DNA of 64,000 bases from Syntrophaceae bacterium (GTDB lineage Bacteria; Desulfobacterota; Syntrophia; Syntrophales; Smithellaceae): positions 6,590 to 70,589 of the forward strand of contig JAGPFA010000002.1 in assembly GCA_018056765.1 (NCBI GenBank). Direction: 5' to 3'. How positions within the stretch are numbered: position 1 is the stretch's first letter; the number at the start of each line of letters is the position of its first letter. The translations under genes and the position numbers were made by a program. The notes under the pieces were generated by a model. The model saw only the letters and a list, made by a program, of their open reading frames with translations, was not told the DNA's origin and searched no databases. This document shows positions 1 to 64,000 of the stretch, one piece after another.

Positions 1-2
1 CC

Positions 3-329
3 ATGTTCACCGACCCGCAGCGCATGAGAAAAAAAGATCCTGGTGACCCGGATATCTGCAATGTCTTTACCTTTCACGGCCTGTACTCATCACCCCAAAC
101 AGTGTCTGAAATCAACCGGGCCTGCCGAGTAGCCGATATCGGCTGCACAGAGTGCAAAAAAATGCTCGCCGAGCGCATCGCGGAAGAGCTTGCCCCCATC
201 CATGAGCGTATGAATTATTACCTGGAACACCTGCAGGAGATACACGATATCATTTCAGACGGTAACGCCAAGGCCTCACTTATCGCGCGTAAAACGATGG
301 AAGAAGTAAGAGAAGCTGTGAAAATCTGA
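3..329 (+). CDS. trpS: tryptophanyl-tRNA synthetase, C-terminal fragment (gene begins upstream of the window)
   Basis: Open from the window edge. The tail 'ACRVADIGCTECKKMLAERI...' matches the conserved TrpRS C-terminal Cys-containing motif. Confidence 0.75.
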   Translation: MFTDPQRMRKKDPGDPDICNVFTFHGLYSSPQTVSEINRACRVADIGCTECKKMLAERIAEELAPIHERMNYYLEHLQEIHDIISDGNAKASLIARKTMEEVREAVKI

Positions 330-335
330 AAGCTT

Positions 336-1079
336 ATGAACGAAGAGCAAATGACAGATTATGCCATCAAGCTGGATATTTTTGAAGGGCCGCTGGACCT
401 GCTGTTGTACCTTATCAAAAAAAATGAAATTGACATCTACAACATCCCGATTGCCCTGATCACCCGGCAGTATCTGGATTATCTGGATATCATAAAATCG
501 TTGAACCTCGATCTGGCCGGTGAATACCTGGTGATGGCCTCGACACTGGTGCATATCAAGTCCCGCATGTTGCTGCCCGCCCCGGAAGACCCCTCCGAAG
601 AAGAAGAGGAAGGCGACCCCCGGGCAGAGCTGGTGCGCCAGCTCCTGGAATATCAGGCTTTCAAAGAGGCGGCCCAGGAACTATCCGCCAGGCCCATGCT
701 GGAAAGGGATGTCTTCAAGCGCGCGGGCGCGCTGGTGGAGGAAACAAACAAGCCTGATGACGATAATGAGCTCGTCGAGGTGAGCATTTTTGAATTGATC
801 GAGGCGTTTCATCAGGTTGTCTCCCGCCTGGAGAACAAACAGTTGCTGGAAATCGATCTGGAAAAATTGTCATTGACGGAGATCATCAATGATGTCATGG
901 AACGCCTGACGCGTGAAAGAAATCTGACTTTCGAAGAGCTGCTGGGCGAGAAAAAAGACCGCCGCCGCATCGTCTATACTTTTTTGGCGTTGCTGGAGTT
1001 GATTAAATTGAGAATGGTCAAGGCCTACCAGACAGCGGCCTTCGGGGTCATCCGGATTTTCCCGGCCGTGGAGTCGTAA
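336..1079 (+). CDS. scpA: segregation and condensation protein A
   Basis: The N-terminus 'LDIFEGPLDLLLYLIKKNEIDIYNIPIALITRQYLDYL' is the ScpA signature. It is immediately followed by scpB. Confidence 0.9.
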   Translation: MNEEQMTDYAIKLDIFEGPLDLLLYLIKKNEIDIYNIPIALITRQYLDYLDIIKSLNLDLAGEYLVMASTLVHIKSRMLLPAPEDPSEEEEEGDPRAELVRQLLEYQAFKEAAQELSARPMLERDVFKRAGALVEETNKPDDDNELVEVSIFELIEAFHQVVSRLENKQLLEIDLEKLSLTEIINDVMERLTRERNLTFEELLGEKKDRRRIVYTFLALLELIKLRMVKAYQTAAFGVIRIFPAVES

Positions 1080-1952
1080 ATGGAAAATATATCAGCCATC
1101 ATTGAGGCATTGATCCTAGCCTCGGAGGCCCCGCTGGGGCTCGACAAAATATATTCCGTTCTGGAAGGCACGGACAAAGCTCTGATCCGCGAGAGTCTGG
1201 ATAATTTGATTGCCGATTACGAACGACGCGAAGGGGGCATCACCATCGGTGAAGTGGCCGGCGGTTATCAGTTCCGCACCAGGCCGGAAGTGTCGGGCTG
1301 GGTAAAAAGACTCAAAAGCACCAAGCCCCCCACCCTTTCGGCGGCGGCGCTGGAAACACTGGCCATCGTCGCCTACCGTCAACCCGTCATCAAATCGGAA
1401 ATAGAAGGCGTGCGCGGCGTTGATTCCGGAGCGGCCTTGAAAAGCCTTCTGGAAAAAAAACTGGTGCGTATCGTCGGCCGCAAGGACGTACCGGGCAGGC
1501 CCATCATTTACGGCACCACCAGGAAGTTTCTTGAAGTCTTCAACCTGAGAGAACTCACCGACCTGCCGAGCATGCGGGAACTGAGGGAAATCACCGAGCA
1601 GCAAGGTGTCCTTGAACTGGAAGAGGTCCCCACACACATGGCCCTACACCAGGAGGAACTGAAAGAGGCTTTCCCTGAAAAGACCGTCACAACTGAAAAT
1701 GACGACAACTCCATAGTCGAACCACCAACAACGATAACTTCCTTGAATGACCTGCCCCGGGAGCCTGCCGAAGCAAAAGAAACCGTCCAGGCACTGCACG
1801 ATGCGGATACAAAGGTTATTGAATCCGCCCCGGAAGAGTTTTCGGGATCACCTCCTCAAGACGACGAAGAAACACAAAAACGGCAAGAAGACGAATCAAC
1901 TGAAAATGAAGTCCTGCCGCAGGATCCGTCACAGGACGACATTGATCTATGA
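1080..1952 (+). CDS. scpB: segregation and condensation protein B with a long acidic C-terminal tail
   Basis: The motifs 'IEALILASEAPL', 'GYQFRTRPE' and 'LSAAALETLAIVAYRQPV' are ScpB-like. The start abuts the scpA stop. About 100 extra Asp/Glu/Pro-rich residues follow the core. Confidence 0.9.
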   Translation: MENISAIIEALILASEAPLGLDKIYSVLEGTDKALIRESLDNLIADYERREGGITIGEVAGGYQFRTRPEVSGWVKRLKSTKPPTLSAAALETLAIVAYRQPVIKSEIEGVRGVDSGAALKSLLEKKLVRIVGRKDVPGRPIIYGTTRKFLEVFNLRELTDLPSMRELREITEQQGVLELEEVPTHMALHQEELKEAFPEKTVTTENDDNSIVEPPTTITSLNDLPREPAEAKETVQALHDADTKVIESAPEEFSGSPPQDDEETQKRQEDESTENEVLPQDPSQDDIDL

Positions 1953-2677
1953 AAGAGCGTCTGCAGAAGATTATCTCTGCGGCCGGTATCGCCTCGCGCC
2001 GCCACGGCGAAGAACTGATCAGGGCCGGCAGGGTAAGCGTCAACGGTGAAGTGGTCACCGAACTGGGCAGTAAGGCAGATCCGGCACGTGATGTGATCCG
2101 TGTTGACGGCAAAACTATCTCCGCTGCGAAAAACCTTCTTTACATCGCATTGCATAAGCCGGCGGAATATGTGACAACCATGTCCGACCCGCAAAAAAGA
2201 CCCACGGTAGCGGACCTGGTCGGCGATGTGCCGGAAAGGGTCTATCCGGTGGGCAGGCTCGACTACGGCACCTCCGGTCTTTTGCTGATGACCAATGACG
2301 GGATATTTGCGCAAAAAATGCAGCATCCACGTTTTCAGATACCAAAAACCTATCGCGTGAAAATCACCGGTCGCCTCACCAGAGAGGATTTGAAAAAACT
2401 GGCCGCCGGGATCAAACTCTCCGATACCGTGTTCAAACCGGAAAGCCTGACCATCGAAAAAATCAACGAACGAAGCACGTGGGTTCGCCTCACACTGCGA
2501 GAAGGAAAAAACAGAATCATCCGTCGTGGTTTTGAGGCCGCGGGCCGCAGAGTCGCCAGGCTCGTACGGGAATCGGTTGGCGATGTGGATCTCACAGGAC
2601 TGGAAGAAGGAACCTGGCGCGAACTGACAAGCCGTGAAATCAAGCAGTTGCTGGCGCTGGCGGAGCGTCCGGGCTAA
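1949..2677 (+). CDS. rluB: pseudouridine synthase, RsuA/RluB family (S4 domain plus catalytic domain)
   Basis: S4-like N-terminus 'RLQKIISAAGIASRRHGEELIRAGRVSVNG'. Catalytic 'GRLDYGTSGLLLMTNDG' motif. ATGA overlap with scpB. Confidence 0.85.
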   Translation: MKERLQKIISAAGIASRRHGEELIRAGRVSVNGEVVTELGSKADPARDVIRVDGKTISAAKNLLYIALHKPAEYVTTMSDPQKRPTVADLVGDVPERVYPVGRLDYGTSGLLLMTNDGIFAQKMQHPRFQIPKTYRVKITGRLTREDLKKLAAGIKLSDTVFKPESLTIEKINERSTWVRLTLREGKNRIIRRGFEAAGRRVARLVRESVGDVDLTGLEEGTWRELTSREIKQLLALAERPG

Positions 2678-2685
2678 AAATATCC

Positions 2686-2713
2686 TTGACAATCACGTCT
2701 AAATACATAATAG
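2686..2713 (+). promoter_or_regulatory. candidate sigma70 promoter for ihfB
   Basis: Perfect TTGACA at 2686-2691. An AT-rich -10-like 'CATAATAG' lies 14-16 nt downstream, about 75 nt before the start codon. Confidence 0.35.
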
Positions 2714-2785
2714 TCTCACGCGTGTTCATCTTCAGCCTGCCGGAAGCAGGCCATGAAAGCGTCAAACAGTCTTTAAGGAGGCTCT

Positions 2786-3067
2786 ATGAATAAATCCGGT
2801 CTTATTGAAGCTTTAAGCAAGAAAATGAATCTTACAGAAAAAAAAGCAATCGACGTTGTCAACATGGTTTTTAATGGTTTCACCGATGAATTGAAAAACG
2901 GCGGCCGTATCGAAATCAGAGGGTTCGGCAGTTTTGTTGTCAAAGAATATGGTTCCTACACGGGAAGAAATCCCAAAACCGGCACAAAAATCAAAGTGGA
3001 ACCCAAAAAGCTTCCTTTCTTCAAAGTAGGCAAGGAGCTCAAAGACCGGGTGGACAAAAAACAGTAA
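2786..3067 (+). CDS. ihfB: integration host factor beta-like / HU family DNA-binding protein
   Basis: 'RIEIRGFGSFVVKEY..TGRNPKTGTKIKV..KKLPFFKVGKELKDRV' closely parallels the recalled E. coli IHF-beta. RBS AAGGAGG precedes the start. Confidence 0.75.
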   Translation: MNKSGLIEALSKKMNLTEKKAIDVVNMVFNGFTDELKNGGRIEIRGFGSFVVKEYGSYTGRNPKTGTKIKVEPKKLPFFKVGKELKDRVDKKQ

Positions 3068-3090
3068 CAATCCTGCAAGTGTTTGCATAA

Positions 3091-3130
3091 AAAAGAAGGG
3101 GAGACCTTTTACGGCTCCCCCTTTCTTTTA
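3091..3130. terminator. bidirectional rho-independent terminator between convergent ihfB and sodB
   Basis: GC hairpin (AAGGGGAG...CTCCCCCTT) flanked by an A-run on the left and a T-rich run on the right. Confidence 0.55.
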
Positions 3131-3196
3131 TACAGGCTTTTTCTTGCTTTTCGTTTAAACTCCGACTCCCGATGCGGGAGCGAAAAAGATCCGTTA

Positions 3197-3790
3197 TCAA
3201 CCTAAATTTGCATTGACGAAATCCCAATTAATCAGGTTTTGGATGATTGCCGTCTGATAATCACCGCGGCGATTCTGATAATCCAGATAATAGGCATGCT
3301 CCCAAACGTCTATCGTCAACAGCGCCTTTTGTCCATGCACGAGCGGCGTGTCGGCATTGGGTGTCTTGGTAATTTTTAATTTTCCCTCCTCCAGCACCAG
3401 CCAAGCCCACCCGCTGCCGAACTGGGTCAGTCCTGCGTTTTTGAGTTCCTCGACAAATTTTTCGTAGTTGCCGAAAGCTTCATTGATTTTGGCCGCAATC
3501 GGTCCCGAAGGAGCTCCGCCGCCTCCAGGCTTGAGGCAATTCCAGTAGAAAGTATGATTCCAGACCTGGGCAGCGTTGTTGAAGATGCCTGTTTTAGACG
3601 GATCCTGGGCGGCTGTTTTGATGATATCCTCCAGCTCGCTGTTTTCCAACTTAGTTCCCGCGATCAGCTTGTTTAGGTTGTCCACATAAGCCCGGTGATG
3701 CTTTCCGTGGTGGAACTCCAGCGTGTCGGCGCTGATGTGAGGCGCCAGAGCGTCTTTGGCATAGGGCAGTTCGGGTAGTTGTATAGCCAT
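3197..3790 (-). CDS. sodB: superoxide dismutase (Fe type)
   Basis: 'LPELPYAKDALAPHIS..TLEFHHGKHH', 'AAQVWNHTFYW' and 'DVWEHAYYLDYQNRR' are classic Fe/Mn-SOD motifs, with the Fe-type 'WNHTFYW' variant. Confidence 0.88.
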   Translation of the reverse strand: MAIQLPELPYAKDALAPHISADTLEFHHGKHHRAYVDNLNKLIAGTKLENSELEDIIKTAAQDPSKTGIFNNAAQVWNHTFYWNCLKPGGGGAPSGPIAAKINEAFGNYEKFVEELKNAGLTQFGSGWAWLVLEEGKLKITKTPNADTPLVHGQKALLTIDVWEHAYYLDYQNRRGDYQTAIIQNLINWDFVNANLG

Positions 3791-3844
3791 GTTTTTCTCC
3801 TTTCTTAAGTAATGCTTTAAAATGTAAACAGACCGCGTCGTTTG

Positions 3845-4783
3845 TCAAATGTCCCCGGTGGCGCCCGTGGAATCGCTGCGTTGACGTTTTTGATGGTAAA
3901 TGTCTCTTGCGTTTAACCACACGATATTCAGAAACATGAAAACAGCAAAAACCAGCGCCGGCACCCCCGCTTCATTGTTGAAAACGTAAATGGCGATACC
4001 GCCAGCCAGAGAGCAATTCTTCATCGTCGCCAAAAGCATAAGCGAAGACACACCTGGATAAGAAAGGTTATACAGACGTCCTGCCATCAGCAAAAACAGT
4101 GACGATATGACGGTCGCCCCGCAGGCGATCACCGCCACGGAAACGATATCGTCCGGCCACTGTCTGATCAGCTCGGCGTTACCCGCAGTAAGTGCATAAA
4201 ATACAATAAAAAGGCAGATACCCGTAATGAGCTTTTCGTGCCTATTGACCCACACATCCAGATCCTGATCGACAAGGAAGCGGGAGATAAGAAGAGGCAG
4301 GACAATGAGCCCAAAGGGTAAAATGAATAGCCTGTCATAATGAACGGGAAAGAATTTCAAAAACGCGATACCGATCAAAGGAATCAAGATCAGCGCGCCT
4401 GCGTAAGTGCCGGCAAAGCCGGCCAGAATCAAGCCTCGGGCGGATTTGATTTTTTCTCCCAGCGACAACACTAAAGCCGAAGGAGGAACTGCCGCCAGTA
4501 AAACCATTCCTTCCCAGAACTTCTCATCCCGTATCAAAAAAAGTCCGCCCAGAAGAATCAGGTTCCCCAAAAGGAGATAATTCATCAAAATCCCCCAAAG
4601 GGCACCGGCCAGCAGTTCGCCTGGCTTTTTTAAATAACCTGCGGGGAAACGCAAAAGAGTCACAGCCAGCGCCACTGCCAGCGCCGGTAAAACCAGCATG
4701 GAAGCCAGCTCCGAGGCCTGCGGCAGAAACAGCCCCAACGCTAAAGCCATAATGAACAATAAGCCGGAAATACTTGTTTTCAC
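3845..4783 (-). CDS. polytopic inner-membrane protein, putative transporter (family not assignable by eye)
   Basis: About 9-10 hydrophobic helices. The start is uncertain: GTG at 4783 or ATG at 4750. The longer ORF to 4855 adds an implausible Cys/Arg-rich leader. Confidence 0.5.
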   Translation of the reverse strand: MKTSISGLLFIMALALGLFLPQASELASMLVLPALAVALAVTLLRFPAGYLKKPGELLAGALWGILMNYLLLGNLILLGGLFLIRDEKFWEGMVLLAAVPPSALVLSLGEKIKSARGLILAGFAGTYAGALILIPLIGIAFLKFFPVHYDRLFILPFGLIVLPLLISRFLVDQDLDVWVNRHEKLITGICLFIVFYALTAGNAELIRQWPDDIVSVAVIACGATVISSLFLLMAGRLYNLSYPGVSSLMLLATMKNCSLAGGIAIYVFNNEAGVPALVFAVFMFLNIVWLNARDIYHQKRQRSDSTGATGDI

Positions 4784-4907
4784 ATTTAAAACAGCGCCTC
4801 TTCTCCTTGAACAAAAGTGCTTCCCCCGCCAACAATCGTTGCTCGTCCATATCATGTCGTAGCCGGCTTCTGTGTGGCGACTGGCACTACTTATCAGGCC
4901 ATAAACA

Positions 4908-5876
4908 CTAGAGACATACCATCCCTCTTTTCAATTTTTCAAGGTTTCCTTCCATTATTTGAAGAAAAGTCGCCCCCTCGTCAATCTCTTTCCTGCTGAC
5001 ATCCTGACCATTACTCAGCCTTAGTAATACCGCGCCTGTTTCCCCGGCAACAGACTCCGCCATTTGCGGCACTTTGTTGCCGCCATAGAAGATGTGTCTG
5101 AATTTCTGTTTCTTTATTTGTCTGATCAGGGCCAGCGTCTGCCCGGGTGTGGGATGCTCATCTGCGGACAGGTCATAAGCGGGCAGATACAATAAACCAT
5201 ATCTTTGCGCCTGATAGGCAAACGGCCACTGGCCTGCATACAATACATTGCGACTACGGCAGGCAGACAACTGCTCTTTGTATTGACCGTCAAGCCGTCC
5301 CAGCCGGCGCCGATAGTCTACGGCGTTTTTTTTGTATAATCCGGCATTTTTCGGATCTTTATTGATGAAAGCTGCGGCAATATTATCAATCATCGTCTGG
5401 GCGTTTTGAAAATCAAGCCAGATATACGGATCGTAGCCGGTACCGCCATTGAGCTCTCTGTCCGGAGATGCCAAACCCAAATCAGCCTGAATCTGCCCGC
5501 GCGGAGAAGACGGCAGCAAAAATGCCCCCCGGCCTGTTTCCACGGCAAGCATATTGGTTTTTTCAGACGCGGTATTTATTATTTTGTACGCCCATTGCTC
5601 CATTTCAAAACTGACGAACATAAAAACATCGGCCGTGGCCGCCAAGGCGATATCTCTTTCAGTCAATTCGTAATCAAGGGCATCGGTTCCCGGAGGGATC
5701 AGCATCGTCACCGCCACTTTGTCGCCGCCGACCATAGTGGCAAAATCGTATAAGGGAAACACGGATACGACAACCTGCAGGCGATCGTCTTTTTTTGCGG
5801 TGCCGTCACTGTTGGAACAGGCTAAAAATAAAACCACGATAGAGGCGATGATAAGTTTCGCTTTATTTGCCGACAC
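4908..5876 (-). CDS. metal (Zn/Mn) ABC-transporter substrate-binding lipoprotein, ZnuA/TroA family
   Basis: Lipobox 'LFLAC'. 'VVVSVFPLYDFATMVGGDKVAVTMLIPPGTD' and 'DPYIWLD' are typical of cluster-9 binding proteins. No cognate permease or ATPase is adjacent. Confidence 0.78.
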   Translation of the reverse strand: MSANKAKLIIASIVVLFLACSNSDGTAKKDDRLQVVVSVFPLYDFATMVGGDKVAVTMLIPPGTDALDYELTERDIALAATADVFMFVSFEMEQWAYKIINTASEKTNMLAVETGRGAFLLPSSPRGQIQADLGLASPDRELNGGTGYDPYIWLDFQNAQTMIDNIAAAFINKDPKNAGLYKKNAVDYRRRLGRLDGQYKEQLSACRSRNVLYAGQWPFAYQAQRYGLLYLPAYDLSADEHPTPGQTLALIRQIKKQKFRHIFYGGNKVPQMAESVAGETGAVLLRLSNGQDVSRKEIDEGATFLQIMEGNLEKLKRGMVCL

Positions 5877-6046
5877 CTTCGTGACTCTTTTCCTTCCGGA
5901 TGATTCTTCATGCCCACCGCTGTAAAAAGATTATGCGAATCAGAAACAAACAATTTCGCCTTTTTCGGCGGCGGTTTCTTGCCTGAACTCACACCATCAT
6001 GTACGATGAGACCGTCCCGGCGACGGACGTCTTTTCGCAGGATGAT

Positions 6047-7621
6047 TCACTCAGGAAGATTGATCCTGCTGCCGGAGAGCAGCACATCATTTTCAGACAT
6101 ATTGTTGAGCCGTCTTAATTCATCAACGGTAATGGAGCAGCTCCTGGCCAGAGAAAAAAGCGTGTCTCCGTCTTTGACCTTATATTTTTTAAGTTGTTTT
6201 TGCGGCACTGCCGACGGTGGCACTCCAGGAACCGGCACAATTATTTTCCTGCCGACAAGAAGCTTGTCGTTCATTTTCATTTTGTTCAAATCCAGAAGCA
6301 CCTGCAGGCTCGTTCCGTGCTTTCTGGCAATGGCAGACAGGTTATCACCGCGCCTCACCGAATAGAGCGAGGTCTGTACAGTTTCTGGCGTATTCTGCCT
6401 TTTTGCTGCTCTCACAGATATGTTGCCGGGCGGCATGGGGCTTCCCGCAATCGCGGCCCCGGCTGTCGTGATGCCGAAAAAATTGCCCACGGAAGCGGCC
6501 ACGGCCTGAGCGATGGTTTTGCGGAAACTGGTTTTTTTAAGCAACATCTCTTCTTCTGCGTTGGAGATATAAGCTGTTTCCAGAAGAATGGCCGGGATAT
6601 CCAGAAGCTTGAGCACACGGAAAGGAGCTTCATGAAAAACCGGATATTTCAAACAGTGCACACGACCGAGCTGATCGAGCAAATCCGAAGCGTAAGTTTT
6701 CGACATATTGATCGTATGCGTCTGAAACATATTGAGGACAATTTCATCGGACTGGTTACTGCTTTCGCCGTTGGGCACACCGCCGATGATATCGGAGAGG
6801 TTCTCATTGTTGGCCAGCAGTCTGGCTGCTTCATTGCTGGCCCCACGCGTGGAAAGACAGTAAACCGAACTGCCTCTGGCCTGACGATTGCGTGCCGCGT
6901 CGGCGTGCACGCTGATGAAAAGGTCCGCGTTGGCCCGCCGTGCTGTATCCAGGCGGTTCTTAAACGACACATAGTAATCCCCGTCGCGCGTCAATATCGC
7001 CCGGTAACCGGGCATCTTGTCGATCTCTTTTTTGATTTCACGGCTGATGGCCAGGACAACATGCTTTTCATAGGTTCCGTTTCTGCCGATGGCTCCGGGA
7101 TCTTCTCCTCCGTGCCCCGGATCAATCACGATCACTCTCTTTTTCAAAGCTTCAGGCGGCGGTTCCGGAAGCACCGCCTCGTCAACAGCCTGTTGCAGGA
7201 TGATATCCACCACCACGCGGTCAGGCTTCCCCATGAATTTTTTGAGTTTGAAAACTTCTACCTTGAAGTACTCGGTCAAAAACAGCTCGGCCCTGCAGAA
7301 AGCTCCGTCATTCTTCGTGAAAACAATCCTGGAGATACCCGGTTTGTCTATGGGCATTTCCTGGGCAAGAGTTTTTATGAAAAATGCGTCGTTGAATTCC
7401 AGAACAAGAATGTTGTCGCTGATGCTGTACCGGTAATCAGGCTCTCCGCTGAGATCGAAGACCACACGCGTGTGGTCGGGCGCTGCCCAGTAACGCACAT
7501 TTGATATTTCCGTAGCGGCAAGTCCCCGCCCTGTCCACAGCAGGACCGCTATAATCAGCAGTGCAAAAAATATTTGTCGTATTTTATGCGCTTGTCGTGA
7601 AAGCATGAAGCAAATTAACAA
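6047..7621 (-). CDS. N-acetylmuramoyl-L-alanine amidase (AMIN domain, Amidase_3 domain, two C-terminal LysM domains)
   Basis: 'VIVIDPGHGGEDPGAIG' and 'DLFISVHADA' are Amidase_3 motifs. Two LysM-like repeats are present: 'YSVRRGDNLSAIARKHG' and 'YKVKDGDTLFSLARSCS'. Confidence 0.85.
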   Translation of the reverse strand: MLICFMLSRQAHKIRQIFFALLIIAVLLWTGRGLAATEISNVRYWAAPDHTRVVFDLSGEPDYRYSISDNILVLEFNDAFFIKTLAQEMPIDKPGISRIVFTKNDGAFCRAELFLTEYFKVEVFKLKKFMGKPDRVVVDIILQQAVDEAVLPEPPPEALKKRVIVIDPGHGGEDPGAIGRNGTYEKHVVLAISREIKKEIDKMPGYRAILTRDGDYYVSFKNRLDTARRANADLFISVHADAARNRQARGSSVYCLSTRGASNEAARLLANNENLSDIIGGVPNGESSNQSDEIVLNMFQTHTINMSKTYASDLLDQLGRVHCLKYPVFHEAPFRVLKLLDIPAILLETAYISNAEEEMLLKKTSFRKTIAQAVAASVGNFFGITTAGAAIAGSPMPPGNISVRAAKRQNTPETVQTSLYSVRRGDNLSAIARKHGTSLQVLLDLNKMKMNDKLLVGRKIIVPVPGVPPSAVPQKQLKKYKVKDGDTLFSLARSCSITVDELRRLNNMSENDVLLSGSRINLPE

Positions 7622-7823
7622 ACTTTTACGCCAACTGCAACAATTATGCTAAAAAAAAGAAACTCTCCCATGTTTACGAACGCAAACAAACACTCAAATC
7701 AGATGACAGCCGGCTCCGCCAATTAAAAAGGTTGACAACAGCTTTTGTAAATGCGATTTTCGCTCGACCAAACAATAATATCGGAGAGCAACCTTGCCGT
7801 CCAACCCTTTCAAAGAGGCACTG

Positions 7824-9371
7824 ATGAATCCGGCCCTCTTTCCTGTTACCTGGGAGCTTGTTCCGGGAAGGGGCGCCAAAGAACCGCAGCAACAACAGGC
7901 GCTGGAGCTGGCCGGCCGCGCAGCGGCCGGAGGGAGGATTGCCGCCCTTACCATTACGGACAATCCGGGCGGCACACCGGCCCTGTCGGCCGACTTCATG
8001 AGTATGGAGATTGTGAAAAAAGGCATCGAGCCGCTCGTTCATTTCACCAGCAAAGATAAAAACCGCAGTCAGATGGAAAGTCAGCTCTATGCGCTCGACC
8101 GTGCAGGCGTGCGTAATCTGCTGGTGATGACCGGCGACTATCCGGTTTGCGGTTTCGGAGGCAGACCGGCACCTGTTTTCGACCTTGATCCTGTGCACAC
8201 CTTACGTCTGATCACACAAATGAACCGCGGCCTGGAACATCCCGGTCCCAAAGGGAGCATCCGGCTTCAAACATCCGATTTTTTTGCCGGGGCAGTCGTC
8301 TCTCCCTTCAAGGCGACACAAGCGGAACAGATGCTGCAGTACTACAAGCTCAAAAAGAAGATAGAAGCAGGCGCACAATTCATCGTCACGCAACTGGGCT
8401 ATGATGCGCGGAAGTTCCATGAAGTACTTAGGTACATGAAACAAAATGGCATCAACGTGCCGCTGATCGGTAACATCTACATCCTCCCTTTCGGGGCAGC
8501 CAAAATGATGAACCGCAATGATTTGCCGGGCTGTGTGGTCACAGACAAGCTGCTGGCCGATATCGACCGAGAGAGGAACGCTCCGGACAAAGGTGCCAGG
8601 GCCAGAATTCTACGGGCCGCCCGGATGTACGCCATTCTGAAAGGCATGGGCTTCAGCGGCGTCCATATCGGAGGCCACAATATCACCTGTGAGCAGGTGG
8701 AAGAGGTAATCCGTCTGGGTGAGGAGCTTTCTCCCGAATGGCCGAATCTTGTAAAGTTTTTTGATTATCCCATGGAGAACGGATTTTATTACTTTGAAAA
8801 AGATCCGCAAACCGGTTTAAACAGTGAAACACAGTCAAAAAGACAGACCGGCTCCCCCGATGTATCCATTGGGCTGACCTACGGACTTTCACGTTTTTTT
8901 CACCGGCTGATGTTTGAGCCTGGCAAAAATTTATACTCTTTGATGAAAAAGTTCAGTGAAAGGATCGAGGGTTCGAAGGCGGAAGGACTCTTTCATAAGC
9001 TGGAGCACCTGACCAAGGTGGCCCTTTTTGACTGCCGTGATTGCGGGGACTGCGCTTTGATCGATCTGGCCTATCTTTGCCCAATGTCCCAATGCCCCAA
9101 AAACCAACGTAACGGCCCCTGCGGCGGAAGCTTCGGCGGTTGGTGTGAAGTATATCCCCAAAAACGTAAGTGCGTTTTTGTCCGTGCCTATGCCCGCCTG
9201 GCAAAATACGGCGAGGAGGAATGTTTAGGCAAGGAAATCGTTCCACCCTGCAACTGGGATCTTTATCAGAGCTCGTCATGGATCAATTACTACACGGGCA
9301 AAGATCATACGGCGAGAAAAACCGGCAATAAAACCGCCCCTTCGGGCGAGCCCTTACTGCCTACCCGATAA
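7824..9371 (+). CDS. metF: methylenetetrahydrofolate reductase fused to a Cys-rich MetV-like (MTHFR C-terminal) domain
   Basis: MTHFR-like N-terminus ('ITDNPGG', 'HFTSKD', 'NLLVMTGDYP'). C-terminal 'CRDCGDCALIDLAYLCPMSQCPKNQRNGPCGG'. The ATG at 7824 has an AGAGG RBS. The ORF track starts at a TTG 30 nt upstream. Confidence 0.8.
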   Translation: MNPALFPVTWELVPGRGAKEPQQQQALELAGRAAAGGRIAALTITDNPGGTPALSADFMSMEIVKKGIEPLVHFTSKDKNRSQMESQLYALDRAGVRNLLVMTGDYPVCGFGGRPAPVFDLDPVHTLRLITQMNRGLEHPGPKGSIRLQTSDFFAGAVVSPFKATQAEQMLQYYKLKKKIEAGAQFIVTQLGYDARKFHEVLRYMKQNGINVPLIGNIYILPFGAAKMMNRNDLPGCVVTDKLLADIDRERNAPDKGARARILRAARMYAILKGMGFSGVHIGGHNITCEQVEEVIRLGEELSPEWPNLVKFFDYPMENGFYYFEKDPQTGLNSETQSKRQTGSPDVSIGLTYGLSRFFHRLMFEPGKNLYSLMKKFSERIEGSKAEGLFHKLEHLTKVALFDCRDCGDCALIDLAYLCPMSQCPKNQRNGPCGGSFGGWCEVYPQKRKCVFVRAYARLAKYGEEECLGKEIVPPCNWDLYQSSSWINYYTGKDHTARKTGNKTAPSGEPLLPTR

Positions 9372-9437
9372 AAATCGCGCACGATGTAATTTTCACGTTG
9401 ATGATTACAGGCGGATAGTGTAGAAGCACCTCCACAC

Positions 9438-9514
9438 GGGCAATTAGCTCAGCTGGATAGAGCGTTGGCCTCCGAAGCCAAAGGCCGTGAGTTCGAATCT
9501 CACATTGCCCACCA
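9438..9514 (+). tRNA. tRNA-Arg (anticodon CCG)
   Basis: Cloverleaf folded by hand. Acceptor GGGCAAT/ATTGCCC. Anticodon stem TTGGC/GCCAA with loop CUCCGAA. T-arm GTGAG-TTCGAATC-CTCAC. Encoded CCA. Confidence 0.9.
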
Positions 9515-9790
9515 TGTAATAACAAGCACTTAGGATGTCGCCGAAAGCGTTTTCTGGTCTGCATGCGGCCTGCCCAAAGGCCCGATTCCTCCCAACCCGG
9601 CGGCCGGATGCATTCATGACCTGAGGCCAGACGTCTTGCGCCCCTGCTGTCTGCAGAAACAATCGCCGATATTTAAGTTTGCATTTCTCCTGACGGGCTG
9701 CAACAAACATCGTCATTTCGCCGGCCTCTCCCGGCCGCGGTAGCAGTCAGGTTGGGCTATGTGCTTTGTCGGTTTTATACCTTTAAATTC

Positions 9791-9819
9791 TTGAAAGAAT
9801 CAGGCAGTTTTGATACGCT
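9791..9819 (+). promoter_or_regulatory. candidate sigma70 promoter for aspS
   Basis: TTGAAA, 17 nt spacer, TACGCT, about 70 nt upstream of the aspS start. Confidence 0.3.
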
Positions 9820-9886
9820 CCGCGCGGTAATTTTATCTCCGGATTATCCTTAAATCCGGTGTCTTGAGCAGAAAGGGTTTAATTCA

Positions 9887-12007
9887 ATGAACTTTTCCGG
9901 ACGGATATTTTGCGGCAATCTGACGGCCCGGCATATCGGCCACCAGGTCCAGCTTTGTGGCTGGGTTGATGCCTACCGCGACCATGGCGGAATAATTTTT
10001 GTTCATCTGCGGGACAGAAGCGGAATCGTGCAGATTGTTTTTGATCCGGAGATTACGCCCCGCGCAGTGAGTGAAACGGCCGCCTCTCTAAGAACAGAAT
10101 TTTGTGTTTGTGTGGAAGGCGAAGTGAGACAGAGACTCGCCGGAACGGAAAATCCTCACATCGAAACAGGCCAAATTGAAGTCATCGTCGATACTCTTTC
10201 ACTTCTTTCAGAATCCGAGCCGTCCCCTTTCACCATATCAGAAAAAGCCATGGTGGCAGGCGCGGACAAAAGCGCCACAGAGAGCGTCTCCGAAGAAGTG
10301 CGGCTGCAGTACCGCTATCTCGACATCCGCCGCCACTCCATGTACCGCAATCTGCTTTTACGCCATAAGATTTTTCAGTGCGTACGCAGTTTCCTTGACG
10401 AGGAGGGCTTTATCGAGGTGGAAACGCCGATCCTGACGATGAGCACGCCCGAGGGAGCACGCGACTACCTCGTGCCCAGCCGTGTTCATCAGGGCAGCTT
10501 CTACGCTCTGCCGCAATCGCCGCAGCTTTTCAAACAGCTTCTGATGATCGGCGGTCTGGAGCGCTATTTTCAGCTTGCCCGCTGTTTCCGTGATGAAGAT
10601 CTGCGCCCCAACCGCCAGCCGGAGTTTACACAGCTCGATCTGGAAGCCTCCTTCATCGACGAAGAGTTTCTTTATGCGCTTGTCGAAGAGCTTACTGTCC
10701 GGATGTTCGCCGTAGGCGGTATAACGCTTTGCCGGCCTTTCCCACGCATGAGCTATACAGAGGCAATGGATACCACAGGTTCGGACCGGCCTGACCTGCG
10801 TTTCGGCCTTCGCATTGTGGATGCGACCGATCTGTTCACCGATACGAATTACTCGATTTTCCGCCAGATACTAAAACGCGGCGGCTGCATCAAAGGCATC
10901 AATGTTAAAGGGCAGTCGGAGGCTCTGAGCAAAAACGTCCTGCAAAACGAATACGCCAGGGAAATCGCCCCTTCTTTCGGCGCCAAAGGAATGACCTGGA
11001 TGCGCGCCGAGGGAGGGAGGCTCGAATCAAACATTGTCCAGTTTTTCAGTGAAACGGAACTGGCGGGTCTGCAAAAGCGCTTCGACCTGCAAGACGGCGA
11101 TGTGCTCATCATGGTCGCCGACCCCTCCTACACGACGGTCATATCTGCACTGGGGCAACTTCGCCTCCATCTGGCAGGACGCCTGGGGCTGATTCCCGAA
11201 AACACCTTTTACCCGGTATGGATCACCGAATTCCCTCTTTTTGAACCAACAGATGATGGGGGAATTACCTCCAGTCATCATCCCTTCACCGCGCCGGACC
11301 GCACTGATTTCGACCCGAAAAACATTGAGGAGCTGCTCAGCCTCCATTCACGGGCCTACGATCTGGTAATGAACGGTGAAGAGTTGGGGGGCGGGAGCAT
11401 CCGCATCAACAACCGCGATCTTCAGCGAAAGATTTTTGCCGCGCTGGGGCTTACTGAAGACGACATGCGTGAAAAATTCGGTTTCTTCCTCAGAGCTTTT
11501 GACCACGGAGCGCCACCGCACGGAGGGCTGGCGCTGGGAATGGATCGGGTCGTGTCGATGATTCTCGGAACACAGTCGATCCGCGATGTCATCGCTTTTC
11601 CGAAAAACCGTTCGGCCGCCTGCCCGCTTACGGGCGCCCCCGCAGCCGTCAAGCATGAACAACTGGCGGAACTCGGTCTTTTAAATCTGGGCGGCAAACA
11701 AGATCTACCCGGTGCCGCACAAAAAGAAAACAGGCTTGACCGCCTGTCGTGGCTGTCACGTATCGGCATTGCACCGGACGAACGGCCCGTCATGGAAGAC
11801 GTCATCAGACAAGCCGAAGAACTGGCCGTCATCGCCTGCCGCGAAGCGGGAGATGACGAACCGGTGCGATCGGTCATGCCTGCCCCACATCGCACCCGGC
11901 CGGGGATCGAGGCAAAACGCATGGACGCGGCCGCAGACGGCCGGCTGATGAAAAGCGCACCTGTGGTCAAGGGAAATTTTTATAAAGTTCCGGCCATTCT
12001 GGAATAA
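9887..12007 (+). CDS. aspS: aspartyl-tRNA synthetase with an in-frame C-terminal GatC-like module
   Basis: A full bacterial AspRS core is present ('FVHLRDRSGIVQIV', 'FYALPQSPQLFKQLLM', 'GGGSIRI', 'PPHGGLALGMDR', 'VIAFPKNRSA'). About 110 extra residues follow, ending '...GNFYKVPAILE', which match the GatC pattern. Confidence 0.9.
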   Translation: MNFSGRIFCGNLTARHIGHQVQLCGWVDAYRDHGGIIFVHLRDRSGIVQIVFDPEITPRAVSETAASLRTEFCVCVEGEVRQRLAGTENPHIETGQIEVIVDTLSLLSESEPSPFTISEKAMVAGADKSATESVSEEVRLQYRYLDIRRHSMYRNLLLRHKIFQCVRSFLDEEGFIEVETPILTMSTPEGARDYLVPSRVHQGSFYALPQSPQLFKQLLMIGGLERYFQLARCFRDEDLRPNRQPEFTQLDLEASFIDEEFLYALVEELTVRMFAVGGITLCRPFPRMSYTEAMDTTGSDRPDLRFGLRIVDATDLFTDTNYSIFRQILKRGGCIKGINVKGQSEALSKNVLQNEYAREIAPSFGAKGMTWMRAEGGRLESNIVQFFSETELAGLQKRFDLQDGDVLIMVADPSYTTVISALGQLRLHLAGRLGLIPENTFYPVWITEFPLFEPTDDGGITSSHHPFTAPDRTDFDPKNIEELLSLHSRAYDLVMNGEELGGGSIRINNRDLQRKIFAALGLTEDDMREKFGFFLRAFDHGAPPHGGLALGMDRVVSMILGTQSIRDVIAFPKNRSAACPLTGAPAAVKHEQLAELGLLNLGGKQDLPGAAQKENRLDRLSWLSRIGIAPDERPVMEDVIRQAEELAVIACREAGDDEPVRSVMPAPHRTRPGIEAKRMDAAADGRLMKSAPVVKGNFYKVPAILE

Positions 12008-12017
12008 AGGATTATTT

Positions 12018-13211
12018 ATGGACTCTGTTTTTTCCTATCAAAACGAAGCACCATCCGGCAACATCAACGGCCCTCTCGCGGGACTGAAGATCGCTGTGCA
12101 ACCGACAATCGGTGTCGCCGGCTGGCCCGCCCAGGCAGGTTCGGAGGCGCTCGCCGGATATTCGTCACCGGACGACGCCACGGTAATCGCCAGACTCAGA
12201 CAAGGAGGTGCTATGCTTGCCGGCCTGACACACGCCGGTGAACTGGGCCTGGGTATCAACAACAAAAGCACGGCCGGCAGACCCACCGAGGCTAAAATAA
12301 CCGATGCGGAAGTGATGCTTGATCTGACAGGCGAGGCTCGCCTGAGCGCCGCACGCAGCAATCTATGGGGTTTTAAACCTTCGTGGGGACTCCTGCCCCG
12401 CACCGGGATTGCCGGACTCATTCCCTCGATGGAAGCCTGCGGAATTCTGGCGCGTGATCCGGCAACGATCCGTGCGATCCTCGAAACAACGGCGGGAGCC
12501 GATGACAGGGATTTTTCGCAGCCGGCGCTTCGCTACAAAGTAGTAAACGCCGACGAAATCAAACCGGGACAACTCACGCTGGGCATCATCAAAGATGCGA
12601 CCGCTCTGCTTTCCGGCACCAAGCAGGAGGCGTTTAAAGAGCAGATGAATGAACTTAAGAAATCCGGTTTTCAAATCAGGGATCTTTCCTGGCCGGACTA
12701 TCGTTTGTGCCTGACCGTGCATCGCCTCGTCGGGTCGGTCGAAGCCTCGTCCGCCGCCGGCCGGTACGATTCCGTACGCTTCGGCAAACGCGCCCCGGGA
12801 GCCAGAAACTGGAATGAGATGTACCTGCAATCCCGCGGAGCTTTTTTCGGCACGCTCATAAAAAGCTATCTGATTCAGGGTGCATATTTTCAGTTTGAGC
12901 GCTATGACGCCTACGAAAATGCCTGCCGGATACGCGCCCGCCTTTTAATCCAGGTCCAACGCCTCTTTGGACAGGCTGATGTGCTGGTTTTTCCGGTACA
13001 AAGACCGGCTGACACCGAAACACTAAGCGGCCTCTACGATCAGTGCAAGTTTACGGCTCACGCCAATGTCACCGGTCTGCCCGCACTGCACGTTCCGCAC
13101 ATTTCAGCGGACAGTCCGGGCATCGAACTTCAGGCAACGCACGGCGACTGCGGCCGGGTGATCGCCCTTGGCGAATATCTTCACCGGCTCAGAGCAGGAG
13201 GGAGGGCATAA
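12018..13211 (+). CDS. GatA-like amidase-fold subunit, shortened (397 aa), catalytic triad apparently absent
   Basis: It aligns with GatA at 'GFKPSWGLLPRTG', 'ACGILARD' and 'SVEASSAAGRYDSVRFG'. However, 'IKDN' reads 'AVQPT', the 'GGSSGGS' block is missing and 'DTGGSIR' reads 'DLTGEAR'. It sits between aspS::gatC and gatB. Confidence 0.75.
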   Translation: MDSVFSYQNEAPSGNINGPLAGLKIAVQPTIGVAGWPAQAGSEALAGYSSPDDATVIARLRQGGAMLAGLTHAGELGLGINNKSTAGRPTEAKITDAEVMLDLTGEARLSAARSNLWGFKPSWGLLPRTGIAGLIPSMEACGILARDPATIRAILETTAGADDRDFSQPALRYKVVNADEIKPGQLTLGIIKDATALLSGTKQEAFKEQMNELKKSGFQIRDLSWPDYRLCLTVHRLVGSVEASSAAGRYDSVRFGKRAPGARNWNEMYLQSRGAFFGTLIKSYLIQGAYFQFERYDAYENACRIRARLLIQVQRLFGQADVLVFPVQRPADTETLSGLYDQCKFTAHANVTGLPALHVPHISADSPGIELQATHGDCGRVIALGEYLHRLRAGGRA

Positions 13212-14641
13212 TGGAATTTGAAGCTGTCATCGGATTGGAAATACATATCGAACTCAACTGCGCCACAAAACTGTTTTGCGACTGCCCCAACAATCCCGGC
13301 GACGATGCCAACACCAACACCTGCCCGGTATGCCTGTGGTTTCCCGGCGCCTCCGCCCGCCTGAGCCGCGCCGCTCTGGAAAAAGCGGCCCTGTTGTGCC
13401 TGGGGCTCAATTGTGAACTCCAGACAAAAAGCGCCTTTGACCAGAAGGTCTATTATTACCCGGATCAGCCCAAAGGCTATCAGCTTTCTCAGGCCCATCG
13501 GCCTCTGGCGCGCGGCGGCTGGGTGGACATCACGGATGAAGACGGTTCCGTCAAGAGGCTCAACATTCACCATATTCACATGGAAGAGGATGTGGCCAAA
13601 CTGGTGCATGAAATGGACGGAAGAACACCAGTTTCCCTGGTGGACTTCAACCGGGCTGGCGCACCGCTTGTCGAAATAGTCACTGAACCGGATTTCCGTA
13701 CACCGCATCACGCGATGGAATTCCTCAAAACACTGCGCACGCAGGTCCGTTACGTCGGATCCTCCGAGTGCAGCATGGAAAACGGCACCATGCGTGCCGA
13801 CGCAAATATTTCCATACGCCCCAGGGGCACAAATCAGATGAACACCAAGGTCGAGGTCAAAAACATGAACTCCGTCCGCCACGTGGGAGATGCCATCGCC
13901 CATGAAATCAGCCGTCAAAGCGCCGCGGTGCGGGCGGGCGAAACAATTACGGAACATACACGCTTATGGGACCCGGACAAAAAAACCACACTTCCGATGA
14001 GGGAAAAATTCGAGGCACCTTGTATCCCTGACCCGTCCATCCCCGAAATCATACTCCAACCGGACGAAATCAGCGCCTGGCGTTCGCGGCTTCCGGAAAT
14101 GCCGGCGGCACTGGCCAAGCGCTTTGTCAGCCAACACGGCCTTTCCATTGAAGAGGCGACATATCTGAGTTCTGATCCGGAAACCGCCTCCTACTTTGAA
14201 GAACTGGTTCGTCACGGTGTGGCCGCCCGGACCGCCATGCACTGGGTGAATACTCAACTGCTTCCTGCTTTACGCCAGCGCAATCTGGAGATTGCCCAGG
14301 CGCCTGTCACGCCACAAAGACTGGCACGGCTTCTTGCCATGCTCGCCGGTGACGAGATCAACGCCGCGGCAGCACGCGATGTTCTTTCGCTCATGTTTGA
14401 GTGCAATGATTCCCCCGAAGATATTGTAAAAAACCGGGGGCTGGGACAGTTATCCAACGGAGATGAGCTTACCGCCATGGTGGAACGTGTACTGGCCCGG
14501 CAGACCGCAGCAGTGGAGGATTTCAAAAGCGGCCAGGCCAAAGCCATGGGCTTTTTGATCGGACAGGTTATGCAGGCCTCCGGCGGCAAAGCCAATCCCA
14601 AAGTAATCAAGGAAATGCTGACGCGAAAGCTCTCCTCCTGA
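13211..14641 (+). CDS. gatB: aspartyl/glutamyl-tRNA amidotransferase subunit B
   Basis: 'FEAVIGLEIHIELN..KLFCDCPN', 'YYYPDQPKGYQLSQ' and 'IHHIHMEEDVAKLVH' are GatB motifs, with a YqeY-like tail. The ATG overlaps the gatA-like stop (TAATG). The ORF-track extension to 13043 lies inside the previous gene. Confidence 0.9.
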   Translation: MEFEAVIGLEIHIELNCATKLFCDCPNNPGDDANTNTCPVCLWFPGASARLSRAALEKAALLCLGLNCELQTKSAFDQKVYYYPDQPKGYQLSQAHRPLARGGWVDITDEDGSVKRLNIHHIHMEEDVAKLVHEMDGRTPVSLVDFNRAGAPLVEIVTEPDFRTPHHAMEFLKTLRTQVRYVGSSECSMENGTMRADANISIRPRGTNQMNTKVEVKNMNSVRHVGDAIAHEISRQSAAVRAGETITEHTRLWDPDKKTTLPMREKFEAPCIPDPSIPEIILQPDEISAWRSRLPEMPAALAKRFVSQHGLSIEEATYLSSDPETASYFEELVRHGVAARTAMHWVNTQLLPALRQRNLEIAQAPVTPQRLARLLAMLAGDEINAAAARDVLSLMFECNDSPEDIVKNRGLGQLSNGDELTAMVERVLARQTAAVEDFKSGQAKAMGFLIGQVMQASGGKANPKVIKEMLTRKLSS

Positions 14642-14703
14642 AGTGCTCACAATAAATCACCATATCATCATCTGTCTGTATGGCAAAACATGGTAGCGAC
14701 CCA

Positions 14704-14727
14704 CTCCACGGGGTGGAGCTTTGTTTT
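14704..14727 (+). terminator. candidate terminator after gatB
   Basis: CTCCAC-GGG-GTGGAG hairpin followed by CTTTGTTTT. Confidence 0.4.
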
Positions 14728-14796
14728 GGGCTGACTTGCTGATTCCGGGATAATGTTGAAGTGACTTAAGAGTTGATGGTGAAAAGAGTCGTAACA

Positions 14797-14856
14797 AAAA
14801 TGCCGCCGGCCCTTCCGCCACCGGATTTTCTCCGATAGCGGAAGGGCTCAGGCGGC
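14797..14856 (-). terminator. candidate terminator after the thiolase gene
   Basis: Long hairpin GCCGCCGGCCCTTCCGC...GCGGAAGGGCTCAGGCGGC. On the minus strand it is followed by ATTTTTGTT. Confidence 0.55.
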
Positions 14857-14885
14857 TCTTTCAGCCAAACGCTGGAGGGTCTCGC

Positions 14886-16076
14886 TTACAGCATTTCAAA
14901 AATACCCGCCGCGCCCATACCGCCGCCGATACACATGGAAACAATACCACGTTTTGAACCGCGGCGCTTCATTTCGTGCAGAAGCTGTGCGGTCAGCTTG
15001 GCTCCGGTGCATCCCAGCGGATGGCCAATCGCAATGGCACCGCCATTGGGATTGATGTCGCCCGCCCAGTAGCGGTCTTCAATACCGACTGTGCGGCAGG
15101 AATAGATCGCCTGTGACGCAAAGGCTTCGTTGATTTCAAAAAGATCGATATCTTTCGTCGTCAAACCGGCCATTTTCAACACTTTCGGAATTGCATAAGC
15201 AGGACCGACTCCCATTTCTTCCGCCTTACAGCCAGCGACCGCATAATGGGTCAACTTGGCCAGAGGCTTCAATCCGAGGGCTTTGGCCTTTTCGGCAGTC
15301 ATCAGCATGGAAAAGGCCGCTCCGTCGGTCATCTGCGAAGAGTTCGCCGCCGTCACCGAACCACCGGCTTTGAAAGGTGATTTCAATTTCCCCATTGCTT
15401 CGAGACTTGCCGGCCAACGTACTCCGTCATCCGTGTCAAAAGTATAATATTCTCTGACGCGTTTACCGTTCTTGATTGCATATTTCACAGCCTGGATCGG
15501 AATGATTTCTTCCTTGAATTTTCCGGCCTTGATGGCTTCATGGGCACGGCGGTTACTCTCCACGCCCATCTTATCCTGATCTTCACGCGAAATATTATGG
15601 TTCATGGCCACATTTTCCGCCGTGTTGCCCATGTTGATATAGACATTGGGCATACTGCCGTCAAATTTCCAGTCCGGATGCGGGCGCATGGCGGTGCCGC
15701 CCATCGGAATATGCGTCATTGTCTCGCAACCGCCGGCAATGATGATCTCCGACCAGCCGGCACGGATTTTCGCCGTCGCATCGGCAATCGCCTGAAGACC
15801 GGAGGCGCAAAAACGGTTGACGGTCATACCGGAAACGGAAATCGGGAGCCCGGCGCCCATCGCCAGAATTCTTCCCACATTCATCCCCGTTTCAGCTTCC
15901 GGGAAAGAACAACCAACAATTACATCATCTATATCTTCAGGCTTTACCTGAGGAACTCTGGCGAGCAATCCTTTGAGTACCTGGATAGCAAATTCGTCCG
16001 CCCGGGTGTTGGCAAGGCTGCCTCTTCTGCGAGCGCCTGGACTTCTTACTGATTCAACAATTACAGCATCACTCAT
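14886..16076 (-). CDS. fadA: acetyl-CoA C-acyltransferase (3-ketoacyl-CoA thiolase)
   Basis: 'NRFCASGLQAI' carries the active-site Cys. 'NEAFASQ', 'NPNGGAIAIGHPLGCTGA' and 'MCIGGGMG' are thiolase signatures. Confidence 0.9.
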   Translation of the reverse strand: MSDAVIVESVRSPGARRRGSLANTRADEFAIQVLKGLLARVPQVKPEDIDDVIVGCSFPEAETGMNVGRILAMGAGLPISVSGMTVNRFCASGLQAIADATAKIRAGWSEIIIAGGCETMTHIPMGGTAMRPHPDWKFDGSMPNVYINMGNTAENVAMNHNISREDQDKMGVESNRRAHEAIKAGKFKEEIIPIQAVKYAIKNGKRVREYYTFDTDDGVRWPASLEAMGKLKSPFKAGGSVTAANSSQMTDGAAFSMLMTAEKAKALGLKPLAKLTHYAVAGCKAEEMGVGPAYAIPKVLKMAGLTTKDIDLFEINEAFASQAIYSCRTVGIEDRYWAGDINPNGGAIAIGHPLGCTGAKLTAQLLHEMKRRGSKRGIVSMCIGGGMGAAGIFEML

Positions 16077-16156
16077 GATTTTCCTCCTTCATTATTCTGG
16101 AAGGCGCGGAGGCTTTCATTCGTTTTTCAACCCGCCGCGCATAGTTGCAAAATATT

Positions 16157-18577
16157 TTAGTTACGCAGCGGTTTACCCTTGGTCAGCATGTGTACAATAC
16201 GATCATGCGTCTTGGTTTCGCCCATCAGGCTCAGGAAGGCCTCTCTTTCGAGATCGAGGATTTCCTGCTCCGAAACATATGTTCCCTCGGCGCAGTCGCC
16301 GCCGGAAAGGACATAGGCCACTTTTCTCGATACAACAAGATCGTAATCGGAGATAAAGTTACCGTAGCGCATGTTCATAATAATGGCATCCACCAGGCCG
16401 CGGAAATTCTCGCCCATCACAGGAATGCGGGCAGGCCTGGGCGGTTTGTAACCAGCCATGTTCAAAGACAGAACAAGCTGCTTGGCTTCATAAATCTGCT
16501 GATCGCGGCTCATGTTGATGGTTTCCGACTTGCGGATATATCCCAGTTCCATGGCTTCCATCGCACTGGTGGCAACTTTGGCCATCGCAATGTTTTCGAA
16601 AGCTTTCCCCATGTGATACTGCAAATTCAAACCGCCTTCAATGACACCATCCGGAATTCCTTCGGTAAGGCGCAGCAGAAGCTCTTTGCAGCCTCCGCCG
16701 GCGGGAACGACACCGACACCGACTTCCACGAGTCCCATATAGGTTTCACCGTTGGGCAGACAACGGGCGCCGTGCATGGCGATTTCGCAACCTCCGCCCA
16801 GTGCCAGGCCGGCGGGAGCAGTCACAACCGGTTTGGCCAGGTATTTCATTCTCATATTGCCGTTTTGCAGAGCTGCAATGCTCTGGTCCAGCAGATCCCA
16901 CTGACCCTGCTGTGCAGCAACCAATACTGCAAACACGTTGGCACCGGCCGAGAAGGCACGTTCATCATGGTTGGCAACCACCATGCCCGCAAAATCTTTC
17001 TCAACGATATCACACGAATCGGCAAGCATCTGGGTCAGCGGTTCGTCAATCGAATTCATCTTGGTGTGGAATTCCAGACAGACAACGCCGTCTCCGATGT
17101 CCACGAGAGTAGCGCTTTCATTTTGTTTAACGATCTTGTTACGGCTTTTCAGATCGGGCAGCAGGATGATCTTTGGATTGGCATCAATCTTGGCATAGCC
17201 CTGCTTTTCAAAATCGTAGTAATATTTCCCGTCTGCCTTGGTTGTGTAAAATGACTCACAACCTTTCTTGAGCATTTCTTCGACTTTCTTGGGAACTGTC
17301 AGTTTCAGACTCTTCATGACTTCGATGGCTTCTTTGACGCCTACGGCATCCCATGCCTCGAAGGGCCCCAGTTTGTTGTTGTAGCCCCACTTCATGGCAT
17401 TGTCGATGGCCATGATGTTATCACAGATCTCACCGACCCGGTTCGCCGAATAGATGAAGGTTTTGCACAAATAGGAACGGGCAAAATCACCGGCTTTGTC
17501 ATCTGCATTAAATACGTGCTTGATGGAGTCGGCGACGTTTTCCAGCTTCTTTGCAGCGGAAATCGATTCAAACTTCGGCTTACCGGCAGGCACATACTCC
17601 ATCGTGTCGATGTCGATCATCATCTTGACGGTTTTACCGCTGGCATCCTTGGTTTTCTTGTAATATCCCTGTTTGGTCTTATTACCCAACCACTTGTTTG
17701 CAATCATTTTTTCCAGGAAAGGATCGGCCTTGAACATATCTCTTTCTTCATCGTCCGGAACTGCATCGTAGAGGTTCTTGCCGACATGGTAACCCACGTC
17801 GAGGCCGACGAGATCCATTGTGCCGAAAACGGCCGTACCGGGATGCCCCAGCGCCTTGCCGACGATGGCATCAACTTCGTCCACTTTCAGCTTCTTTTCC
17901 AACATGAGTTTGATACAGCTCGACAGATCGTACACACCGATGCGGTTACCGACAAAGTTCGGCTTGTCTTTACAGATAACCACGCCCTTGCCCAGGACTT
18001 CCTCGCTGAATTTCACCATGAAATCGACGATTTCTTTGTCTGTTTCCTCGCCGGGAATGATTTCCATAAGCTTCATGTAGCGCGGAGGATTGAAGAAATG
18101 GGTCCCCAGAAAACGTTTTTTCAAAGCGGGGCTGAATTTCGCGCTGATGTCTTTAATGGGAATGCCTGAAGTATTTGTCGAAACGATACAGGTCGGTTTG
18201 ACAACTTTTTCCACTTTGGCAAACAATTCCTGCTTGATTTTCAGGTTTTCAACAACCACCTCGCAAACCCAGTCCACATCCGCCAGCCAATCCAGATTGT
18301 CCTCGAAGTTGCCGACTTTGACCATCGAGGCGTTCTTTTTTGAGAAAAAACTGGCGGGTTTTGACTTCGTCGCGCCGGCCAGGCCATTTGCCGCAAAGCG
18401 GTTCCGCCATGCGGGACTTTTTTCCGTCAGGCCTTTTTTCTTGTCATCTTCCGTCAGTTCGAATGGGATGATATCGAGCAGGTAGCACTCGATACCGGCA
18501 TTGGTCAGATGAGCCGCGATACCCGCGCCCATGACTCCCGCACCTAATACAGCAGCTTTCTTGATTTCTAGTGACAT
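16157..18577 (-). CDS. fadN: bifunctional 3-hydroxyacyl-CoA dehydrogenase / enoyl-CoA hydratase, FadN-type domain order (dehydrogenase N-terminal, crotonase C-terminal)
   Basis: The Rossmann motif 'AVLGAGVMGAGIAAH' is at the N-terminus. A crotonase-like segment 'AFSAGANV...GLALGGGCEIAMH' is in the C-terminal half. The protein is 806 aa and lies upstream of the thiolase. Confidence 0.88.
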   Translation of the reverse strand: MSLEIKKAAVLGAGVMGAGIAAHLTNAGIECYLLDIIPFELTEDDKKKGLTEKSPAWRNRFAANGLAGATKSKPASFFSKKNASMVKVGNFEDNLDWLADVDWVCEVVVENLKIKQELFAKVEKVVKPTCIVSTNTSGIPIKDISAKFSPALKKRFLGTHFFNPPRYMKLMEIIPGEETDKEIVDFMVKFSEEVLGKGVVICKDKPNFVGNRIGVYDLSSCIKLMLEKKLKVDEVDAIVGKALGHPGTAVFGTMDLVGLDVGYHVGKNLYDAVPDDEERDMFKADPFLEKMIANKWLGNKTKQGYYKKTKDASGKTVKMMIDIDTMEYVPAGKPKFESISAAKKLENVADSIKHVFNADDKAGDFARSYLCKTFIYSANRVGEICDNIMAIDNAMKWGYNNKLGPFEAWDAVGVKEAIEVMKSLKLTVPKKVEEMLKKGCESFYTTKADGKYYYDFEKQGYAKIDANPKIILLPDLKSRNKIVKQNESATLVDIGDGVVCLEFHTKMNSIDEPLTQMLADSCDIVEKDFAGMVVANHDERAFSAGANVFAVLVAAQQGQWDLLDQSIAALQNGNMRMKYLAKPVVTAPAGLALGGGCEIAMHGARCLPNGETYMGLVEVGVGVVPAGGGCKELLLRLTEGIPDGVIEGGLNLQYHMGKAFENIAMAKVATSAMEAMELGYIRKSETINMSRDQQIYEAKQLVLSLNMAGYKPPRPARIPVMGENFRGLVDAIIMNMRYGNFISDYDLVVSRKVAYVLSGGDCAEGTYVSEQEILDLEREAFLSLMGETKTHDRIVHMLTKGKPLRN

Positions 18578-18597
18578 TATTCTCCTCCTTCGTTTTC

Positions 18598-18628
18598 TTA
18601 TGAGCCGCCTGATTTTTGAGGCTCATAA
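18598..18628. promoter_or_regulatory. 9-bp inverted repeat in the fadN 5' leader (possible operator or leader hairpin)
   Basis: TTATGAGCC-N13-GGCTCATAA, about 20 nt upstream of the fadN start codon, just beyond the GGAGGAG RBS. Confidence 0.3.
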
Positions 18629-19497
18629 TTTGTTTGAGGCTAACTGCGCCTCCATTGAATCTATTTACCTCGCTCAATCTTTAATGAACCGTGACACAAT
18701 CGGTTCATCTGTTGCTTCATGCGGTAATATCGCGACTATCACATCCTTTCCCTTTGGCCGTTGCCGACGACAGGCAGACAAGCAGCAGCCCCAAAAACAA
18801 AGCAGACTCCTTCACTGACCTGGTGTTTCTAATGAACAAAAATATAATTGCCTGCTGTAATATCAGACATGTAAGTATTTTTTTATACAGAACAATCGGC
18901 CTGCTCGGCCAGGAGGTACAAAAAACGGCAGAAAAGACTTCGGGCATTCCGTGGCTCCCTTTCCACTGTGAAAAGAAGTAAAATTACTTGAAACTGATCC
19001 TGCCCTGAAGATGCATCTGGAATCAATTTCTGATAATCAGGGAAGCAATGGACTTGCTTGACAGCAGTGTTTTTTTTAAATAAGTTTTTAAAACAATCCC
19101 TGATCTGCAACTTTCAGCCGAGTAGATAAATGAGGCTAAGTCAGTTACTGACTAAAAGTCAATTTGGTTTTTAAACCAAAGAAAAACTAAAGTCAAGGCA
19201 AATAAATTTCCTTCCTCCCAATCAGCAGATACGACCAAACAACCGGTTGGTAAGAGGCTGCCGTGTGATGCTAACTGCCGTTTTTAATTGACTTTTGGCC
19301 TTTTGCCGCAAAAACAATACGGCACTGCGTACCTCTATAGAGAAAATGTACCCGTGCATCACCGTCCAGTCTGCGAAGCCTTGTCTACCTTATGGCGGAA
19401 TATCAATCAAATTGGGGTATTATGATTATTTTATTTTGGACAAATCAGAGGGAAAATAGTAAGCATAGGACAACATTCATCTTTCGGGGGGATTCCC

Positions 19498-20595
19498 ATG
19501 CTATTTAATAAAACGGTTGCGGTTGTTGTGCCCGCCTACAACGAGGAAAAACAGATCGCCCGTGTTTTGGCCACAATGCCGGAGTTTGTGGACCGCATCA
19601 TTGTCGTAAATGACTGCTCGAGTGACAACACGGCCGATGTCGTCTTGTCATGCATACAACAGCAGTGTGTTCCCGGTGCGACAATTTCGGCGGGCAACCC
19701 CCAATATGATGGGAATCAATATGACAGGGCTGAGATACTGCTAAGGGAAAAACAACAAAATGACGCCAGATTTTATATTCCCTCCGAAATTGCCAACAAT
19801 ACCCCGGAAACCGACCGTATCATCCTCATTAACCATCTGAAGAACGGTGGTGTAGGCGCAGCCATCGCCACCGGCTACAAATGGTGCCGTGACCATGCGA
19901 TCGATTGTACAGCCGTGATGGCCGGCGACGCCCAGATGGATCCGGCGGAGCTGGAAAAAATATGCACACCCGTGCTGACCGGAGAGGTCGATTATGTGAA
20001 GGGCAACCGGCTTATTCATGGCGGGGCACGTCTGGTCATACCCAAAACACGCTTTTTCGGCAATTCCATACTATCTATCCTGACAAAAATAGCTTCGGGA
20101 TACTGGCATGTCTCCGATACCCAGACCGGCTACACGGCCATATCCCTGCCGGCGCTCAATGCCATCAAAATTCATAAAATTTATCCGCGCTATGGAATGC
20201 CTAACGATCTGCTTGTTAAATTGAACATTGCTTTCTGCACGATCCAAGAAGTAAAAATTAAGCCGGTTTACAACGTCGGCGAAGCCTCGAAGATGAAGGT
20301 GCCCAATGTCATCCCCCGCATCTCCTGGCTGCTTTTCAAGAGTTTTTTTAAAAGACTCTGGATAAAATACCTGTTTCGCGATTTTCACCCGCTGTTTCTT
20401 CTATATCACTTCGCCATAGCCATGGGCCTTGTTGCCCTGCCCTATGGAATTAAAATCCTTTTCATAGCGCTATCCGGGGGACAGGTCTCTACCATCACCA
20501 TGCTGGCATTTCTTTTTTTGTTCTCCAGCAGCTTCCAGTCACTTCTTTTCGCCATGTGGATGGATATCCAGGACAATGAACGTCTGTACAAGTGA
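19498..20595 (+). CDS. family 2 glycosyltransferase with C-terminal membrane helices (polyprenyl-phosphate sugar synthase-like)
   Basis: 'VVVPAYNEEKQI...IIVVNDCSSDNT' is a GT2 N-terminus. A 'GDAQMD' acidic motif is present, and 2-3 hydrophobic helices lie at the C-terminus. Confidence 0.8.
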   Translation: MLFNKTVAVVVPAYNEEKQIARVLATMPEFVDRIIVVNDCSSDNTADVVLSCIQQQCVPGATISAGNPQYDGNQYDRAEILLREKQQNDARFYIPSEIANNTPETDRIILINHLKNGGVGAAIATGYKWCRDHAIDCTAVMAGDAQMDPAELEKICTPVLTGEVDYVKGNRLIHGGARLVIPKTRFFGNSILSILTKIASGYWHVSDTQTGYTAISLPALNAIKIHKIYPRYGMPNDLLVKLNIAFCTIQEVKIKPVYNVGEASKMKVPNVIPRISWLLFKSFFKRLWIKYLFRDFHPLFLLYHFAIAMGLVALPYGIKILFIALSGGQVSTITMLAFLFLFSSSFQSLLFAMWMDIQDNERLYK

Positions 20596-20615
20596 CAACT
20601 CAGTAAAATAATATC

Positions 20616-20643
20616 TTGACAATTATTCTGTATCTGTTATGAG
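20616..20643 (+). promoter_or_regulatory. candidate sigma70 promoter for the wHTH regulator
   Basis: TTGACA, 16 nt spacer, TATGAG. The upstream in-frame ATG at 20639 lies inside this -10 element. Confidence 0.35.
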
Positions 20644-20671
20644 TAGAATAACTACTCGTGACGGAGCAGAG

Positions 20672-21217
20672 ATGACCAGTCTTTTTTCAGGTTTGATATC
20701 TTCAAAAACCCGCATCAGCCTGCTGGTACGCTTTTTCTTCAACCCCGGCACAAAAGCCTATCTGCGTGAACTTTCCAAAGACCTCGATGTTTCCACCAAT
20801 GCGGTTCGCGAAGAGCTCAATCAGCTCACCAAAACGAAACTCCTCACCACCCAAAAGAGCGGGCGTAATGTTTTTTATACGGCAAACCACGAGCATCCAC
20901 TCTTTCCTGAGCTTCGCTCCATGGTCGCCAAAGTGATCGGACTCGACCAGGTCATTGAAAGTATCCTGTCGCGTCTGGGTGATCTGGAAAAAGCATACAT
21001 TATCGATGATTATGCCGAAGGAAAAGACACAGGAATCGTTGATTTGGTGCTGGTAGGCAACGTTGACCAGTATCATCTCAATGATTTGAGCAGAAAAACA
21101 GAACGATATATTAAGCGAAAGATTCGTTCTCTGGTTTTGACTAAGGAAGAGTTCGACACCTTCAGGGAAAAAATGGAAGACCGGCCACACTTCCTGGTGT
21201 GGCAAAGACCGGAATAA
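20672..21217 (+). CDS. ArsR-like winged-helix transcriptional regulator with an extra C-terminal domain
   Basis: 'YLRELSKDLDVSTNAVREELNQLTKTKLL' is an HTH. The ATG at 20672 has a GGAG RBS. The ORF-track start at 20639 overlaps the putative promoter. Confidence 0.65.
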   Translation: MTSLFSGLISSKTRISLLVRFFFNPGTKAYLRELSKDLDVSTNAVREELNQLTKTKLLTTQKSGRNVFYTANHEHPLFPELRSMVAKVIGLDQVIESILSRLGDLEKAYIIDDYAEGKDTGIVDLVLVGNVDQYHLNDLSRKTERYIKRKIRSLVLTKEEFDTFREKMEDRPHFLVWQRPE

Positions 21218-21360
21218 AATAAACCACCGCAGCGTTTGTTGTGACGGTCAATATTGCCTCCCCCGACAGGTTACAGGCATCGATATGTAACTTGCGGGGC
21301 GGAGCTGAATCTAACATGATCATTTAATTTAATTTAGATCTTTGAACAACACCTCCACGA

Positions 21361-21490
21361 GTCATTCCGGGCCTGACCCGGAATCCAGCACTTGATAACA
21401 CGGATACCGGCCCACCCGATTTCGCGCCGGTATGACGACATTGGCGGTTACATAGGGTTTGGCGAAGCTCTCAGAACATCCCTATGCACA
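21361..21490. repeat. structured intergenic repeat, copy A (two hairpins: ATTCCGGG/CCCGGAAT and ATACCGG/CCGGTAT)
   Basis: Long identical runs are shared with 34054-34165: GTCATTCCGGGC.TGACCCGGAATCCAG, CACTTGATAA, GGATACCGG and CCGGTATGACGACATTG. Confidence 0.75.
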
Positions 21491-21563
21491 TCGGTGAAAC
21501 CATGACGGATACACACTCAACAATAATCAAATCCAAGCCATTTCAAAGCAAGGTAGCCCGGCC

Positions 21564-22538
21564 ATGATTTTTATTGCAGGCGGCGCGGGATATATTGGCT
21601 CACACGCCAATAAAATACTGAACCAAAAAGGATACGAAACAGTCGTTTATGACAATCTCGTTTACGGCCATCGCGAATTTTGCAAATGGGGGCATTTCAT
21701 ATTGGGTGACATTGCCAATAAAGATCAACTAAGGTTGTGTTTTAAAGCCTACCCGATAGAAGCGGTCATGCATTATTGCGCTTATTGCTACGTGGGCGAA
21801 TCCGTCGAACAGCCAGCAAAATATTATCGTAACAATGTCATCAATACACTGAATTTACTGGATGTAATGGTTGAATATGGCGTAAAGAACTTTATTTTTT
21901 CGTCAAGCTGCGCCACCTATGGCAATCCAATAGAAATTCCCATGACGGAAAATCATCCTCAAGTGCCGATTAACCCTTACGGCAAAACGAAGCTCATGGT
22001 CGAACAAATTCTGAAAGATTACGATCGGGCTTACGGCATCCGCCACGTCTGTTTGCGCTATTTCAATGCGGCAGGCGCAGACCCGGATGCGGAGATCGGG
22101 GAATGGCATGAACCGGAAACCCATTTAATCCCCCTTGTCCTGCAGGTTGCCACTGGCCAGCGCGATCATATTCAGGTCTATGGAACAGATTACGAAACAC
22201 CGGACGGCACATGCGTGCGCGATTATATCCATATCAACGACCTGGCGGCGGCGCACATTACAGCGCTTGAATATCTGAAAGACGGCGGAGCATCAACCGC
22301 TTTTAACCTCGGCAACGGCAACGGCTTTTCCGTAAAAGAAGTGATTCAAACCGCCGAACGCATCACAGGCAAATCCATCAAGATCATTGAAGGCCCCAGG
22401 CGTCCGGGAGACCCCCCAATACTGGTCGGCAGCGCGGATAAGGCCAGGAGAATTCTGAACTGGCAGCCCCGGTATGCAAACTTGGAAGAGATCGTTCAAA
22501 CGGCGTGGAAATGGGAATCGAACGGAATCAAAGGATAG
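21564..22538 (+). CDS. galE: UDP-glucose 4-epimerase
   Basis: 'GGAGYIGSH' Rossmann motif, 'SSSCATYG' and 'YGKTKLMVEQIL' (the YxxxK), and 'LRYFNAAGADP'. Confidence 0.9.
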   Translation: MIFIAGGAGYIGSHANKILNQKGYETVVYDNLVYGHREFCKWGHFILGDIANKDQLRLCFKAYPIEAVMHYCAYCYVGESVEQPAKYYRNNVINTLNLLDVMVEYGVKNFIFSSSCATYGNPIEIPMTENHPQVPINPYGKTKLMVEQILKDYDRAYGIRHVCLRYFNAAGADPDAEIGEWHEPETHLIPLVLQVATGQRDHIQVYGTDYETPDGTCVRDYIHINDLAAAHITALEYLKDGGASTAFNLGNGNGFSVKEVIQTAERITGKSIKIIEGPRRPGDPPILVGSADKARRILNWQPRYANLEEIVQTAWKWESNGIKG

Positions 22539-22580
22539 CAATATCATCAAGTATCATAACACCAACCATTTCTTAATGTC

Positions 22581-23402
22581 ATGAGCGAAATCATTATTGA
22601 ACCAGGCCAATCTGAGAAAATTTACTGGGCAGACCTATGGCGTTACCGAGAATTATTTATCATACTGTCCTGGCGTGACTTATCTGTACGTTATAAACAG
22701 ACAGTAATTGGCATCCTCTGGGCAGTTTTGCGGCCCTTGCTGACAATGGTTGTCTTTACAGTGATTTTCAGCCGCATTGCCAAACTGCCCGGTGATGGGA
22801 ACGCACCCTATGCACTGATGGTGTTTGCCGCCATGCTGCCCTGGTCGTTGTTTTCCAATGCGCTCAGTGAATCATCCAACAGCTTGATCGGAAATGCCAA
22901 CCTGATCAGCAAGGTTTACTTCCCACGGATGATCGTTCCGGCAGCAACAATCATTACCGCGCTGGTTGATTTCCTGATCAGTTTTGTCATTCTCATCTTC
23001 CTGATGATCTTCTATCAATTCCTGCCCGGTTGGCAAATCCTCCTTCTTCCTTTTTTTATCATCCTTGCATTGCTTGCGAGTCTGGGGCCGGGGTTATGGA
23101 TCACCGCATTGAATGTGAAATATCGTGACTTCCGCTATACGATTCCATTTCTCATCCAGTTCGGTCTTTACGTTTCACCGGTAGGATTCAGCAGCAATGT
23201 CATACCGGAGAAATGGCGACTGCTGTACAGTATCAATCCTATGGTCGGTGTTATAGACGGATTCCGTTGGTGTATTCTGGGCACTTCAAGCCGGATTTAT
23301 ATGCCCGGCTTTTTGTTGAGCTTAGCCGTCATTACCTTTTTTCTGTGGATTGGTATTTCACGCTTCCGTAAAATGGAAAAAACATTTGCAGATATCATTT
23401 AG
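22581..23402 (+). CDS. wzm: ABC-2 type polysaccharide export permease (Wzm-like)
   Basis: The protein has six hydrophobic helices. The 'YRELFIILSWRDLSVRYKQTVIGILWAVLRP' N-terminus is typical of Wzm/TagG permeases. Confidence 0.85.
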   Translation: MSEIIIEPGQSEKIYWADLWRYRELFIILSWRDLSVRYKQTVIGILWAVLRPLLTMVVFTVIFSRIAKLPGDGNAPYALMVFAAMLPWSLFSNALSESSNSLIGNANLISKVYFPRMIVPAATIITALVDFLISFVILIFLMIFYQFLPGWQILLLPFFIILALLASLGPGLWITALNVKYRDFRYTIPFLIQFGLYVSPVGFSSNVIPEKWRLLYSINPMVGVIDGFRWCILGTSSRIYMPGFLLSLAVITFFLWIGISRFRKMEKTFADII

Positions 23403-23405
23403 AAT

Positions 23406-23428
23406 AGTAAATAGTAAAAAGAAAATAG
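23406..23428. repeat. left arm of a 23-bp imperfect inverted repeat flanking the four-helix-bundle gene
   Basis: AGTAAATAGTAAAAAGAAAATAG matches the reverse complement of 23813-23835 at 20 of 23 positions (hand alignment). Confidence 0.7.
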
Positions 23429-23444
23429 AGGATAGCTAAAACAG

Positions 23445-23807
23445 ATGAATGAGAGGCCACATAGAAAACTTTTAGTCTGGCAGAAAGCCATGGAATTTGT
23501 CATTGATATTTATAAATTAACTGCAAAGTTCCCCAAACATGAAGAATATGGTTTGACATCACAAATGCGGAGGGCCGCTGTTTCTATACCAAGCAACCTG
23601 GCAGAGGGCGCTGCAAGAAAAGGCAGAAAGGAATTCAATCAATTTCTAAATATTGCCCAAGGATCACTTAGCGAACTTGACACACAACTTGAACTGGGCA
23701 AACTCCTAGGCTATATAGACGTTGAGACTTACAACAACACCATTAGTAAAATGACGGAAATATCAAAAATGCTTTACGGTCTGGCGAACACCCTCAAACA
23801 ACCCTGA
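23445..23807 (+). CDS. four-helix-bundle protein of the '23S rRNA intervening-sequence protein' / Avd-like family
   Basis: 'LLVWQKAMEFVIDIYKLTAKFPKHEEYGLTSQMRRAAVSIPSNLAEG...QFLNIAQGSLSELDTQLEL' is the family signature. Confidence 0.85.
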   Translation: MNERPHRKLLVWQKAMEFVIDIYKLTAKFPKHEEYGLTSQMRRAAVSIPSNLAEGAARKGRKEFNQFLNIAQGSLSELDTQLELGKLLGYIDVETYNNTISKMTEISKMLYGLANTLKQP

Positions 23808-23812
23808 TTTTA

Positions 23813-23835
23813 CTATTCCCTTTTCACTATTTACT
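23813..23835. repeat. right arm of the inverted repeat flanking the four-helix-bundle gene
   Basis: CTATTCCCTTTTCACTATTTACT is the reverse-complement partner of 23406-23428. Confidence 0.7.
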
Positions 23836-23870
23836 TTTCACCGACAGAGTTTTACCGACAGAGCAAATTA

Positions 23871-25151
23871 ATGGGCGATGTAGTTATTAAAGCCGAAGGC
23901 CTTGGTAAGAAATATACCATCGGCCATCAAAACCAGACAGATCGCTACATGGCTCTGCGCGACGTGCTAATGCAAAACGCTAAATCCCTCTGGAACAAAA
24001 CAAAAGACCTGGTTACCGGGAAACCACTCATCCAGGGAGATACACTTGAAGAAGTCTGGGCATTAAGGGATGTGAGCTTTGAAGTGAGACGCGGAGAGGC
24101 TGTGGGCATCATCGGCCGAAATGGAGCGGGGAAAAGCACATTGTTGAAAGTTTTGAGCCGCATCACCGAACCTACAGCCGGCCGGATTACAATCAAAGGA
24201 CGAGTGGCCAGCCTACTTGAGGTGGGAACAGGTTTTCACCCAGAACTCACCGGTCGAGAAAATATATACCTCAATGGCACTATCCTGGGCATGACCCGTG
24301 CGGAAATAAAACGTAAATTCGATGAAATTGTTGCCTTCGCGGAAATCGAAAAATATCTCGACACCCCCGTTAAAAGATACTCAAGCGGCATGTATGTACG
24401 ACTGGCGTTTGCTGTAGCTGCTCATCTGGAACCGGAGATTTTGGTAGTTGATGAGGTACTGGCGGTTGGTGATGCGCAGTTTCAAAAGAAGTGTCTTGGA
24501 AAAATGGGAGATGTCAACAAAGAAGGCAGAACGGTGTTGTTTGTGAGTCATAATATTGGTGCAATAAAATCGCTTTGCTCGAAAGGTTTATTGCTCGTCA
24601 CTGGATGTTTAGAAGAATCAGGGGATATTAACAATGTTGTGAGTAAGTACCTATCAACATCCAATAATTTTACCGGTTGCATAAAGTGGACGGAGGCGGA
24701 TGCACCTGGTGATCAAGATCTTAAATTAATTAGTTTGGCTACTACAAGAGCAGGGTATAAGGAAACGCATTTTGATGATGATGCTGAAATTGATATAGAA
24801 ATAGAAATTATAGCAAGCAAAAATTTGCCTAATGCCACTATTGGAATGATTATTACAAATCAAGAAGGGCAGCCAGTACTGCATGTCGCTAGTAATTTAA
24901 AGGATAAATCATTTAAAATTAAAAAAGGCATTAACAAAATAAGGTACTCAATACCTTCAAATCTTCTTTTACACGGCCAATATTCAATTACAATTGCCGG
25001 AGTAGAACCAAATTTACATACATATTTCCGATTGGTTGATGCTATTTGTTTTATTCTACTATCCAAAAATGAAGAAATAAATCGCTATGCAAAGGAAGTT
25101 TGGAAGGGTGTGCTGAATCCTAAACTTGGAACATGGTATTATTTAAAATAA
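23871..25151 (+). CDS. wzt: polysaccharide export ABC transporter ATP-binding protein (Wzt-like) with an extra C-terminal domain of about 170 aa
   Basis: Walker A 'GRNGAGKST', signature 'YSSGMYVRLAF' and Walker B 'ILVVDE'. The C-terminal extension beyond the NBD resembles carbohydrate-binding Wzt C-domains. Confidence 0.85.
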   Translation: MGDVVIKAEGLGKKYTIGHQNQTDRYMALRDVLMQNAKSLWNKTKDLVTGKPLIQGDTLEEVWALRDVSFEVRRGEAVGIIGRNGAGKSTLLKVLSRITEPTAGRITIKGRVASLLEVGTGFHPELTGRENIYLNGTILGMTRAEIKRKFDEIVAFAEIEKYLDTPVKRYSSGMYVRLAFAVAAHLEPEILVVDEVLAVGDAQFQKKCLGKMGDVNKEGRTVLFVSHNIGAIKSLCSKGLLLVTGCLEESGDINNVVSKYLSTSNNFTGCIKWTEADAPGDQDLKLISLATTRAGYKETHFDDDAEIDIEIEIIASKNLPNATIGMIITNQEGQPVLHVASNLKDKSFKIKKGINKIRYSIPSNLLLHGQYSITIAGVEPNLHTYFRLVDAICFILLSKNEEINRYAKEVWKGVLNPKLGTWYYLK

Positions 25152-25178
25152 ATACACTGTTTGAGATATATTAATTAA

Positions 25179-25808
25179 ATGAGTATTCTATATAATATAA
25201 CAACTACAATGTTGCGTGCTTCAATGTTTGGGTTAAAACATGAATGGCATCTTACGCGCTTTTCAATGTATAGCGCGCTACAGCAAATAAGTGTAAAGCT
25301 TCAAAGTCGTGAAGGTGATGTGCTCTCTATTAGCAGTTCGAAAATTATTTCGGAATTGATGGGTTTTAAGCCTGTCAGTTTTACAGAAGCCAATTATCCT
25401 GAGATAGATATTTTGTCTTTACCATATAATGATAATTCTTTTGATTTCGTCTGTACAGACCAAGTTCTAGAACATGTTTCAGGGAATCCGCAACTCGCGA
25501 TAAACGAATGTTGGAGAGTGCTGCGCCCCAATGGTATTGCTGTACACACTTCATGTTTTATTAACCCAATACATAAAGAGCCTGGTGATTACTGGCGCTT
25601 TACACCTGACGCCTTATGCCTTCTATCAAATAAATTTAATAAAATAATAGAAGTTGGATCTTGGGGAAATTTTCAAGCATTACTATTGCTAAGAATAGGC
25701 ATGCGATTCGACAAAGTACCGAAAGCAAAGTGGCATCCATTTCATAGAATTGCCTTAAAAAATGATCCTTTATGGCCGATTGTAACTTGGATTGTGACTG
25801 AAAAATAA
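25179..25808 (+). CDS. class I SAM-dependent methyltransferase
   Basis: 'FDFVCTDQVLEHV....CWRVLRPNGIAV' is a Methyltransf_11-like motif. Confidence 0.72.
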   Translation: MSILYNITTTMLRASMFGLKHEWHLTRFSMYSALQQISVKLQSREGDVLSISSSKIISELMGFKPVSFTEANYPEIDILSLPYNDNSFDFVCTDQVLEHVSGNPQLAINECWRVLRPNGIAVHTSCFINPIHKEPGDYWRFTPDALCLLSNKFNKIIEVGSWGNFQALLLLRIGMRFDKVPKAKWHPFHRIALKNDPLWPIVTWIVTEK

Positions 25809-25823
25809 TCAAAATAATATTTT

Positions 25824-26459
25824 ATGCCAAAGCAAGTTAACAAAGAACATTATTTTTCAGATGACTATCTTAATAAGGACAGGTTTCTTGCCTTGCGTGA
25901 ACAGTTGATCGCATGCTTAGAAACTAATGGAAAAAGTTTTCTTGAAATAGGCCCGGGCCCCAATCTACTCACACCTCTGCTCAAGCAATTTAACAAAACC
26001 ACAACAACGTTAGATATGGCGTATGAATTAAAACCCGACATTGTGGGTGATCTTTTTAACATTCCTTGTGCACCGAATACATTTGATGTTGTATATGCGT
26101 TCCAGGTACTAGAACACATTCCTTTTGAACAATTAATTAGTGCCCTCTCAGAAATGAATAGGGTATCCAGAGGTACTGTGATTTTCAGTGTTCCTGATCA
26201 TGCTGGTCTTCAGAGACCAGAGTTCCGTTTTATATTGAATTTTCGGGGTCGAGAAATTAAGTACGAATTATTAAAGCGGATTTATAAGGATATTACTAAT
26301 CCAAGAGAGCATTGCTGGGAAATTGGTTGTCGTGGAATCGATATTAATTGTGTTATTGAAAGTATTGCAAAAGCAAATCTCTATTGTTGCAAACATTACA
26401 TACCCTGTGCATATTTTCATTTTTTTGTTTGCAAACGCATTCAAACAGACAAGGTCTAA
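25824..26459 (+). CDS. class I SAM-dependent methyltransferase
   Basis: 'FLEIGPGP' (motif I) and 'FDVVYAFQVLEHIP....MNRVSRGTVIFSVP'. Confidence 0.72.
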   Translation: MPKQVNKEHYFSDDYLNKDRFLALREQLIACLETNGKSFLEIGPGPNLLTPLLKQFNKTTTTLDMAYELKPDIVGDLFNIPCAPNTFDVVYAFQVLEHIPFEQLISALSEMNRVSRGTVIFSVPDHAGLQRPEFRFILNFRGREIKYELLKRIYKDITNPREHCWEIGCRGIDINCVIESIAKANLYCCKHYIPCAYFHFFVCKRIQTDKV

Positions 26460-26505
26460 AAAAGCATTATCAATTTAGTTAGTGAATAATATTGGCTAAA
26501 AACAA

Positions 26506-27771
26506 ATGAAGGTAATACATTTAGCAGCCTCAGATTCAAATGGTGGCGCAGCAAGAGCAGCCTATCGTGTCCATCTCGCGCTTACAGATACTGGTATTAA
26601 CAGTCAGATGTGGGTGTTAAATCGGGGCACCGATAACGCAAATGTTTGCAATGTTAATGTATCGCGTTTGGTGCGTTTAAAGAATAAACTAAGTAGTCTT
26701 ATAATTGCCAAGAAACTACGTGATTGGCATACAAATAATAATGTGCTTCATTCCTTCGGACAAGTCAGCGCTGGAATAGTCAATGATCTGAATGCAACAG
26801 ATGCGGACATCGTTAATCTTCATTGGATTCCTGGCATATTATCAATAAAAGATATAGGTCGTATATCAAAGCCCGTAGTTTGGAGATTTCCTGATATGTG
26901 GGCTTTTTGTGGCGCAGAACATTACGCACCGGACACGCCGACATCGCGGTTTAGGGTTGGTTATTTGATGTCCAATCGCGCGCCTGACGAAAAAGGAACT
27001 GATATCAATAGGATTGTGTGGAATGAAAAGCGGCGTTTATGGCGTGATCAAAAATTCACAATTATTTGTACGACGCATTGGCTAGCGAAATGTACGCGAG
27101 AGAGCTTGTTATTTGCAAATACGAAAATTCATATAATACCCAACCCGCTTGATGTAAATGAAATTTGGAAGCCTGTTGACAAACAGGCCGCAAGAATCGT
27201 GCTTAATCTTCCTTTACAGAAAAAATTAATTCTTATGGGGACTGATTGGGGTTTGGATAGTCCTTATAAAGGTGCAGATTTATTTATTGAGGCTGTTCGT
27301 CATCTTGTATCAAAGGATATTGACGAATTTGATCTCGTTATATTTGGCCCAAATAAACCCCAAAAAGACCTAAGTTTTAGAGGGGTAACTCGATTTCTTG
27401 GACGTATTAAGGACGATAGACTACTGGCAATGCTGTATTCGGCTGTAGATATAATTGTTGTACCATCTCGGCAAGAAGCTTTTGGGCAGGTTGCTTCAGA
27501 AGCGCAATCATGTGGTACACCTGTGGTGGCTTTTGACAATAGCGGCATTGCGGATATAGTCATCCATCGTGAAACAGGTTGGCTGGCGAAAGCCTTTAAT
27601 ACAGAAGACCTCGCCTATGGCATATCTTGGATAATTGAGAATGAAAAAAGACACGCATACATTTCTGAGATGGCCCGAAGGCGCGCCATAGAACGCTTTT
27701 CTGAATCAGTGATTGCGAGAAAATATATTGATGTCTATCAACAAGTTTTAGAATCAACGAGGAAGAAATAA
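26506..27771 (+). CDS. family 4 glycosyltransferase
   Basis: The C-terminal 'VVPSRQEAFGQVASEAQSCGTPVVAFDNSGIADIV..ETGWLA' is the GT4 EX7E region. Confidence 0.8.
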   Translation: MKVIHLAASDSNGGAARAAYRVHLALTDTGINSQMWVLNRGTDNANVCNVNVSRLVRLKNKLSSLIIAKKLRDWHTNNNVLHSFGQVSAGIVNDLNATDADIVNLHWIPGILSIKDIGRISKPVVWRFPDMWAFCGAEHYAPDTPTSRFRVGYLMSNRAPDEKGTDINRIVWNEKRRLWRDQKFTIICTTHWLAKCTRESLLFANTKIHIIPNPLDVNEIWKPVDKQAARIVLNLPLQKKLILMGTDWGLDSPYKGADLFIEAVRHLVSKDIDEFDLVIFGPNKPQKDLSFRGVTRFLGRIKDDRLLAMLYSAVDIIVVPSRQEAFGQVASEAQSCGTPVVAFDNSGIADIVIHRETGWLAKAFNTEDLAYGISWIIENEKRHAYISEMARRRAIERFSESVIARKYIDVYQQVLESTRKK

Positions 27772-27778
27772 CTTCAAT

Positions 27779-28090
27779 ATGATAGGCTACAAAAATTATA
27801 AACGAACACTGACTGATAGTTTACCCGCGCCACCTCAAGGCAAAACCGGCTGGCCGTGGGCTGAGGAATCAAGGCCGCTGCCGTCATTAATGCCTGATTA
27901 AAAAGAATGACAGAAGATAATTATTGTTTAACCGGCATATAATCAAGGCCAGTTTCTGAAAGAAACTATACGTTCTGTCTTGTTACAGAATTATCTAAAT
28001 CTAGAATACATAATAATGTATGGTGGCAGTACCGATAATTCTGTCGAAATTATCATCATTAATACAAATCAAAAACAGATATCGGGCTAA
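27779..28090 (+). pseudogene. remnant of a family 2 glycosyltransferase gene (N-terminal ~100 codons, three in-frame stops, truncated)
   Basis: A single frame reads 'MIGYK..GKTGWPWAEES..LMPD*KE*QKIIIV*PAYNQGQFLKETIRSVLLQNYLNLEYIIMYGGSTDNSVEII..'. This is the conserved GT2 N-terminus, interrupted by TAA, TGA and TAA. Confidence 0.7.
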
Positions 28091-28193
28091 AGCAAAGACG
28101 CTACCACCACACCAAATAAATTATGAGAAATACACTGACTATTCTAGCATAGGTATTACGAACGCGAGTTAATTAGCTGGAGCTAAAACGAAT

Positions 28194-29042
28194 ATGCCTT
28201 ATTTGTTATCCATCATTACACCGGTTCTCAATAATAAACGTTTTATCGAATCCTGCATTTTGAACGTTATCGAGCAAGATTGCCCTAAAATGGAGCATAT
28301 AATTATCGATGGGGAATCGACAGATGGTACCTTGGAAATCATCAAAGCGTACGCAGAGCGACACACACACATCAGATGGATATCAGAAAAAGATAAGGGG
28401 CAGTCCGACGCCATGAATAAAGGAGTCCGGATGGCTCAAGGCAACATACTGGGATTCCTCAATGTGGACGATTTTTATGAGAAGAACGTACTGAACCGGA
28501 TTGTGGAACTGTTCAAAACCCTTCCTGAACCAAGTCTACTGGTTGGTAATTGCTACCGATGGAATGATGCGGAAGAAATACATGAGGAGAACAAACCAGC
28601 AAAGCTCAACATTACTGATCTGATGCTGGGTTGGCGTATCAATCCATTCCCCGTCAATCCGTCCCAATATTTTTACCATAAATCACTCCATGAAACAATC
28701 GGCCCCTATAAAGTAGAGGAACACTTTACACTTGATATTGATTTCTTAATCAGGGCTGTGCAGGCCGCACACGTTACCTATCTTGATGAGTTTTGGGGAA
28801 ATTACAGATTTATTGAAGGGACTAAAACCTTTCAAGACACACAAAATAACCTCTGTACTCGGCGATTTGCATCTACTTTAAATGAATACAGAAAGCAACT
28901 CGCTCTTCATTTACGGATACTTATCGCCATTAAAAGACTGTGGTATGATACACTTTGGAACAATCGTTTAGCCAGGCTGTTGAGGATTCTAAAAATAAAT
29001 CCCAAAGATCTTTTCAGATTACTCCGTGACAAAATCAAATGA
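28194..29042 (+). CDS. family 2 glycosyltransferase
   Basis: 'SIITPVLNNKRFIESCILNVIEQDCPKMEHIIIDGESTDGTLEII'. Confidence 0.8.
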   Translation: MPYLLSIITPVLNNKRFIESCILNVIEQDCPKMEHIIIDGESTDGTLEIIKAYAERHTHIRWISEKDKGQSDAMNKGVRMAQGNILGFLNVDDFYEKNVLNRIVELFKTLPEPSLLVGNCYRWNDAEEIHEENKPAKLNITDLMLGWRINPFPVNPSQYFYHKSLHETIGPYKVEEHFTLDIDFLIRAVQAAHVTYLDEFWGNYRFIEGTKTFQDTQNNLCTRRFASTLNEYRKQLALHLRILIAIKRLWYDTLWNNRLARLLRILKINPKDLFRLLRDKIK

Positions 29043-29117
29043 TCAGAGTAGTTCCATAATGAGTGGAGCGAATCGACAGATAGCAGCAAGCAACATACAC
29101 TTCGTGAAGGTTACATC

Positions 29118-30173
29118 GTGAATTCCAAACCACTCGTAACAATCTTGATCTGTAACTACAATTACGGCCGCTTTCTTGCTGAAGCAATAGAAAGCGCGCT
29201 GGCTCAAACTTGGAAGAATATAGAGGTGATCGTTGTCGATGATGGTTCAACTGATGAATCCAGAGAAATCTTAACAAAATATAAAGGAAAAATTCGGATC
29301 ATTTTGAAAGAAAATGGCGGACAGGCTTCGGCATTTAATGCCGGCATTGCCAAAGCCCGGGGAGAGATTGTTTGTTTTTTGGATTCAGATGACATCTGCC
29401 ATCGAGATCGCGTATCCCGAGTTATTGAAAAATACAAACAAGGCAAATGGGGGCTGGTATGCCATGACCTTGATGTAATAGATGGTAATGGTACTTCAGT
29501 GAAAATGAAATGGACTCAATTTGCCGGCACAAATTTGATCGAGATATCAAAGACCGATATCATCATCAAACATAATTATGCATGGATATTCAGCCCTACC
29601 TCTGGAATGAGTCTACCTACAAAATTGGCCCACAAAATATTTCCCCTGCCCGCTGAAAAATGGAAAATCAGCGCTGACGAGCCACTGGCCTACGCGTCTG
29701 CCTGCCTTGATTCTGTTGGTGTGATTCCGGAAATATTAGGCTCTTACCGCCTGCATGGCAACAATCTTTTTGCCGATTTTCACAAAGATACAAATGCCCG
29801 GACAATAGCGGCAATCACCCATACAACCAGAAGGTTTTATTTCTGCAAACAATATGCCTCAGAAATGCATCAAGAACTGACGGACCTTAAAACGAACTAT
29901 TACTTTTATCGCAGATGTTGCTTAATTGCGAGGGAAAAGCCTTACCGCTACATCCTGCCGCTTGTGAAAAAAAACATACAGCATCACAAACTACAAGAGA
30001 GTTTACTTATGGCGTTTTTGAAAATACCTGCCTTTTTTGCCGCCGACGTAATGATCATTCTGAAACGCCTTTTGCTTAAATCAAGCCGCCACAACCTGTT
30101 AAAAACCAAATTCGACGAAGCTGCACAAAGCATGAATAAAGATCAGTTAGGGTATATCTTACATGATAAATAA
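29118..30173 (+). CDS. family 2 glycosyltransferase
   Basis: 'VTILICNYNYGRFLAEAIESALAQTWKNIEVIVVDDGSTDES' and a 'FLDSDD' DXD motif. GTG start. Confidence 0.8.
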   Translation: MNSKPLVTILICNYNYGRFLAEAIESALAQTWKNIEVIVVDDGSTDESREILTKYKGKIRIILKENGGQASAFNAGIAKARGEIVCFLDSDDICHRDRVSRVIEKYKQGKWGLVCHDLDVIDGNGTSVKMKWTQFAGTNLIEISKTDIIIKHNYAWIFSPTSGMSLPTKLAHKIFPLPAEKWKISADEPLAYASACLDSVGVIPEILGSYRLHGNNLFADFHKDTNARTIAAITHTTRRFYFCKQYASEMHQELTDLKTNYYFYRRCCLIAREKPYRYILPLVKKNIQHHKLQESLLMAFLKIPAFFAADVMIILKRLLLKSSRHNLLKTKFDEAAQSMNKDQLGYILHDK

Positions 30174-31056
30174 CGTTAAAATCAGTATCCTTATCGCTAC
30201 ACGAAATCGCTCTTCGTCACTTGCGCGACTAATCGATGCACTATCTGCACAGGTCGATTCTCCGCCCTTTGAAGTCATTGTCGGCGATAATGGGAGCAGT
30301 GATGATACACCTAGAGTAGTCGAAAACGCACGGGCTCAACTTAAAATCCATTATGTATACGAGGGGTGTCCTGGTAAAGGCCGGGCGCTGAACGCAGCTT
30401 TCAAGTTAGCCCAAGGTAATCTAATCGTATTTACCGACGATGATGTATTGCCACATAGGAATTGGCTTGCCCAATTGTATGCAACATCTCTCAAATATCC
30501 TGAGGTAAATATTTTTGGCGGCTTGATAGAAGTTAATTTTAAAGACGTTCCACATTGGATTCAGCGTTCCTACAATTTGATGGGACTGCTTACTTCTGCG
30601 CACAAGTGTGGGGATACGGACGTTATTTATCCATACGGCCAATACCCATTTGGTCCTAATATGGCTGTGCGGCGTCATCTGCTTATGGGGACGGATGCGC
30701 CCTATCCTGAACATTTAGGTCCCGGAACAAAGTATCCTGTTGGTGATGAAAGTGCGTTTTTTCTCCAATTCAGTTCACCCGGCGCCGGCGATCGCATCTT
30801 CACCCCTTCCGCTAAGGTTTTTCACCGGATAGAACCACATAATATGACCTTCAACAAAGTATTGCACCGTTGTTATGTTTCTGGTCGTGGGTCCGTACAT
30901 ATTCCATATTCCGGCTCGGCCCTCTTCTCTGACTCGCGCTCTTCAACATGGAATTTGATCTTTTCCCGAATGAAGTCTTCCAAGAGTCTCCGGGAACTAA
31001 TTTGTATATCCGCTCGCTATTGTGGTTATATCATCTCTAAAATAAAAAAATCATGA
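30163..31056 (+). CDS. family 2 glycosyltransferase
   Basis: 'ISILIATRNRSSSL...EVIVGDNGSSDDT' and 'VFTDDDV'. It overlaps the previous gene by 11 nt. Confidence 0.75.
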   Translation: MINNVKISILIATRNRSSSLARLIDALSAQVDSPPFEVIVGDNGSSDDTPRVVENARAQLKIHYVYEGCPGKGRALNAAFKLAQGNLIVFTDDDVLPHRNWLAQLYATSLKYPEVNIFGGLIEVNFKDVPHWIQRSYNLMGLLTSAHKCGDTDVIYPYGQYPFGPNMAVRRHLLMGTDAPYPEHLGPGTKYPVGDESAFFLQFSSPGAGDRIFTPSAKVFHRIEPHNMTFNKVLHRCYVSGRGSVHIPYSGSALFSDSRSSTWNLIFSRMKSSKSLRELICISARYCGYIISKIKKS

Positions 31057-31072
31057 GGCCATAGTTTTCTTA

Positions 31073-32212
31073 ATGAACATCCTTGTCCTCAGCAAGCGTC
31101 AATACATGAATAAAGATCTGATTGACGATCTATATGGCCGATTCAGAGAACTGCCGATGGCTCTAGCCGTGCTGGGGCATAAGGTAACGGGAGTATGCCT
31201 CAGCTACCGGACGCGTGACGAAGGCAGGCGCGATGATGTGACTGCCTCCGCCACAGTCAACTGGCACGCGTTAAATCTACGTCGCCTCCTTCCCTGGGGT
31301 GAGATGAGCTATCGGCATACGATTAACAGGATTGCCGGAGATTTCCATCCCGATCTCGTCTGGGCCTGCTCCGATGTTGTGCATGCGATCATGGGAGTCC
31401 ACGTCGCAAGAAATATCGGTGCCTCGCTGGTCATCGATTTATACGACAATTTTGAAAGCTTCGCTCTTACACGGATTCCAGGCGTAACTTCCATGTTTCG
31501 CCGGGCTCTTGCCAGGGCTGACGGGATCACCTGTGTAAGTCATCCACTTGCCCGGTACGTAAAGGAAACAAGCTCCTGTAAATGCCCAGTTGAGGTCATC
31601 GAAAACGCCGTACCTGAAGGTGTTTTTGCAACAATGGATCAAGCCGTCTCCCGCCGGGAGCTGGGCCTTCCGCAAGATGGAATTTTTATCGGTACGGCAG
31701 GAGCAATCTCCAGCTCAAGAGGCATTGAAACTCTGTTTAAGGCCTTTGAAATCCTGGCCCTGACGCACCCGCAAATACATCTTGTTTTGGCCGGTTCACG
31801 TGACAAGGGAATCGAGCTACCGCATAGCTCCAGAGTGCATTATCTCGGGGTGCTTCCTTCACAGATGGTTCCAACCTTTTTATCCACCTTGGACATCTCA
31901 GTAATTTGCAACCGCGATTCCGCCTTCGGCAGATACTGTTTCCCGCAGAAGTTTTATGAAAGCGTCGCTTGTGGCGTGCCTGTCGTAGCTGCCGGCGTAG
32001 GTTCACTGCTGGATCTGCACAAAGATATGCCACAAAATCTTTATCAACCGGATAATGTTGATAGCTTGGCCAATGCCTTGTCCGCACAAATTGCCCATCC
32101 GAATCCTTTACCGGTAAAGGTTCCTTCATGGATGGAGCTGGGTAAACAACTTGAACGGTTTTTTCATCTTGTGAAAGAAACAACAACTAAGAATGAAGAT
32201 ACACATCAATAA
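31073..32212 (+). CDS. family 4 glycosyltransferase
   Basis: GT-B-like layout. The C-terminal 'CFPQKFYESVACGVPVVAAGVGSL' resembles the GT4 EX7E region. Confidence 0.72.
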   Translation: MNILVLSKRQYMNKDLIDDLYGRFRELPMALAVLGHKVTGVCLSYRTRDEGRRDDVTASATVNWHALNLRRLLPWGEMSYRHTINRIAGDFHPDLVWACSDVVHAIMGVHVARNIGASLVIDLYDNFESFALTRIPGVTSMFRRALARADGITCVSHPLARYVKETSSCKCPVEVIENAVPEGVFATMDQAVSRRELGLPQDGIFIGTAGAISSSRGIETLFKAFEILALTHPQIHLVLAGSRDKGIELPHSSRVHYLGVLPSQMVPTFLSTLDISVICNRDSAFGRYCFPQKFYESVACGVPVVAAGVGSLLDLHKDMPQNLYQPDNVDSLANALSAQIAHPNPLPVKVPSWMELGKQLERFFHLVKETTTKNEDTHQ

Positions 32213-32361
32213 ATGAAAAAGCTGGTGTCGAAGTGCTCTCAGGAATGATTCAGCACTTTTGAATCGGCAAGCCCTTCATGCCACTTCCCGCCAAGTAAAA
32301 TATTCAGGAATCCAGCCGGCTTTACCCATACGGCATTTGCTGCAAGCCGGCCATATCTTAC

Positions 32362-33564
32362 TCATTTATTTCTCTTCTTAAGCAGTTCTCCGTATATTCC
32401 CATCAACTCGCCTGCCTTGGCGTTCCAGGAATAATTTTCTTCCACAAATCTCCTGCCCTCTGCTCCCATCTTTTCACGGAGTTCTTTATCTCCCAGCAAA
32501 ATGTTGATCTTTTCCGCCAGTTGTTCCGGCTGGGCGGGATTGACCAGAAATCCATTAATTCCGTCCCGAATGAGGTCCGGAATACCGCCGACTTTTGATC
32601 CGATACAAGGAGTTCCGCAGGCCATCGCCTCCAAAATCGTAACTCCCAGGCCTTCCGTCACCCCGTCCTTATCTATAATGGAAGGTTGAAGGTAGATATC
32701 GGCGCTTGTATAGTAAAAATTTGTCCGGCGCCAGGGGATATGTCCCAGAAAAGTAACCTCATTTTCCAAATCTTTATTACTGACAAGATGATCAAGGTCC
32801 TGCCGCTGGGGGCCGTCTCCGCCCACAAGGAGATGAGCGTTGAATTTTTTATTTACCAGACGCATAGCCTCAATAAGGTATTTGTGCCCCTTACATTCGA
32901 CAAGTCTGCCCAAAGTAAAAAGTATCGGTTTGCCCGTAACATCGGGGGGAAGAATATCCGTCTGTGCTTTCGTCGATGGCCTGCGTTGGAATTTATCTGT
33001 ATCAACACCTGGAGATACGACAGCAAATGCCGGCGGCGTGGTATATTTCATCGCATGTGACATGGTATAAGAGCTGTTAAAAACTACATAGTCTACGGTT
33101 TCCAGAAGAATTTTTTCTATTTTTGTAACGTCGCGCACAGAGCCATGGTGGATGTTCAAAACAATCGGTTTGCCCAGGATCCTGGCGGCGATAAGTCCGG
33201 CAATGCCCGCAATGGACCAGTGCGCGTGAATGATATCGCAACTGCGTGCATACCTGAGAGCATGAATGGTAAATAAAAAAACGAGGAGGGGAAGCTGAAG
33301 CTTTGTCCAGGGAAATTCCCTGATGTTATTGGGTATACCGCTCCCGTAGCAGAGTTTCTGGAGCTTTTCCGGAAGAAAATATCTGAAGCGATGTACCTCG
33401 ATGCCATTCATGTCTTCATGGTGCACGACACCATCATGATGGGGTGCAACGACACAGACAGCCGCTCCATGTTTGATCAGGTGTCTTGCCTGCTCCAGAA
33501 CAAACATGCCGGAAATATCACCTTTGCCCAGCGGGAAAGATGTGGTGAGAATACAGACCTTCAT
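32362..33564 (-). CDS. family 4 glycosyltransferase
   Basis: 'MKVCILTTSFP' and 'VTEGLGVTILEAMACGTPCIGSKVGGIPDLIRDGINGFLV'. Confidence 0.85.
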   Translation of the reverse strand: MKVCILTTSFPLGKGDISGMFVLEQARHLIKHGAAVCVVAPHHDGVVHHEDMNGIEVHRFRYFLPEKLQKLCYGSGIPNNIREFPWTKLQLPLLVFLFTIHALRYARSCDIIHAHWSIAGIAGLIAARILGKPIVLNIHHGSVRDVTKIEKILLETVDYVVFNSSYTMSHAMKYTTPPAFAVVSPGVDTDKFQRRPSTKAQTDILPPDVTGKPILFTLGRLVECKGHKYLIEAMRLVNKKFNAHLLVGGDGPQRQDLDHLVSNKDLENEVTFLGHIPWRRTNFYYTSADIYLQPSIIDKDGVTEGLGVTILEAMACGTPCIGSKVGGIPDLIRDGINGFLVNPAQPEQLAEKINILLGDKELREKMGAEGRRFVEENYSWNAKAGELMGIYGELLKKRNK

Positions 33565-33770
33565 TATTTAACCGCTAGTTTGGGAGATTGTGCCTTTTGA
33601 CGTACCTGGACTATATCTCCTCAATTTGGTTCATTTTGATAACATGCCCGCGACATAAAGTAAACGATCGGTATATTGTAAGTCAGGTGCCTCCATGGCT
33701 GTTATGGCAACGAAGCAAATGGCTTAAGTATCAGCAAGATGCTTCGGACTTTTAAATAATACATCCTCAA

Positions 33771-33860
33771 GTCATTCCCGCTGGTTGCTCGGCCTGTCGA
33801 AGCAGGCGGGAATCCAGTTATTTCAAAGCTTTCTGGATGCCGGCCTGCGCCGGCATGACG
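33771..33860. repeat. structured intergenic repeat, copy B (related family: GTCATTCCCGC...GCGGGAATCCAG...CTGGATGCCGGC..GCCGGCATGAC)
   Basis: It has the same terminal GTCATTCC / GGAATCCAG / CATGACG architecture as copies A and C, with nested hairpins. Confidence 0.6.
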
Positions 33861-34053
33861 AATAAGAGTAGTTTTTCAAAACTCTTACGGGGATTTTTTG
33901 AGAGGTTGAAGGATTAGTTTCAGCAAAATCTCCCCTAACCCCTCTTTAGAAAAGAGGGGGACAGACGCGGTGGTTCTTTGGAAAAGAGAGGGCTGATGCG
34001 TAGGATTTCTCGCAGCTCGCGCTCATCGAAATGACATTTTTGAAAGGTCTCCT

Positions 34054-34165
34054 GTCATTCCGGGCTTGACCCGGAATCCAGAAAGCACTTGATAAGACAG
34101 GATACCGGTTTTCACCGGTATGACGACATTGCCGGTTGGGCAAAGCTCTCATTATCCTATGGCGA
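34054..34165. repeat. structured intergenic repeat, copy C
   Basis: Near-identical blocks are shared with copy A at 21361-21490. Confidence 0.75.
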
Positions 34166-34421
34166 TGCCGGGGCAGAGTTTGTTCCGAAAGAAGAATTGC
34201 CTGATAGAAGACTCGACAAGTTTAATGTTTCATACATTTACTTGAACAAAACATTAAATTACCGCACGCTTTTCAATCCCTACCAGAGCCGCTACCTTCC
34301 ACCCCCACATCCTGTGCCTCATTTTAAAGAAAAATGAACCTCAGTCATCTCAAGAGATTAGGCAAGGTCTCTTTTTGTAAAGCAACGTATCATGGAAAAT
34401 ATATTACATAAATTCAGACCT

Positions 34422-34437
34422 TGGCATGCCTCATGCA
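34422..34437 (+). promoter_or_regulatory. candidate sigma54 (-24/-12) promoter upstream of atpE
   Basis: TGGCAT-N5-ATGCA places GG and GC at the canonical spacing (consensus TGGCAC-N5-TTGC), about 105 nt upstream of the start. A sigma70-like TTGCGT...TATGCA further downstream is an alternative. Confidence 0.28.
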
Positions 34438-34544
34438 ACAGGTTCGGCCTGTTGATGCGGATACTAATTCCACTTTGCGTAGTCAAAAAAATATGCTATG
34501 CAATCAGGAAAAAATAAATTAAAGGTCAGGAAAGGAGACAGATA

Positions 34545-34922
34545 ATGTCACGTAAACTCGGAAAAGCATCTCTAACAGCTCTTATGTCGGTGGCAGCCCT
34601 GGTATTAACAAGCCAGTTCGCTTTTGCGGCGGACGCCATCCCGGTAGGAGGAGAATCTTACATTAAGGTTATTTTTGCAGTTGGCGCCATGATTGGTGCC
34701 GGATTGGCAATCGGCTTGGGTGCGATCGGTGCGGGAGCCGGCATCGGTAATGCGGCCAACGGTGCCTGTCAGGCAGTGGGCAGAAACCCCGGCGTCCAGG
34801 GAAAGATCATGATGGTTATGCTCGTCGGTATGGCCATGGCTGAATCCATCGCCATTTATGCATTGGTTATCGCGCTGATCTTATTGTATGCCAATCCCTT
34901 CAAAGCTTTCTTTTTGGGTTAA
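34545..34922 (+). CDS. atpE: F-type ATP synthase subunit c with an N-terminal signal-peptide-like extension
   Basis: '[63 protein letters not shown]' is an unmistakable c-subunit hairpin. It is preceded by '[30 protein letters not shown]'. RBS GGAAAGGAG. Confidence 0.85.
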   Translation: [125 protein letters not shown]

Positions 34923-34972
34923 TCATTGAAAAAGTTAACTTTAAACTCAAGAAAGGTTAGGGGGAGCTCATA

Positions 34973-36283
34973 ATGTCAGAAACTAAAAAGGATATCAAGT
35001 CATTACCTATTGCAGGAATATTCATCCTGCTTATCGTAATCCCCTTATCACTAATGGCGTTTCTAATCGCTAACGGAATGTTTAAGCTCGGGGTTACAAT
35101 AAAAGATAGGGCGGTGAACGTTCTCGACACCAAGTCTCAGGAAGACATAAAAGCGAGGGCCGTCAACACGGCAAATCAGGTCGCCAGCCTACTTATGGAG
35201 TGTCAAAAAGACCTGCAGGTCGCAACTATAATTCCCTCAACAGAAACCGTATACAAACAGTTTATTTCTGAAAACAAAAAACCTCTTTGGTTAAAGCGTG
35301 ACGGCAATATCCAACAGATGCTGGTGCCACTGTATTCTGAAATCGCTCTGATTGACAAATACGGCAAGGAAAAGGTCAAGGTGGCAAAGGGTCAGGTAGT
35401 GCCGGCCGACAAACTCGTCGATGTGAGCATTCCGGCCAACACGACATATAAAAGAGAAGATTATTTTGCCAAAACCAAAAACCTGGCCAGAGGTGAAATC
35501 TATGTCTCACCTGTGACCGGCTGGTATGTGAATAAGGCTGCTTTTGAAAAAGGCGAGCGCTTTAACGGTGTTGTGCGCTTCGCTACTCCGGTTTTCGATC
35601 AGGACGGATTTTCGGGAATTCTGGTTTTGTCTCTTGATTATCGCCATCTTGCCCAGTTTACGGATCAGCTGATTCCGACACAGGCAGAAAGGGTTTTTGA
35701 AGCTAACGCGGCTACGGGTAACTATGCCTATATGGTCGACTATCGTGGCTTTGTGGTTTCCCATCCCGCCGACTACCATATTGTCGGCCTCCAGCCCAAC
35801 GGGGCACCGGTACCCACAGTCTCTAAAGAGAATGCAGCGGAACTTGCCGAAAAAGGAGCCGAGGCGCTCAATATGTTCCAGATGAGTTTTCTGGATAACA
35901 ACATATTTAATATCGCCAAAGAAGCAGCCACGGGAAAAACGGGGATTCTCACATACAAGTTCGAAGGTCTCACCAAGTTCGTCGCATATGCACCCATTAA
36001 GTTTTATGCGTCAAACATCCCGGAACCTGCCGGCTTCGGATGGATCGGTCTTGGACTGGAAGTTGAGAAATACAATGAACAAGCCGCGAAAGTGGCTCAA
36101 AATATTGAAAAAGAATCAAAGGCCTGGACAGCCACCGTTATTCTGGTGCTGATCATCGCCATGGTCATATTATTCTTCATCATGCTGATTCTGGTACGCG
36201 GTATCAGCCGTTCCTTGAGAGCGGAAATCCCGCAAGGATCCGAAGGCGATCTGGCCGGTCTGCATGACGACGATGATGACTAA
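34973..36283 (+). CDS. membrane protein: TM helix, double-Cache-like periplasmic domain, TM helix, then a short acidic tail; no output domain
   Basis: An N-terminal TM helix is followed by about 340 periplasmic residues with Cache-type motifs ('GEIYVSPV', 'VVRFATPVFDQDGFSGILVLSLDY', 'GNYAYMVDYRGFVVSHP'). A second TM helix follows, then about 30 residues ending 'HDDDDD'. Confidence 0.65.
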   Translation: MSETKKDIKSLPIAGIFILLIVIPLSLMAFLIANGMFKLGVTIKDRAVNVLDTKSQEDIKARAVNTANQVASLLMECQKDLQVATIIPSTETVYKQFISENKKPLWLKRDGNIQQMLVPLYSEIALIDKYGKEKVKVAKGQVVPADKLVDVSIPANTTYKREDYFAKTKNLARGEIYVSPVTGWYVNKAAFEKGERFNGVVRFATPVFDQDGFSGILVLSLDYRHLAQFTDQLIPTQAERVFEANAATGNYAYMVDYRGFVVSHPADYHIVGLQPNGAPVPTVSKENAAELAEKGAEALNMFQMSFLDNNIFNIAKEAATGKTGILTYKFEGLTKFVAYAPIKFYASNIPEPAGFGWIGLGLEVEKYNEQAAKVAQNIEKESKAWTATVILVLIIAMVILFFIMLILVRGISRSLRAEIPQGSEGDLAGLHDDDDD

Positions 36284-36305
36284 TTAAAAATTTATGTCTC
36301 ACTGT

Positions 36306-36337
36306 AAAAAGGCCGAATTCCGATTCGGCCTTTTTAT
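36306..36337 (+). terminator. rho-independent terminator after the atpE / Cache gene pair
   Basis: AAAAAGGCCGAAT-TCCG-ATTCGGCCTTTTTATTT. Confidence 0.8.
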
Positions 36338-36342
36338 TTACC

Positions 36343-36371
36343 TTGACAACAACAACTTTTTTCCTGATGAT
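36343..36371 (+). promoter_or_regulatory. candidate sigma70 promoter for the small membrane-protein pair
   Basis: TTGACA, 17 nt spacer, GATGAT, directly after the terminator. Confidence 0.35.
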
Positions 36372-36400
36372 ACGTGGCATCTTGCTTCGAGGAGAACAAA

Positions 36401-36610
36401 ATGAAATTCATCATCAGCCTTTTCCCTATTATCCATGTAATAGTAATTCTGGCCGGTATCGTCCTGCTTGTTTTTGTAAAGAAAAAATACCCCCGGGTTC
36501 GTAACCTCGAACTCATCGCCGTATTTATTCTTTTCATTATTCTGGTGCTTATTTTCACTGAGCCCGGCATGGATTTTCTAAAAAGACTGATCAGCTACTT
36601 ACAGGTGTGA
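36401..36610 (+). CDS. small two-helix membrane protein (69 aa), unknown function
   Basis: The ATG has a GGAGA RBS. Two long hydrophobic stretches are separated by 'KKKYPRVRN'. Confidence 0.4.
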   Translation: MKFIISLFPIIHVIVILAGIVLLVFVKKKYPRVRNLELIAVFILFIILVLIFTEPGMDFLKRLISYLQV

Positions 36611-36655
36611 CACCCTGATTCGCCACCGGCTTTCCTGTGACCAGAGAGTAACGAA

Positions 36656-36907
36656 TTGACCACTCCACAAGAAGATAAACCAAGTAAGAAACGCCAGAAT
36701 TTCTCGCAACTCAACAGCATCGTGGTTTTGTCAGCCTGGGGGCTGGCTATGGTTGCCTCATCTTTTCTTTTCCTGTACCTGGGCTATCTGGTCGATGAGA
36801 TTCTGGGAACAACTCCTAATTTTATGCTGGCGTCCTTTATGCTGGCCGTAGGTCTTTGTGTCTGGCGGCTTTATAAAGAGGCGAAAAAGCGGGGCCTCGG
36901 CATGTGA
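36656..36907 (+). CDS. AtpZ/AtpI-family small membrane protein (ATP synthase 'gene 1'-like)
   Basis: 'FLFLYLGYLVDEILGTTPNFMLASFMLAVGLCVWRLYKEAKK' fits the two-helix AtpZ pattern (GxxLD..LGT.P...L.....G......Y). The TTG start is uncertain. Confidence 0.5.
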   Translation: MTTPQEDKPSKKRQNFSQLNSIVVLSAWGLAMVASSFLFLYLGYLVDEILGTTPNFMLASFMLAVGLCVWRLYKEAKKRGLGM

Positions 36908-36915
36908 AAAACAGG

Positions 36916-37288
36916 CCGGAGAAGATCATAAGCCGGGTTCTGTTCCACGCCCGGGTTGCCCCTGACACGGTGATGATCATTCCTCTGGGACGCAGATTGC
37001 CCTGCGCCTCTAGCGACACTACCCGGGAACATCAGACGGGCCGCCTTCAAACGTCCCCCTATTTGGTCTTGCTCCGGATGGGGTTTACCATGCCTTTTCC
37101 GTCACCGGAAAAGCGGTGAGCTCTTACCTCGCCTTTTCACCCTTACCCGCCTGGGGCGGGCGGTATGTTTTCTGTGGCACTTTCCCTGGGGTCACCCCCG
37201 GTCGCCGTTAGCGACCATCCTGCCCTGCGGAGCCCGGACTTTCCTCGAACAGCTCATGGCTGCCCGCGATCATCTGATCTTCTCCGAC
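36916..37288 (-). ncRNA. rnpB: RNase P RNA, bacterial type A
   Basis: The minus strand contains GAGGAAAGTCCGGGCTC (P4 5' strand) and ACAGAACCCGGCTTA (P4 3' strand). The P1 stem CGGAGAAGATCA/TGATCTTCTCCG defines the ends, giving about 373 nt. Confidence 0.9.
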
Positions 37289-37296
37289 CTACTTTG

Positions 37297-37325
37297 ATAA
37301 TACTAATGTTCGGGATTACTTGCAA
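37297..37325 (-). promoter_or_regulatory. sigma70 promoter of rnpB
   Basis: On the minus strand, TTGCAA, 17 nt spacer, TATTAT. The -10 ends about 8 nt before the predicted RNA 5' end. Confidence 0.55.
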
Positions 37326-37366
37326 GAAATCTCCGCGCAGCTCCATCCGCGCAACACAAAGAACAT

Positions 37367-37449
37367 CCTTATCCTTTATCCTTTATCCTTTATCCTTTAT
37401 CCTTTAGCCTTTAGCCTTTAGCCTTTATCCTTTAGCCTTTAGCCTTCAT
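37367..37449. repeat. heptanucleotide tandem repeat, about 12 units of CCTTTAT/CCTTTAG
   Basis: Read directly: CCTTAT, CCTTTAT x4, CCTTTAG x3, CCTTTAT, CCTTTAG x2, CCTTCAT. It overlaps the stop codon of the RNase HI gene. Confidence 0.95.
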
Positions 37450-37852
37450 GCTCATCAATCGCCCGGTTGGCAAGCTTGTCGGCCAGTTCATTGTGACAAC
37501 GACGGACATGCCGGACATCGGCGGTTTCAAAGGAAGCAATCAGGTCGCGGACTTCCCGCATCAGGATTTTCAATTTCTCGTTTTTAACCTTGTACGAGCC
37601 GTTGATTTGGTTGGCAAGCAGTTCGGAATCAAGAAACACCTCCAGTCGGGCGACCCCCTGCGCCAGCGCCCCTTTTAACCCAAGAATCAGCGCCTTGTAT
37701 TCGGCAATATTGTTTGTGCAGTGGCCTAAATACTCACTTCCCTCCCAAAGCACCTGTCCATCATCGTCGATGATAACCGCACCTGCGCCGCCGATACCGG
37801 GATTACCACGACAGGCGCCGTCGCTGAAAAGTTTAACTGTTTTATTGTCCAT
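37439..37852 (-). CDS. rnhA: ribonuclease HI-family protein (137 aa)
   Basis: 'LFSDGACRGNPGIGGAGAVI', 'TNNIAEYKALILGL', 'FLDSELLANQI' and 'RRCHNELADKLAN' supply the DEDD-type residues. The start was moved to the ATG at 37852, because the longer ORF overlaps the upstream gene. Confidence 0.8.
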   Translation of the reverse strand: MDNKTVKLFSDGACRGNPGIGGAGAVIIDDDGQVLWEGSEYLGHCTNNIAEYKALILGLKGALAQGVARLEVFLDSELLANQINGSYKVKNEKLKILMREVRDLIASFETADVRHVRRCHNELADKLANRAIDEHEG

Positions 37853-37863
37853 ATTGCTATTTT

Positions 37864-38583
37864 CTATGCGGACGTGTCCTGAGCTTGAAAATACATAATC
37901 CGGTGGCAGCTCGGACAGCTCAGCAGATCGCTGGATCGCTGCAGTTCGTTGTACAGCTGCGGCGGTATGTTCATATGACAGCCGCTGCAAACTGCCTTCC
38001 AGACTGGAATGACACCTACGCCCTGGTTGCGCTTTCTTATTTTCTCATAAAGTGCCAGGAGATCCTCCGGAATATTCTTTTGCAGTGCCGACCTTTTCCT
38101 GTTCCATTCGTCAGATTCCGCGTCAAATGAACTGAGCTTCTCTTCAATTATTTTTTTATCATCCAGATAATTTTTTTCGGCCTGCTTTAATGTTTCCTGG
38201 TCCTGTTTCACCTGTACGGAAAGCTCGTCCATCTCCTCCAGCAATATAATGATCTGCGACTCCAATCCGCCCAAAGATGTTTCGGCTGTTTCAATTTCCT
38301 TGAGCATCGCCTGGTATTCTTTGTTGGTTTTCACATCGAGGAGCTTTTCTTTTGACCTGGCCATCGCCTCGCTTATTTTCTTAACTTTCAATTCATTCTC
38401 TTCGCGTTGAGTTTTGAGCTTCTCATATCTCATCGCGCTTTGTGAGATGCTTTCTTTGAAGCGCTGGAATTCCTCGTCAATTTTCTGAAGCTTTTCCGGT
38501 AAGCTGTTTTTTTTAGCCGACAGCCCGGCCAGCATAGAGTCACATTCCTGCAGACGGATAAGCAGCGATAATTTCTCGTTCAA
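37864..38583 (-). CDS. coiled-coil protein with a C-terminal C4 zinc ribbon (COG1579-like)
   Basis: A long heptad-rich body ends with 'CSGCHMNIPPQLYNEL....LLSCPSCHRIMY'. Confidence 0.7.
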   Translation of the reverse strand: MNEKLSLLIRLQECDSMLAGLSAKKNSLPEKLQKIDEEFQRFKESISQSAMRYEKLKTQREENELKVKKISEAMARSKEKLLDVKTNKEYQAMLKEIETAETSLGGLESQIIILLEEMDELSVQVKQDQETLKQAEKNYLDDKKIIEEKLSSFDAESDEWNRKRSALQKNIPEDLLALYEKIRKRNQGVGVIPVWKAVCSGCHMNIPPQLYNELQRSSDLLSCPSCHRIMYFQAQDTSA

Positions 38584-38684
38584 CCATCTTCTCCTTTTCT
38601 GTTGTTGTGTTGCGCGCCTGTAATTCCAGTCCTGCCGGCAAAATATCAGAACACTTCTTTTTCTGAAAGCCGGCGGCTGCTAAA

Positions 38685-38716
38685 TAAAAAATGCACCTTT
38701 TAAGGGTGCATTTTTG
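38685..38716 (-). terminator. rho-independent terminator downstream of tRNA-Met (end of the dnaG-rpoD-tRNA unit)
   Basis: ATGCACC-loop-GGTGCAT hairpin with an A-run and a T-run on either side. The minus strand reads hairpin then TTTTTTATTT. Confidence 0.65.
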
Positions 38717-38867
38717 AAAAAAGCCGAATGTGAGCTTCAACCTGCGTGCCGAGACATGACCATCCGCTGCGCCCGGGCACGGCAATATGGCTACCTGCAG
38801 TATCGCAACAACTCCTTGCTGTTAGAAAAAACATACTCTCCATAAGGATGCTCACTTCCGCGGAATT

Positions 38868-38943
38868 TGGTGGGCCCACCTGGGATCGAACCAGGGACCT
38901 ACCGGTTATGAGCCGGTGGCTCTACCAACTGAGCTATAGGCCC
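38868..38943 (-). tRNA. tRNA with anticodon CAU (elongator Met, or Ile2 if lysidine-modified)
   Basis: Cloverleaf folded by hand. Acceptor GGGCCTA/TGGGCCC. Anticodon stem ACCGG/CCGGT with loop CUCAUAA. T-arm CCTGG-TTCGATC-CCAGG. Encoded CCA. It lacks initiator features. Confidence 0.88.
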
Positions 38944-39079
38944 GCCCATTTTCTTGTGTGCGGGTTTAACCAATGCCTGACGCATGGCGCGGTGCCAACA
39001 CACCCATCAATCCGCAGTCTTCTGATCGAACCGGCATCAAGGTTCGTTGAAATATACCCAATCACACCGGTTGTCAACT

Positions 39080-40828
39080 CTATTTTGACGCGCGCCTGCG
39101 GGTAGAGCTGGTTGTTTTCACAGGCGGCTCGTCTTCATCGAGTTCCGGTACCTCCTCATACGGCTCTGTCTGATCCTCAATGATGCCTTCTTCAAGACCA
39201 GCAACCGCCATGCGATCGCTGATGCCGAACCTCATTCGTAAAACCTTCTCTTCCCGCGGCGTTAATGTAGAAAGAATTTTACGTGTCTGAGCGGCCAGAT
39301 CCATACTGATTGTCGCCTCCGAAGGTGACATGATCTTTTTGTCTTCGATAAAATCGCCCAGATGGCTGTCTTCCTCCTCACCAATCGGAGTTTCCAGGGA
39401 AATAGGCTCTTTTGCGATTTTCAGGACTTTGCGTACTTTTTCCAGAGGGAACTCCATTTTGTCGGCAATCTCCTCCGGGGTAGGTTCGCGCCCCAGTTCC
39501 TGAACAAGGTAGCGGGAAGTCCGAATCAGTTTATTGATGGTTTCGATCATATGCACGGGGATCCGAATAGTGCGCGCCTGATCGGCGATAGCGCGCGTAA
39601 TGGCCTGCCTGATCCACCATGTCGCATAAGTCGAGAACTTGTAGCCACGCTGGTATTCAAATTTGTCAACGGCTTTCATCAGGCCGATATTGCCCTCCTG
39701 GATCAGATCAAGAAACTGCAGGCCGCGGTTGGTGTATTTCTTCGCAATACTCACGACAAGACGTAAGTTGGCCTCCACCAGTTTTCTTTTAGCCAGCTCC
39801 GCCTTTGTCTCGCCTTCCTCAATGGACTCGACGACACTTTTTAAGGTCGAAGTGGGAATGCCCACTTCTTTGGCGATATGTTTGATACGCTTTTGCGCCT
39901 CGGTAACCGCCTGCTTGCTGCGGTGCAGCCATTCGACAGTCACTTTTGCTTCTTTGGCGACTTTTTTCTCCTCCTGGCTTGATTTTCTCATTCTGGACCA
40001 GGCTTTTTCCATCTGGGTGAGCGTCATGCCCGATTCTTTTTTGTATTGATTGATCACCCGTTCCGATTTCTCTATTTCATCAGCCAAAAAGCGAAGTTGC
40101 GTGATGAAGCGGTGCATCTGCTTCTTATTGAAGCGAATTTTTCGGCATAACGTAATGATGTTTTTAGAGTTTTTGGCCTGTTCCGCCGTCAGGGTCTCGC
40201 GCTGTTTGGGGCGCATGGTTTTAGATTTAAGTTTTTCACGAAGCTTTTCATTACGGTCATTGAACATCTTGATTCTCTCGATAAGACGAAGCACCCGGTC
40301 CTTGTGCTCATCATCGTCGAGGAATCCTTCTTCTCCTTCAATATTGTCTACAATACTTTTAATACGAATCTCATCCGTCGCCAACTTCTCGCCGATGTTG
40401 ATGACTTCCTCGATGGAAACGGGCAGACTGAAAATAGCCCACATGGTCTCGCGGGCTCCCTCTTCGATTTTTTTCGCTATCTCTACCTCTCCCTCCCGGC
40501 TCAAAAGCGATACCAGGCCCATTTCACGTAAATACATTTTAACCGGATCGCCTGTTTTACCTGCCGCGGGAGCCAAAGTCATCATTTCAGAAAACTTGGC
40601 TGACAGACTGTCGTCCGCCGGTTTTTTTACCACTAGTTTTTCACCCTGTTCCGTATCGATGATATCAATGTTCTTCTCACCGAATAACATAATGATTTCA
40701 TCTATCTGGTCCGATGAATTTATATCAGGCGGCAGCAGTTCATTGACATCGTCATAGGTTAAAAACCCCTTTTGCTCCCCCAGCGAAAGTAACTTTTTGA
40801 ATTCATCAGACTGAAGTTCTTTGGCCAT
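39080..40828 (-). CDS. rpoD: primary RNA polymerase sigma factor RpoD, with an aberrant C-terminus (region 4.2 not recognisable)
   Basis: Regions 1.2-4.1 are intact ('[63 protein letters not shown]', '[15 protein letters not shown]'). After 'MRFGI' the sequence is acidic and unrelated to 'TLEEVG..F.VTRERIRQIE.KALRKLRHP'. Confidence 0.88.
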
Positions 40829-40856
40829 TTGGCTTCCCCCGAATTTTTATTGTCGT

Positions 40857-42617
40857 TTATTGTAATTGCTTCTCTTGTCTTATTAAATCCTGCTTTTGGA
40901 AAGTCAACTCGCGTATCATTTCCTCGTCACCATCTTCCTGAGCCTGCCTTAACTGATGCTGAAGCAGGCGTTTTTTTTCTCTGTACCACTTTTCTTTTAT
41001 CCGGCGGATATTGTCTGCGAAATTACGCCCTACCATATTCTCATCGGTCGGAGGGGCCTCGATACTTAATTTATAAATCATGTCTTTGAGCGGTTTGTCC
41101 GCATCCGTAGGCAGGAGCACCTGTAGATCTATAAAACCAAGCAGTTTATAGGTCTGAATCATTTTTGCCCCCAAATCCTTCAGCTGCTCATCGAGAAATA
41201 AATCAATAATTTCTTCGCTCTCCACAAGCAAGATATTTTGCGGATACTCAAGCATCAAACGAATCAGGTTGACCTCAAGAGCGCTCCTGCCCGTTTGTGC
41301 CGTCTGACCGGGGCTGCCCTGGGCCGGCCTTGTGCGGCTTGTTTTTCGATAAGCTTCTTTTTTCAATAAAGCCTGATCTATCCCCAATTTCTCGGATATC
41401 CGTTTAATGAAGAGATTCCTTTCCAGACCATCTCCGATTTTTTCCAGGAACTCCATCGCTGTCTTGAGCAGATCACGGTTTTCCTCAAAAGTTTTGCCGT
41501 CTCCCAGGACATTGTCAATATAATAATCACTGACTGTGGGGGCGGCGGCAATCAAAGCAGCCATTTTTTCTTTTCCATGTTTTTTGACAAATTCATCCGG
41601 GTCGCTGCCATCAGGCAGTACCAGCGCACGTGCGCGCATATTGGCGGCCAAAAACAGCTCCAGAGCCCGGTCGAGTGCCCGGCGCCCCGCCTCGTCCGGA
41701 TCGAACAAGGCGACCACGTCCTTGGTGTAGCGACGCAAAAGATCCAGATGTTCTCTGGTCAGAGCCGTTCCCAGGGTCGCCACCACATTGCGTATACCGG
41801 CATCCCACAAAGATATAACGTCGAAGTATCCTTCCACGATCAGGCAAAAACCTTCCTGTCGGATCGCCTCTCTGGCCCTGTTCAGTCCGTATAAATTTTT
41901 CCCTTTGGTATAGACTGATGATTCCGGTGAGTTTAGGTATTTCGGTTCGCCACGGCCAATGATTCTGCCGCCGAATGCGATCACCTCGCCGAAAACATTC
42001 TCAATGGGAAAGATCAAACGGCCGCGAAAGCGATCATAGAAGCCTTCTTCCCTGCCGGCAACGACCAATCCCGCCTGCTCGGCCAGTTTCAAGGACAGTC
42101 CGCCCCCTTCCAGATGATCAGCAAGAGATCTCCATCTATCCGGCGCGTATCCCAGCCTGAATTGCCTGGAAACCTCTTCCGTTAAAGAGCGTGCCTGCAG
42201 GTAATCGCGGGCGGCCTTGCCCTCCGGTGACGAGAGATTACCGGCAAACCAATTAGCAGCCCTGAGGTTAATTCCGATAATGTCGTCGCGTTTTTCATCT
42301 TTATCGCCGCCCCGACCAAAAGTCCTGACCGGAAGAGTAACACCCGTTTTTTCCGCCAGATGACGAATAGCCTCAGGAAAACTCATGTCGGCAATTTTCA
42401 TCAGCAGCGTGATGGCATTGCCTCCTTCTCCACATCCGAAACAGTAAAAAATCTGTTTTTCACGATTAACGGTAAAGGAGGGGGTTTTTTCCTGGTGAAA
42501 AGGGCAGAGTCCCAGATAATTTCTGCCTGCTTTTTTTAACGTCAGGTACTCGCCCGCGAGTTCGACAATATCCACCCTGCTTTTAATCTCTTCAATCTTG
42601 CTGTCGTCAAAACGCAC
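40857..42617 (-). CDS. dnaG: DNA primase
   Basis: Zinc finger 'GLCPFHQEKTPSFTVNREKQIFYCFGCGEGGN'. TOPRIM 'LIVEGYFDVISL' and 'ALFDPDEAG'. Confidence 0.92.
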   Translation of the reverse strand: MRFDDSKIEEIKSRVDIVELAGEYLTLKKAGRNYLGLCPFHQEKTPSFTVNREKQIFYCFGCGEGGNAITLLMKIADMSFPEAIRHLAEKTGVTLPVRTFGRGGDKDEKRDDIIGINLRAANWFAGNLSSPEGKAARDYLQARSLTEEVSRQFRLGYAPDRWRSLADHLEGGGLSLKLAEQAGLVVAGREEGFYDRFRGRLIFPIENVFGEVIAFGGRIIGRGEPKYLNSPESSVYTKGKNLYGLNRAREAIRQEGFCLIVEGYFDVISLWDAGIRNVVATLGTALTREHLDLLRRYTKDVVALFDPDEAGRRALDRALELFLAANMRARALVLPDGSDPDEFVKKHGKEKMAALIAAAPTVSDYYIDNVLGDGKTFEENRDLLKTAMEFLEKIGDGLERNLFIKRISEKLGIDQALLKKEAYRKTSRTRPAQGSPGQTAQTGRSALEVNLIRLMLEYPQNILLVESEEIIDLFLDEQLKDLGAKMIQTYKLLGFIDLQVLLPTDADKPLKDMIYKLSIEAPPTDENMVGRNFADNIRRIKEKWYREKKRLLQHQLRQAQEDGDEEMIRELTFQKQDLIRQEKQLQ

Positions 42618-42672
42618 GAATGATCGCCTTACCCCTCAGATTTTGATGGACCAAGTCCGGGCAGACATGCCC

Positions 42673-43119
42673 TCACTGAGACAGAAGCGCTTTCACTTTT
42701 TCGCCGGCGGCTTTACCGTCCGCCCTGCCGGCGATCTTCGGCATCAGTGCTTTCATAACCTTGCCCATGTCCTTTGCCGAAACGGCACCTGTTTCGGCGA
42801 TAAGCTCCCTGATGAGTGCCTCCACCTCCTCTTCCGTCATCTGGGCCGGCATGAATGACTGGAGAACTTTCAGCTCCGCCTCCTCTTTTTCTACCAGATC
42901 CTGCCGGCCACCCCTGGCAAACTGCTCAATGGAGTCTTTTCTCTGTTTGACCATCTGCGACAAAATCTGCATCGACTCCGCCTCATTGGGCACACGCGCC
43001 AGGTCTATTTCCTTATTGTGCAAAGCGGTTTTCAACATCCTGAGCGCTGAGAGCGTAACTTTGTCCCTCGCCTTTGCCGCCGCCACCATTTGTTGTTCAA
43101 TTTTGACATTCAATTCCAT
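42673..43119 (-). CDS. GatB/YqeY domain-containing protein
   Basis: 'MVAAAKARDKVTLSALRMLKTALHNKEID' and '..GAVSAKDMGKVMKALMPKIAGRADGKAAGEKVKALL'. The start was set at the internal ATG at 43119. Confidence 0.8.
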   Translation of the reverse strand: MELNVKIEQQMVAAAKARDKVTLSALRMLKTALHNKEIDLARVPNEAESMQILSQMVKQRKDSIEQFARGGRQDLVEKEEAELKVLQSFMPAQMTEEEVEALIRELIAETGAVSAKDMGKVMKALMPKIAGRADGKAAGEKVKALLSQ

Positions 43120-43129
43120 CTTGCACCTC

Positions 43130-43474
43130 TTACCCGAGTTGATCTTCCAGTTTTCTTCCGGCCAGCAGATGCATGTGCAGGTGAAACACAACCTGGCCTC
43201 CATCGGAGTTGCAGTTGATTACCGTTCGAAAACCGTTTGCGGCAACCCGCTTGATTTCAGCGACTTTTTGTGAGGCCCGCACCATTTGCGTGACGATTTC
43301 CAGCTGGCCGGCCGCCACATCCATTAAAGTGGGAATGTGAATCTTGGGAATAATGACCACATGTACCGGCGCCATGGGCTGAATATCGTCAAAAGCCAGC
43401 ACCGTATCGTCTTCATAAACTTTCGAGCAGGGGATTTCTCCCCGGGCAATTTTACAAAAGATACAATCAGACAT
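43130..43474 (-). CDS. HIT-family (histidine triad) nucleotide hydrolase
   Basis: 'CIFCKIARGEIP', 'APVHVVIIPK' and the 'HLHMHLL' histidine triad. Confidence 0.85.
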   Translation of the reverse strand: MSDCIFCKIARGEIPCSKVYEDDTVLAFDDIQPMAPVHVVIIPKIHIPTLMDVAAGQLEIVTQMVRASQKVAEIKRVAANGFRTVINCNSDGGQVVFHLHMHLLAGRKLEDQLG

Positions 43475-43489
43475 ATCTCCCTCCTGCTT

Positions 43490-44221
43490 CTATGATTTCT
43501 CTTTTGCTTTTGCGATGGCCTCCACAAGCCCGATCGCTCCCGTGTACAAAGCGCGGCCGATGATCACTCCGTAGAAAGAACAGTCACGAACAGCCAAAAG
43601 CCTGTCGATATCCGCCAGCGTCGCCACGCCGCCGGAGGCGATGACCGGGACAGACACGGCCCGCGCCAGCGCCCTTGTTTGCTCCACGTTCACTCCCGTT
43701 TCCATGCCGTCGCGCTGTATATCTGTATAAACAATGGCCATAATATCACAGTCCGCAAACTGTTCGGCTAGATCAATCGCGTTTTGGCCTGTTTTTTGCG
43801 TCCAACCATGAACCGCTACCTGCCCCTCCAGTGCATCGATGCCCAGAATGATTTTTCCCGGATATTTATTTGTCGCCTGCCGGACAAATTCTTCATCCAA
43901 AACGGCGGCTGTCCCGAGAATCACGTTGGCCACGCCATTTTCCAGGTAGTGGCTGATCGTTTCCATATTACGGATGCCACCTCCCACTTCGACCGGCACT
44001 CCGACAGTTTGGGCGATCTCCAATATGACGGGTGCGTTCTTCGGCAAACCGGCAACAGATCCGTTCAAATCCACAATGTGGATTCTTTCCGCCCCTTCTT
44101 GAGCCCAGCGACGGGCCATGTCTACGGGATTGTCACAATAGACGGTAACACGTTCAAAGTCGCCCTGTGCCAGGCGGACACACTGACCGTTTTTTATGTC
44201 GACAGCGGGAATAATGATCAA
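43490..44221 (-). CDS. hisA: ProFAR isomerase (HisA)
   Basis: 'IIIPAVDIKNGQCVRLAQGDF', 'IHIVDLNGS', 'VEVGGGIR' and 'VIASGGVATLADI'. Confidence 0.9.
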   Translation of the reverse strand: MIIIPAVDIKNGQCVRLAQGDFERVTVYCDNPVDMARRWAQEGAERIHIVDLNGSVAGLPKNAPVILEIAQTVGVPVEVGGGIRNMETISHYLENGVANVILGTAAVLDEEFVRQATNKYPGKIILGIDALEGQVAVHGWTQKTGQNAIDLAEQFADCDIMAIVYTDIQRDGMETGVNVEQTRALARAVSVPVIASGGVATLADIDRLLAVRDCSFYGVIIGRALYTGAIGLVEAIAKAKEKS

Positions 44222-44320
44222 GTCAAAAGACTCCGTTGTAAAATAATTAAATTACGACAAGCAACCCGTTAATCATGATTAAGTGCGTCGGCTTTTGGAA
44301 CCGTCAAAGCCGATACAAAG

Positions 44321-45034
44321 TCAGCGACCGGGCTGGTTTTCAAAAACGGGAAAGGTCTCAAAAACCTCATCAACACCCAGTCTGGTCAATTCGCGTGCTG
44401 TCACCCATTTGGCGCCGCCTTTGAAAAAGGAAGATGCCAAAAACAGATCTTCCATCAGAGACTTTTGCGTCCTGTCAAAAATACCGCGCCACAGACTGCT
44501 GCCATCCTTGACGGAAATCAAATGGATCTCGAATGATACCGAGGCGGGGGTTTTTGCCGAATAGCTGTAGCCGACTCTTTCGCGACAGCGATAAACAAAA
44601 CCGGCCACAACAACATCCGCAGCGAGCTCCCGGCCGGTTTGCTGCACCGCCTCCAGCATCGAACCCTTGAGAGTGGAGGAGGAAATCCGCCGATAGACAC
44701 CTGCCGCTCTTTCCGGGGCGATAATTTCCACATTTTTCAACTCTCTTAATTTGCTTATGAATATTTCTTCCAGATTTGTTTGTGCCCCCTGAGCAACGGC
44801 TCCACCTGAATTAACATGGCCGCACAACGGACAGCGCACGGTTGTTGAAGCGGAATTCTCCGGTTCCAGCGCCATAAATGGAATAACAGCCAGGCGCGTT
44901 TTCGTCACAACTGTGATATTTTCGTCGCCCTGAGCTGCTGCACCGCAGGGGATAGCCAGAACAAAACAAAAAAACAATATGATCCGAATGACCTGCCCAA
45001 TCCCGTATCTGTCCTGCATTTTGCCTCCTTGCAC
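44321..45034 (-). CDS. secreted or lipoprotein of unknown function inserted in the his cluster
   Basis: Hydrophobic signal 'IILFFCFVLAIPCGAAAQG'. A 'LAVIPFMALEPENS' beta-strand start resembles LpoB/CsgG-type folds. A 'CPLCGH' motif is present. No confident family assignment; ATG at 45019 is an alternative start. Confidence 0.5.
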   Translation of the reverse strand: MQGGKMQDRYGIGQVIRIILFFCFVLAIPCGAAAQGDENITVVTKTRLAVIPFMALEPENSASTTVRCPLCGHVNSGGAVAQGAQTNLEEIFISKLRELKNVEIIAPERAAGVYRRISSSTLKGSMLEAVQQTGRELAADVVVAGFVYRCRERVGYSYSAKTPASVSFEIHLISVKDGSSLWRGIFDRTQKSLMEDLFLASSFFKGGAKWVTARELTRLGVDEVFETFPVFENQPGR

Positions 45035-45040
45035 TTGAGT

Positions 45041-45628
45041 TTAAAGCGTTCCCTTGGTGGACAAAACACCTTTGTTTTCCGGGTTAATGGTTACAGCCTC
45101 CCGCAGGGCCCGTGCAAAAGCCTTAAATACCGCTTCGATAATATGATGACTGTTACCGCCGTAAACAAGATTTATATGCAGTGTCACTCCGCTGTGGTCG
45201 GTGAAGGCCTTGAAAAACTCTTTAACCAGTGCCGGTTCGAACTCACCAATCTTCCGCCGCTCATGCTCTACATGATAAACAAGATAGGGACGTCCGGAAA
45301 CATCCACATCGACACGGCACAGACTCTCGTCCATCGGCACGGATGCTGAACCATATCTGTTGATCTGGCTCTTGTCTCCCAGCGCCTGAGCAAGCGCCTT
45401 TCCCAGACAGATGCCCAGATCTTCCACCAGATGGTGATCATCTATTTCCGTATCACCGGCACCCTTGACCGTCAACTTAAAGCGCCCGTGGCGGGCAAAC
45501 AGCTCCAGCATATGGTTGAAAAATGGTATCGTCGTGTCGATCCTGCCGGAGTCAGGCCGATCGAGGTCAATTTCCAGCGCAATATCCGTTTCGGTCGTTT
45601 TACGAACCACCTTCGCTTTCCTGGCCAT
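45041..45628 (-). CDS. hisB: imidazoleglycerol-phosphate dehydratase
   Basis: 'RKTTETDIALEIDLD', 'DDHHLVEDLGI' and 'GNSHHIIEAVFKAFARAL'. Confidence 0.92.
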   Translation of the reverse strand: MARKAKVVRKTTETDIALEIDLDRPDSGRIDTTIPFFNHMLELFARHGRFKLTVKGAGDTEIDDHHLVEDLGICLGKALAQALGDKSQINRYGSASVPMDESLCRVDVDVSGRPYLVYHVEHERRKIGEFEPALVKEFFKAFTDHSGVTLHINLVYGGNSHHIIEAVFKAFARALREAVTINPENKGVLSTKGTL

Positions 45629-45642
45629 GAATGCCCTCCCGT

Positions 45643-46515
45643 TTAAATGACTTTGTTGAGCGGGTATTCGATGATTCCCTGCGCGCCCGCCTCGAGAAGT
45701 TGCGGAATAATGTCCCGAACCACACCGGTATCGACGACTGTTTCAATGGCAAACCACTCTTCTGAATAAAGGCTGGAAATAGTCGGCGCCTTCAGTGCGG
45801 GCAGGAGCTTCATCACGCGTTCAAGATTGCCGCGTGCGACATTGAGTTTAAGCCCGACTTTTCCCATCGCCAGCAGCGACCCGGTAAGCAGGGTTCTGAT
45901 CTGCTCTATTTTTTTACGTTTCCAGGGATTGTTCCATGCTTCCTTGTTGGCGATGAGCCGCGTGTTGGTTTTCATCAATTCATGCACAATGCGCAACTTG
46001 TTGGCACGGATGGTGGAGCCGGTTTCCGTCACTTCCACAACCGCATCCACCAGGCCGTCGACAACCTTCGCCTCGGTCGCTCCCCAGGAAAACTCCACCT
46101 GAACATTAATGTTTCTTTCCGCGAAATACCTTTTAGTAAAAGCCACCAGCTCGGTGGAGATACGTTTGCCCTCCATGTCTTCAATCGCGCGAACAGGCGA
46201 ATCGTCCCGCACGACCAGCACCCAACGCGCCTGACGGGTAGATACTTTCGAATAAACCAGATCCTGAACCGCCATCACGTCGGAATCGTTTTCCATGATC
46301 CAGTCGATGCCTGTGAGCCCCAAATCAAGATGCCCGTCCTCAACGTAACGGGACATCTCCTGTGCGCGAACCAGTGTGCAGGAGAGCTCCGGATCGTCGA
46401 TGTCCGGAAAATAGCTCCGGCTGTCGTAGGTAATACGCCAGCCTGCCTTTTTGAACAATTCCACGGTAGAGTTTTCCAGGCTTCCCTTGGGAATGCCCAG
46501 CTTCAAAATATTCAT
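45643..46515 (-). CDS. hisG: ATP phosphoribosyltransferase (long form)
   Basis: '[10 protein letters not shown]', '[24 protein letters not shown]' and '[15 protein letters not shown]', with a C-terminal regulatory domain. 290 aa. Confidence 0.9.
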
Positions 46516-46886
46516 TTGTATACATCCTCCGGGTCAAAAACCTTTTTCCCCACCACGACAAAGCCGCCTCCTTCACGTTTTCGGAAAAAACACGACCTGT
46601 GCCCTGTATGACAGGCCGCGCCGCCCACCTGCTCCACCTGAAGCAGAATCGTGTCGTCGTCACAGTCGATGTAAATGTCTTTCACGATCTGGACATTTCC
46701 GGAACTTTCGCCTTTGACCCACAGTTTCTGACGCGAACGGCTCCAGAAGGTAGCCTTCCCCGTAAGCAGTGTCGCCTCCCAGGATTCCCTGTTCATGTAG
46801 GCCATCATCAATACTTCTTTAGTTTCGGCATCTTGTACTATGGCGGGCACCAAACCACCGGATTTATCAAATTTCGGTTCAATCAT
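46512..46886 (-). CDS. hisI: phosphoribosyl-AMP cyclohydrolase
   Basis: '[26 protein letters not shown]', '[18 protein letters not shown]' and '[10 protein letters not shown]'. ATGA overlap with hisG. Confidence 0.9.
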
Positions 46887-47023
46887 TTTTTCTTCTTACC
46901 ACCTTATTTACGAAACTGCTTTAATTAAATGATGAATCTTATTAAATCAAGCAATATTTTATCTGGATAATTCTTAATTTGTGCCTTGCCTGGGCCCGTC
47001 AATCATGTTAAAAAATACGCACA

Positions 47024-47052
47024 TTGACCCGGCTTAAGGTTGATACTAAATT
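47024..47052 (+). promoter_or_regulatory. candidate sigma70 promoter
   Basis: TTGACC, 17 nt spacer, TAAATT. It ends about 18 nt before the ATG at 47070, with a GGAGG RBS in between. Confidence 0.4.
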
Positions 47053-47069
47053 AACCGGAGGTTGCGCTT

Positions 47070-47384
47070 ATGCAGCTGCTAATGGGAGGAGCAGTTATAT
47101 CTGTTTTGGGACTGATCGGTCTGCTTGCCTGGTGGAGTGAATTTATAGATCTTCTGCAGGGTGCCCTGCCCGTTTTCATGCTGCTGGGAGGGGCACTGGC
47201 CATTTATGTCGGGTTCGACGAAATGCATGACAAGATCCGACAGGAAAGACAACGCCAGTCGGAAGAACTGGAAAAAGCCAGAGAAGAAATCGAAACTGCC
47301 AGGGCCGAAGCCGGGCGCTATCGCGAGGAGCTCGATCGCCTGAAAAAAGACGCCCAGGAAGCCGTTCCAGGAATCCGCAAATAA
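47070..47384 (+). CDS. small membrane protein (two TM helices plus a charged coiled-coil tail), unknown function
   Basis: It has a good RBS and promoter. Two hydrophobic helices are followed by 'RQERQRQSEELEKAREEIETARAEAGRYREELDRLKKD'. Confidence 0.55.
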   Translation: MQLLMGGAVISVLGLIGLLAWWSEFIDLLQGALPVFMLLGGALAIYVGFDEMHDKIRQERQRQSEELEKAREEIETARAEAGRYREELDRLKKDAQEAVPGIRK

Positions 47385-47391
47385 ATTAACC

Positions 47392-47420
47392 TTGACACGG
47401 CCGGACAAATCAAATAATAC
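47392..47420 (+). promoter_or_regulatory. candidate sigma70 promoter for dctPQM
   Basis: TTGACA, 17 nt spacer, TAATAC, about 200 nt upstream of dctP. Confidence 0.35.
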
Positions 47421-47628
47421 CCTCGTCCACGACGTAAAATTACAGGCTTCAAGATGCCAGATACTTCCATAAACAAAGTCTCGCACCACTGCATCTATAT
47501 GTATAGATGCCTGCTTGCCTAAGCGACATCAGGTAAGCGGGCTTACAGCAAACCAGCAGTTAAGTAATAATAAAACATCAACGGCAGTAACGTTATAATT
47601 TCTATAGAAAAAGGGAGGATTGGATCCG

Positions 47629-48657
47629 ATGAAAAAGTCGACTTTTTTTGGTACAACATTTTCATTCAGCGTATTGTTGGTCACGCTTGTTTTCTGCTCA
47701 GCCGTCTTTGCGCAAACCACGCTGACCTATAGCATTTTTTTCCCGGCCACCCACGCACAGGCCAAGGCAGGCGAATCCTGGGCCAAGGAAATCGAAAAGC
47801 GCACCGGGGGAAAGGTTAAAATCAACATCTTTGCCGGCGGCTCACTGACCCCCGCACCTCAGGTGTATGACGGTGTGGTCAAGGGCATCTCCGATATCGG
47901 CATGTCGTGCTTTGCCTATACTCCGGGCCGCTTCCCGCTTATCGAAGCGTTGGATCTTCCCATGGGCTACCCCACAGGCATGGTCGCAACAAAGGTGGCC
48001 AATGATTTTGCAAAAAAAATGAATCCGCCTGAGCTCAATGACGTCAAACTCCTGTACATTCACGCCCACGGCCCCGGTCTTCTGCACACGCAAAAACCAG
48101 TCGCTAAACTGGCGGACCTGCAGGGCATGAAAATTCGCTCCACCGGCCTGAGTTCAAAAATCGTAAAAAGTCTGGGAGGAGTTTCTGTGGCCATGCCGCA
48201 GGGCGATACGTACGAGGCTCTCCAGAAAGGTGTTGTCCAGGGTACTTTTGCGCCTGTGGAAACCCTGAAAGGCTGGAAACAGGGCCAGGTGGTCAAATAC
48301 ACGACCGACTGCGCCGGCATCGGCTACACAACCGCCATGTTCGTGGTCATGAACAAGCAGAAATGGGATAAACTCCCCAAAGACGTGCAAAAAGTTTTCG
48401 AAGATGTCAGCAGTGAATGGATTACTGTGGCGGGCAAGGCCTGGGACGATGCCGATGATGAAGGCTACAAGTTCATCGCCGGCCTGGGCAACAAAGTCAT
48501 CAAGCTGACGCCTGAAGAATCCGTAAAATGGGAAAAATCCGTGGAACCGGTAGTGGATGAGTATGTGAAAACCATGGAAGACAAAAACATCCCCGGAAAA
48601 AAGGCGGTGGATGAAATCCGCACTTTAATCAAACTGCACTCGCAGGCGGGGAAATAA
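47629..48657 (+). CDS. dctP: TRAP transporter substrate-binding protein (DctP family)
   Basis: Signal peptide, then '[37 protein letters not shown]'. The ATG at 47629 lies 9 nt after AGGGAGGA. It is followed by the Q and M subunits. Confidence 0.85.
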
Positions 48658-48671
48658 ACGACGGAAGATCA

Positions 48672-49157
48672 ATGTTGAGCCCGACAAAATACCTGGCGCG
48701 CGCCGGCAAGGCCTTTAACATCCTTGCCTGCGCCGCCGTGGTCGCCATGATGCTCCTGTCCACGGCGGACGTCGTTTTGCGTATCTTCGGCAGACCAATT
48801 CCCGGTACATACGAATTGGTCGGATTTCTGGGAGCGCTTGTCGTGTCTTTCGCCCTTGCTTTCACCTCTATGGAAAAAGGGCATATCGCCGTGGAAATTC
48901 TTGTGGAGAAACTTCCCCTGCGCTACCGCCTGGCAATTGATGCGTTTTGTAACCTGGCCGGTGCTTTTTTATTTTCCATGATCGGCTATCAGGCCTTTAT
49001 CTACGCACTGGACATCAAAAACAGCGGCGAGGTGTCACCGACACTGCACATCCCTGCCTATCCTTTCATTTTCGGTATCTCTCTGGGCTGCACTCTTTTG
49101 TGCCTTCTGTTAGCCGCCGATTTTGTCAAATCCCTGCGAAGGACTATTGAAGCATGA
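48672..49157 (+). CDS. dctQ: TRAP transporter small permease (DctQ)
   Basis: Four-helix protein of about 160 aa between dctP and dctM. ATGA overlap with dctM. Confidence 0.8.
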   Translation: MLSPTKYLARAGKAFNILACAAVVAMMLLSTADVVLRIFGRPIPGTYELVGFLGALVVSFALAFTSMEKGHIAVEILVEKLPLRYRLAIDAFCNLAGAFLFSMIGYQAFIYALDIKNSGEVSPTLHIPAYPFIFGISLGCTLLCLLLAADFVKSLRRTIEA

Positions 49158-50455
49158 GCCCTTTCGTAATCGGTCTGGCCGGCTTTGCCGTTTTGATTAT
49201 CCTCATGTTTCTGAGAATGCCCGTCGGGTTTGTCATGGCGCTGGTGGGATATCTGGGCTTCGGCATCATCATTTCCTGGAGCGCCGCATCCAGCCTTATC
49301 ATCCGTGATTTTTACGCGACGTTCAGTTCTTATAACTTAACGGTCGTCCCCCTGTTTGTCCTGATGGGACAGGTTGCTTTTCACTCCGGCATCAGCGGCC
49401 GGCTTTTCAACTCGGCCAACAAATTTTTCGGACATCTGCCCGGCGGTTTGGCGATCGCCACAATCGGCGCCTGCGCCGGCTTTTCCGCTGTGAGCGGTTC
49501 CACCAGCGCAACTGCCGCCACCATGGCGTCCGTGGCTTTGCCGGAAATGAAAAAATTCAAATACGATCCGGCCCTGGCCACCGGTGTGGTCGCCGCGGGA
49601 GGAAGCCTCGGCATTCTCATTCCACCAAGCACGATATTTATTATCTACGGCATCATGACCGAGCAATCGATCGGCGAACTGTTCATTGCCGGCGTCATTC
49701 CGGGCATTTTGCTGTCTTTGTTTTTTATCATTTCCATTCTGATCTGGACACGCTTCAACCCTGAAATAGGGCCGCGGGCCCCACGAAGTTCATGGAATGA
49801 AAGGATCAAATCTCTTTCCGGCATTATTGAAACTTTGATCCTGTTTGTGCTGGTAATGGGAGGTTTGTTTGCGGGCTTTTTCACACCAACGGAAGCGGCG
49901 GGAATCGGCGCTTCCGGCACCATCGTGATCGCGCTGGCCGGCCGGCGTCTCAGCTGGCAGGGATTCGTCAGAGCCCTTTACGACACCACGCGCATCTCTT
50001 GTATGATTTTCGTGGTTGTCGCCGGTGCCACGGTTTTCGGCCATTTTCTGGCGGTAACACAAATACCGGCCAATATCGGCGCCTTCGTCGCAGACCTGCA
50101 GTTCCATCCGATGATTATCATGGGCTTCATTATCGTTATCTACTTATTCCTGGGCTGTCTGATGGATTCACTGGCCATGATCATGCTGACCATTCCCATT
50201 ATTTACCCGGTAGTTCTCGCCATGGGGTATGACCCCATCTGGTTCGGCGTTGTCATCGTCGTGATCGCCGAAATGGGCGTTATCACACCGCCGGTCGGCA
50301 TCAACGCCTACGTGGTTGCCGGAGTTGCCCGGGACGTGCCGCTGCATCTCATCTTCAGAGGCGCTCTGCACATGCTCTATGCAATGCTTGCACTGGCCGT
50401 TTTGTTACTTGTTTTTCCGAAACTTGCCACTTTCCTTCCCCAGCTCATCAGATAG
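49154..50455 (+). CDS. dctM: TRAP transporter large permease (DctM)
   Basis: 433-aa polytopic protein. 'FGHLPGGLAIATIGACAGFSAVSGSTSATAATM' and 'GILIPPS' are typical DctM motifs. Confidence 0.9.
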   Translation: MSPFVIGLAGFAVLIILMFLRMPVGFVMALVGYLGFGIIISWSAASSLIIRDFYATFSSYNLTVVPLFVLMGQVAFHSGISGRLFNSANKFFGHLPGGLAIATIGACAGFSAVSGSTSATAATMASVALPEMKKFKYDPALATGVVAAGGSLGILIPPSTIFIIYGIMTEQSIGELFIAGVIPGILLSLFFIISILIWTRFNPEIGPRAPRSSWNERIKSLSGIIETLILFVLVMGGLFAGFFTPTEAAGIGASGTIVIALAGRRLSWQGFVRALYDTTRISCMIFVVVAGATVFGHFLAVTQIPANIGAFVADLQFHPMIIMGFIIVIYLFLGCLMDSLAMIMLTIPIIYPVVLAMGYDPIWFGVVIVVIAEMGVITPPVGINAYVVAGVARDVPLHLIFRGALHMLYAMLALAVLLLVFPKLATFLPQLIR

Positions 50456-50536
50456 AGACCACACCTGGACGATTAACCCATCGTGCCTCGGACGCTCGTG
50501 AAACTTCCACACATTCATGCACGGTGGTTTGAGTTG

Positions 50537-51610
50537 TCATTTTGTTCCTTCCGTTGGCTGTTCCTCCTGACGGTAGATTTCGAAAAATAATTTCCAGATT
50601 GCTAAAAACAGGGAGGCGATGACCGGTCCGAGAACAAAGCCGCTCACCCCGAAGATTGACAAGCCGCCCAATGTGGAAAGAAATATCAATAAAGAATGCA
50701 TTTTGATATCTTTTCCCATAAGCACGGGGCGCAACAATGTGTCCACGCTGCTGATCACCACCGCACCGAAAATCAATACCGTCAGCCCCTGCCAGATCTG
50801 TCCCTGGATGAGCAGGACGATTCCGGCCGGCACCCAGATGATCGAGCAGCCTACCGCCGGCAGAATGGATAGTCCCAGCATGAGGACTCCCCAGACCAGC
50901 GCCCCCTCGATCCCCACAATAAAAAATACCAGTCCGCCCAGAAATCCCTGGATGCCGCCGATGACAAACGTGAATTTCAGTGTCGCCTTGGCCGTCGATA
51001 AAAATTCATGGATGAAGATATTTACATGGCCTTTATTGACCGGTATGAAGTCGGTGAGGTTGTCTACGAGCTTTTCGCCGTCGCGCAGAAAATAATACAG
51101 GCAGTATAGCATAACGGCGAACTGCAGGATGAACACCACCGTGTTTTGCGTGAGTGAGGTAAGATTCCTGACAAGAAAGTCGGACACGGCCGTCATGACT
51201 TCAACGAGCTTACCGGTGATGAACTCTTCGTCGATTTGCAGTTTTGCCAAAAAGGGATGGTTGCTTATAAAGGAAAAGGTCTTCTGGATGGTTTCGATCC
51301 ACTGCCCCGACGATGTCTGCAGTGATGAGTAAATATCTATACTCTCCGCTATCAGCAGACTGATCAGCAGGCTCACCGGGAGGACCATGGCCAGCACCAC
51401 GGCAACCAATGTGAGCCCCGCCGCAATATTGGGGCTTTTAGTTTTACGGTTGATGAGGCGGTTAAGCGGCGTAAAAATTGCCGCGACAAGTACGGCCCAG
51501 AAAATAGCGAAAAAGAAAGGTTTGAGAATATAGGCGAAAAAGACGCTCACCAGCGCCAGAAAAAGAAAGAAGACAATATTTTGAAAAGACGCAAAGGTCA
51601 TTTTGTTCAT
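50537..51610 (-). CDS. AI-2E family transporter (PerM/YhhT-like)
   Basis: Eight-helix layout with 'LSILPAVGCSIIWVPAGIVLLIQG' and 'HSLLIFLSTLGGLSIFGVSGFVLGPVIASL'. Confidence 0.82.
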   Translation of the reverse strand: MNKMTFASFQNIVFFLFLALVSVFFAYILKPFFFAIFWAVLVAAIFTPLNRLINRKTKSPNIAAGLTLVAVVLAMVLPVSLLISLLIAESIDIYSSLQTSSGQWIETIQKTFSFISNHPFLAKLQIDEEFITGKLVEVMTAVSDFLVRNLTSLTQNTVVFILQFAVMLYCLYYFLRDGEKLVDNLTDFIPVNKGHVNIFIHEFLSTAKATLKFTFVIGGIQGFLGGLVFFIVGIEGALVWGVLMLGLSILPAVGCSIIWVPAGIVLLIQGQIWQGLTVLIFGAVVISSVDTLLRPVLMGKDIKMHSLLIFLSTLGGLSIFGVSGFVLGPVIASLFLAIWKLFFEIYRQEEQPTEGTK

Positions 51611-51796
51611 CTTGCCATCCTCCCTGTACGGATCATCTTATCTTTACGGGGCAAGGCATCGGTGTTGTTATTTTTTACCCTGCTCCGGCAATCAGACATA
51701 AAAAACTCTCTCACTTCAGTGTCATATGGAAAAGGTGGCCGCCGATCACTCAAGCCGCCCGGCATATATTGAAATCTTAAATATAGTTTATCCTGT

Positions 51797-52354
51797 TTAG
51801 CGTTTGTCGCGGGGGCCCGGCGGGGCGCTTTTCGGTCTCTTTGCACCGGGCTTGTTATATCTGGGAGGTTTCCCGGGCGGGTGATATCTCATGCCCCTGA
51901 CACCCCAGTTATTTGATTTTTCCCAATATCTGTCCTTTTTCCAGCCCCGCCAGTTCCTCTCCATTTCATGATGGGGGATGGGATGGTAATGCCATTCATG
52001 GCCTCGCCAGCGGCGATCATGATAATAGCCACGCCAGCCTAGAGCCACCCGTCTGTAGAAGTGCGGCACCCGGTTATAATAAACCCATCCTCTGTCGTGG
52101 TGGCGGGACCGGTACCAGCGTCCGCTCCAGGGGCGCCACCACCATCCGCCGTAAAAGAAGATATCGTCCCGAACATCGGGCACTACATAGACATCCGTTT
52201 CCGGTATCACGACAACATGAGGCGGTACGGGAAAAATTATCGGCGGCGGCAATGGAATGTTTACCCGCAGCTGAACATCCGCTCTGGCCGTCCACAGCAA
52301 GGGAGCGAAAACGATCATCAACACCAACAGTGTCTTTAAAAACATTTTTTTCAT
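51797..52354 (-). CDS. secreted, extremely Trp/Arg/His/Tyr/Pro-rich basic protein, unknown function
   Basis: Signal peptide 'MKKMFLKTLLVLMIVFAPLLWTARA'. The mature part reads 'GGWWWRPWSGRWYRSRHHDRGWVYY...RRWRGHEWHYHPIPHH...'. The start was set at the ATG at 52354. Confidence 0.6.
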   Translation of the reverse strand: MKKMFLKTLLVLMIVFAPLLWTARADVQLRVNIPLPPPIIFPVPPHVVVIPETDVYVVPDVRDDIFFYGGWWWRPWSGRWYRSRHHDRGWVYYNRVPHFYRRVALGWRGYYHDRRWRGHEWHYHPIPHHEMERNWRGWKKDRYWEKSNNWGVRGMRYHPPGKPPRYNKPGAKRPKSAPPGPRDKR

Positions 52355-52436
52355 CTGACGCTCTCTTTTTTCGCCTGCCGTCAACATGGATTAAGTGTTA
52401 AAAGCTCCGCCTGTTCTTTCTTTGGGATATTTGAAT

Positions 52437-52808
52437 TTACCTTTTCCCGGGTATAATTTCAAGCCAGTAGTCATCCGGATCATTTATAAAGTATATGCCC
52501 ATCTTTTTGTTTTCAAAACAGATGCAGCCCATTTTTTCGTGCAGTCTGTGGGCCGCATCAAAGTCGTCGACACGAAAGGCCAGGTGAAATTCGTTGTCGC
52601 CCAGATTGTAAGGCTCATGGCGGTCCTTCATCCAGGTAAGTTCCAGCTGGTGGGGAGTTACACCGTCACCCAGGAAAACCAGAATAAAACTGCCGTCGGC
52701 GGCCTCACGGCGGCGCACCTCCTCAAGGCCGAGGGCTTCGCGGTAGAAAGCCAGACTTTTTTCCAGATTCAATACATTAAAATTATTGTGAGCGAATTGA
52801 AATTTCAT
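52437..52808 (-). CDS. VOC-family protein (glyoxalase I-like)
   Basis: 'FAHNNFNVLNLEKSLAFYREALGL', 'LELTW' and 'HLAFRVDD...YFINDPDDYWLEI'. Confidence 0.8.
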   Translation of the reverse strand: MKFQFAHNNFNVLNLEKSLAFYREALGLEEVRRREAADGSFILVFLGDGVTPHQLELTWMKDRHEPYNLGDNEFHLAFRVDDFDAAHRLHEKMGCICFENKKMGIYFINDPDDYWLEIIPGKR

Positions 52809-52830
52809 CGTCCCCCCATCTTGTTGTGCT

Positions 52831-53661
52831 CTATGGCCTGAGTTTGTCGAGGCCGAACATCCTTGTCATAATTTTATCAAACCTTCCTGCCGGCAGGCTG
52901 GCCACCAGAGGAAGACGTGTGGAGGATTTTCCCAGACGGATAATCTTGGGAATTCTTTTCGAAAACAGCTTATCGACAAGCTGTGAGGAAAACTCCTCGG
53001 CCGATGTGGGATCTTTTTGGGAAGACATGGCACGCGCTTCTATATGGCGGACCAGCGGCGTGTAAACCGACTTCGGGCTCAGCCTGATATTGTGCATGGC
53101 TGCTTTGCCGAAGTCAGATTTAATTGCCCCCGGTTGAACCGTAACTACATCAATGCCCAAAGGTGCAAGCTCAATCCTGAGGGATGTGGACAAAAGGTTG
53201 ACGGCAGCCTTTGTGGAACAATAGGCGCCGGCAAACGGAGTGGCACAGATTCCGGACACACTGGCGATATTGACGACAAGGCCCAAGCGCTCTTTGATCA
53301 TGTGCGGCACGACGGACTTCGTCAGCGCCATCAGGCCGATCACATTGGTCTCGAACTGGCGGCGTAAATCATCTATGGGCAGATCAATCATCGGCCCGAT
53401 GAGCGCGTAGCCTGCATTGTTAACCAGCACATCGATCCTGCCGGCTTTTGACATAACTTCGGCCACACACGCGTCAATGGAATCCTGACTGGTGACATCG
53501 AGAGCCGCCGTTTCCATACCCTCCTGTTTCAGGTTTTCAATAACCTCCGGTTTACGCGCCGTAGCGAAGACGCGGCAGCCCCGCGAGGCGAATTCCCTTG
53601 CCAGGGCCAGGCCGATTCCCGAAGAACAGCCGGAAATAAGAACCACTGAATTCTTGTCCAT
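52831..53661 (-). CDS. short-chain dehydrogenase/reductase (SDR)
   Basis: 'VVLISGCSSGIGLALA' (TGxxxGxG type), 'NNAG' and 'YCSTKAA' (YxxxK). The ATG at 53661 is preceded by GAGGAGGAG. Confidence 0.85.
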   Translation of the reverse strand: MDKNSVVLISGCSSGIGLALAREFASRGCRVFATARKPEVIENLKQEGMETAALDVTSQDSIDACVAEVMSKAGRIDVLVNNAGYALIGPMIDLPIDDLRRQFETNVIGLMALTKSVVPHMIKERLGLVVNIASVSGICATPFAGAYCSTKAAVNLLSTSLRIELAPLGIDVVTVQPGAIKSDFGKAAMHNIRLSPKSVYTPLVRHIEARAMSSQKDPTSAEEFSSQLVDKLFSKRIPKIIRLGKSSTRLPLVASLPAGRFDKIMTRMFGLDKLRP

Positions 53662-53678
53662 CGTGATCTCCTCCTCTG

Positions 53679-54836
53679 TTATAAACAATCCTGTAAAAGC
53701 GCAGCTACCAGCTCCGGGGTGACATCCCTTTTTTCACCAAGTCTCACCATACCATGAGCTTTGAGCTGCCCGACAACCTCCGGAATGATGCCCTTATCGA
53801 TACCATAGTGGCAAAGGCGGGTAGAAACCCCCATCCTCTCGAAAAAATCACGCGTCTTTTCGATGGCCATTTCAATGCGCGCCTCGTCGTCGCCACTTTG
53901 GATACCCCACACGCGCTGTGCGTACTGTAGAAGTTTTTCTTTCTTTTCTCCGGCACGTATTTTCAGCATGGCCGGCAGCACGACCGCCAGTGTTTTCCCG
54001 TGGTCCAGCCCCTTGAGTGCCGTGAGTTCATGGCCTATCATGTGGGTGGCCCAGTCCTGAGGAACACCGGCGCTGATCAGACCGTTGAGTCCCAGTGTGG
54101 CACACCACATCAGATTGGCGCGTACGTCGTAATTTTCCGGCTCGGCCAGGGCTTTGGGCCCTTCCTCTATCAGTGTCAGCAATATTCCTTCGGCGAAACG
54201 ATCCTGGAGTTTGCCGTTTACCGGATATGTCAAATATTGTTCGGTCACATGAACAAACGTGTCCACGACTCCGTTTCCGATTTGCTCGGCGGGCAATGTA
54301 TAGGTCTTGGTCGGATCAAGCACGGAAAATTCAGGAAAAAGTACCTGGTTGTTGAAGGGAAGCTTGGCATTGAGAGCCCGGTGCGTGATCACCGCACCGC
54401 TGTTCATTTCCGAGCCGGTGGCCGGAAGAGTCAGGACCGTCCCGAAAGGCAGGGCACGTTCAACTGTCATACCGTACTTTTTGACAATTTCCCAAGGCTC
54501 GCCCTGATAAAGAGCTGCCGCCGCAATAAATTTTGTCCCGTCGATGACTGATCCGCCGCCGACTGCCAGAAGATAATCGATATTTTCTCTTAGCACTCTC
54601 TCGACACACTGCATCAGTGTTTCGTAGGTCGGATTGGGCTCTATGCCGCCGAACTCGGTAACTTCAAATCCGGCAAGCGCCGCCAACACCTCGTCATAGA
54701 TCTTGTTGCGTTTGATGCTGCCTCCTCCAAAGGTTATCATGACTTTGGAGCCCTGCGGAATTTCCTTGCCGACGGCCCTGATCGTTTCTTTACCGAAAAT
54801 AATTTTGGTCGGGTTGTAAAAAACGAAATTATTCAT
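53679..54836 (-). CDS. iron-containing (group III) alcohol dehydrogenase
   Basis: 'LAVGGGSVIDGTKFIAAA', 'TLPATGSEMN' and 'ATHMIGHELTALKGLDHGKTLAV'. Confidence 0.9.
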   Translation of the reverse strand: MNNFVFYNPTKIIFGKETIRAVGKEIPQGSKVMITFGGGSIKRNKIYDEVLAALAGFEVTEFGGIEPNPTYETLMQCVERVLRENIDYLLAVGGGSVIDGTKFIAAAALYQGEPWEIVKKYGMTVERALPFGTVLTLPATGSEMNSGAVITHRALNAKLPFNNQVLFPEFSVLDPTKTYTLPAEQIGNGVVDTFVHVTEQYLTYPVNGKLQDRFAEGILLTLIEEGPKALAEPENYDVRANLMWCATLGLNGLISAGVPQDWATHMIGHELTALKGLDHGKTLAVVLPAMLKIRAGEKKEKLLQYAQRVWGIQSGDDEARIEMAIEKTRDFFERMGVSTRLCHYGIDKGIIPEVVGQLKAHGMVRLGEKRDVTPELVAALLQDCL

Positions 54837-55003
54837 AGTTGTACTCTCCCCTTTTGATTTTATTGAGGACTGCCGGCCGTATTTCAGCCGGCAAACTAAT
54901 TACGCGACACCTTTCGTCCGCAAGGATCACTTTGCCCCTATCTCATGGTGTATTTTAAACACAGAACACGCGGCAAGACAAGACCCGCAGTTTTGCGGTT
55001 AAT

Positions 55004-55627
55004 TCACTGTGCTTTTCGAATCAGAAGCCCCGTCGTGGACACGCGGATTTCCAGTGTGGCCGGTTTGTCCGTGTTGATGAAGGCCGCAGAGCCATACTGG
55101 CAGTCGAGGAGAGGACGGAAAACAGGATAGATCCGCCGCAGATTGAAGATATCCAGGGGTTTGTCACTGGATATGGAGTACAGGGTGCGCGGCCCGGAGA
55201 GTTCATCTTCAATATTCATATAGCGTCCTGATACTCTGTCGAGCTCATAAAAAGTGTGCAGGCCGAAGACATTGGCAATGGGCTTCCACTTGAGAATATG
55301 GGCATCAACGTACAGAGAGTCTCCGGCAATTTGATAGAATGCCTCACGCCCGTCGGCAAAACGGAAGTGCGCGGTCACCCTCTTTTCTCCTGCTGGCTCG
55401 ACCCTGACTACAGCCGCCACCTCTTCATGCGTCAGCGCCCGGTAGCCTTTTGTCGCGACGGCAATCGTACCGGACAAAGCGGCCAGTGAGAAACACAAAA
55501 GAGCACACAAAACAGCGGTCAAAGATCCGAAGATTTTCTTCTTACGTACTGTCGCCACTGTCAGAACAAGAAAAAGAAGGCACAAAATACCAAAACCTGT
55601 CGTCAAAAGCGTAAGCATCTTCTCCAT
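55004..55627 (-). CDS. membrane-anchored protein (two N-terminal TM helices plus a soluble domain), unknown function
   Basis: Clean ORF with plausible coding composition. No recognisable motif. Confidence 0.5.
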   Translation of the reverse strand: MEKMLTLLTTGFGILCLLFLVLTVATVRKKKIFGSLTAVLCALLCFSLAALSGTIAVATKGYRALTHEEVAAVVRVEPAGEKRVTAHFRFADGREAFYQIAGDSLYVDAHILKWKPIANVFGLHTFYELDRVSGRYMNIEDELSGPRTLYSISSDKPLDIFNLRRIYPVFRPLLDCQYGSAAFINTDKPATLEIRVSTTGLLIRKAQ

Positions 55628-55695
55628 GTTCTTCTTCCCCTTTCATGCCAATGAATGTCCTTTTGCAGCACACCTCTGAAAAATCAACAAATCCA

Positions 55696-56427
55696 TCAAT
55701 CGGAAACGGATCCTGTCCCTCCCCTTCGCTCGTATTCTGCGCGAAGCTCACCGGCGGTCTTCACGCCGCCATGTGCCGGGAGGAAGATTCTGCAACCCGT
55801 GTCGAGAAGTCGCCTCCAGCTTTCAGTAAGCTCCCGCTGGTCTTCGGCAAAAGGCGGAAAAGCCGACGAGCGGCACATCCCAAAAAGGGTATCGCCCACC
55901 ACAGCAATCTCTCCGCCAACAATAACGCTCATCGAACCACGTGTATGCCCGGGCGTATGCAGGATGTATGTGTCTGCTCCGAGATCGAAAAGATCGAGAC
56001 GATCTTCAACGGAAACATCGGGAGGACATGGGGGATAGGCCAGGAGTCTTTCCGGGGCGATCGATGCCATGAAGGCGCCAATTGCGCCGAAAGTCGTGGC
56101 GCCCCGTATGACGGGATTGGCTCCTCTTTTGAGGAGCTCCGCCTCGCTTCGGTGAACATATACGGGGCCCCCGAACATTTCCCGAATAAGCGCCGCCCCG
56201 CCCGCATGGTCAAAATGGGCGTGCGTGAGTACGATGCCCGCCGGCTTGGTGAGGCCTGCCCTTTTCAATCGCGAAACAAGCTTACGTCTCATGCCCGCTG
56301 ACCCGGTGTCAATGAGCATATTCCCGGTTCCCCCGGAAACCATGAATATATTGCATCTTCCATCCAGCACCTGCGTCACTTGCTGCCCGTTTTTTGTCGT
56401 CCATGTTTTCATGCCGATATTCCCCAC
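55696..56427 (-). CDS. MBL-fold metallo-hydrolase
   Basis: 'IVLTHAHFDHAGG' (HxHxDH), 'HTPGHTRGS' and 'GDTLF'. Confidence 0.85.
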   Translation of the reverse strand: MGNIGMKTWTTKNGQQVTQVLDGRCNIFMVSGGTGNMLIDTGSAGMRRKLVSRLKRAGLTKPAGIVLTHAHFDHAGGAALIREMFGGPVYVHRSEAELLKRGANPVIRGATTFGAIGAFMASIAPERLLAYPPCPPDVSVEDRLDLFDLGADTYILHTPGHTRGSMSVIVGGEIAVVGDTLFGMCRSSAFPPFAEDQRELTESWRRLLDTGCRIFLPAHGGVKTAGELRAEYERRGGTGSVSD

Positions 56428-56795
56428 AACCGGCCTACAATGAGGGCTCTAATCAAATGCTGACTGCATTGCCGTATTTTTCCGCTCTCTTTTCCCGGAG
56501 AACCGCCGTCTATCATCAAAAAGAGGCCATCTTCGGCGTACGACCTTCCGGAACTATATTTGTCATCATGATTTTATGTTGGTAGTCAAGCAAAATAATC
56601 GGTGTTTTTCCGTTGAGGCAACAGGCTCCCGCGTGCCACAAATGAAATCTTCGGCCGGCGCCGGAAATCGTTTCTCTTCCATCAGAGAAATCTTCGCTAT
56701 TTACATGCCGGGGATTCCGTCCTTCATACGCGCCGCTCCGGGATGGCCGGGCCTGCCTGAGAAAGGCCAATCGCGAAATGCCTGATCCGTGTATG

Positions 56796-56833
56796 AAAAA
56801 GGGCCGCCTGCGTTCAACTTTCGCCTGCGGCCC
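56796..56833 (-). terminator. candidate terminator after pckG
   Basis: GGGCCGC...GCGGCCC stem, followed on the minus strand by TTTTT. Confidence 0.4.
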
Positions 56834-56886
56834 GTCCTGTTATCTTACACCAAAATACACTTCAACTGCGCGGGGTAACCCGCAAC

Positions 56887-58698
56887 TTATCCCAGCCTCT
56901 TTTCCAGATCTTCCAGTTCCTTCATAAGCTCCCCGGGCAGGCGGTCTCCGAATCTGGCGTAATGCTCACGGATGCTGAGGACCTCCTGCTTCCATTCATC
57001 TGTGTTTACATCCAGAAGCTCGTTCATGTCTGCCTCACTGACACTCAGGCCGCTTGTGTCTATCGCATCCGGTGTGGGCATAAACCCGATCTGGGTTTTT
57101 CTGGCCTTGCCTGTTCCGGCACAGCGCTCGAAAACCCACTTGAGTACACGGCTGTTTTCACCGTAGCCGGGCCAGAGCCACTTACCGTCATCTGCTTTTC
57201 TAAACCAGTTGACGTAGAAAATCTTCGGCAGATTTTCCGGTGCTGTTTTGGTGCCGATGCCGATCCAGTGCTTGAAATAATCTCCCATATTGTAACCGCA
57301 GAATGGCAGCATGGCAAACGGATCTCTTCTAACCTGACCGATGTTGGCGGAGATGGCTGCGGCGGTAATTTCCGAGCCGACAATCGATCCCAGGAACACG
57401 CCGTGATTCCAGTTGAAAGCCTCATGCACCAGAGGAATTGTTTTGGGACGGCGGCCGCCGAATAAAAAGGCGCTGATCGGTACACCGTCGGGATTTTCCC
57501 AGTCAGGGTCGATGGCCGGACACTGTTTGGCCGGCGCCGTAAATCTGGCGTTGGCATGAGCGGCGACCCTGCCTGCGTCTTTAGTCCACTCTCTGCCCGT
57601 CCAGTCGATGATTTTACCTTCTGGAGCATCGTAGCCAATGCCTTCCCACCAGACATCTCCATCCTCGGTCAGGGCGACATTGGTAAAGATCGTATTTCTT
57701 TCAATAGACTTCATCGCGTTATAGTTGGATTCTTCAGATGTGCCGGGCGCAACACCAAAGAAACCTGCTTCGGGATTGATCGCATAGAGCCGTCCGTCCG
57801 CCCCGAATTTCATCCATGCAATATCGTCACCCACGCATTCCACTTTCCAGCCGGGAATGGTCGGAATCATCATCGCCAGGTTCGTTTTGCCACAGGCGGA
57901 CGGGAAAGCGGCCGCCACATATTTTTTCTCTCCTGCGGGACTGGTGATGCCGAGAATCAGCATATGCTCGGCAAGCCAGCCCTGTTCACGGGCCATGACC
58001 GAGGCGATCCTGAGCGCGAAACACTTCTTGCCTAAAAGAGCGTTTCCACCGTAACCGGACCCGAACGACCAGATCATTTTTTCTTCAGGGAAATGAGAAA
58101 TATATTTTTTCTCCATCGGGGCGCAAGGCCACAGACCTTCATCCGTTTCGCCTTCGGCCAGTGGCTTGCCCACCGAATGCAAACAGGGGATAAACACACC
58201 GTCCTCTCCCAGAACATCGAGCACCTTTTGACCGACGCGGGTCATAATATGCATATTGGCAACAACGTAGGCCGAGTCGGTTATCTCCACGCCAATTTGA
58301 GCAATAGGTGAACCTACCGGCCCCATACTGAACGGGATGATGTACATTGTCCGCCCCTTCATGCAGCCTTCATAAAGTCCACGCATCGTCTTTTTCAATT
58401 CATCCGGATCGATCCAGTTATTGGTGGGGCCTGCTTCGTCTTTTGTGCGGGCGGCAATATAGGTGCGGTCTTCCACACGAGCCACGTCGGAGGGGTCAGA
58501 CCGGAACAGGACACAATTGGGACGCTTATCAGGATTGAGCGGTGTAGCCACACCGCTGTCAACCGACGTTTTTATCATGGCATTATATTCGGCCTCACTG
58601 CCATCGCACCAGTAAACCTGCTCGGGCTTACAAATTTTAGTCATCTCATCTACCCATGAAATGAGCTTTTTGTTTTTGGTCAAGCTGCTGTCGTTCAT
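56887..58698 (-). CDS. pckG: phosphoenolpyruvate carboxykinase (GTP)
   Basis: '[10 protein letters not shown]', '[13 protein letters not shown]' (kinase-1a P-loop), 'GDDIAWMKF' and 'YVNWFRK'. The ATG at 58698 follows AAAGGAGG. The longer ORF adds 29 implausible residues. Confidence 0.9.
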
Positions 58699-59104
58699 AA
58701 TGCCTCCTTTGGCCGTATTTTCATAACTCCCGTGCAGGAGTTGTTTTCCCTTGCCGACCCCGCCACAAAGTGCCGTCTTACACACTGCGCCGGTTACGTC
58801 AAAAGTGGTGAACTATTTTAAAACGGCAAAAAATGCAATCAAATATTTAATCGGATAGGTGCCGGATGACAAGCATTACACCCCGGGAAGAGACAGCTCT
58901 TTGTCGGCTTATCATTTTTGCCCGGGCCACCGGTAAAGAATCACACAAATGAATGGTTTTTAAAAAAGACTTTATTAAACAAGCGACAAGACGGATCGGA
59001 TAATCACGTTTTGGCCTGGCAGGCGGGAACAACTAAATGAGAAGGATATTTAAAGAGCAGACCTTTGACAGTGGCCTGCTCTTTAAACAATCCTGTTGCG
59101 CGGT

Positions 59105-59299
59105 TTATTTTTTTGCTGCTTTTTTTGCGACTTTCTTTGCCGCGGGTTTTTTGGCTGCCGTTTTCTTCGCTGCCTTCTTGGCAACTTTTTTGACCGCCGT
59201 TTTCTTGGCAGCTGCTTTCTTCGCTACGGTTTTCTTCGCCGCCTTCTTGGCGACCTTCTTTGCCGCTTTCTTCGCAACTTTTTTTGCTGTTACTGCCAT
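59105..59299 (-). CDS. histone H1-like Lys/Ala-repeat nucleoid protein (64 aa)
   Basis: 'MAVTAKKVAKKAAKKVAKKAAKKTVAKKAAAKK...'. RBS AAGGAGG. A strong promoter lies upstream. Confidence 0.72.
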   Translation of the reverse strand: MAVTAKKVAKKAAKKVAKKAAKKTVAKKAAAKKTAVKKVAKKAAKKTAAKKPAAKKVAKKAAKK

Positions 59300-59362
59300 T
59301 GGGTTTAGCCTCCTTTTGTTGAGTTTGCTTTTTTCACAACCCACTTCGTTAATTTGACTTGA

Positions 59363-59391
59363 ATTTTACTTTATTTTTTTTATTTGGTCAA
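59363..59391 (-). promoter_or_regulatory. sigma70 promoter of the H1-like gene
   Basis: On the minus strand, TTGACC, 17 nt spacer, TAAAAT, within a very AT-rich region. Confidence 0.5.
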
Positions 59392-59567
59392 CAAAAACTA
59401 TTAAAAAAATGATTAATTCTTTTTATTATTTTTGTGTCCAACAATGATCATTTCGTCAATGAAGTATTGAAAAATAAAAACGACCGATTGTTTATTGTGA
59501 TTCTGTCTTGTGGAGACAACCGTGAAACCCTCGACTGTCAAGGCTTTCAGCGTTTCACCAGCTCGTT

Positions 59568-60344
59568 TCACAAAAGATACGTTCTCGCTCCCATGAAACG
59601 CTTTGCATAATAGGCATCCTTCAAAGAATTTATACGAATTATTTTTCCGGCTGCAGGAGCGTGAATAAATTTATCGTCGCCGATATAAATACCCACATGA
59701 GATATTTTTCCGTGACCTCGCGTCGCGAAGAATACCAGATCTCCTTTTTGCAACCGATGCGGCGAAACTTCGTCTCCTGCATCATACTGGGCTCTGGAAT
59801 GTCGCGGCAGATCAAGACCGTTTAGCTGATATACCGTCATCGTCAAACCACTGCAGTCAAAACCTGTTTGGGCCGACACGCCTCCCCACAGATAGGGAAC
59901 ACCGATAAAATCATAAGCGCTCTTTACAAGCGAATCTCTCAGATAATCCACACCAAGCTGTTTTTGTCTTACGGCCGGTGAATCTTCAGGAATGACGATA
60001 TAGAATTCTTCGATGAGGCCCGCCCGCTGGAGTGACTCGGCCCGCAGGCGAGCCTGATCCTTAGATGTGAAATTACCAAAACGCACTTTGAACAGGCCGT
60101 CGGACGCTTTAAAATAAGTTGCGTCAAGCCCGCGGTCTTTTAGTTTTTCGGTCAGGCGTAAAGCGTTTTGCACCTGTGCGAAGGCGCCGGCCTGAATAGT
60201 ATAACCCATCAGCGCCAGATGTTTTTTCTGTGCGACAGCCGGTGTCCGGATCACCTTTACTTCACGGCTGGCACATGACAACAACATCAAAGCGGTAATC
60301 AATAGAAAAATGAGACACGTAACCTTGCTTTTTTTCGACGGCAC
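59568..60344 (-). CDS. NlpC/P60 (C40) peptidoglycan endopeptidase with an N-terminal SPOR domain
   Basis: SPOR-like 'YTIQAGAFAQVQNALRLTEKLKDRGLDATY...FKVRFGNF'. C40 'YLWGG....GFDCSGL' and 'HVGIYIGDDKFIHA'. Lipoprotein-like 'LLSCAS'. Confidence 0.85.
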   Translation of the reverse strand: MPSKKSKVTCLIFLLITALMLLSCASREVKVIRTPAVAQKKHLALMGYTIQAGAFAQVQNALRLTEKLKDRGLDATYFKASDGLFKVRFGNFTSKDQARLRAESLQRAGLIEEFYIVIPEDSPAVRQKQLGVDYLRDSLVKSAYDFIGVPYLWGGVSAQTGFDCSGLTMTVYQLNGLDLPRHSRAQYDAGDEVSPHRLQKGDLVFFATRGHGKISHVGIYIGDDKFIHAPAAGKIIRINSLKDAYYAKRFMGARTYLL

Positions 60345-60347
60345 AGA

Positions 60348-61760
60348 TCATTCTCCTGTCTGATTTCTTTGCCGGCTCCAGTTCAGGCGCACAAATTCCT
60401 CCGCCTCTTCCCGGTTGATGACCCTGTTTTCCAGTTGCTCGTCTTCGAGTCTGCTGAGAATCTCACCGATCAGTCTGCCCGGCGCGTATCCCATGGCAAT
60501 CAGATCATCGCCTGTCAAAAGCCTCACCGGCCTGAGTTCTTCAGGAGACGCGCCCGCCATTCCGGCAAGACAGAACTCATAATGGTCGAGCATACCATGA
60601 CTGGCCAGACAATCAAGCCTGTGCAACTGCAGATGGAGATCAAAATCGGGCATACGTAAAAAACGCTTCAGCCGGGAAGGACGCATTTTTTGAACATTCA
60701 TGAAGGCCATGTGGTGATGGATCAATGCGATAACCCCCTCACGGCGGACGCGGGAAAATTTCAAACGTCCGGCAATAGCCGCAGCGATTCGTTCGCTTTC
60801 CCCGGTGTGCCCGTAAAAGTGCACGCCTTTTTCATCTACCGTACGCGTTGCCGTCTTACCTGTATCATGCAGGAGCGCAGCCCAGGCCAGCGTTGCATTC
60901 GTCCGGGGAGCTGTTTCGGCAGCCAGCACCTCAAGCATGATCATCGTATGCTCCCAGACGTCTCCTTCGGGATGGTAGCGGGGCGGCTGTTGCACTCCTT
61001 TGAGATCTTCGACTTCCGGCAGAATATGACGCAATAATCCGGTTGCGGACAACAATTCAAAACCGCGGCGGGCACCGCCGCGTGTCAGAATTTTATCCAG
61101 CTCTTCGGCCACTCTCTCGGCACTGATGCTTCGTATTTTCTCACTATGTTCCAGGATGGCTTCTTTTGTTTTTGGCTCAAGGGAGAAACCCAGGTTTGCC
61201 GCGAAGCGCACTGCCCGGAGCATGCGCAGATAATCTTCGGCAAAGCGCTGATAAGGATCGCCAATGGCGCGTATAATCCGTTTTTCAATGTCTTTCCTTC
61301 CGTTAACATAATCGATGATTTGGCCCGATTCCGGATCCATCAAAAGACCATTGACGGTGAAATCACGACGGCAAACATCATCTTCTGCCGTGGAGAATCG
61401 AATCTGAGCGGGCCTCCTTCCATCTTCATAAGCTTCGTCACTGCGGAAAGTTGCCACTTCAAAGGAGTGCCCGCCGGCAATCACGGCGGTGACGCCGAAC
61501 TTTGCGCCTACACCGGTAGTGCGTGCGAAAAGCTCTGAAACCTGCCTGGGCTTTGCCGAAGTGACGATATCGTAATCTCCCGGCGTTACGCCGCGCAGAT
61601 AATCGCGTACTGCGCCGCCGACAAAAAAGGCCTCATAGCCTCCTTGCCTCAGTTGCAGGACAATTTCCCGCGCTGCACGCTCTTTCAATTCATGAAGATC
61701 TTCCATGATATGGACCCCGCTTGCGGCACTGCCTTGGAGTGAATCTCCTTCTTTCGCCAT
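60348..61760 (-). CDS. cca: CCA-adding enzyme / poly(A) polymerase-family nucleotidyltransferase with an HD domain
   Basis: 'AFFVGGAVRDYLRG..PGDYDIVT', 'RRDFTVNGL' and the HD region 'LLHDTGK'. The real start may be the internal ATG ('MEDLHEL'). Confidence 0.82.
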   Translation of the reverse strand: MAKEGDSLQGSAASGVHIMEDLHELKERAAREIVLQLRQGGYEAFFVGGAVRDYLRGVTPGDYDIVTSAKPRQVSELFARTTGVGAKFGVTAVIAGGHSFEVATFRSDEAYEDGRRPAQIRFSTAEDDVCRRDFTVNGLLMDPESGQIIDYVNGRKDIEKRIIRAIGDPYQRFAEDYLRMLRAVRFAANLGFSLEPKTKEAILEHSEKIRSISAERVAEELDKILTRGGARRGFELLSATGLLRHILPEVEDLKGVQQPPRYHPEGDVWEHTMIMLEVLAAETAPRTNATLAWAALLHDTGKTATRTVDEKGVHFYGHTGESERIAAAIAGRLKFSRVRREGVIALIHHHMAFMNVQKMRPSRLKRFLRMPDFDLHLQLHRLDCLASHGMLDHYEFCLAGMAGASPEELRPVRLLTGDDLIAMGYAPGRLIGEILSRLEDEQLENRVINREEAEEFVRLNWSRQRNQTGE

Positions 61761-61812
61761 TGATCTGAGGTCGTACTGGGGAATTAAAACAACTTTGAAC
61801 GCCGACCATTTA

Positions 61813-63084
61813 TCACTTTCTGCCGAGTCTGATCGCGCAAAGCTCTCCGCACATGGTGCAACCCTCTTCAGCGGCGCTTTTGCTTTTTTCCAGAAGGGCG
61901 GCCGTCATTTCCGGATCCAGTGATACATCCACCTGTCCCTGCCAGTCAAATGTTTTCCGAAATTGAGACATCTGCAAATCCCGTTCTTTGGCTCCTTTAA
62001 CGCCTTTGGCCAGGTCGGCGATATGAGCGGCAATACGCGAAGCAATTACTCCGGCACGCACATCGGCCGGTGTTGGCAGACGCAAATGCTCAGCCGGCGT
62101 CACATAACAAAGAAAATCGGCACCGGCAGCTCCGGCAATCGCGCCGCCGATGGCTGAGGTGATATGGTCGTACCCGGGCGCGATGTCTGTCGGAAGAGGC
62201 CCCAGCACGTAAAACGGAGCGCCCTGGCAAATATTTTTCTGTAATTTAATATTGGCCTCAATATCCTTGATCGGCACATGTCCCGGCCCTTCAATCATCA
62301 CCTGCACACCCGCCCGGCGGGCCCGTTGGGCTAACTGGCCGAGAACAACCAATTCGGCGATCTGCGCCTGATCGGTCGCGTCGGCAATGGCCCCTGGACG
62401 CAGGCCGTCTCCAAGACTCAAAACCATCTCATAGCGACGCGCTATCTCCAAAAGCCGGTCATATTGCTCGTAAAGAGGATTCTCCTTGCCGTTGCAGCGC
62501 ATCCAACCGGCCGTCATGGAGCCTCCCCTGCTCACTATGCCCAGCACCCTGCCCTGTTGCTCCATTATTTCCACGGTCCGGCGTGTCACGCCGCAGTGAA
62601 CGGTTATAAAATCAACACCATCACGACCGTTTTCTTCGATCACCTCGAACATTTCGTCGGCGGTCATTTCGGAGACGGCCCGGCCGGCATTGATCATTTT
62701 TACGGCGATCTGATAAATCGGCACTGTGCCGACGGCAACAGTGGAGTTTTTCATAACTTCCCTGCGTATCTGCGCCAAATCACCGCCTGTCGACAAATCC
62801 ATCACCGCATCGGCGCCGGCGTTAATCGCCAAAGTGAGCTTTTCCAGTTCGGCAGGCAGGTCGTTGCCATCTTTGGATGTGCCGATGTTGGCATTGACCT
62901 TGGTGCGCAGGCCACTCCCTATTGCCAGCGGCCTGATACCCGTGTGATTTATATTCCTGCAGATGACAATCGTGCCTGCGGCAACTCCCTGCCGGATATA
63001 TTCCGGCTCGACATTTTCCGCCGCGGCAGCAATCTCCATCTCTGTAGTAATCACTCCCCGGCGGGCCTTCTCCAACTGTGTCAT
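61813..63084 (-). CDS. thiC: phosphomethylpyrimidine synthase (short, anaerobe-type ThiC)
   Basis: 'KVNANIGTS', 'DTVMDLSTGG'-like 'DAVMDLSTGGD', 'VTIHCGV'-like 'ITVHCGV', 'MIEGPGHVP' and C-terminal 'CTMCGELC'. Confidence 0.9.
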   Translation of the reverse strand: MTQLEKARRGVITTEMEIAAAAENVEPEYIRQGVAAGTIVICRNINHTGIRPLAIGSGLRTKVNANIGTSKDGNDLPAELEKLTLAINAGADAVMDLSTGGDLAQIRREVMKNSTVAVGTVPIYQIAVKMINAGRAVSEMTADEMFEVIEENGRDGVDFITVHCGVTRRTVEIMEQQGRVLGIVSRGGSMTAGWMRCNGKENPLYEQYDRLLEIARRYEMVLSLGDGLRPGAIADATDQAQIAELVVLGQLAQRARRAGVQVMIEGPGHVPIKDIEANIKLQKNICQGAPFYVLGPLPTDIAPGYDHITSAIGGAIAGAAGADFLCYVTPAEHLRLPTPADVRAGVIASRIAAHIADLAKGVKGAKERDLQMSQFRKTFDWQGQVDVSLDPEMTAALLEKSKSAAEEGCTMCGELCAIRLGRK

Positions 63085-63902
63085 TTATCCCTCCCCGCAT
63101 CATGCAAATTTACCAAAACATTCACCGGCCCGTGCCCGCGGCCGATTCTCAAACTCCCTTTGATGGCTTCAAACACCAGCTCCTTGGCCGCCGTAACGGC
63201 ATCGTACATCACCATACCTTGCGCCAGATATGCCGCCAGTGCCGCCGCAAACGTACAGCCGGTGCCGTGCGTGTTTTTTGTCCTGATCCAGTCTGCGGAA
63301 AATTCATGATATGATTTTCCGTCATAGAGTATATCAATGCTGCCGGTTTTACGGCTTAGTGCCAGGTGGCCGCCTTTGATGACTACATTTTTTACGCCCA
63401 GGCCGTGGATAAGCGATGCCGCCTTTTTCATATCATCCACAGAACGGATGTGATATCCCGACAAAACCTCCGCCTCCGGGATATTGGGTGTTACTACGCC
63501 GGCCACCGGCAGGAGCTCTTTAATAATTCCGCCGATGGCCCTGCCTTTCGTCAGTGGGTGGCCTCCTTTGGCGACCATGACCGGGTCAACCACCACATTT
63601 CTTAAACGGTATTGCTTTATTTTTTCCACAACGACAGCGACCGCGGCCGGCGACGAAAACATGCCGGTCTTAACGGCGTCTGCGCCGATATCGGAAAGGA
63701 CTGCGTCCAGTTGCCGGGCGATAAATTGCGGCGGTACGGGGAGAACTCCCTGCACGCCACATGTATTTTGCGCTGTCAGCGCCGTGATTACGGTTGTCGC
63801 GTAGCACCCGCAGGTACTGATGGTTTTCAGGTCGGCCTGGATGCCCGCACCTGCGCCGCTGTCGGAGCCGCCCACACACAATACTTTCAAGACTTTTGCC
63901 AA
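63081..63902 (-). CDS. thiD: hydroxymethylpyrimidine / phosphomethylpyrimidine kinase
   Basis: 'VLCVGGSDSGAGAGIQADLKT', 'VVDPVMVAKGG' and 'THGTGCTFAAALAAYLA'. The TTG start follows GGAGG. ATGA overlap with thiC. Confidence 0.88.
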   Translation of the reverse strand: MAKVLKVLCVGGSDSGAGAGIQADLKTISTCGCYATTVITALTAQNTCGVQGVLPVPPQFIARQLDAVLSDIGADAVKTGMFSSPAAVAVVVEKIKQYRLRNVVVDPVMVAKGGHPLTKGRAIGGIIKELLPVAGVVTPNIPEAEVLSGYHIRSVDDMKKAASLIHGLGVKNVVIKGGHLALSRKTGSIDILYDGKSYHEFSADWIRTKNTHGTGCTFAAALAAYLAQGMVMYDAVTAAKELVFEAIKGSLRIGRGHGPVNVLVNLHDAGRDK

Positions 63903-64000
63903 TTAATCTGCCTCCGGGAAAACGCCTGCCTGCCGGTAACGGACAATCAGAAGACTGCCCCGGTTCACGCGGATTGTCGCCATGGGCGCGGTAATGATAT
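63903..64000 (-). CDS. 3' end of an unidentified upstream gene (open to the window edge)
   Basis: The minus-strand frame reads '..IITAPMATIRVNRGSLLIVRYRQAGVFPEAD*'. Its stop abuts the thiD start. It is too short to name. Confidence 0.3.
   Translation of the reverse strand, partial: IITAPMATIRVNRGSLLIVRYRQAGVFPEAD

Follow-up and report, generated by a model that had tools for sequence, protein, structure and literature searches.

What kind of complex is specified by a locus in which an aspartyl-tRNA synthetase (AspRS) gene runs on into a GatC-like tail and is followed at once by a gatA-like gene and gatB? GatCAB amidotransferases are regarded as glutamine-dependent, with the glutaminase GatA coupled to GatB by an ammonia tunnel, and the original prediction for this locus was of a synthetase covalently tethered to just such an amidotransferase. 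The reading that we favor, with a probability of about 60%, is that the operon specifies an asparagine transamidosome that is unusual in kind and covalently tethered. It would be made up of an AspRS paralogue, GatC, a gatA-derived pseudo-glutaminase that we denote GatA* and GatB, and would operate without glutamine hydrolysis, most likely using ammonia. The features on which this reading is based are collected in Table 1; positions are those of the window, by which we mean the whole 64-kb stretch of DNA that was analyzed, which comes from a syntroph of the Smithella type.

Table 1. Features of the fusion operon and the evidence for each
Feature	Position	Strand	Evidence
aspS::gatC fusion gene	9887..12007	+	706 codons plus stop, ATG-to-TAA ORF; end-to-end NF009460/PRK12820 match
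AspRS anticodon-binding OB fold, aa 21-106	9947..10204	+	Pfam PF01336 (tRNA_anti-codon), 56.8 bits
AspRS class II catalytic core, aa 135-575	10289..11611	+	Pfam PF00152 (tRNA-synt_2), 383.8 bits
Bacterial GAD insertion inside AspRS core, aa 325-420	10859-11146	+	Pfam PF02938, 65 bits
AspRS-GatC linker 'NLGGKQDLPGAAQKE', aa 599-613	11681..11725	+	AspRS models stop at aa 598; GatC alignment begins at aa 614
Predicted divergent full-length GatC domain, aa 614-706	11726..12004	+	hhalign 97.5%, E 6.7e-12, 87 columns
gatA-derived predicted pseudo-glutaminase (GatA*), 397 aa	12018..13211	+	TIGR00132, 186 bits versus cutoff 481
gatB, canonical, 476 aa	13211..14641	+	NF004012, 562 bits versus cutoff 338; 3h0l_B full-length
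Terminator-like hairpin, ~60 nt 3' of gatB	14701..14716	+	Pattern scan only

The first gene is, as predicted, a single aspS reading frame of 706 codons with an in-frame C-terminal extension. Its synthetase part, expected to be complete to about residue 596, is covered by AspRS models from residue 7 to residue 598 (NCBIfam NF001750, 752 bits against a cutoff of 443), and the fusion protein scores 693 bits with TIGR00459, aspS_bact, against a cutoff of 374. With both scores above the curated cutoffs and the OB domain, class II core and GAD insertion all present, this part qualifies as a bacterial-type AspRS; the QSPQ, FRDED..R and GLALGMDR motifs are also found in the translation. The frame then stays open across 'NLGGKQDLPGAAQKEN' and continues into a tail of 93 residues. 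The linker of about 15 residues is itself conserved, with the consensus LNLGG..LPG.A.KEN in the A1 alignment, and the predicted beginning of GatC at residue 614 coincides with the first residue of the profile-profile alignment.

The same tail extends in frame to the stop codon in 78 of the 80 genome loci, mostly from Syntrophales, that were recovered using the 706-residue fusion as query, the two remaining matches ending early, at residues 654 and 705. It is also common to hundreds of metagenomic proteins of 706 residues. The read-through is, by this recurrence, evidently not an assembly artefact. At the AspRS-GatC junction there is no conserved in-frame ATG, GTG or TTG, the best position being present in 39 of 79 sequences; together with the 78 loci, this rules against a frameshift concealing an AspRS stop and a separate gatC, which had been named as the case that would undo the fusion.

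Recognition of the tail as GatC is sound at the level of profiles and through intermediate relatives, but not for the tail sequence by itself. As a single sequence, it has no match to Pfam GatC (PF02686) at E<=1, scores 13.1 bits with TIGR00135 (cutoff 47.1, E 0.092) and retrieves no GatC from the PDB. The missing Pfam match is formally an outcome that was to count against the identification, and the homology is shown by other means. Comparison by hhalign of 49 orthologous tails with 11 fused canonical GatC domains gives an alignment across the whole domain (Table 1). The profile of the 49 tails matches S. aureus GatC (2df4_C) over residues 5-95 of 100 with an E value of 7.6e-4 (hmmsearch against the PDB), and aligns to the full length of P. 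aeruginosa 4wj3_C with an E value, 0.073, that is non-significant. The tails of relatives form a graded series of PF02686 scores, from 76, 62 and 53 to 23.3, 23.2 and 20.8 bits. Because of these profile-level matches, the intermediate relatives and the bifunctional name that NCBIfam gives to the matching family (see below), we take the tail to be a genuine GatC homologue, full-length but divergent, and predict that it binds GatAB. The AF2 model of the tail alone, built with seven sequences, had a pLDDT of 48.6 and was left out of the fold search. When the tail was used in a word-indexed homologue search, the matches were seven short fragments from contig ends. An exhaustive search, the profile for which partly included the AspRS C terminus, yielded 624 matches, of which most are AspRS ends, the GatC part being covered by about 30 representatives.

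Downstream, the junctions are exactly as first described, with the gatA-like gene starting 10 nt past the fusion stop and the start of gatB overlapping its TAA by 1 nt (TAATG). The order fusion, gatA-like gene, gatB is retained in about 70 of the 80 loci. GatB is, on all sequence measures, canonical: it scores 484 bits with TIGR00133 (cutoff 315), contains both PF02934 (the GatB_N catalytic domain) and PF02637 (the YqeY tail) and matches A. aeolicus GatB 3h0l_B over its full length with an E value of 1e-120. It is reasonably likely that the three genes, 9887-14641, constitute one operon, the end of which is probably marked by the hairpin. Upstream of the fusion, no T-box, riboswitch, leader or other Rfam element was detected, only a tRNA-Arg, and a simple scan of this region revealed no sigma-70-like promoter. 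Neither the window nor the flanks of the loci contain a second gatA, gatB or gatC, and tRNA(Asn) is absent from the window and from 60 related loci. In close relatives, a free AspRS of about 590 residues is encoded in a hisS-aspS operon a few kb from the fusion operon, and the fusion AspRS is rather more probably a second, operon-specific paralogue of bacterial type than not. The positions equivalent to P. aeruginosa H31 and G83, which we take to distinguish discriminating from non-discriminating AspRSs, are uninformative as to tRNA specificity, as the fusion and the free paralogue both carry non-discriminating-like residues.

The middle gene had been taken for an ordinary gatA, and in this respect the prediction fails. 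GatA* scores far below the TIGR00132 cutoff, and NCBI names its orthologues 'amidase family protein'. Alignment to GatA structures and canonical GatAs, with the Ser-cisSer-Lys triad of S. aureus GatA (K79, S154 and S178) as reference and the triad and nucleophile assigned as in PMC2330236, places Q28 at the position of the catalytic Lys and E106 at that of the nucleophilic Ser, with the GGSSGGS loop deleted. The nucleophile position is Glu in all 71 GatA* orthologues, the catalytic Lys is replaced by Gln in 65 of them and retained in none, and the GGSSGGS segment is deleted across the set. Only 47 of the 162 columns that are invariant in the canonical GatAs of fused operons are kept. Among the losses are Y312, R361 and D428 (L094 numbering), equivalent to S. 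aureus Y309, R358 and D425, which we take to be glutamine-binding positions of GatA. Loss of the triad leads us to predict that GatA* does not hydrolyze glutamine. Invariant within GatA* are E106, H235 and an N-W-N motif, N264-W265-N266, which may point to a newly acquired site for catalysis or ligand binding instead of a passive ammonia entry.

This is evidently not the decay of a pseudogene. The GatA* reading frames are intact, dN/dS, at 0.12-0.31 for gatA* versus 0.06-0.17 for its neighbors, indicates purifying selection, the AF2 model is confident (pLDDT 82.9) and its best Foldseek matches are the GatA chains 3kfu_E, 3h0l_A and 4wj3_A, with TM scores of 0.81-0.85. The model indicates that the GatA fold has been kept, as has the position in the operon between gatC and gatB.

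Sister fusions provide a point of reference. Metagenomic loci L085 and L089-L094 share the AspRS subfamily and the operon order fusion-gatA-gatB, but differ in that their GatC passes Pfam (53-76 bits) and is followed by a canonical GatA of about 480 residues with its active-site motifs (the Lys, GGSSGG[SA] and DTGGSIR) intact; L087 and L100 carry an independent AspRS-GatC fusion. Since canonical GatC goes with canonical GatA in the sister fusions, we take loss of the glutaminase to be a derived state coupled to the divergent GatC; that the GatC tail and GatA* have diverged together suggests that they are partners dedicated to each other.

Since AspRS continues in frame into a GatC homologue and the amidotransferase genes lie immediately downstream, a tethered transamidosome is the natural reading of the fusion and gene order, and to that extent the original prediction survives. 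What does not survive is the notion of an ordinary glutamine-dependent GatCAB, as which the complex could not be expected to act because GatA* has lost its Ser-cisSer-Lys triad. We infer that the complex forms, that its tRNA specificity is non-discriminating, that substrate is channelled and that ammonia is the donor, as follows. AspRS is a dimer, so each protomer would hold one GatA*-GatB heterodimer through the GatC 'belt'. Asp-tRNA(Asn) from the fused synthetase would be handed straight to GatB, which, being canonical, would phosphorylate and then amidate Asp on tRNA(Asn). GatA*, in which the triad and three presumed glutamine-binding positions are gone, would release no ammonia from glutamine and would be kept as a scaffold, tunnel or ammonia entry module. 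Glutamine is probably not the nitrogen source of this asparagine-forming complex. Most likely, it takes up free NH3/NH4+ directly for the amide group and would thereby spare the ATP otherwise spent by glutamine synthetase.

Several observations are consistent with these steps. The fused GatC and the free AspRS paralogue of relatives suggest non-discriminating charging by the fusion AspRS. For S. aciditrophicus SB, a published survey records no asnS, one glnS, one aspS, a U1-A72 tRNA(Asn) and one gatCAB set, the counted genes of which are not specified (PMC4206432 Table S1). With no asnS and one glnS, this organism would need an indirect route to Asn-tRNA, and its Gln-tRNA would be independent of amidotransferase. 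By analogy with related enzymes, ammonia is a feasible donor: NH4Cl is accepted by these amidotransferases in vitro, and NH4Cl-dependent activity is enhanced in a mutant with impaired glutaminase (PMC4027206).

A tethered transamidosome could still obtain its nitrogen from glutamine if a canonical GatA or other glutaminase encoded elsewhere were to join the complex or swap with GatA*, leaving the latter as a stabilizing or regulatory placeholder. The search for gatA, gatB and gatC covered the window and the flanks of the loci, and gatCAB is carried by most delta-proteobacteria (PMC4206432); proteins resembling GatA, Tse8 among them, are also reported to compete for the complex (bioRxiv 10.1101/733030). 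However, gatA* lies in exactly the slot that gatA takes in the sister operons, and its translation is coupled to that of gatB. A further amidase or gatB is absent both from the 64-kb window and, over 6-10 kb, from 84 loci, a single gatCAB set is counted in S. aciditrophicus (PMC4206432 Table S1), and the GatC tail and GatA* have diverged as a pair would. We consider glutaminase supply from outside the operon unlikely.

The erasure of the glutaminase site, the newly invariant residues of GatA* and the separate housekeeping AspRS of relatives would also suit an operon repurposed away from translation, in the way that AtzE/AtzG arose from GatA/GatC, a vestigial complex to judge from the title of PDB 6c62. 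It might then serve a tRNA-dependent or -independent route to some other product, or form a regulatory complex around an AspRS paralogue. Such a departure is distinctly improbable in view of the high conservation of GatB and the AspRS core, which score as equivalogs and have dN/dS values as low as those of housekeeping genes, and of S. aciditrophicus, which has no AsnRS and hence needs an amidotransferase (PMC4206432 Table S1). That the tail is an unrelated AspRS extension, or the fusion a frameshift or assembly artefact masking a separate gatC, has a negligible chance of being correct despite the absent Pfam match, the poor TIGR00135 score and the low-confidence model of the isolated tail, and is already refuted, as far as such evidence can do so, by the whole-domain hhalign alignment, the full-length GatC matches in the PDB, the intermediate relatives that attain the Pfam cutoff and a frame identical in 78 loci with no conserved internal start.

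The tethered, ammonia-using transamidosome can be put in a stronger, and more tentative, form. In Syntrophales, the hard-wired AspRS-GatC/GatA*/GatB complex may possibly be the sole route to Asn-tRNA(Asn), naturally ammonia-dependent and glutamine-independent, with the invariant Glu106 and His235 of the former active site as the point where NH4+ enters the tunnel. If true, it would represent an adaptation by which syntrophs, living close to the thermodynamic limit in anaerobic habitats rich in ammonium, save energy.

The architecture itself is not new, being already catalogued in databases. The best-scoring model for the fusion protein is NF009460/PRK12820, named 'bifunctional aspartyl-tRNA synthetase/aspartyl/glutamyl-tRNA amidotransferase subunit C', positions 18-723 of which match residues 1-706 at 1271 bits. 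The match runs end to end but falls below the curated cutoff of 1379 bits, and because of this the NCBI label for the clade is plain 'aspartate--tRNA ligase'. The family is a database name for which no experimental study was found, and our literature search returned no paper characterizing an AspRS-GatC fusion or describing a dead GatA. The original remark that no such fusion is known to have been characterized therefore holds for experiment, but not for the catalogued architecture.

Annotation suffers as a consequence. With the fusion labelled as a plain AspRS and gatA* called 'amidase family protein', these genomes give the impression of having neither gatC nor gatA. The Asn-tRNA pathway will therefore be scored wrongly when metabolism is reconstructed for Smithella and Syntrophus, syntrophs of central importance to hydrocarbon degradation and to methanogenic digesters. 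If the glutaminase has indeed been erased throughout so large and conserved a clade, with GatB and a subunit of GatA shape still in place, this would be a natural experiment, bearing on the purpose of GatA and its tunnel and on the question of whether Asn-tRNA synthesis of translation grade can be supported by free ammonia. The covalent AspRS-GatC link would, in addition, offer a ready-made and stoichiometrically defined transamidosome for structural study of substrate hand-off.

Parts of this arrangement have counterparts elsewhere. Amidotransferase subunits tolerate fusion, as in the gatC-gatA polypeptide of M. smegmatis (PMC7541841), an amidotransferase part is fused to a synthetase in the D. 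radiodurans GlnRS with its GatB-like YqeY tail (PMC1865053), and AtzE/AtzG, going by the PDB 6c62 title, illustrates that such parts can lose their original role; in none of these is a tethered AspRS-GatC accompanied, within a translation operon, by a GatA that has lost its glutaminase. A second AspRS for tRNA-dependent Asn synthesis is encoded with GatCAB in the aspS2-gatCAB2 cluster of C. acetobutylicum (Saad et al. 2012, as cited in PMC4206432) and accompanies GatCAB as AspRS2 in Deinococcus-Thermus (PMC4206432, Table S1), but in neither are the genes fused, and GatA has kept its activity. The clostridial cluster is under T-box control, for which the fusion operon has no upstream element. 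In yeast mitochondrial GatFAB, too, the GatC belt takes a form peculiar to the lineage, and NH4Cl supports transamidation, truncation of GatF lowering glutaminase activity and raising NH4Cl-dependent activity (PMC4027206), but GatF is a free subunit and the GatA active site is kept. The non-covalent Asn-transamidosomes of T. thermophilus (3KFU) and P. aeruginosa (4WJ3) share AspRS, GatC, a GatA-fold subunit and GatB with the set of proteins encoded here, and it is on their GatA chains that the GatA* model superposes best. In the known transamidosomes, however, GatA is an active glutaminase (PMC2330236), whereas here AspRS and GatC form one polypeptide and GatA* is without the catalytic triad.

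Beyond the AspRS, the reading frame of the aspS::gatC gene stays open through 'NLGGKQDLPGAAQKEN' into the GatC tail with no stop between, and residues 7-598 of its product are matched by bacterial AspRS models (NF001750, 752 bits against a cutoff of 443; TIGR00459, 693 bits). The ORF, open frame, tail, gene spacing and one-base gatB overlap described in the original prediction are all present in the window, gatB starting at 13211 and sharing one base with the stop of the preceding gene. Scanning a single genome per species recovered 80 loci (L001-L080) at 67-90% identity, and in 78 of these the match extends to residue 706 with the tail in frame to the stop, which argues that the read-through is real and not an artefact; the other two matches stop at residues 654 and 705. 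Hundreds of additional 706-aa versions are held in the protein database. The AspRS/GatC junction has no conserved in-frame start codon, the commonest position occurring in 39 of 79 sequences, which makes it unlikely that a free GatC is translated separately.

A single-sequence search against Pfam GatC, put forward as a check of the tail, failed: the tail alone matches neither that family nor any PDB sequence, and against TIGR00135 it reaches just E 0.092, confined to the last 47 residues. At the profile level, the tail is clearly recognizable as a GatC homologue. A profile of 49 orthologous tails matches Staphylococcus aureus GatC (2df4_C, E 7.6e-4, residues 5-95 of 100) and, non-significantly, the full length of Pseudomonas aeruginosa GatC (4wj3_C, E 0.073). 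An exhaustive profile search recovered other AspRS-GatC fusions with Pfam-passing tails (P0149, P0159 and P0160, at 76, 62 and 53 bits). Intermediate tails score 23.3, 23.2 and 20.8 bits, where 23 is the gathering score. Aligned by hhalign with 11 canonical GatC domains from such other fusions, the 49 tails give a probability of 97.5% and E 6.7e-12 over 87 columns, beginning at residue 614 (nucleotide 11726), precisely where the prediction had placed the module; its core claim of a GatC fused to AspRS thus holds. AF2 models the isolated tail with low confidence (pLDDT 48.6), as expected for a belt-like subunit without its partners.

The architecture is not new to databases. Over its entire length the fusion matches NCBIfam NF009460 (PRK12820), named 'bifunctional aspartyl-tRNA synthetase/aspartyl/glutamyl-tRNA amidotransferase subunit C', at 1271 bits, slightly below the cutoff of 1379; it is a catalogued but uncharacterised kind of protein. 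The prediction cited no characterised example, and our literature search indeed found no paper mentioning or characterising an AspRS-GatC fusion, but the family was already named. NCBI and JGI label the proteins plain aspartate-tRNA ligase, and a precomputed Pfam GatC domain is present in just one of the best 120 protein matches.

The gene predicted as gatA-like does begin 10 nt after the fusion stop, at 12018, but its product, GatA*, appears from its sequence to be no working GatA, with the glutaminase site gone. Compared with GatA of Thermus thermophilus and Aquifex aeolicus and with six canonical sister-operon GatAs, GatA* has Q28 at the position of the catalytic Lys (VAVKDNI), E106 at that of the nucleophile Ser (DTGGS), and a deletion of the cis-Ser-bearing GGSSGGS loop. 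Of 71 orthologues, 65 have Q where the catalytic Lys would be and none has K, and all 71 have E in place of the nucleophile. Just 47 of the 162 columns invariant in canonical GatA are retained, and those lost include the equivalents of S. aureus Y309, R358 and D425, which we take to be glutamine-binding residues, a role reportedly described by Nakamura et al. in 2006. Newly invariant are E106, H235 and N264-W265-N266. The catalytic triad and nucleophile are assigned as for GatA (PMC2330236).

The gatA* gene is not decaying. Its ORF is intact in every complete locus, with dN/dS of 0.12-0.31 for unsaturated pairs, roughly double the values for the fusion (0.06-0.17) and gatB (0.07-0.15). The AF2 model of GatA* (pLDDT 82.9, pTM 0.87) is closest to GatA chains of transamidosome/GatCAB entries (TM 0.81-0.85), above other amidases. 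In five loci (L043, L051, L057, L064 and L074) GatA* is longer, at 420-468 aa, with Ala/Gly/Pro/Val-rich low-complexity inserts; those of L043, L051 and L057 lie exactly at the former GGSSGGS site, a hint that constraint on this surface has been lost.

The gatB product is a canonical GatB: it scores 562 bits where the cutoff is 338, and it matches A. aeolicus GatB along its whole length (E 1e-120). Some 70 of the 80 loci retain the order fusion, gatA*, gatB; contig ends interrupt all others except L076. There, in a Lentisphaerae-labelled MAG, neither gene follows the fusion (6001-8118, 69% identical); the next gene encodes 1098 aa on the opposite strand, and transfer or relocation may account for this copy. 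The fusion gene of L087 (2183-4243) and gatB of L088 (9409-10867) and L040 (about 9335-10629) are each split into two ORFs or matching segments, probably by metagenome-assembly frameshifts rather than biology.

Most of the 80 loci come from records titled Smithella, Syntrophus, Syntrophaceae or Syntrophales, and the closest of them is a Smithella MAG at 90%, which places the window in a Smithella-like syntroph. The same operon, at 72-75% identity, is also present in about 30 loci (within L016-L074) whose titles name unrelated phyla (Dehalococcoidia, Verrucomicrobia, Planctomycetota, Actinomycetota and others), by either mis-binning or horizontal transfer. The closest relatives encode, a few kb from the operon, a free AspRS (590-596 aa) that shares 46-47% identity with the fusion core, which makes the fused AspRS a second, dedicated paralogue; within the 64 kb of the window no free AspRS was found.

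In one group of metagenomic relatives, clade A, the GatC tail passes Pfam and the next gene encodes a canonical GatA of ~480 aa that carries all three motifs. In the other, clade B (the window, L001-L080, L088, L095 and L096), the tail is divergent and GatA* of ~400 aa comes next. Neighbour-joining on the C-terminal half of AspRS places clade B in one cluster adjoining clade A, and the fusions of L087 and L100 in a different AspRS lineage. Together, these point to a fusion that probably arose at least twice and, we infer, to a single loss of the glutaminase inside an already fused lineage, accompanied by divergence of GatC. Two loci, L098 (4894-6741) and L097, have a same-subfamily AspRS that ends after 615 aa without GatC; that of L098 stops just beyond the linker start ('LAELRLFDLG...') and is followed by carA and guaA. 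Either GatC was lost or this is the pre-fusion state.

Elsewhere the window consists of ordinary chromosomal genes; asnS, glnS, asnA/B and other gat genes are absent. No regulatory element was found upstream of the fusion gene and no tRNA(Asn) near the operon. Antisense ORFs of 90 and 67 aa at 9361-9716, lying across the tRNA-Arg, are probably spurious. The methylenetetrahydrofolate-reductase-like ORF is extended at its C-terminus by a long Cys-rich stretch (...CRDCGDC...CPKNQRNGPCGG...).

Features of the window and free AspRS genes of related loci
Feature	Sequence	Position	Strand	Remark
aspS::gatC fusion ORF	window	9887-12007	+	ATG to TAA, 706 codons
OB anticodon domain	fusion	residues 21-106		Pfam
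Class II core	fusion	residues 135-575		Pfam
GAD insertion	fusion	residues 325-420		Pfam
GatA* gene	window	12018-13211	+	397 aa; 186 bits on gatA equivalog, cutoff 481
Free AspRS	L003	3115-4905		
Free AspRS	L010	about 11761-13482	-	
Free AspRS	L081-L084	13613-15391	-	immediately downstream of hisS (hisS-aspS operon)
Methylenetetrahydrofolate-reductase-like ORF	window	7794-9371	+	525 aa; weak MetF matches, residues 44-292
tRNA-Arg(CCG)	window	9438-9514	+	372 nt upstream of fusion gene
Thiolase and 806-aa FadB-like beta-oxidation enzyme	window	14886-18577	-	directly downstream of operon, opposite strand
Bacterial class A RNase P RNA	window	36914-37285	-	
tRNA-Met(CAT)	window	38868-38943	-	
rpoD-dnaG, GTP-dependent PEPCK, ThiC	window			context genes
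Further context spans	window	39080-42617; 56887-58785	-	
CCA/poly(A) polymerase-family enzyme, TRAP transporter, polysaccharide-synthesis cluster	window			context genes

A single operon thus carries the genes for AspRS-GatC, for a protein with the GatA fold that lacks a glutaminase site, and for an intact GatB. By analogy with the transamidosome, the dimeric synthetase would mischarge tRNA(Asn), loading it with Asp; its tethered GatC would recruit GatA*-GatB, and GatB would activate and then amidate the tRNA-bound Asp. Glutamine hydrolysed by GatA* is ruled out as donor because the glutaminase site is absent, and the simplest alternative would be free ammonia: these amidotransferases use NH4Cl in vitro, and truncation of yeast GatF impairs glutaminase and enhances NH4Cl-dependent transamidation (PMC4027206). 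The main rival is a canonical gatA or gatC encoded elsewhere in the genome. Syntrophus aciditrophicus SB has one gatCAB set, one asnB and a U1-A72 tRNA(Asn), and since it has no asnS and one glnS (PMC4206432 Table S1) its amidotransferase is needed for Asn-tRNA only, a need in keeping with an enzyme joined covalently to AspRS. Taking up ammonia directly would, speculatively, save the ATP of glutamine synthetase, plausibly so for syntrophs in ammonium-rich digesters. As judged from its genes, the fusion with a glutaminase-dead GatA would constitute a new variant of the transamidosome, in which the conserved loss of the glutaminase is a more unusual feature than the fusion itself.

Follow-up and report, generated by a model that had tools for sequence, protein, structure and literature searches.

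A group-1-type RpoD without a recognizable region 4.2 in Smithellaceae, and graded remodelling of this region across the order Syntrophales

In the primary sigma factor the -35 box is read by region 4.2, which also anchors the protein on the beta flap and sets the spacing between the -35 and -10 elements; class II activators, anti-sigma factors and 6S RNA dock on it, and, to our knowledge, it is regarded as universal. In the canonical group-1 factors (E. coli sigma-70/RpoD; sigma-A of Thermus, Bacillus, and Mycobacterium; PDB 4JK1 and 7YE1) its helices follow the pattern TLEEVG..F.VTRERIRQIE.KALRKLRHPSRS. Several described systems operate with a modified or divided region 4. First, in bacteriophage T4 the late sigma gp55 directs RNA polymerase without a usable region 4, the co-activator gp33 being placed on the beta flap, and in the AsiA/MotA "sigma appropriation" MotA supplies a new upstream DNA-reading module; these, however, are phage proteins acting on the host polymerase, whereas the RpoD described here is the cell's own dnaG-linked sigma, and its partner is hypothetical. 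Second, SigO-RsoA (YvrI-YvrHa) of Bacillus subtilis splits the recognition of promoters over two polypeptides, which makes the pair a model for a trans-acting provider of region 4; it is an alternative sigma with a narrow regulon, whereas here the primary sigma of a whole order is concerned and the second polypeptide is hypothetical. Third, the sigma-A of Bacteroidota, the weak -35 promoters of Campylobacter and Helicobacter and the mycobacterial RbpA and CarD demonstrate that lineages shift the weight of the -35 element and that accessory factors compensate, but the primary sigmas of all these bacteria keep a folded region 4.2 helix-turn-helix, which the Smithellaceae RpoD does not. Finally, E. 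coli sigma-70 truncated at the C-terminus is reportedly active at extended -10 promoters, a finding ascribed to Kumar and co-workers in 1993. A primary sigma that lacks a functional region 4.2 and initiates via the -10 element is the simplest model for the RpoD considered below; still, the truncated protein is a laboratory construct, whereas in Syntrophales the segment has been retained, remodelled and selected in nature, with no enrichment of the TGn motif in the DNA analysed here. Our literature search found no report of an RpoD without region 4.2 in Syntrophales, an order that includes syntrophic degraders of fatty acids, benzoate and alkanes driving methanogenic digesters and subsurface carbon turnover.

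The gene in question lies in a 64-kb stretch of DNA from a Smithella-like bacterium (the whole of it is called the window below). The locus comprises the following features:
40857..42617, minus strand: dnaG (primase), directly upstream of rpoD, assigned from its ORF and the Pfam families of its orthologues in loci L001-L004
39080..40828, minus strand: rpoD, coding for a 582-aa group-1-type sigma factor (ORF list, Pfam, NCBIfam)
39221..39316, minus strand: region 4.1, about aa 505-536 (Pfam Sigma70_r4, alignment, dN/dS)
39083..39220, minus strand: remodelled C-terminal tail, aa 537-582 (46 aa), with the place and length of region 4.2 and no helix-turn-helix
39083..39121, minus strand: basic C-terminal motif of the tail, 13 aa (MAFFT alignment, hhalign, conservation)
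39080..39082, minus strand: rpoD stop codon TAG (sequence)
38868..38943, minus strand: tRNA-Met (CAT), 136 nt downstream of the rpoD stop (ARAGORN, Rfam)

The gene order dnaG-rpoD recurs in L001-L004 and represents the canonical synteny, shared, like the RpoD equivalog, with canonical group-1 sigmas; matches of 80-90% identity over 100% of the RpoD query were found in many assemblies. A CT398/HP0958-like gene adjoins the locus and is a neighbour only.

Up to region 4.1 the protein is a textbook RpoD. Regions 1.1 (PF03979, E=1.5e-18, aa 5-72), 1.2 (PF00140, E=6.4e-12, aa 94-124), 2 (PF04542, E=3.8e-24) and 3 (PF04539, E=1.4e-31) were all identified, the last two covering -10 recognition, core binding and the extended -10 residues; the motif IPVHMIET is kept, and the NCR is intact alongside these regions and region 4.1. 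The NCBIfam RpoD equivalog PRK05658 was passed with 624.8 bits (cut-off 555), the match covering model positions 20-587 of 631 and ending before the model C-terminus, while the C-terminal model RpoD_Cterm (TIGR02393) stayed below its cut-off (335.2 vs 354). Sigma70_r4 (PF04545) matched only at aa 519-535, that is, at profile positions 2-18 of 50 belonging to region 4.1, and profile positions 19-50 had no match. Large surveys requiring Pfam PF04545 for sigma-70 orthologues would have dropped these proteins (PMC8716302). In phmmer comparisons with all solved sigma-A/sigma-70 chains, regions 1.1-4.1 of the canonical factors aligned at very high identity (E values down to 1e-81 with the last 206 aa of RpoD); the alignment ended at RFGIS, approximately residue 566-567 of 613 in E. 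coli sigma-70, beyond which the canonical helices are replaced by an acidic, proline-containing and basic tail of equal length. The hhalign comparison of the Smithellaceae tail profile with the canonical 4.2 profile yielded no recognizable similarity (E=0.16).

Nor was a displaced region 4.2 present nearby. The other two frames of 38944-39262 did not contain it, tblastn with canonical, ECF-type and LuxR-type region-4 queries detected no displaced region 4 in the window, and no other sigma region 2 or 4 or LuxR-like helix-turn-helix was found there; relocation of the domain was rejected on these grounds. The rpoD product is a sigma polypeptide without a -35-reading domain. The original prediction, which had described a canonical dnaG-rpoD context, a textbook RpoD up to region 4.1, an acidic, proline-containing tail without a helix-turn-helix pattern in place of region 4.2, no such region in the other two minus-strand frames and a tRNA-Met gene 136 nt past the stop, was thus correct in all these points.

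The gene and its tail are real and expressed. Logan contigs from independent studies span positions 37443-44500 with 0 differences and even depth across the junction between region 4.1 and the tail: of the contigs of separately assembled runs from different studies, X27 covers 37443-44500, X26 covers 37417-42506 and X25 covers 38870-44500, each without differences to the window, and at least 20 runs contain at least 99% of the sampled words. Metatranscriptome contigs are identical to and colinear with the DNA across the same junction and contain no joints; rpoD is transcribed in situ, and repair at the RNA level by editing or splicing was rejected.

Comparison with related RpoDs demonstrated that the tail is a property of the lineage. 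The set consisted of 80 species-representative loci, 54 from Smithellaceae and 26 from other Syntrophales; complete ORFs were recovered in 76 of them (L032 has a premature stop, L040 and L075 are cut by contig ends, and L085 gave no rpoD ORF), all coding for proteins of 579-585 aa in which RFGI is followed by 44-49 aa. All 54 Smithellaceae have a tail like that of the window RpoD; in the 26 other Syntrophales, including Syntrophus aciditrophicus and S. buswellii, protein length is the same and region 4.2 is remodelled to a graded extent. The representatives share the junction RFGIS[DE]R, the length of the tail and its basic terminal motif, and region 4.1 is nearly invariant over the 78 Syntrophales RpoDs compared. 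The Syntrophaceae proteins share the locus, the length, the near-invariant region 4.1 and the RFGIS junction with the window RpoD, but their tails are still recognizably homologous to canonical region 4.2 (hhalign probability 98.7%, E=4.3e-16, colinear over columns 1-47), whereas the Smithellaceae tail has lost all but the basic end. One Syntrophaceae clade keeps the recognition-helix residues RERAKQIE together with RKLRNPSRRR. Tail classes track the clades, with parallel decay, for example in S. buswellii and L071.

Since the series is graded across Syntrophales, the C-terminus is best read as having diverged in place, keeping its length and position; of the first option offered by the original prediction, a genuine rearranged sigma, the genuineness holds, and the evidence favours the altered -35 recognition or second rpoD that it implied, but the rearrangement does not hold. 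From the alignments, the Syntrophaceae RpoDs appear as evolutionary intermediates of the same process. The whole order appears to have remodelled region 4.2, the helix-turn-helix being fully lost in Smithellaceae, and the series from the canonical form through a form with RERAKQIE kept and the first helix lost to a fully acidic tail represents a natural experiment in dismantling an essential DNA-reading domain.

The remodelled segment has remained under selection. In Smithellaceae, dN/dS is 0.040 for the RpoD core and 0.263 for the tail (23 independent pairs, bootstrap 0.175-0.369), so the Smithellaceae tail is relaxed yet under purifying selection; region 4.1 has 0.014-0.015. In the other Syntrophales the tail is as constrained as the core (0.107 vs 0.089); because of this constraint and the RERAKQIE residues kept in one clade, some -35 reading by RpoD itself may survive in the Syntrophaceae relatives.

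The Smithellaceae tail has the consensus SDRlg…e…epe..e…kk.k…rKR..K over 45-48 aa, with about 11 acidic, 8 basic and 3 proline residues. Its middle is highly variable in sequence, and its basic end is the best-conserved part (family consensus KKxKxSSRKRAAK; among 49 Smithellaceae sequences K578 and R579 occur in at least 90% and K582 is invariant). In the MAFFT alignment this end is in register with RKLRNPSRRRLLK of Syntrophaceae and RKLRHPSRSxxLK of canonical sigma-70, the in-register hhalign matches of the tail being statistically weak (E=0.011 and 0.16). Position, length, flanking orthology and these matches suggest that the tail derives from region 4.2. The tail profile matches the relatives best in frame and not in shifted frames; a frameshift origin was rejected, the tail HMM matching only the in-frame translations of relatives, and weakly. 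An AlphaFold2 model gave pLDDT 25-30 in the tail and no helix after residue 541, but the model was poor overall (49 near-identical input sequences, mean pLDDT 58, sigma-2 also below 50) and so adds little weight to disorder; the tail is probably a disordered acidic, proline-containing linker with a short basic motif at the end.

Two promoter-like elements bear on the question of -35 recognition:
39051..39077, minus strand: tRNA-Met promoter-like element, TTGACA (39077-39072), 15-nt spacer, TATATT (39056-39051)
37297..37325, minus strand: rnpB promoter-like element TTGCAA-17-TATTAT (promoter scan)
36914-37285: rnpB (Rfam)

The former directly follows the rpoD stop codon. TTGACA is present at this position in 77 of the 79 complete Syntrophales loci; over 75 aligned loci the hexamer and GGTATA are conserved and the spacer is variable, and L015, L028 and L080 have TTGACA-15-TATAAT before tRNA-Met. 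The rnpB promoter is kept in Smithellaceae orthologues as cTTGAAa-17-TAnnnT. Judging by the rnpB element, this organism has canonically spaced -35/-10 promoters, and the good -35 boxes reported in the original prediction are reinforced by phylogenetic footprinting at both genes. Conservation of TTGACA/TTGAAA at -35 positions means that a -35 reader must still exist. Window-wide statistics were less telling. If recognition relied mainly on the -10 region, TGn enrichment might be expected, but none was seen (2 of 107 -10-like sites vs 6% background). A generic promoter scan returned 29 matches vs 21.4±3.8 expected, and over the 9.5 kb of intergenic DNA the overall -35 signal was not clearly stronger at a spacing of 17 nt than at other spacings; promoter statistics therefore discriminate poorly. 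RNA structure in the leader between promoter and tRNA-Met was not significant (z=0.01).

The reading that we prefer, with a probability of about 0.62, is that rpoD codes for a genuine, expressed, orthologous group-1 sigma of a Smithella-like bacterium, in which region 4.2 has been remodelled in place and the -35 box is read by another sigma or an adaptor. Under this reading, region 4.2 would have turned in situ into an acidic, proline-containing linker with a basic end, regions 1.1-4.1 staying strongly constrained; RpoD would be unable to make canonical base-specific -35 contacts, so the holoenzyme would read promoters via sigma-2 and sigma-3, that is, through the -10 region, and region 4.1 with the basic end may retain a non-specific role in contacting the beta flap, the DNA backbone or a partner. 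As the -35 reader we tentatively put first a second member of the sigma-70 family, one whose region 4 is intact, although even this has less than an even chance; about half that weight goes to a trans-acting sigma-4-like adaptor docking on region 4.1, the tail or the beta flap, and somewhat less again to conservation of the -35 boxes for another reason, the remaining share of this rough split being assigned to no candidate.

A wider claim is doubtful, namely that region 4.2 is intact in none of the group-1 or group-2 sigmas of Syntrophales, the -35 boxes being read by a separate subunit or adaptor on region 4.1, the tail or the beta flap, or sigma-4/-35 contacts being dispensed with at most promoters. 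If no sigma with an intact region 4.2 exists there, Syntrophales would be the first order of free-living bacteria to have given up the -35 helix-turn-helix in its own primary sigma. If the order has indeed remodelled region 4.2 as it appears to have done, its promoter recognition and activator wiring must depart from the textbook, the rules for predicting its promoters and expressing its genes heterologously would need revision, and a further partner of RNA polymerase may await discovery.

Several other explanations were weighed. An unlikely one is that a different sigma-70-family gene, whose region 4 is intact, has taken over the housekeeping role and left the dnaG-linked RpoD specialised for promoters without a -35 box. 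The -35 boxes conserved before stable-RNA genes, which the primary sigma normally transcribes, agree with such a transfer, and relaxation of region 4.2 at or near the base of Syntrophales, followed by parallel relaxation in several clades, is what would be expected of a dispensable domain. However, region 1.1, the NCR, the dnaG linkage and the core dN/dS are those of a typical primary sigma, the gene is transcribed in situ, and the window has no other sigma region 2 or 4. In addition, the isolate-like S. buswellii assembly X1 (3.23 Mb) contains no second rpoD-like contig at a nucleotide identity of at least 80%, a comparison uninformative for a diverged sigma, such as a group-2 factor, which may still be encoded.

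Considerably less probable is a new mode of -35 reading by the remodelled tail itself, for example by folding on binding or with the basic end (KKxKxSSRKRAAK) lying in a DNA groove. Purifying selection on the tail, strongest conservation of its basic end and the unusual order-wide 15-nt spacing between TTGACA and TATAxT before tRNA-Met, which could reflect an altered geometry, are compatible with it; but the tail is acidic and proline-rich, with a variable middle and no predicted helix, other promoters such as that of rnpB have the canonical 17-nt spacing, and short basic tails are generally known to bind DNA without hexamer specificity.

The original prediction had also proposed a recombination scar, i.e., replacement of the rpoD 3' end by foreign or non-coding DNA through an event at tRNA-Met. 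The gene is a known integration hotspot, L003 carries an integrase island right after it, and the mosaic identity of L005 to the window breaks off close to it. Nevertheless, the proposal did not survive the comparison and is very improbable: the tail is found in 54 of 54 Smithellaceae and remodelled in the 26 other Syntrophales, with junction, length and basic motif common to the 80 representatives; Syntrophaceae tails are significantly homologous to region 4.2; tail dN/dS is well below 1; alternative reading frames in the DNA of relatives do not account for the tail; the promoter between the rpoD stop and the tRNA is conserved order-wide; and the L005 mosaic boundary (approximately 38,850-38,900) lies downstream of the tail and its stop codon.

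An assembly chimera, frameshift or sequencing error in the window, the first of which was the remaining earlier option, has a negligible probability and, like a pseudogene, was dismissed: some public contigs of the locus are indeed mosaics (L001/P0120, L005) and rpoD is frameshifted in some long-read assemblies (L085, L086), but X25, X26 and X27 agree with the window at even depth, at least 20 runs contain at least 99% of the sampled words, RNA contigs match the DNA exactly and colinearly, region 4.2 is absent from the other frames, and the tail dN/dS of 0.26 has a bootstrap upper bound of 0.37.

Two apparent exceptions among the relatives proved to be spurious. Short "stand-alone region 4" proteins are rpoD fragments from contig ends or frameshifts. 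P0120, a seeming Smithellaceae RpoD with a 4.2-like end, was rejected as well, its contig L001 being a mosaic that matches the P0099 species at 99.7% identity as far as position 6760 and belongs to another lineage from there on.

The window encodes an RpoD protein without a recognizable region 4.2, the -35-reading helix-turn-helix (HTH), which confirms the original prediction. The ORF map also agrees with the predicted dnaG-rpoD context, and the tRNA-Met gene was indeed found 136 nt beyond the rpoD stop. The features of the locus and of a second promoter discussed below are:

40857-42617, minus strand: dnaG, directly upstream of rpoD
39080-40828, minus strand: rpoD, ORF of 582 aa
39083-39220, minus strand: RpoD tail, the last 46 residues (aa 537-582), without HTH pattern
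39077-39051, minus strand: tRNA-Met promoter-like element directly after the rpoD stop, TTGACA (39077-39072), 15 nt, TATATT (39056-39051)
38868-38943, minus strand: tRNA-Met(CAT), 136 nt past the rpoD stop
36914-37285: rnpB, with promoter-like element TTGCAA-17-TATTAT in the window

Regions 1.1, 1.2, 2, and 3 of RpoD gave strong Pfam scores, and Sigma70_r4 matched only at aa 519-535, corresponding to profile positions 2-18 of 50; hence, region 4.1 alone is present. The NCBIfam RpoD equivalog model was passed (624.8 bits, cut-off 555), with a match that ends at position 587 of the 631-position model; the score for the C-terminal-domain model TIGR02393 was below its cut-off. Alignments with all solved sigma-A/sigma-70 chains end at ‘RFGIS’ (E. 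coli sigma-70 residue ~566-567 of 613). No region 4.2, ECF-type region 4 or LuxR-type HTH was found in other frames or elsewhere within the 64 kb, which extends the earlier negative result for alternative frames to the whole window.

An assembly chimera, one of the explanations initially offered, is ruled out by independent data. At least 99% of sampled words from 38800-40900 are present in each of 20 or more public runs, which derive from over 10 studies (wastewater, digester, and sludge metagenomes), and Logan DNA contigs of separately assembled runs from different studies (X27, 37443-44500; X26, 37417-42506; X25, 38870-44500) show even depth and 0 differences to the window. Metatranscriptome contigs X49 (38899-40178), X50 (39033-39479), and X54 (39033-39518) extend across the junction of region 4.1 and tail without joints or a single difference; as they are colinear with the DNA, the rpoD transcript follows the gene sequence, and RNA-level repair was not seen in these three contigs. 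RpoD is a genuine primary-type sigma factor, orthologous and expressed. Logan assemblies of 4/4 runs break at 37365-37446, a tandem repeat (7-nt unit ATCCTTT, 11.9 copies) located between the genes for RNase H and rnpB.

The 120 top-ranking database clusters matching RpoD (571-591 aa, 79-90% identity) are labelled Smithella, Smithellaceae or Syntrophaceae, some of them on 3.5-5.2-Mb contigs; 14 of the 15 proteins inspected in this set end in a tail of this kind. Scanning one genome per GTDB species yielded 80 loci. In all 54 Smithellaceae-type loci the end reads ‘RFGIS[DN]R…acidic…KKxKxSSRKRAAK’; in the 26 other Syntrophales, among them the complete S. buswellii DM-2 genome and a MAG with the label S. 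aciditrophicus, it reads ‘RFGISER…’. Both genera, Smithella and Syntrophus, are members of order Syntrophales, class Syntrophia. The canonical ‘TLEEVG..F.VTRERIRQIE’ occurs in none of the 80 species-representative loci, and the length of RpoD is nearly constant in their complete ORFs (579-585 aa). In one Smithellaceae MAG (L032) a premature stop in the tail, probably an assembly frameshift, gives a 564-aa protein ending ‘…VESNYRRAGDY’, the normal tail going on out of frame.

Tails outside Smithellaceae form four clade-specific classes:

Class (i): ‘…SAEESRESLELSRERAKQIESGA.RKLRNPSRRRLLKP’, recognition-helix residues retained, first HTH helix now hydrophilic
Class (ii): ‘…NLSLEITRQAETNGVRKLRNPSRRK’, S. 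aciditrophicus group
Class (iii): ‘…STRREAPRPLPASSGKKMINPPRRR’
Class (iv): ‘…GDEELEKGESEEEIPDPIEINVIRKLRNPSRRR’, S. buswellii

Further intermediates, ‘GIGEKSD..MMERSKQIEANALRRLRNPSRRRELR’, are rpoD fragments labelled Syntrophales; canonical 4.2 sequences were from other lineages and in several cases bore the label Deltaproteobacteria or Proteobacteria. In profile-profile comparisons, Syntrophaceae-type tails matched canonical 4.2 colinearly over 47 columns (probability 98.7%, E=4.3e-16), and Smithellaceae tails matched Syntrophaceae ones weakly, in register, over the last 24 columns (E=0.011). Smithellaceae tails gave no significant match to canonical 4.2 (E=0.16); we infer homology of the window tail to region 4.2 from its position, conserved length, orthologous flanks, the intermediates, and the in-register basic end (‘KKAKNSSRKRAAK’ vs ‘RKLRNPSRRRLLK’ vs ‘RKLRHPSRSxxLK’). 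Region 4.2 has been remodelled in place across Syntrophales, the HTH becoming unrecognizable in Smithellaceae. Thus, the suggestion of a genuine variant stands as regards a real, lineage-wide sigma factor but not as regards rearrangement, given the constant length and graded series. A frameshift origin is unsupported, the Smithellaceae tail HMM matching only in-frame translations of relatives’ DNA. Tail classes correspond to clades in the tree of the conserved core, where strongly decayed tails (S. buswellii and locus L071) lie beside or inside the ‘RERAKQIE’ clade; therefore, decay occurred more than once.

In 23 phylogenetically independent Smithellaceae pairs, dN/dS was 0.040 for RpoD residues 1-500 (bootstrap 0.033-0.047), 0.014 for region 4.1, and 0.263 for the tail (0.175-0.369); the all-pairs values were 0.035 (core) and 0.25 (tail). 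Hence, the Smithellaceae tail is relaxed ~6.5-fold yet clearly not neutral: it keeps a length of 45-48 aa, its acidity (~11 D/E), and the basic end. In other Syntrophales, tail and core are equally constrained (0.107 vs 0.089). AlphaFold2 with 49 Smithellaceae sequences predicted no helix after residue 541 (tail pLDDT 25-30), faintly suggesting a disordered tail, as overall model quality is poor (mean 58).

The good -35 boxes noted originally were borne out. Among 79 complete Syntrophales loci, 77 have TTGACA at this position before tRNA-Met; across 75 aligned loci the hexamer and ‘GGTATA’ are conserved and the spacer is variable, and three species have TTGACA-15-TATAAT. The 15-nt spacer, below the usual 17±1, is order-wide (orthologous positions in loci L005-L083); in the window, rnpB and the other promoter candidates show 16-17 nt. 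Smithellaceae rnpB orthologues have cTTGAAa-17-TAnnnT, and more well-formed intergenic boxes with 16-17-nt spacing and AT-rich upstream flanks occur, e.g., at 19058, 36343, 47392, and 59391. Hence, selection maintains -35-type boxes in organisms whose RpoD lacks a -35 reader. Two caveats apply: TGn extended -10 elements are not enriched in the window (2/107 sites vs 6% background), and 9.5 kb of intergenic DNA is too little to resolve a global 17-nt peak of -35 matches.

In structures of sigma-4 on -35 DNA, base-specific contacts come from the second HTH helix, and genetics assigned -35 contacts to E. coli R584, E585, R588, and Q589. The RpoD of the window would therefore be unable to recognize TTGACA on its own. 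Another role may explain why region 4.1 and the basic end are kept, e.g., beta flap, DNA backbone or partner contact, and another sigma-70-family protein or an adaptor could read the conserved boxes. Laboratory sigma-70 truncations, T4 gp55/gp33, AsiA/MotA, and SigO-RsoA are precedents demonstrating that each solution is mechanistically possible.

The interest of the remodelled RpoD hinges on the existence of a second, intact sigma factor. No other -35-reading sigma is encoded within the 64-kb window. Only a single contig of X1, an isolate-like S. buswellii assembly (667 contigs, 3.23 Mb), matches rpoD at ≥80% nucleotide identity; there is thus no recent duplicate, though this threshold would miss a diverged group-2 sigma. 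Candidate ‘stand-alone region 4’ proteins proved to be rpoD fragments from contig ends or frameshifted long-read contigs. In L085 (2846-3288) and L086 (968-2761), long-read metagenome contigs of other taxa, rpoD is frameshift-broken or a 3’ remnant only, producing spurious short ‘Sigma70_r4-only’ proteins in public collections. The gene after tRNA-Met (37864-38583, minus strand) encodes a CT398/HP0958-like protein with a coiled-coil hairpin and C4 zinc ribbon, and 70 of 83 loci have it downstream of rpoD-tRNA-Met. Family members in Chlamydia and Helicobacter are reported to bind sigma-54; connecting the protein with the remodelled RpoD would be purely speculative.

Full-text literature searches returned no description of region 4.2 loss in Smithella, Syntrophus or any primary sigma. 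A large comparative sigma-70 study required PF04545 for orthologues (PMC8716302), so Syntrophales RpoDs, plainly annotated as RpoD in public records, would tend to be excluded.

Between hisB and hisA, a 237-aa ORF (44321-45034, minus strand) with a hydrophobic N-terminus resembling a signal or lipoprotein leader has no Pfam match, nor is one recorded for its 228-aa orthologue in loci L001-L004. L005, a GTDB species representative (co-assembled Smithella MAG), was compared over 38,850-41,450: it is 97.5-100% identical to the window at ~39,020-41,420 (3’ dnaG and rpoD), 94.5% across the tRNA-Met bin, and 70-93%, mostly 80-87%, in both flanks. As three independent assemblies show the window itself to be contiguous, L005 either is chimeric through co-assembly or carries a recombined rpoD segment. 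L001, the contig of RpoD protein P0120, is a mosaic switching at ~6760: as far as the end of rpoD region 3/4.1 it matches the Smithellaceae species of P0099 at 99.7% identity, and beyond lies an unsampled lineage with RpoD end ‘GIGEKSDLTEDLENAEMIERTKQIEANALRRLRNPSRRRELRTLIK’ and tRNA-Met promoter spacing of 16-17 nt. In one Smithellaceae genome (locus L003, 8077-13746), phage-type integrase, AlpA-like, and primase-polymerase/DUF3987 genes directly follow rpoD-tRNA-Met in place of its usual neighbours; tRNA-Met is an island integration site there.
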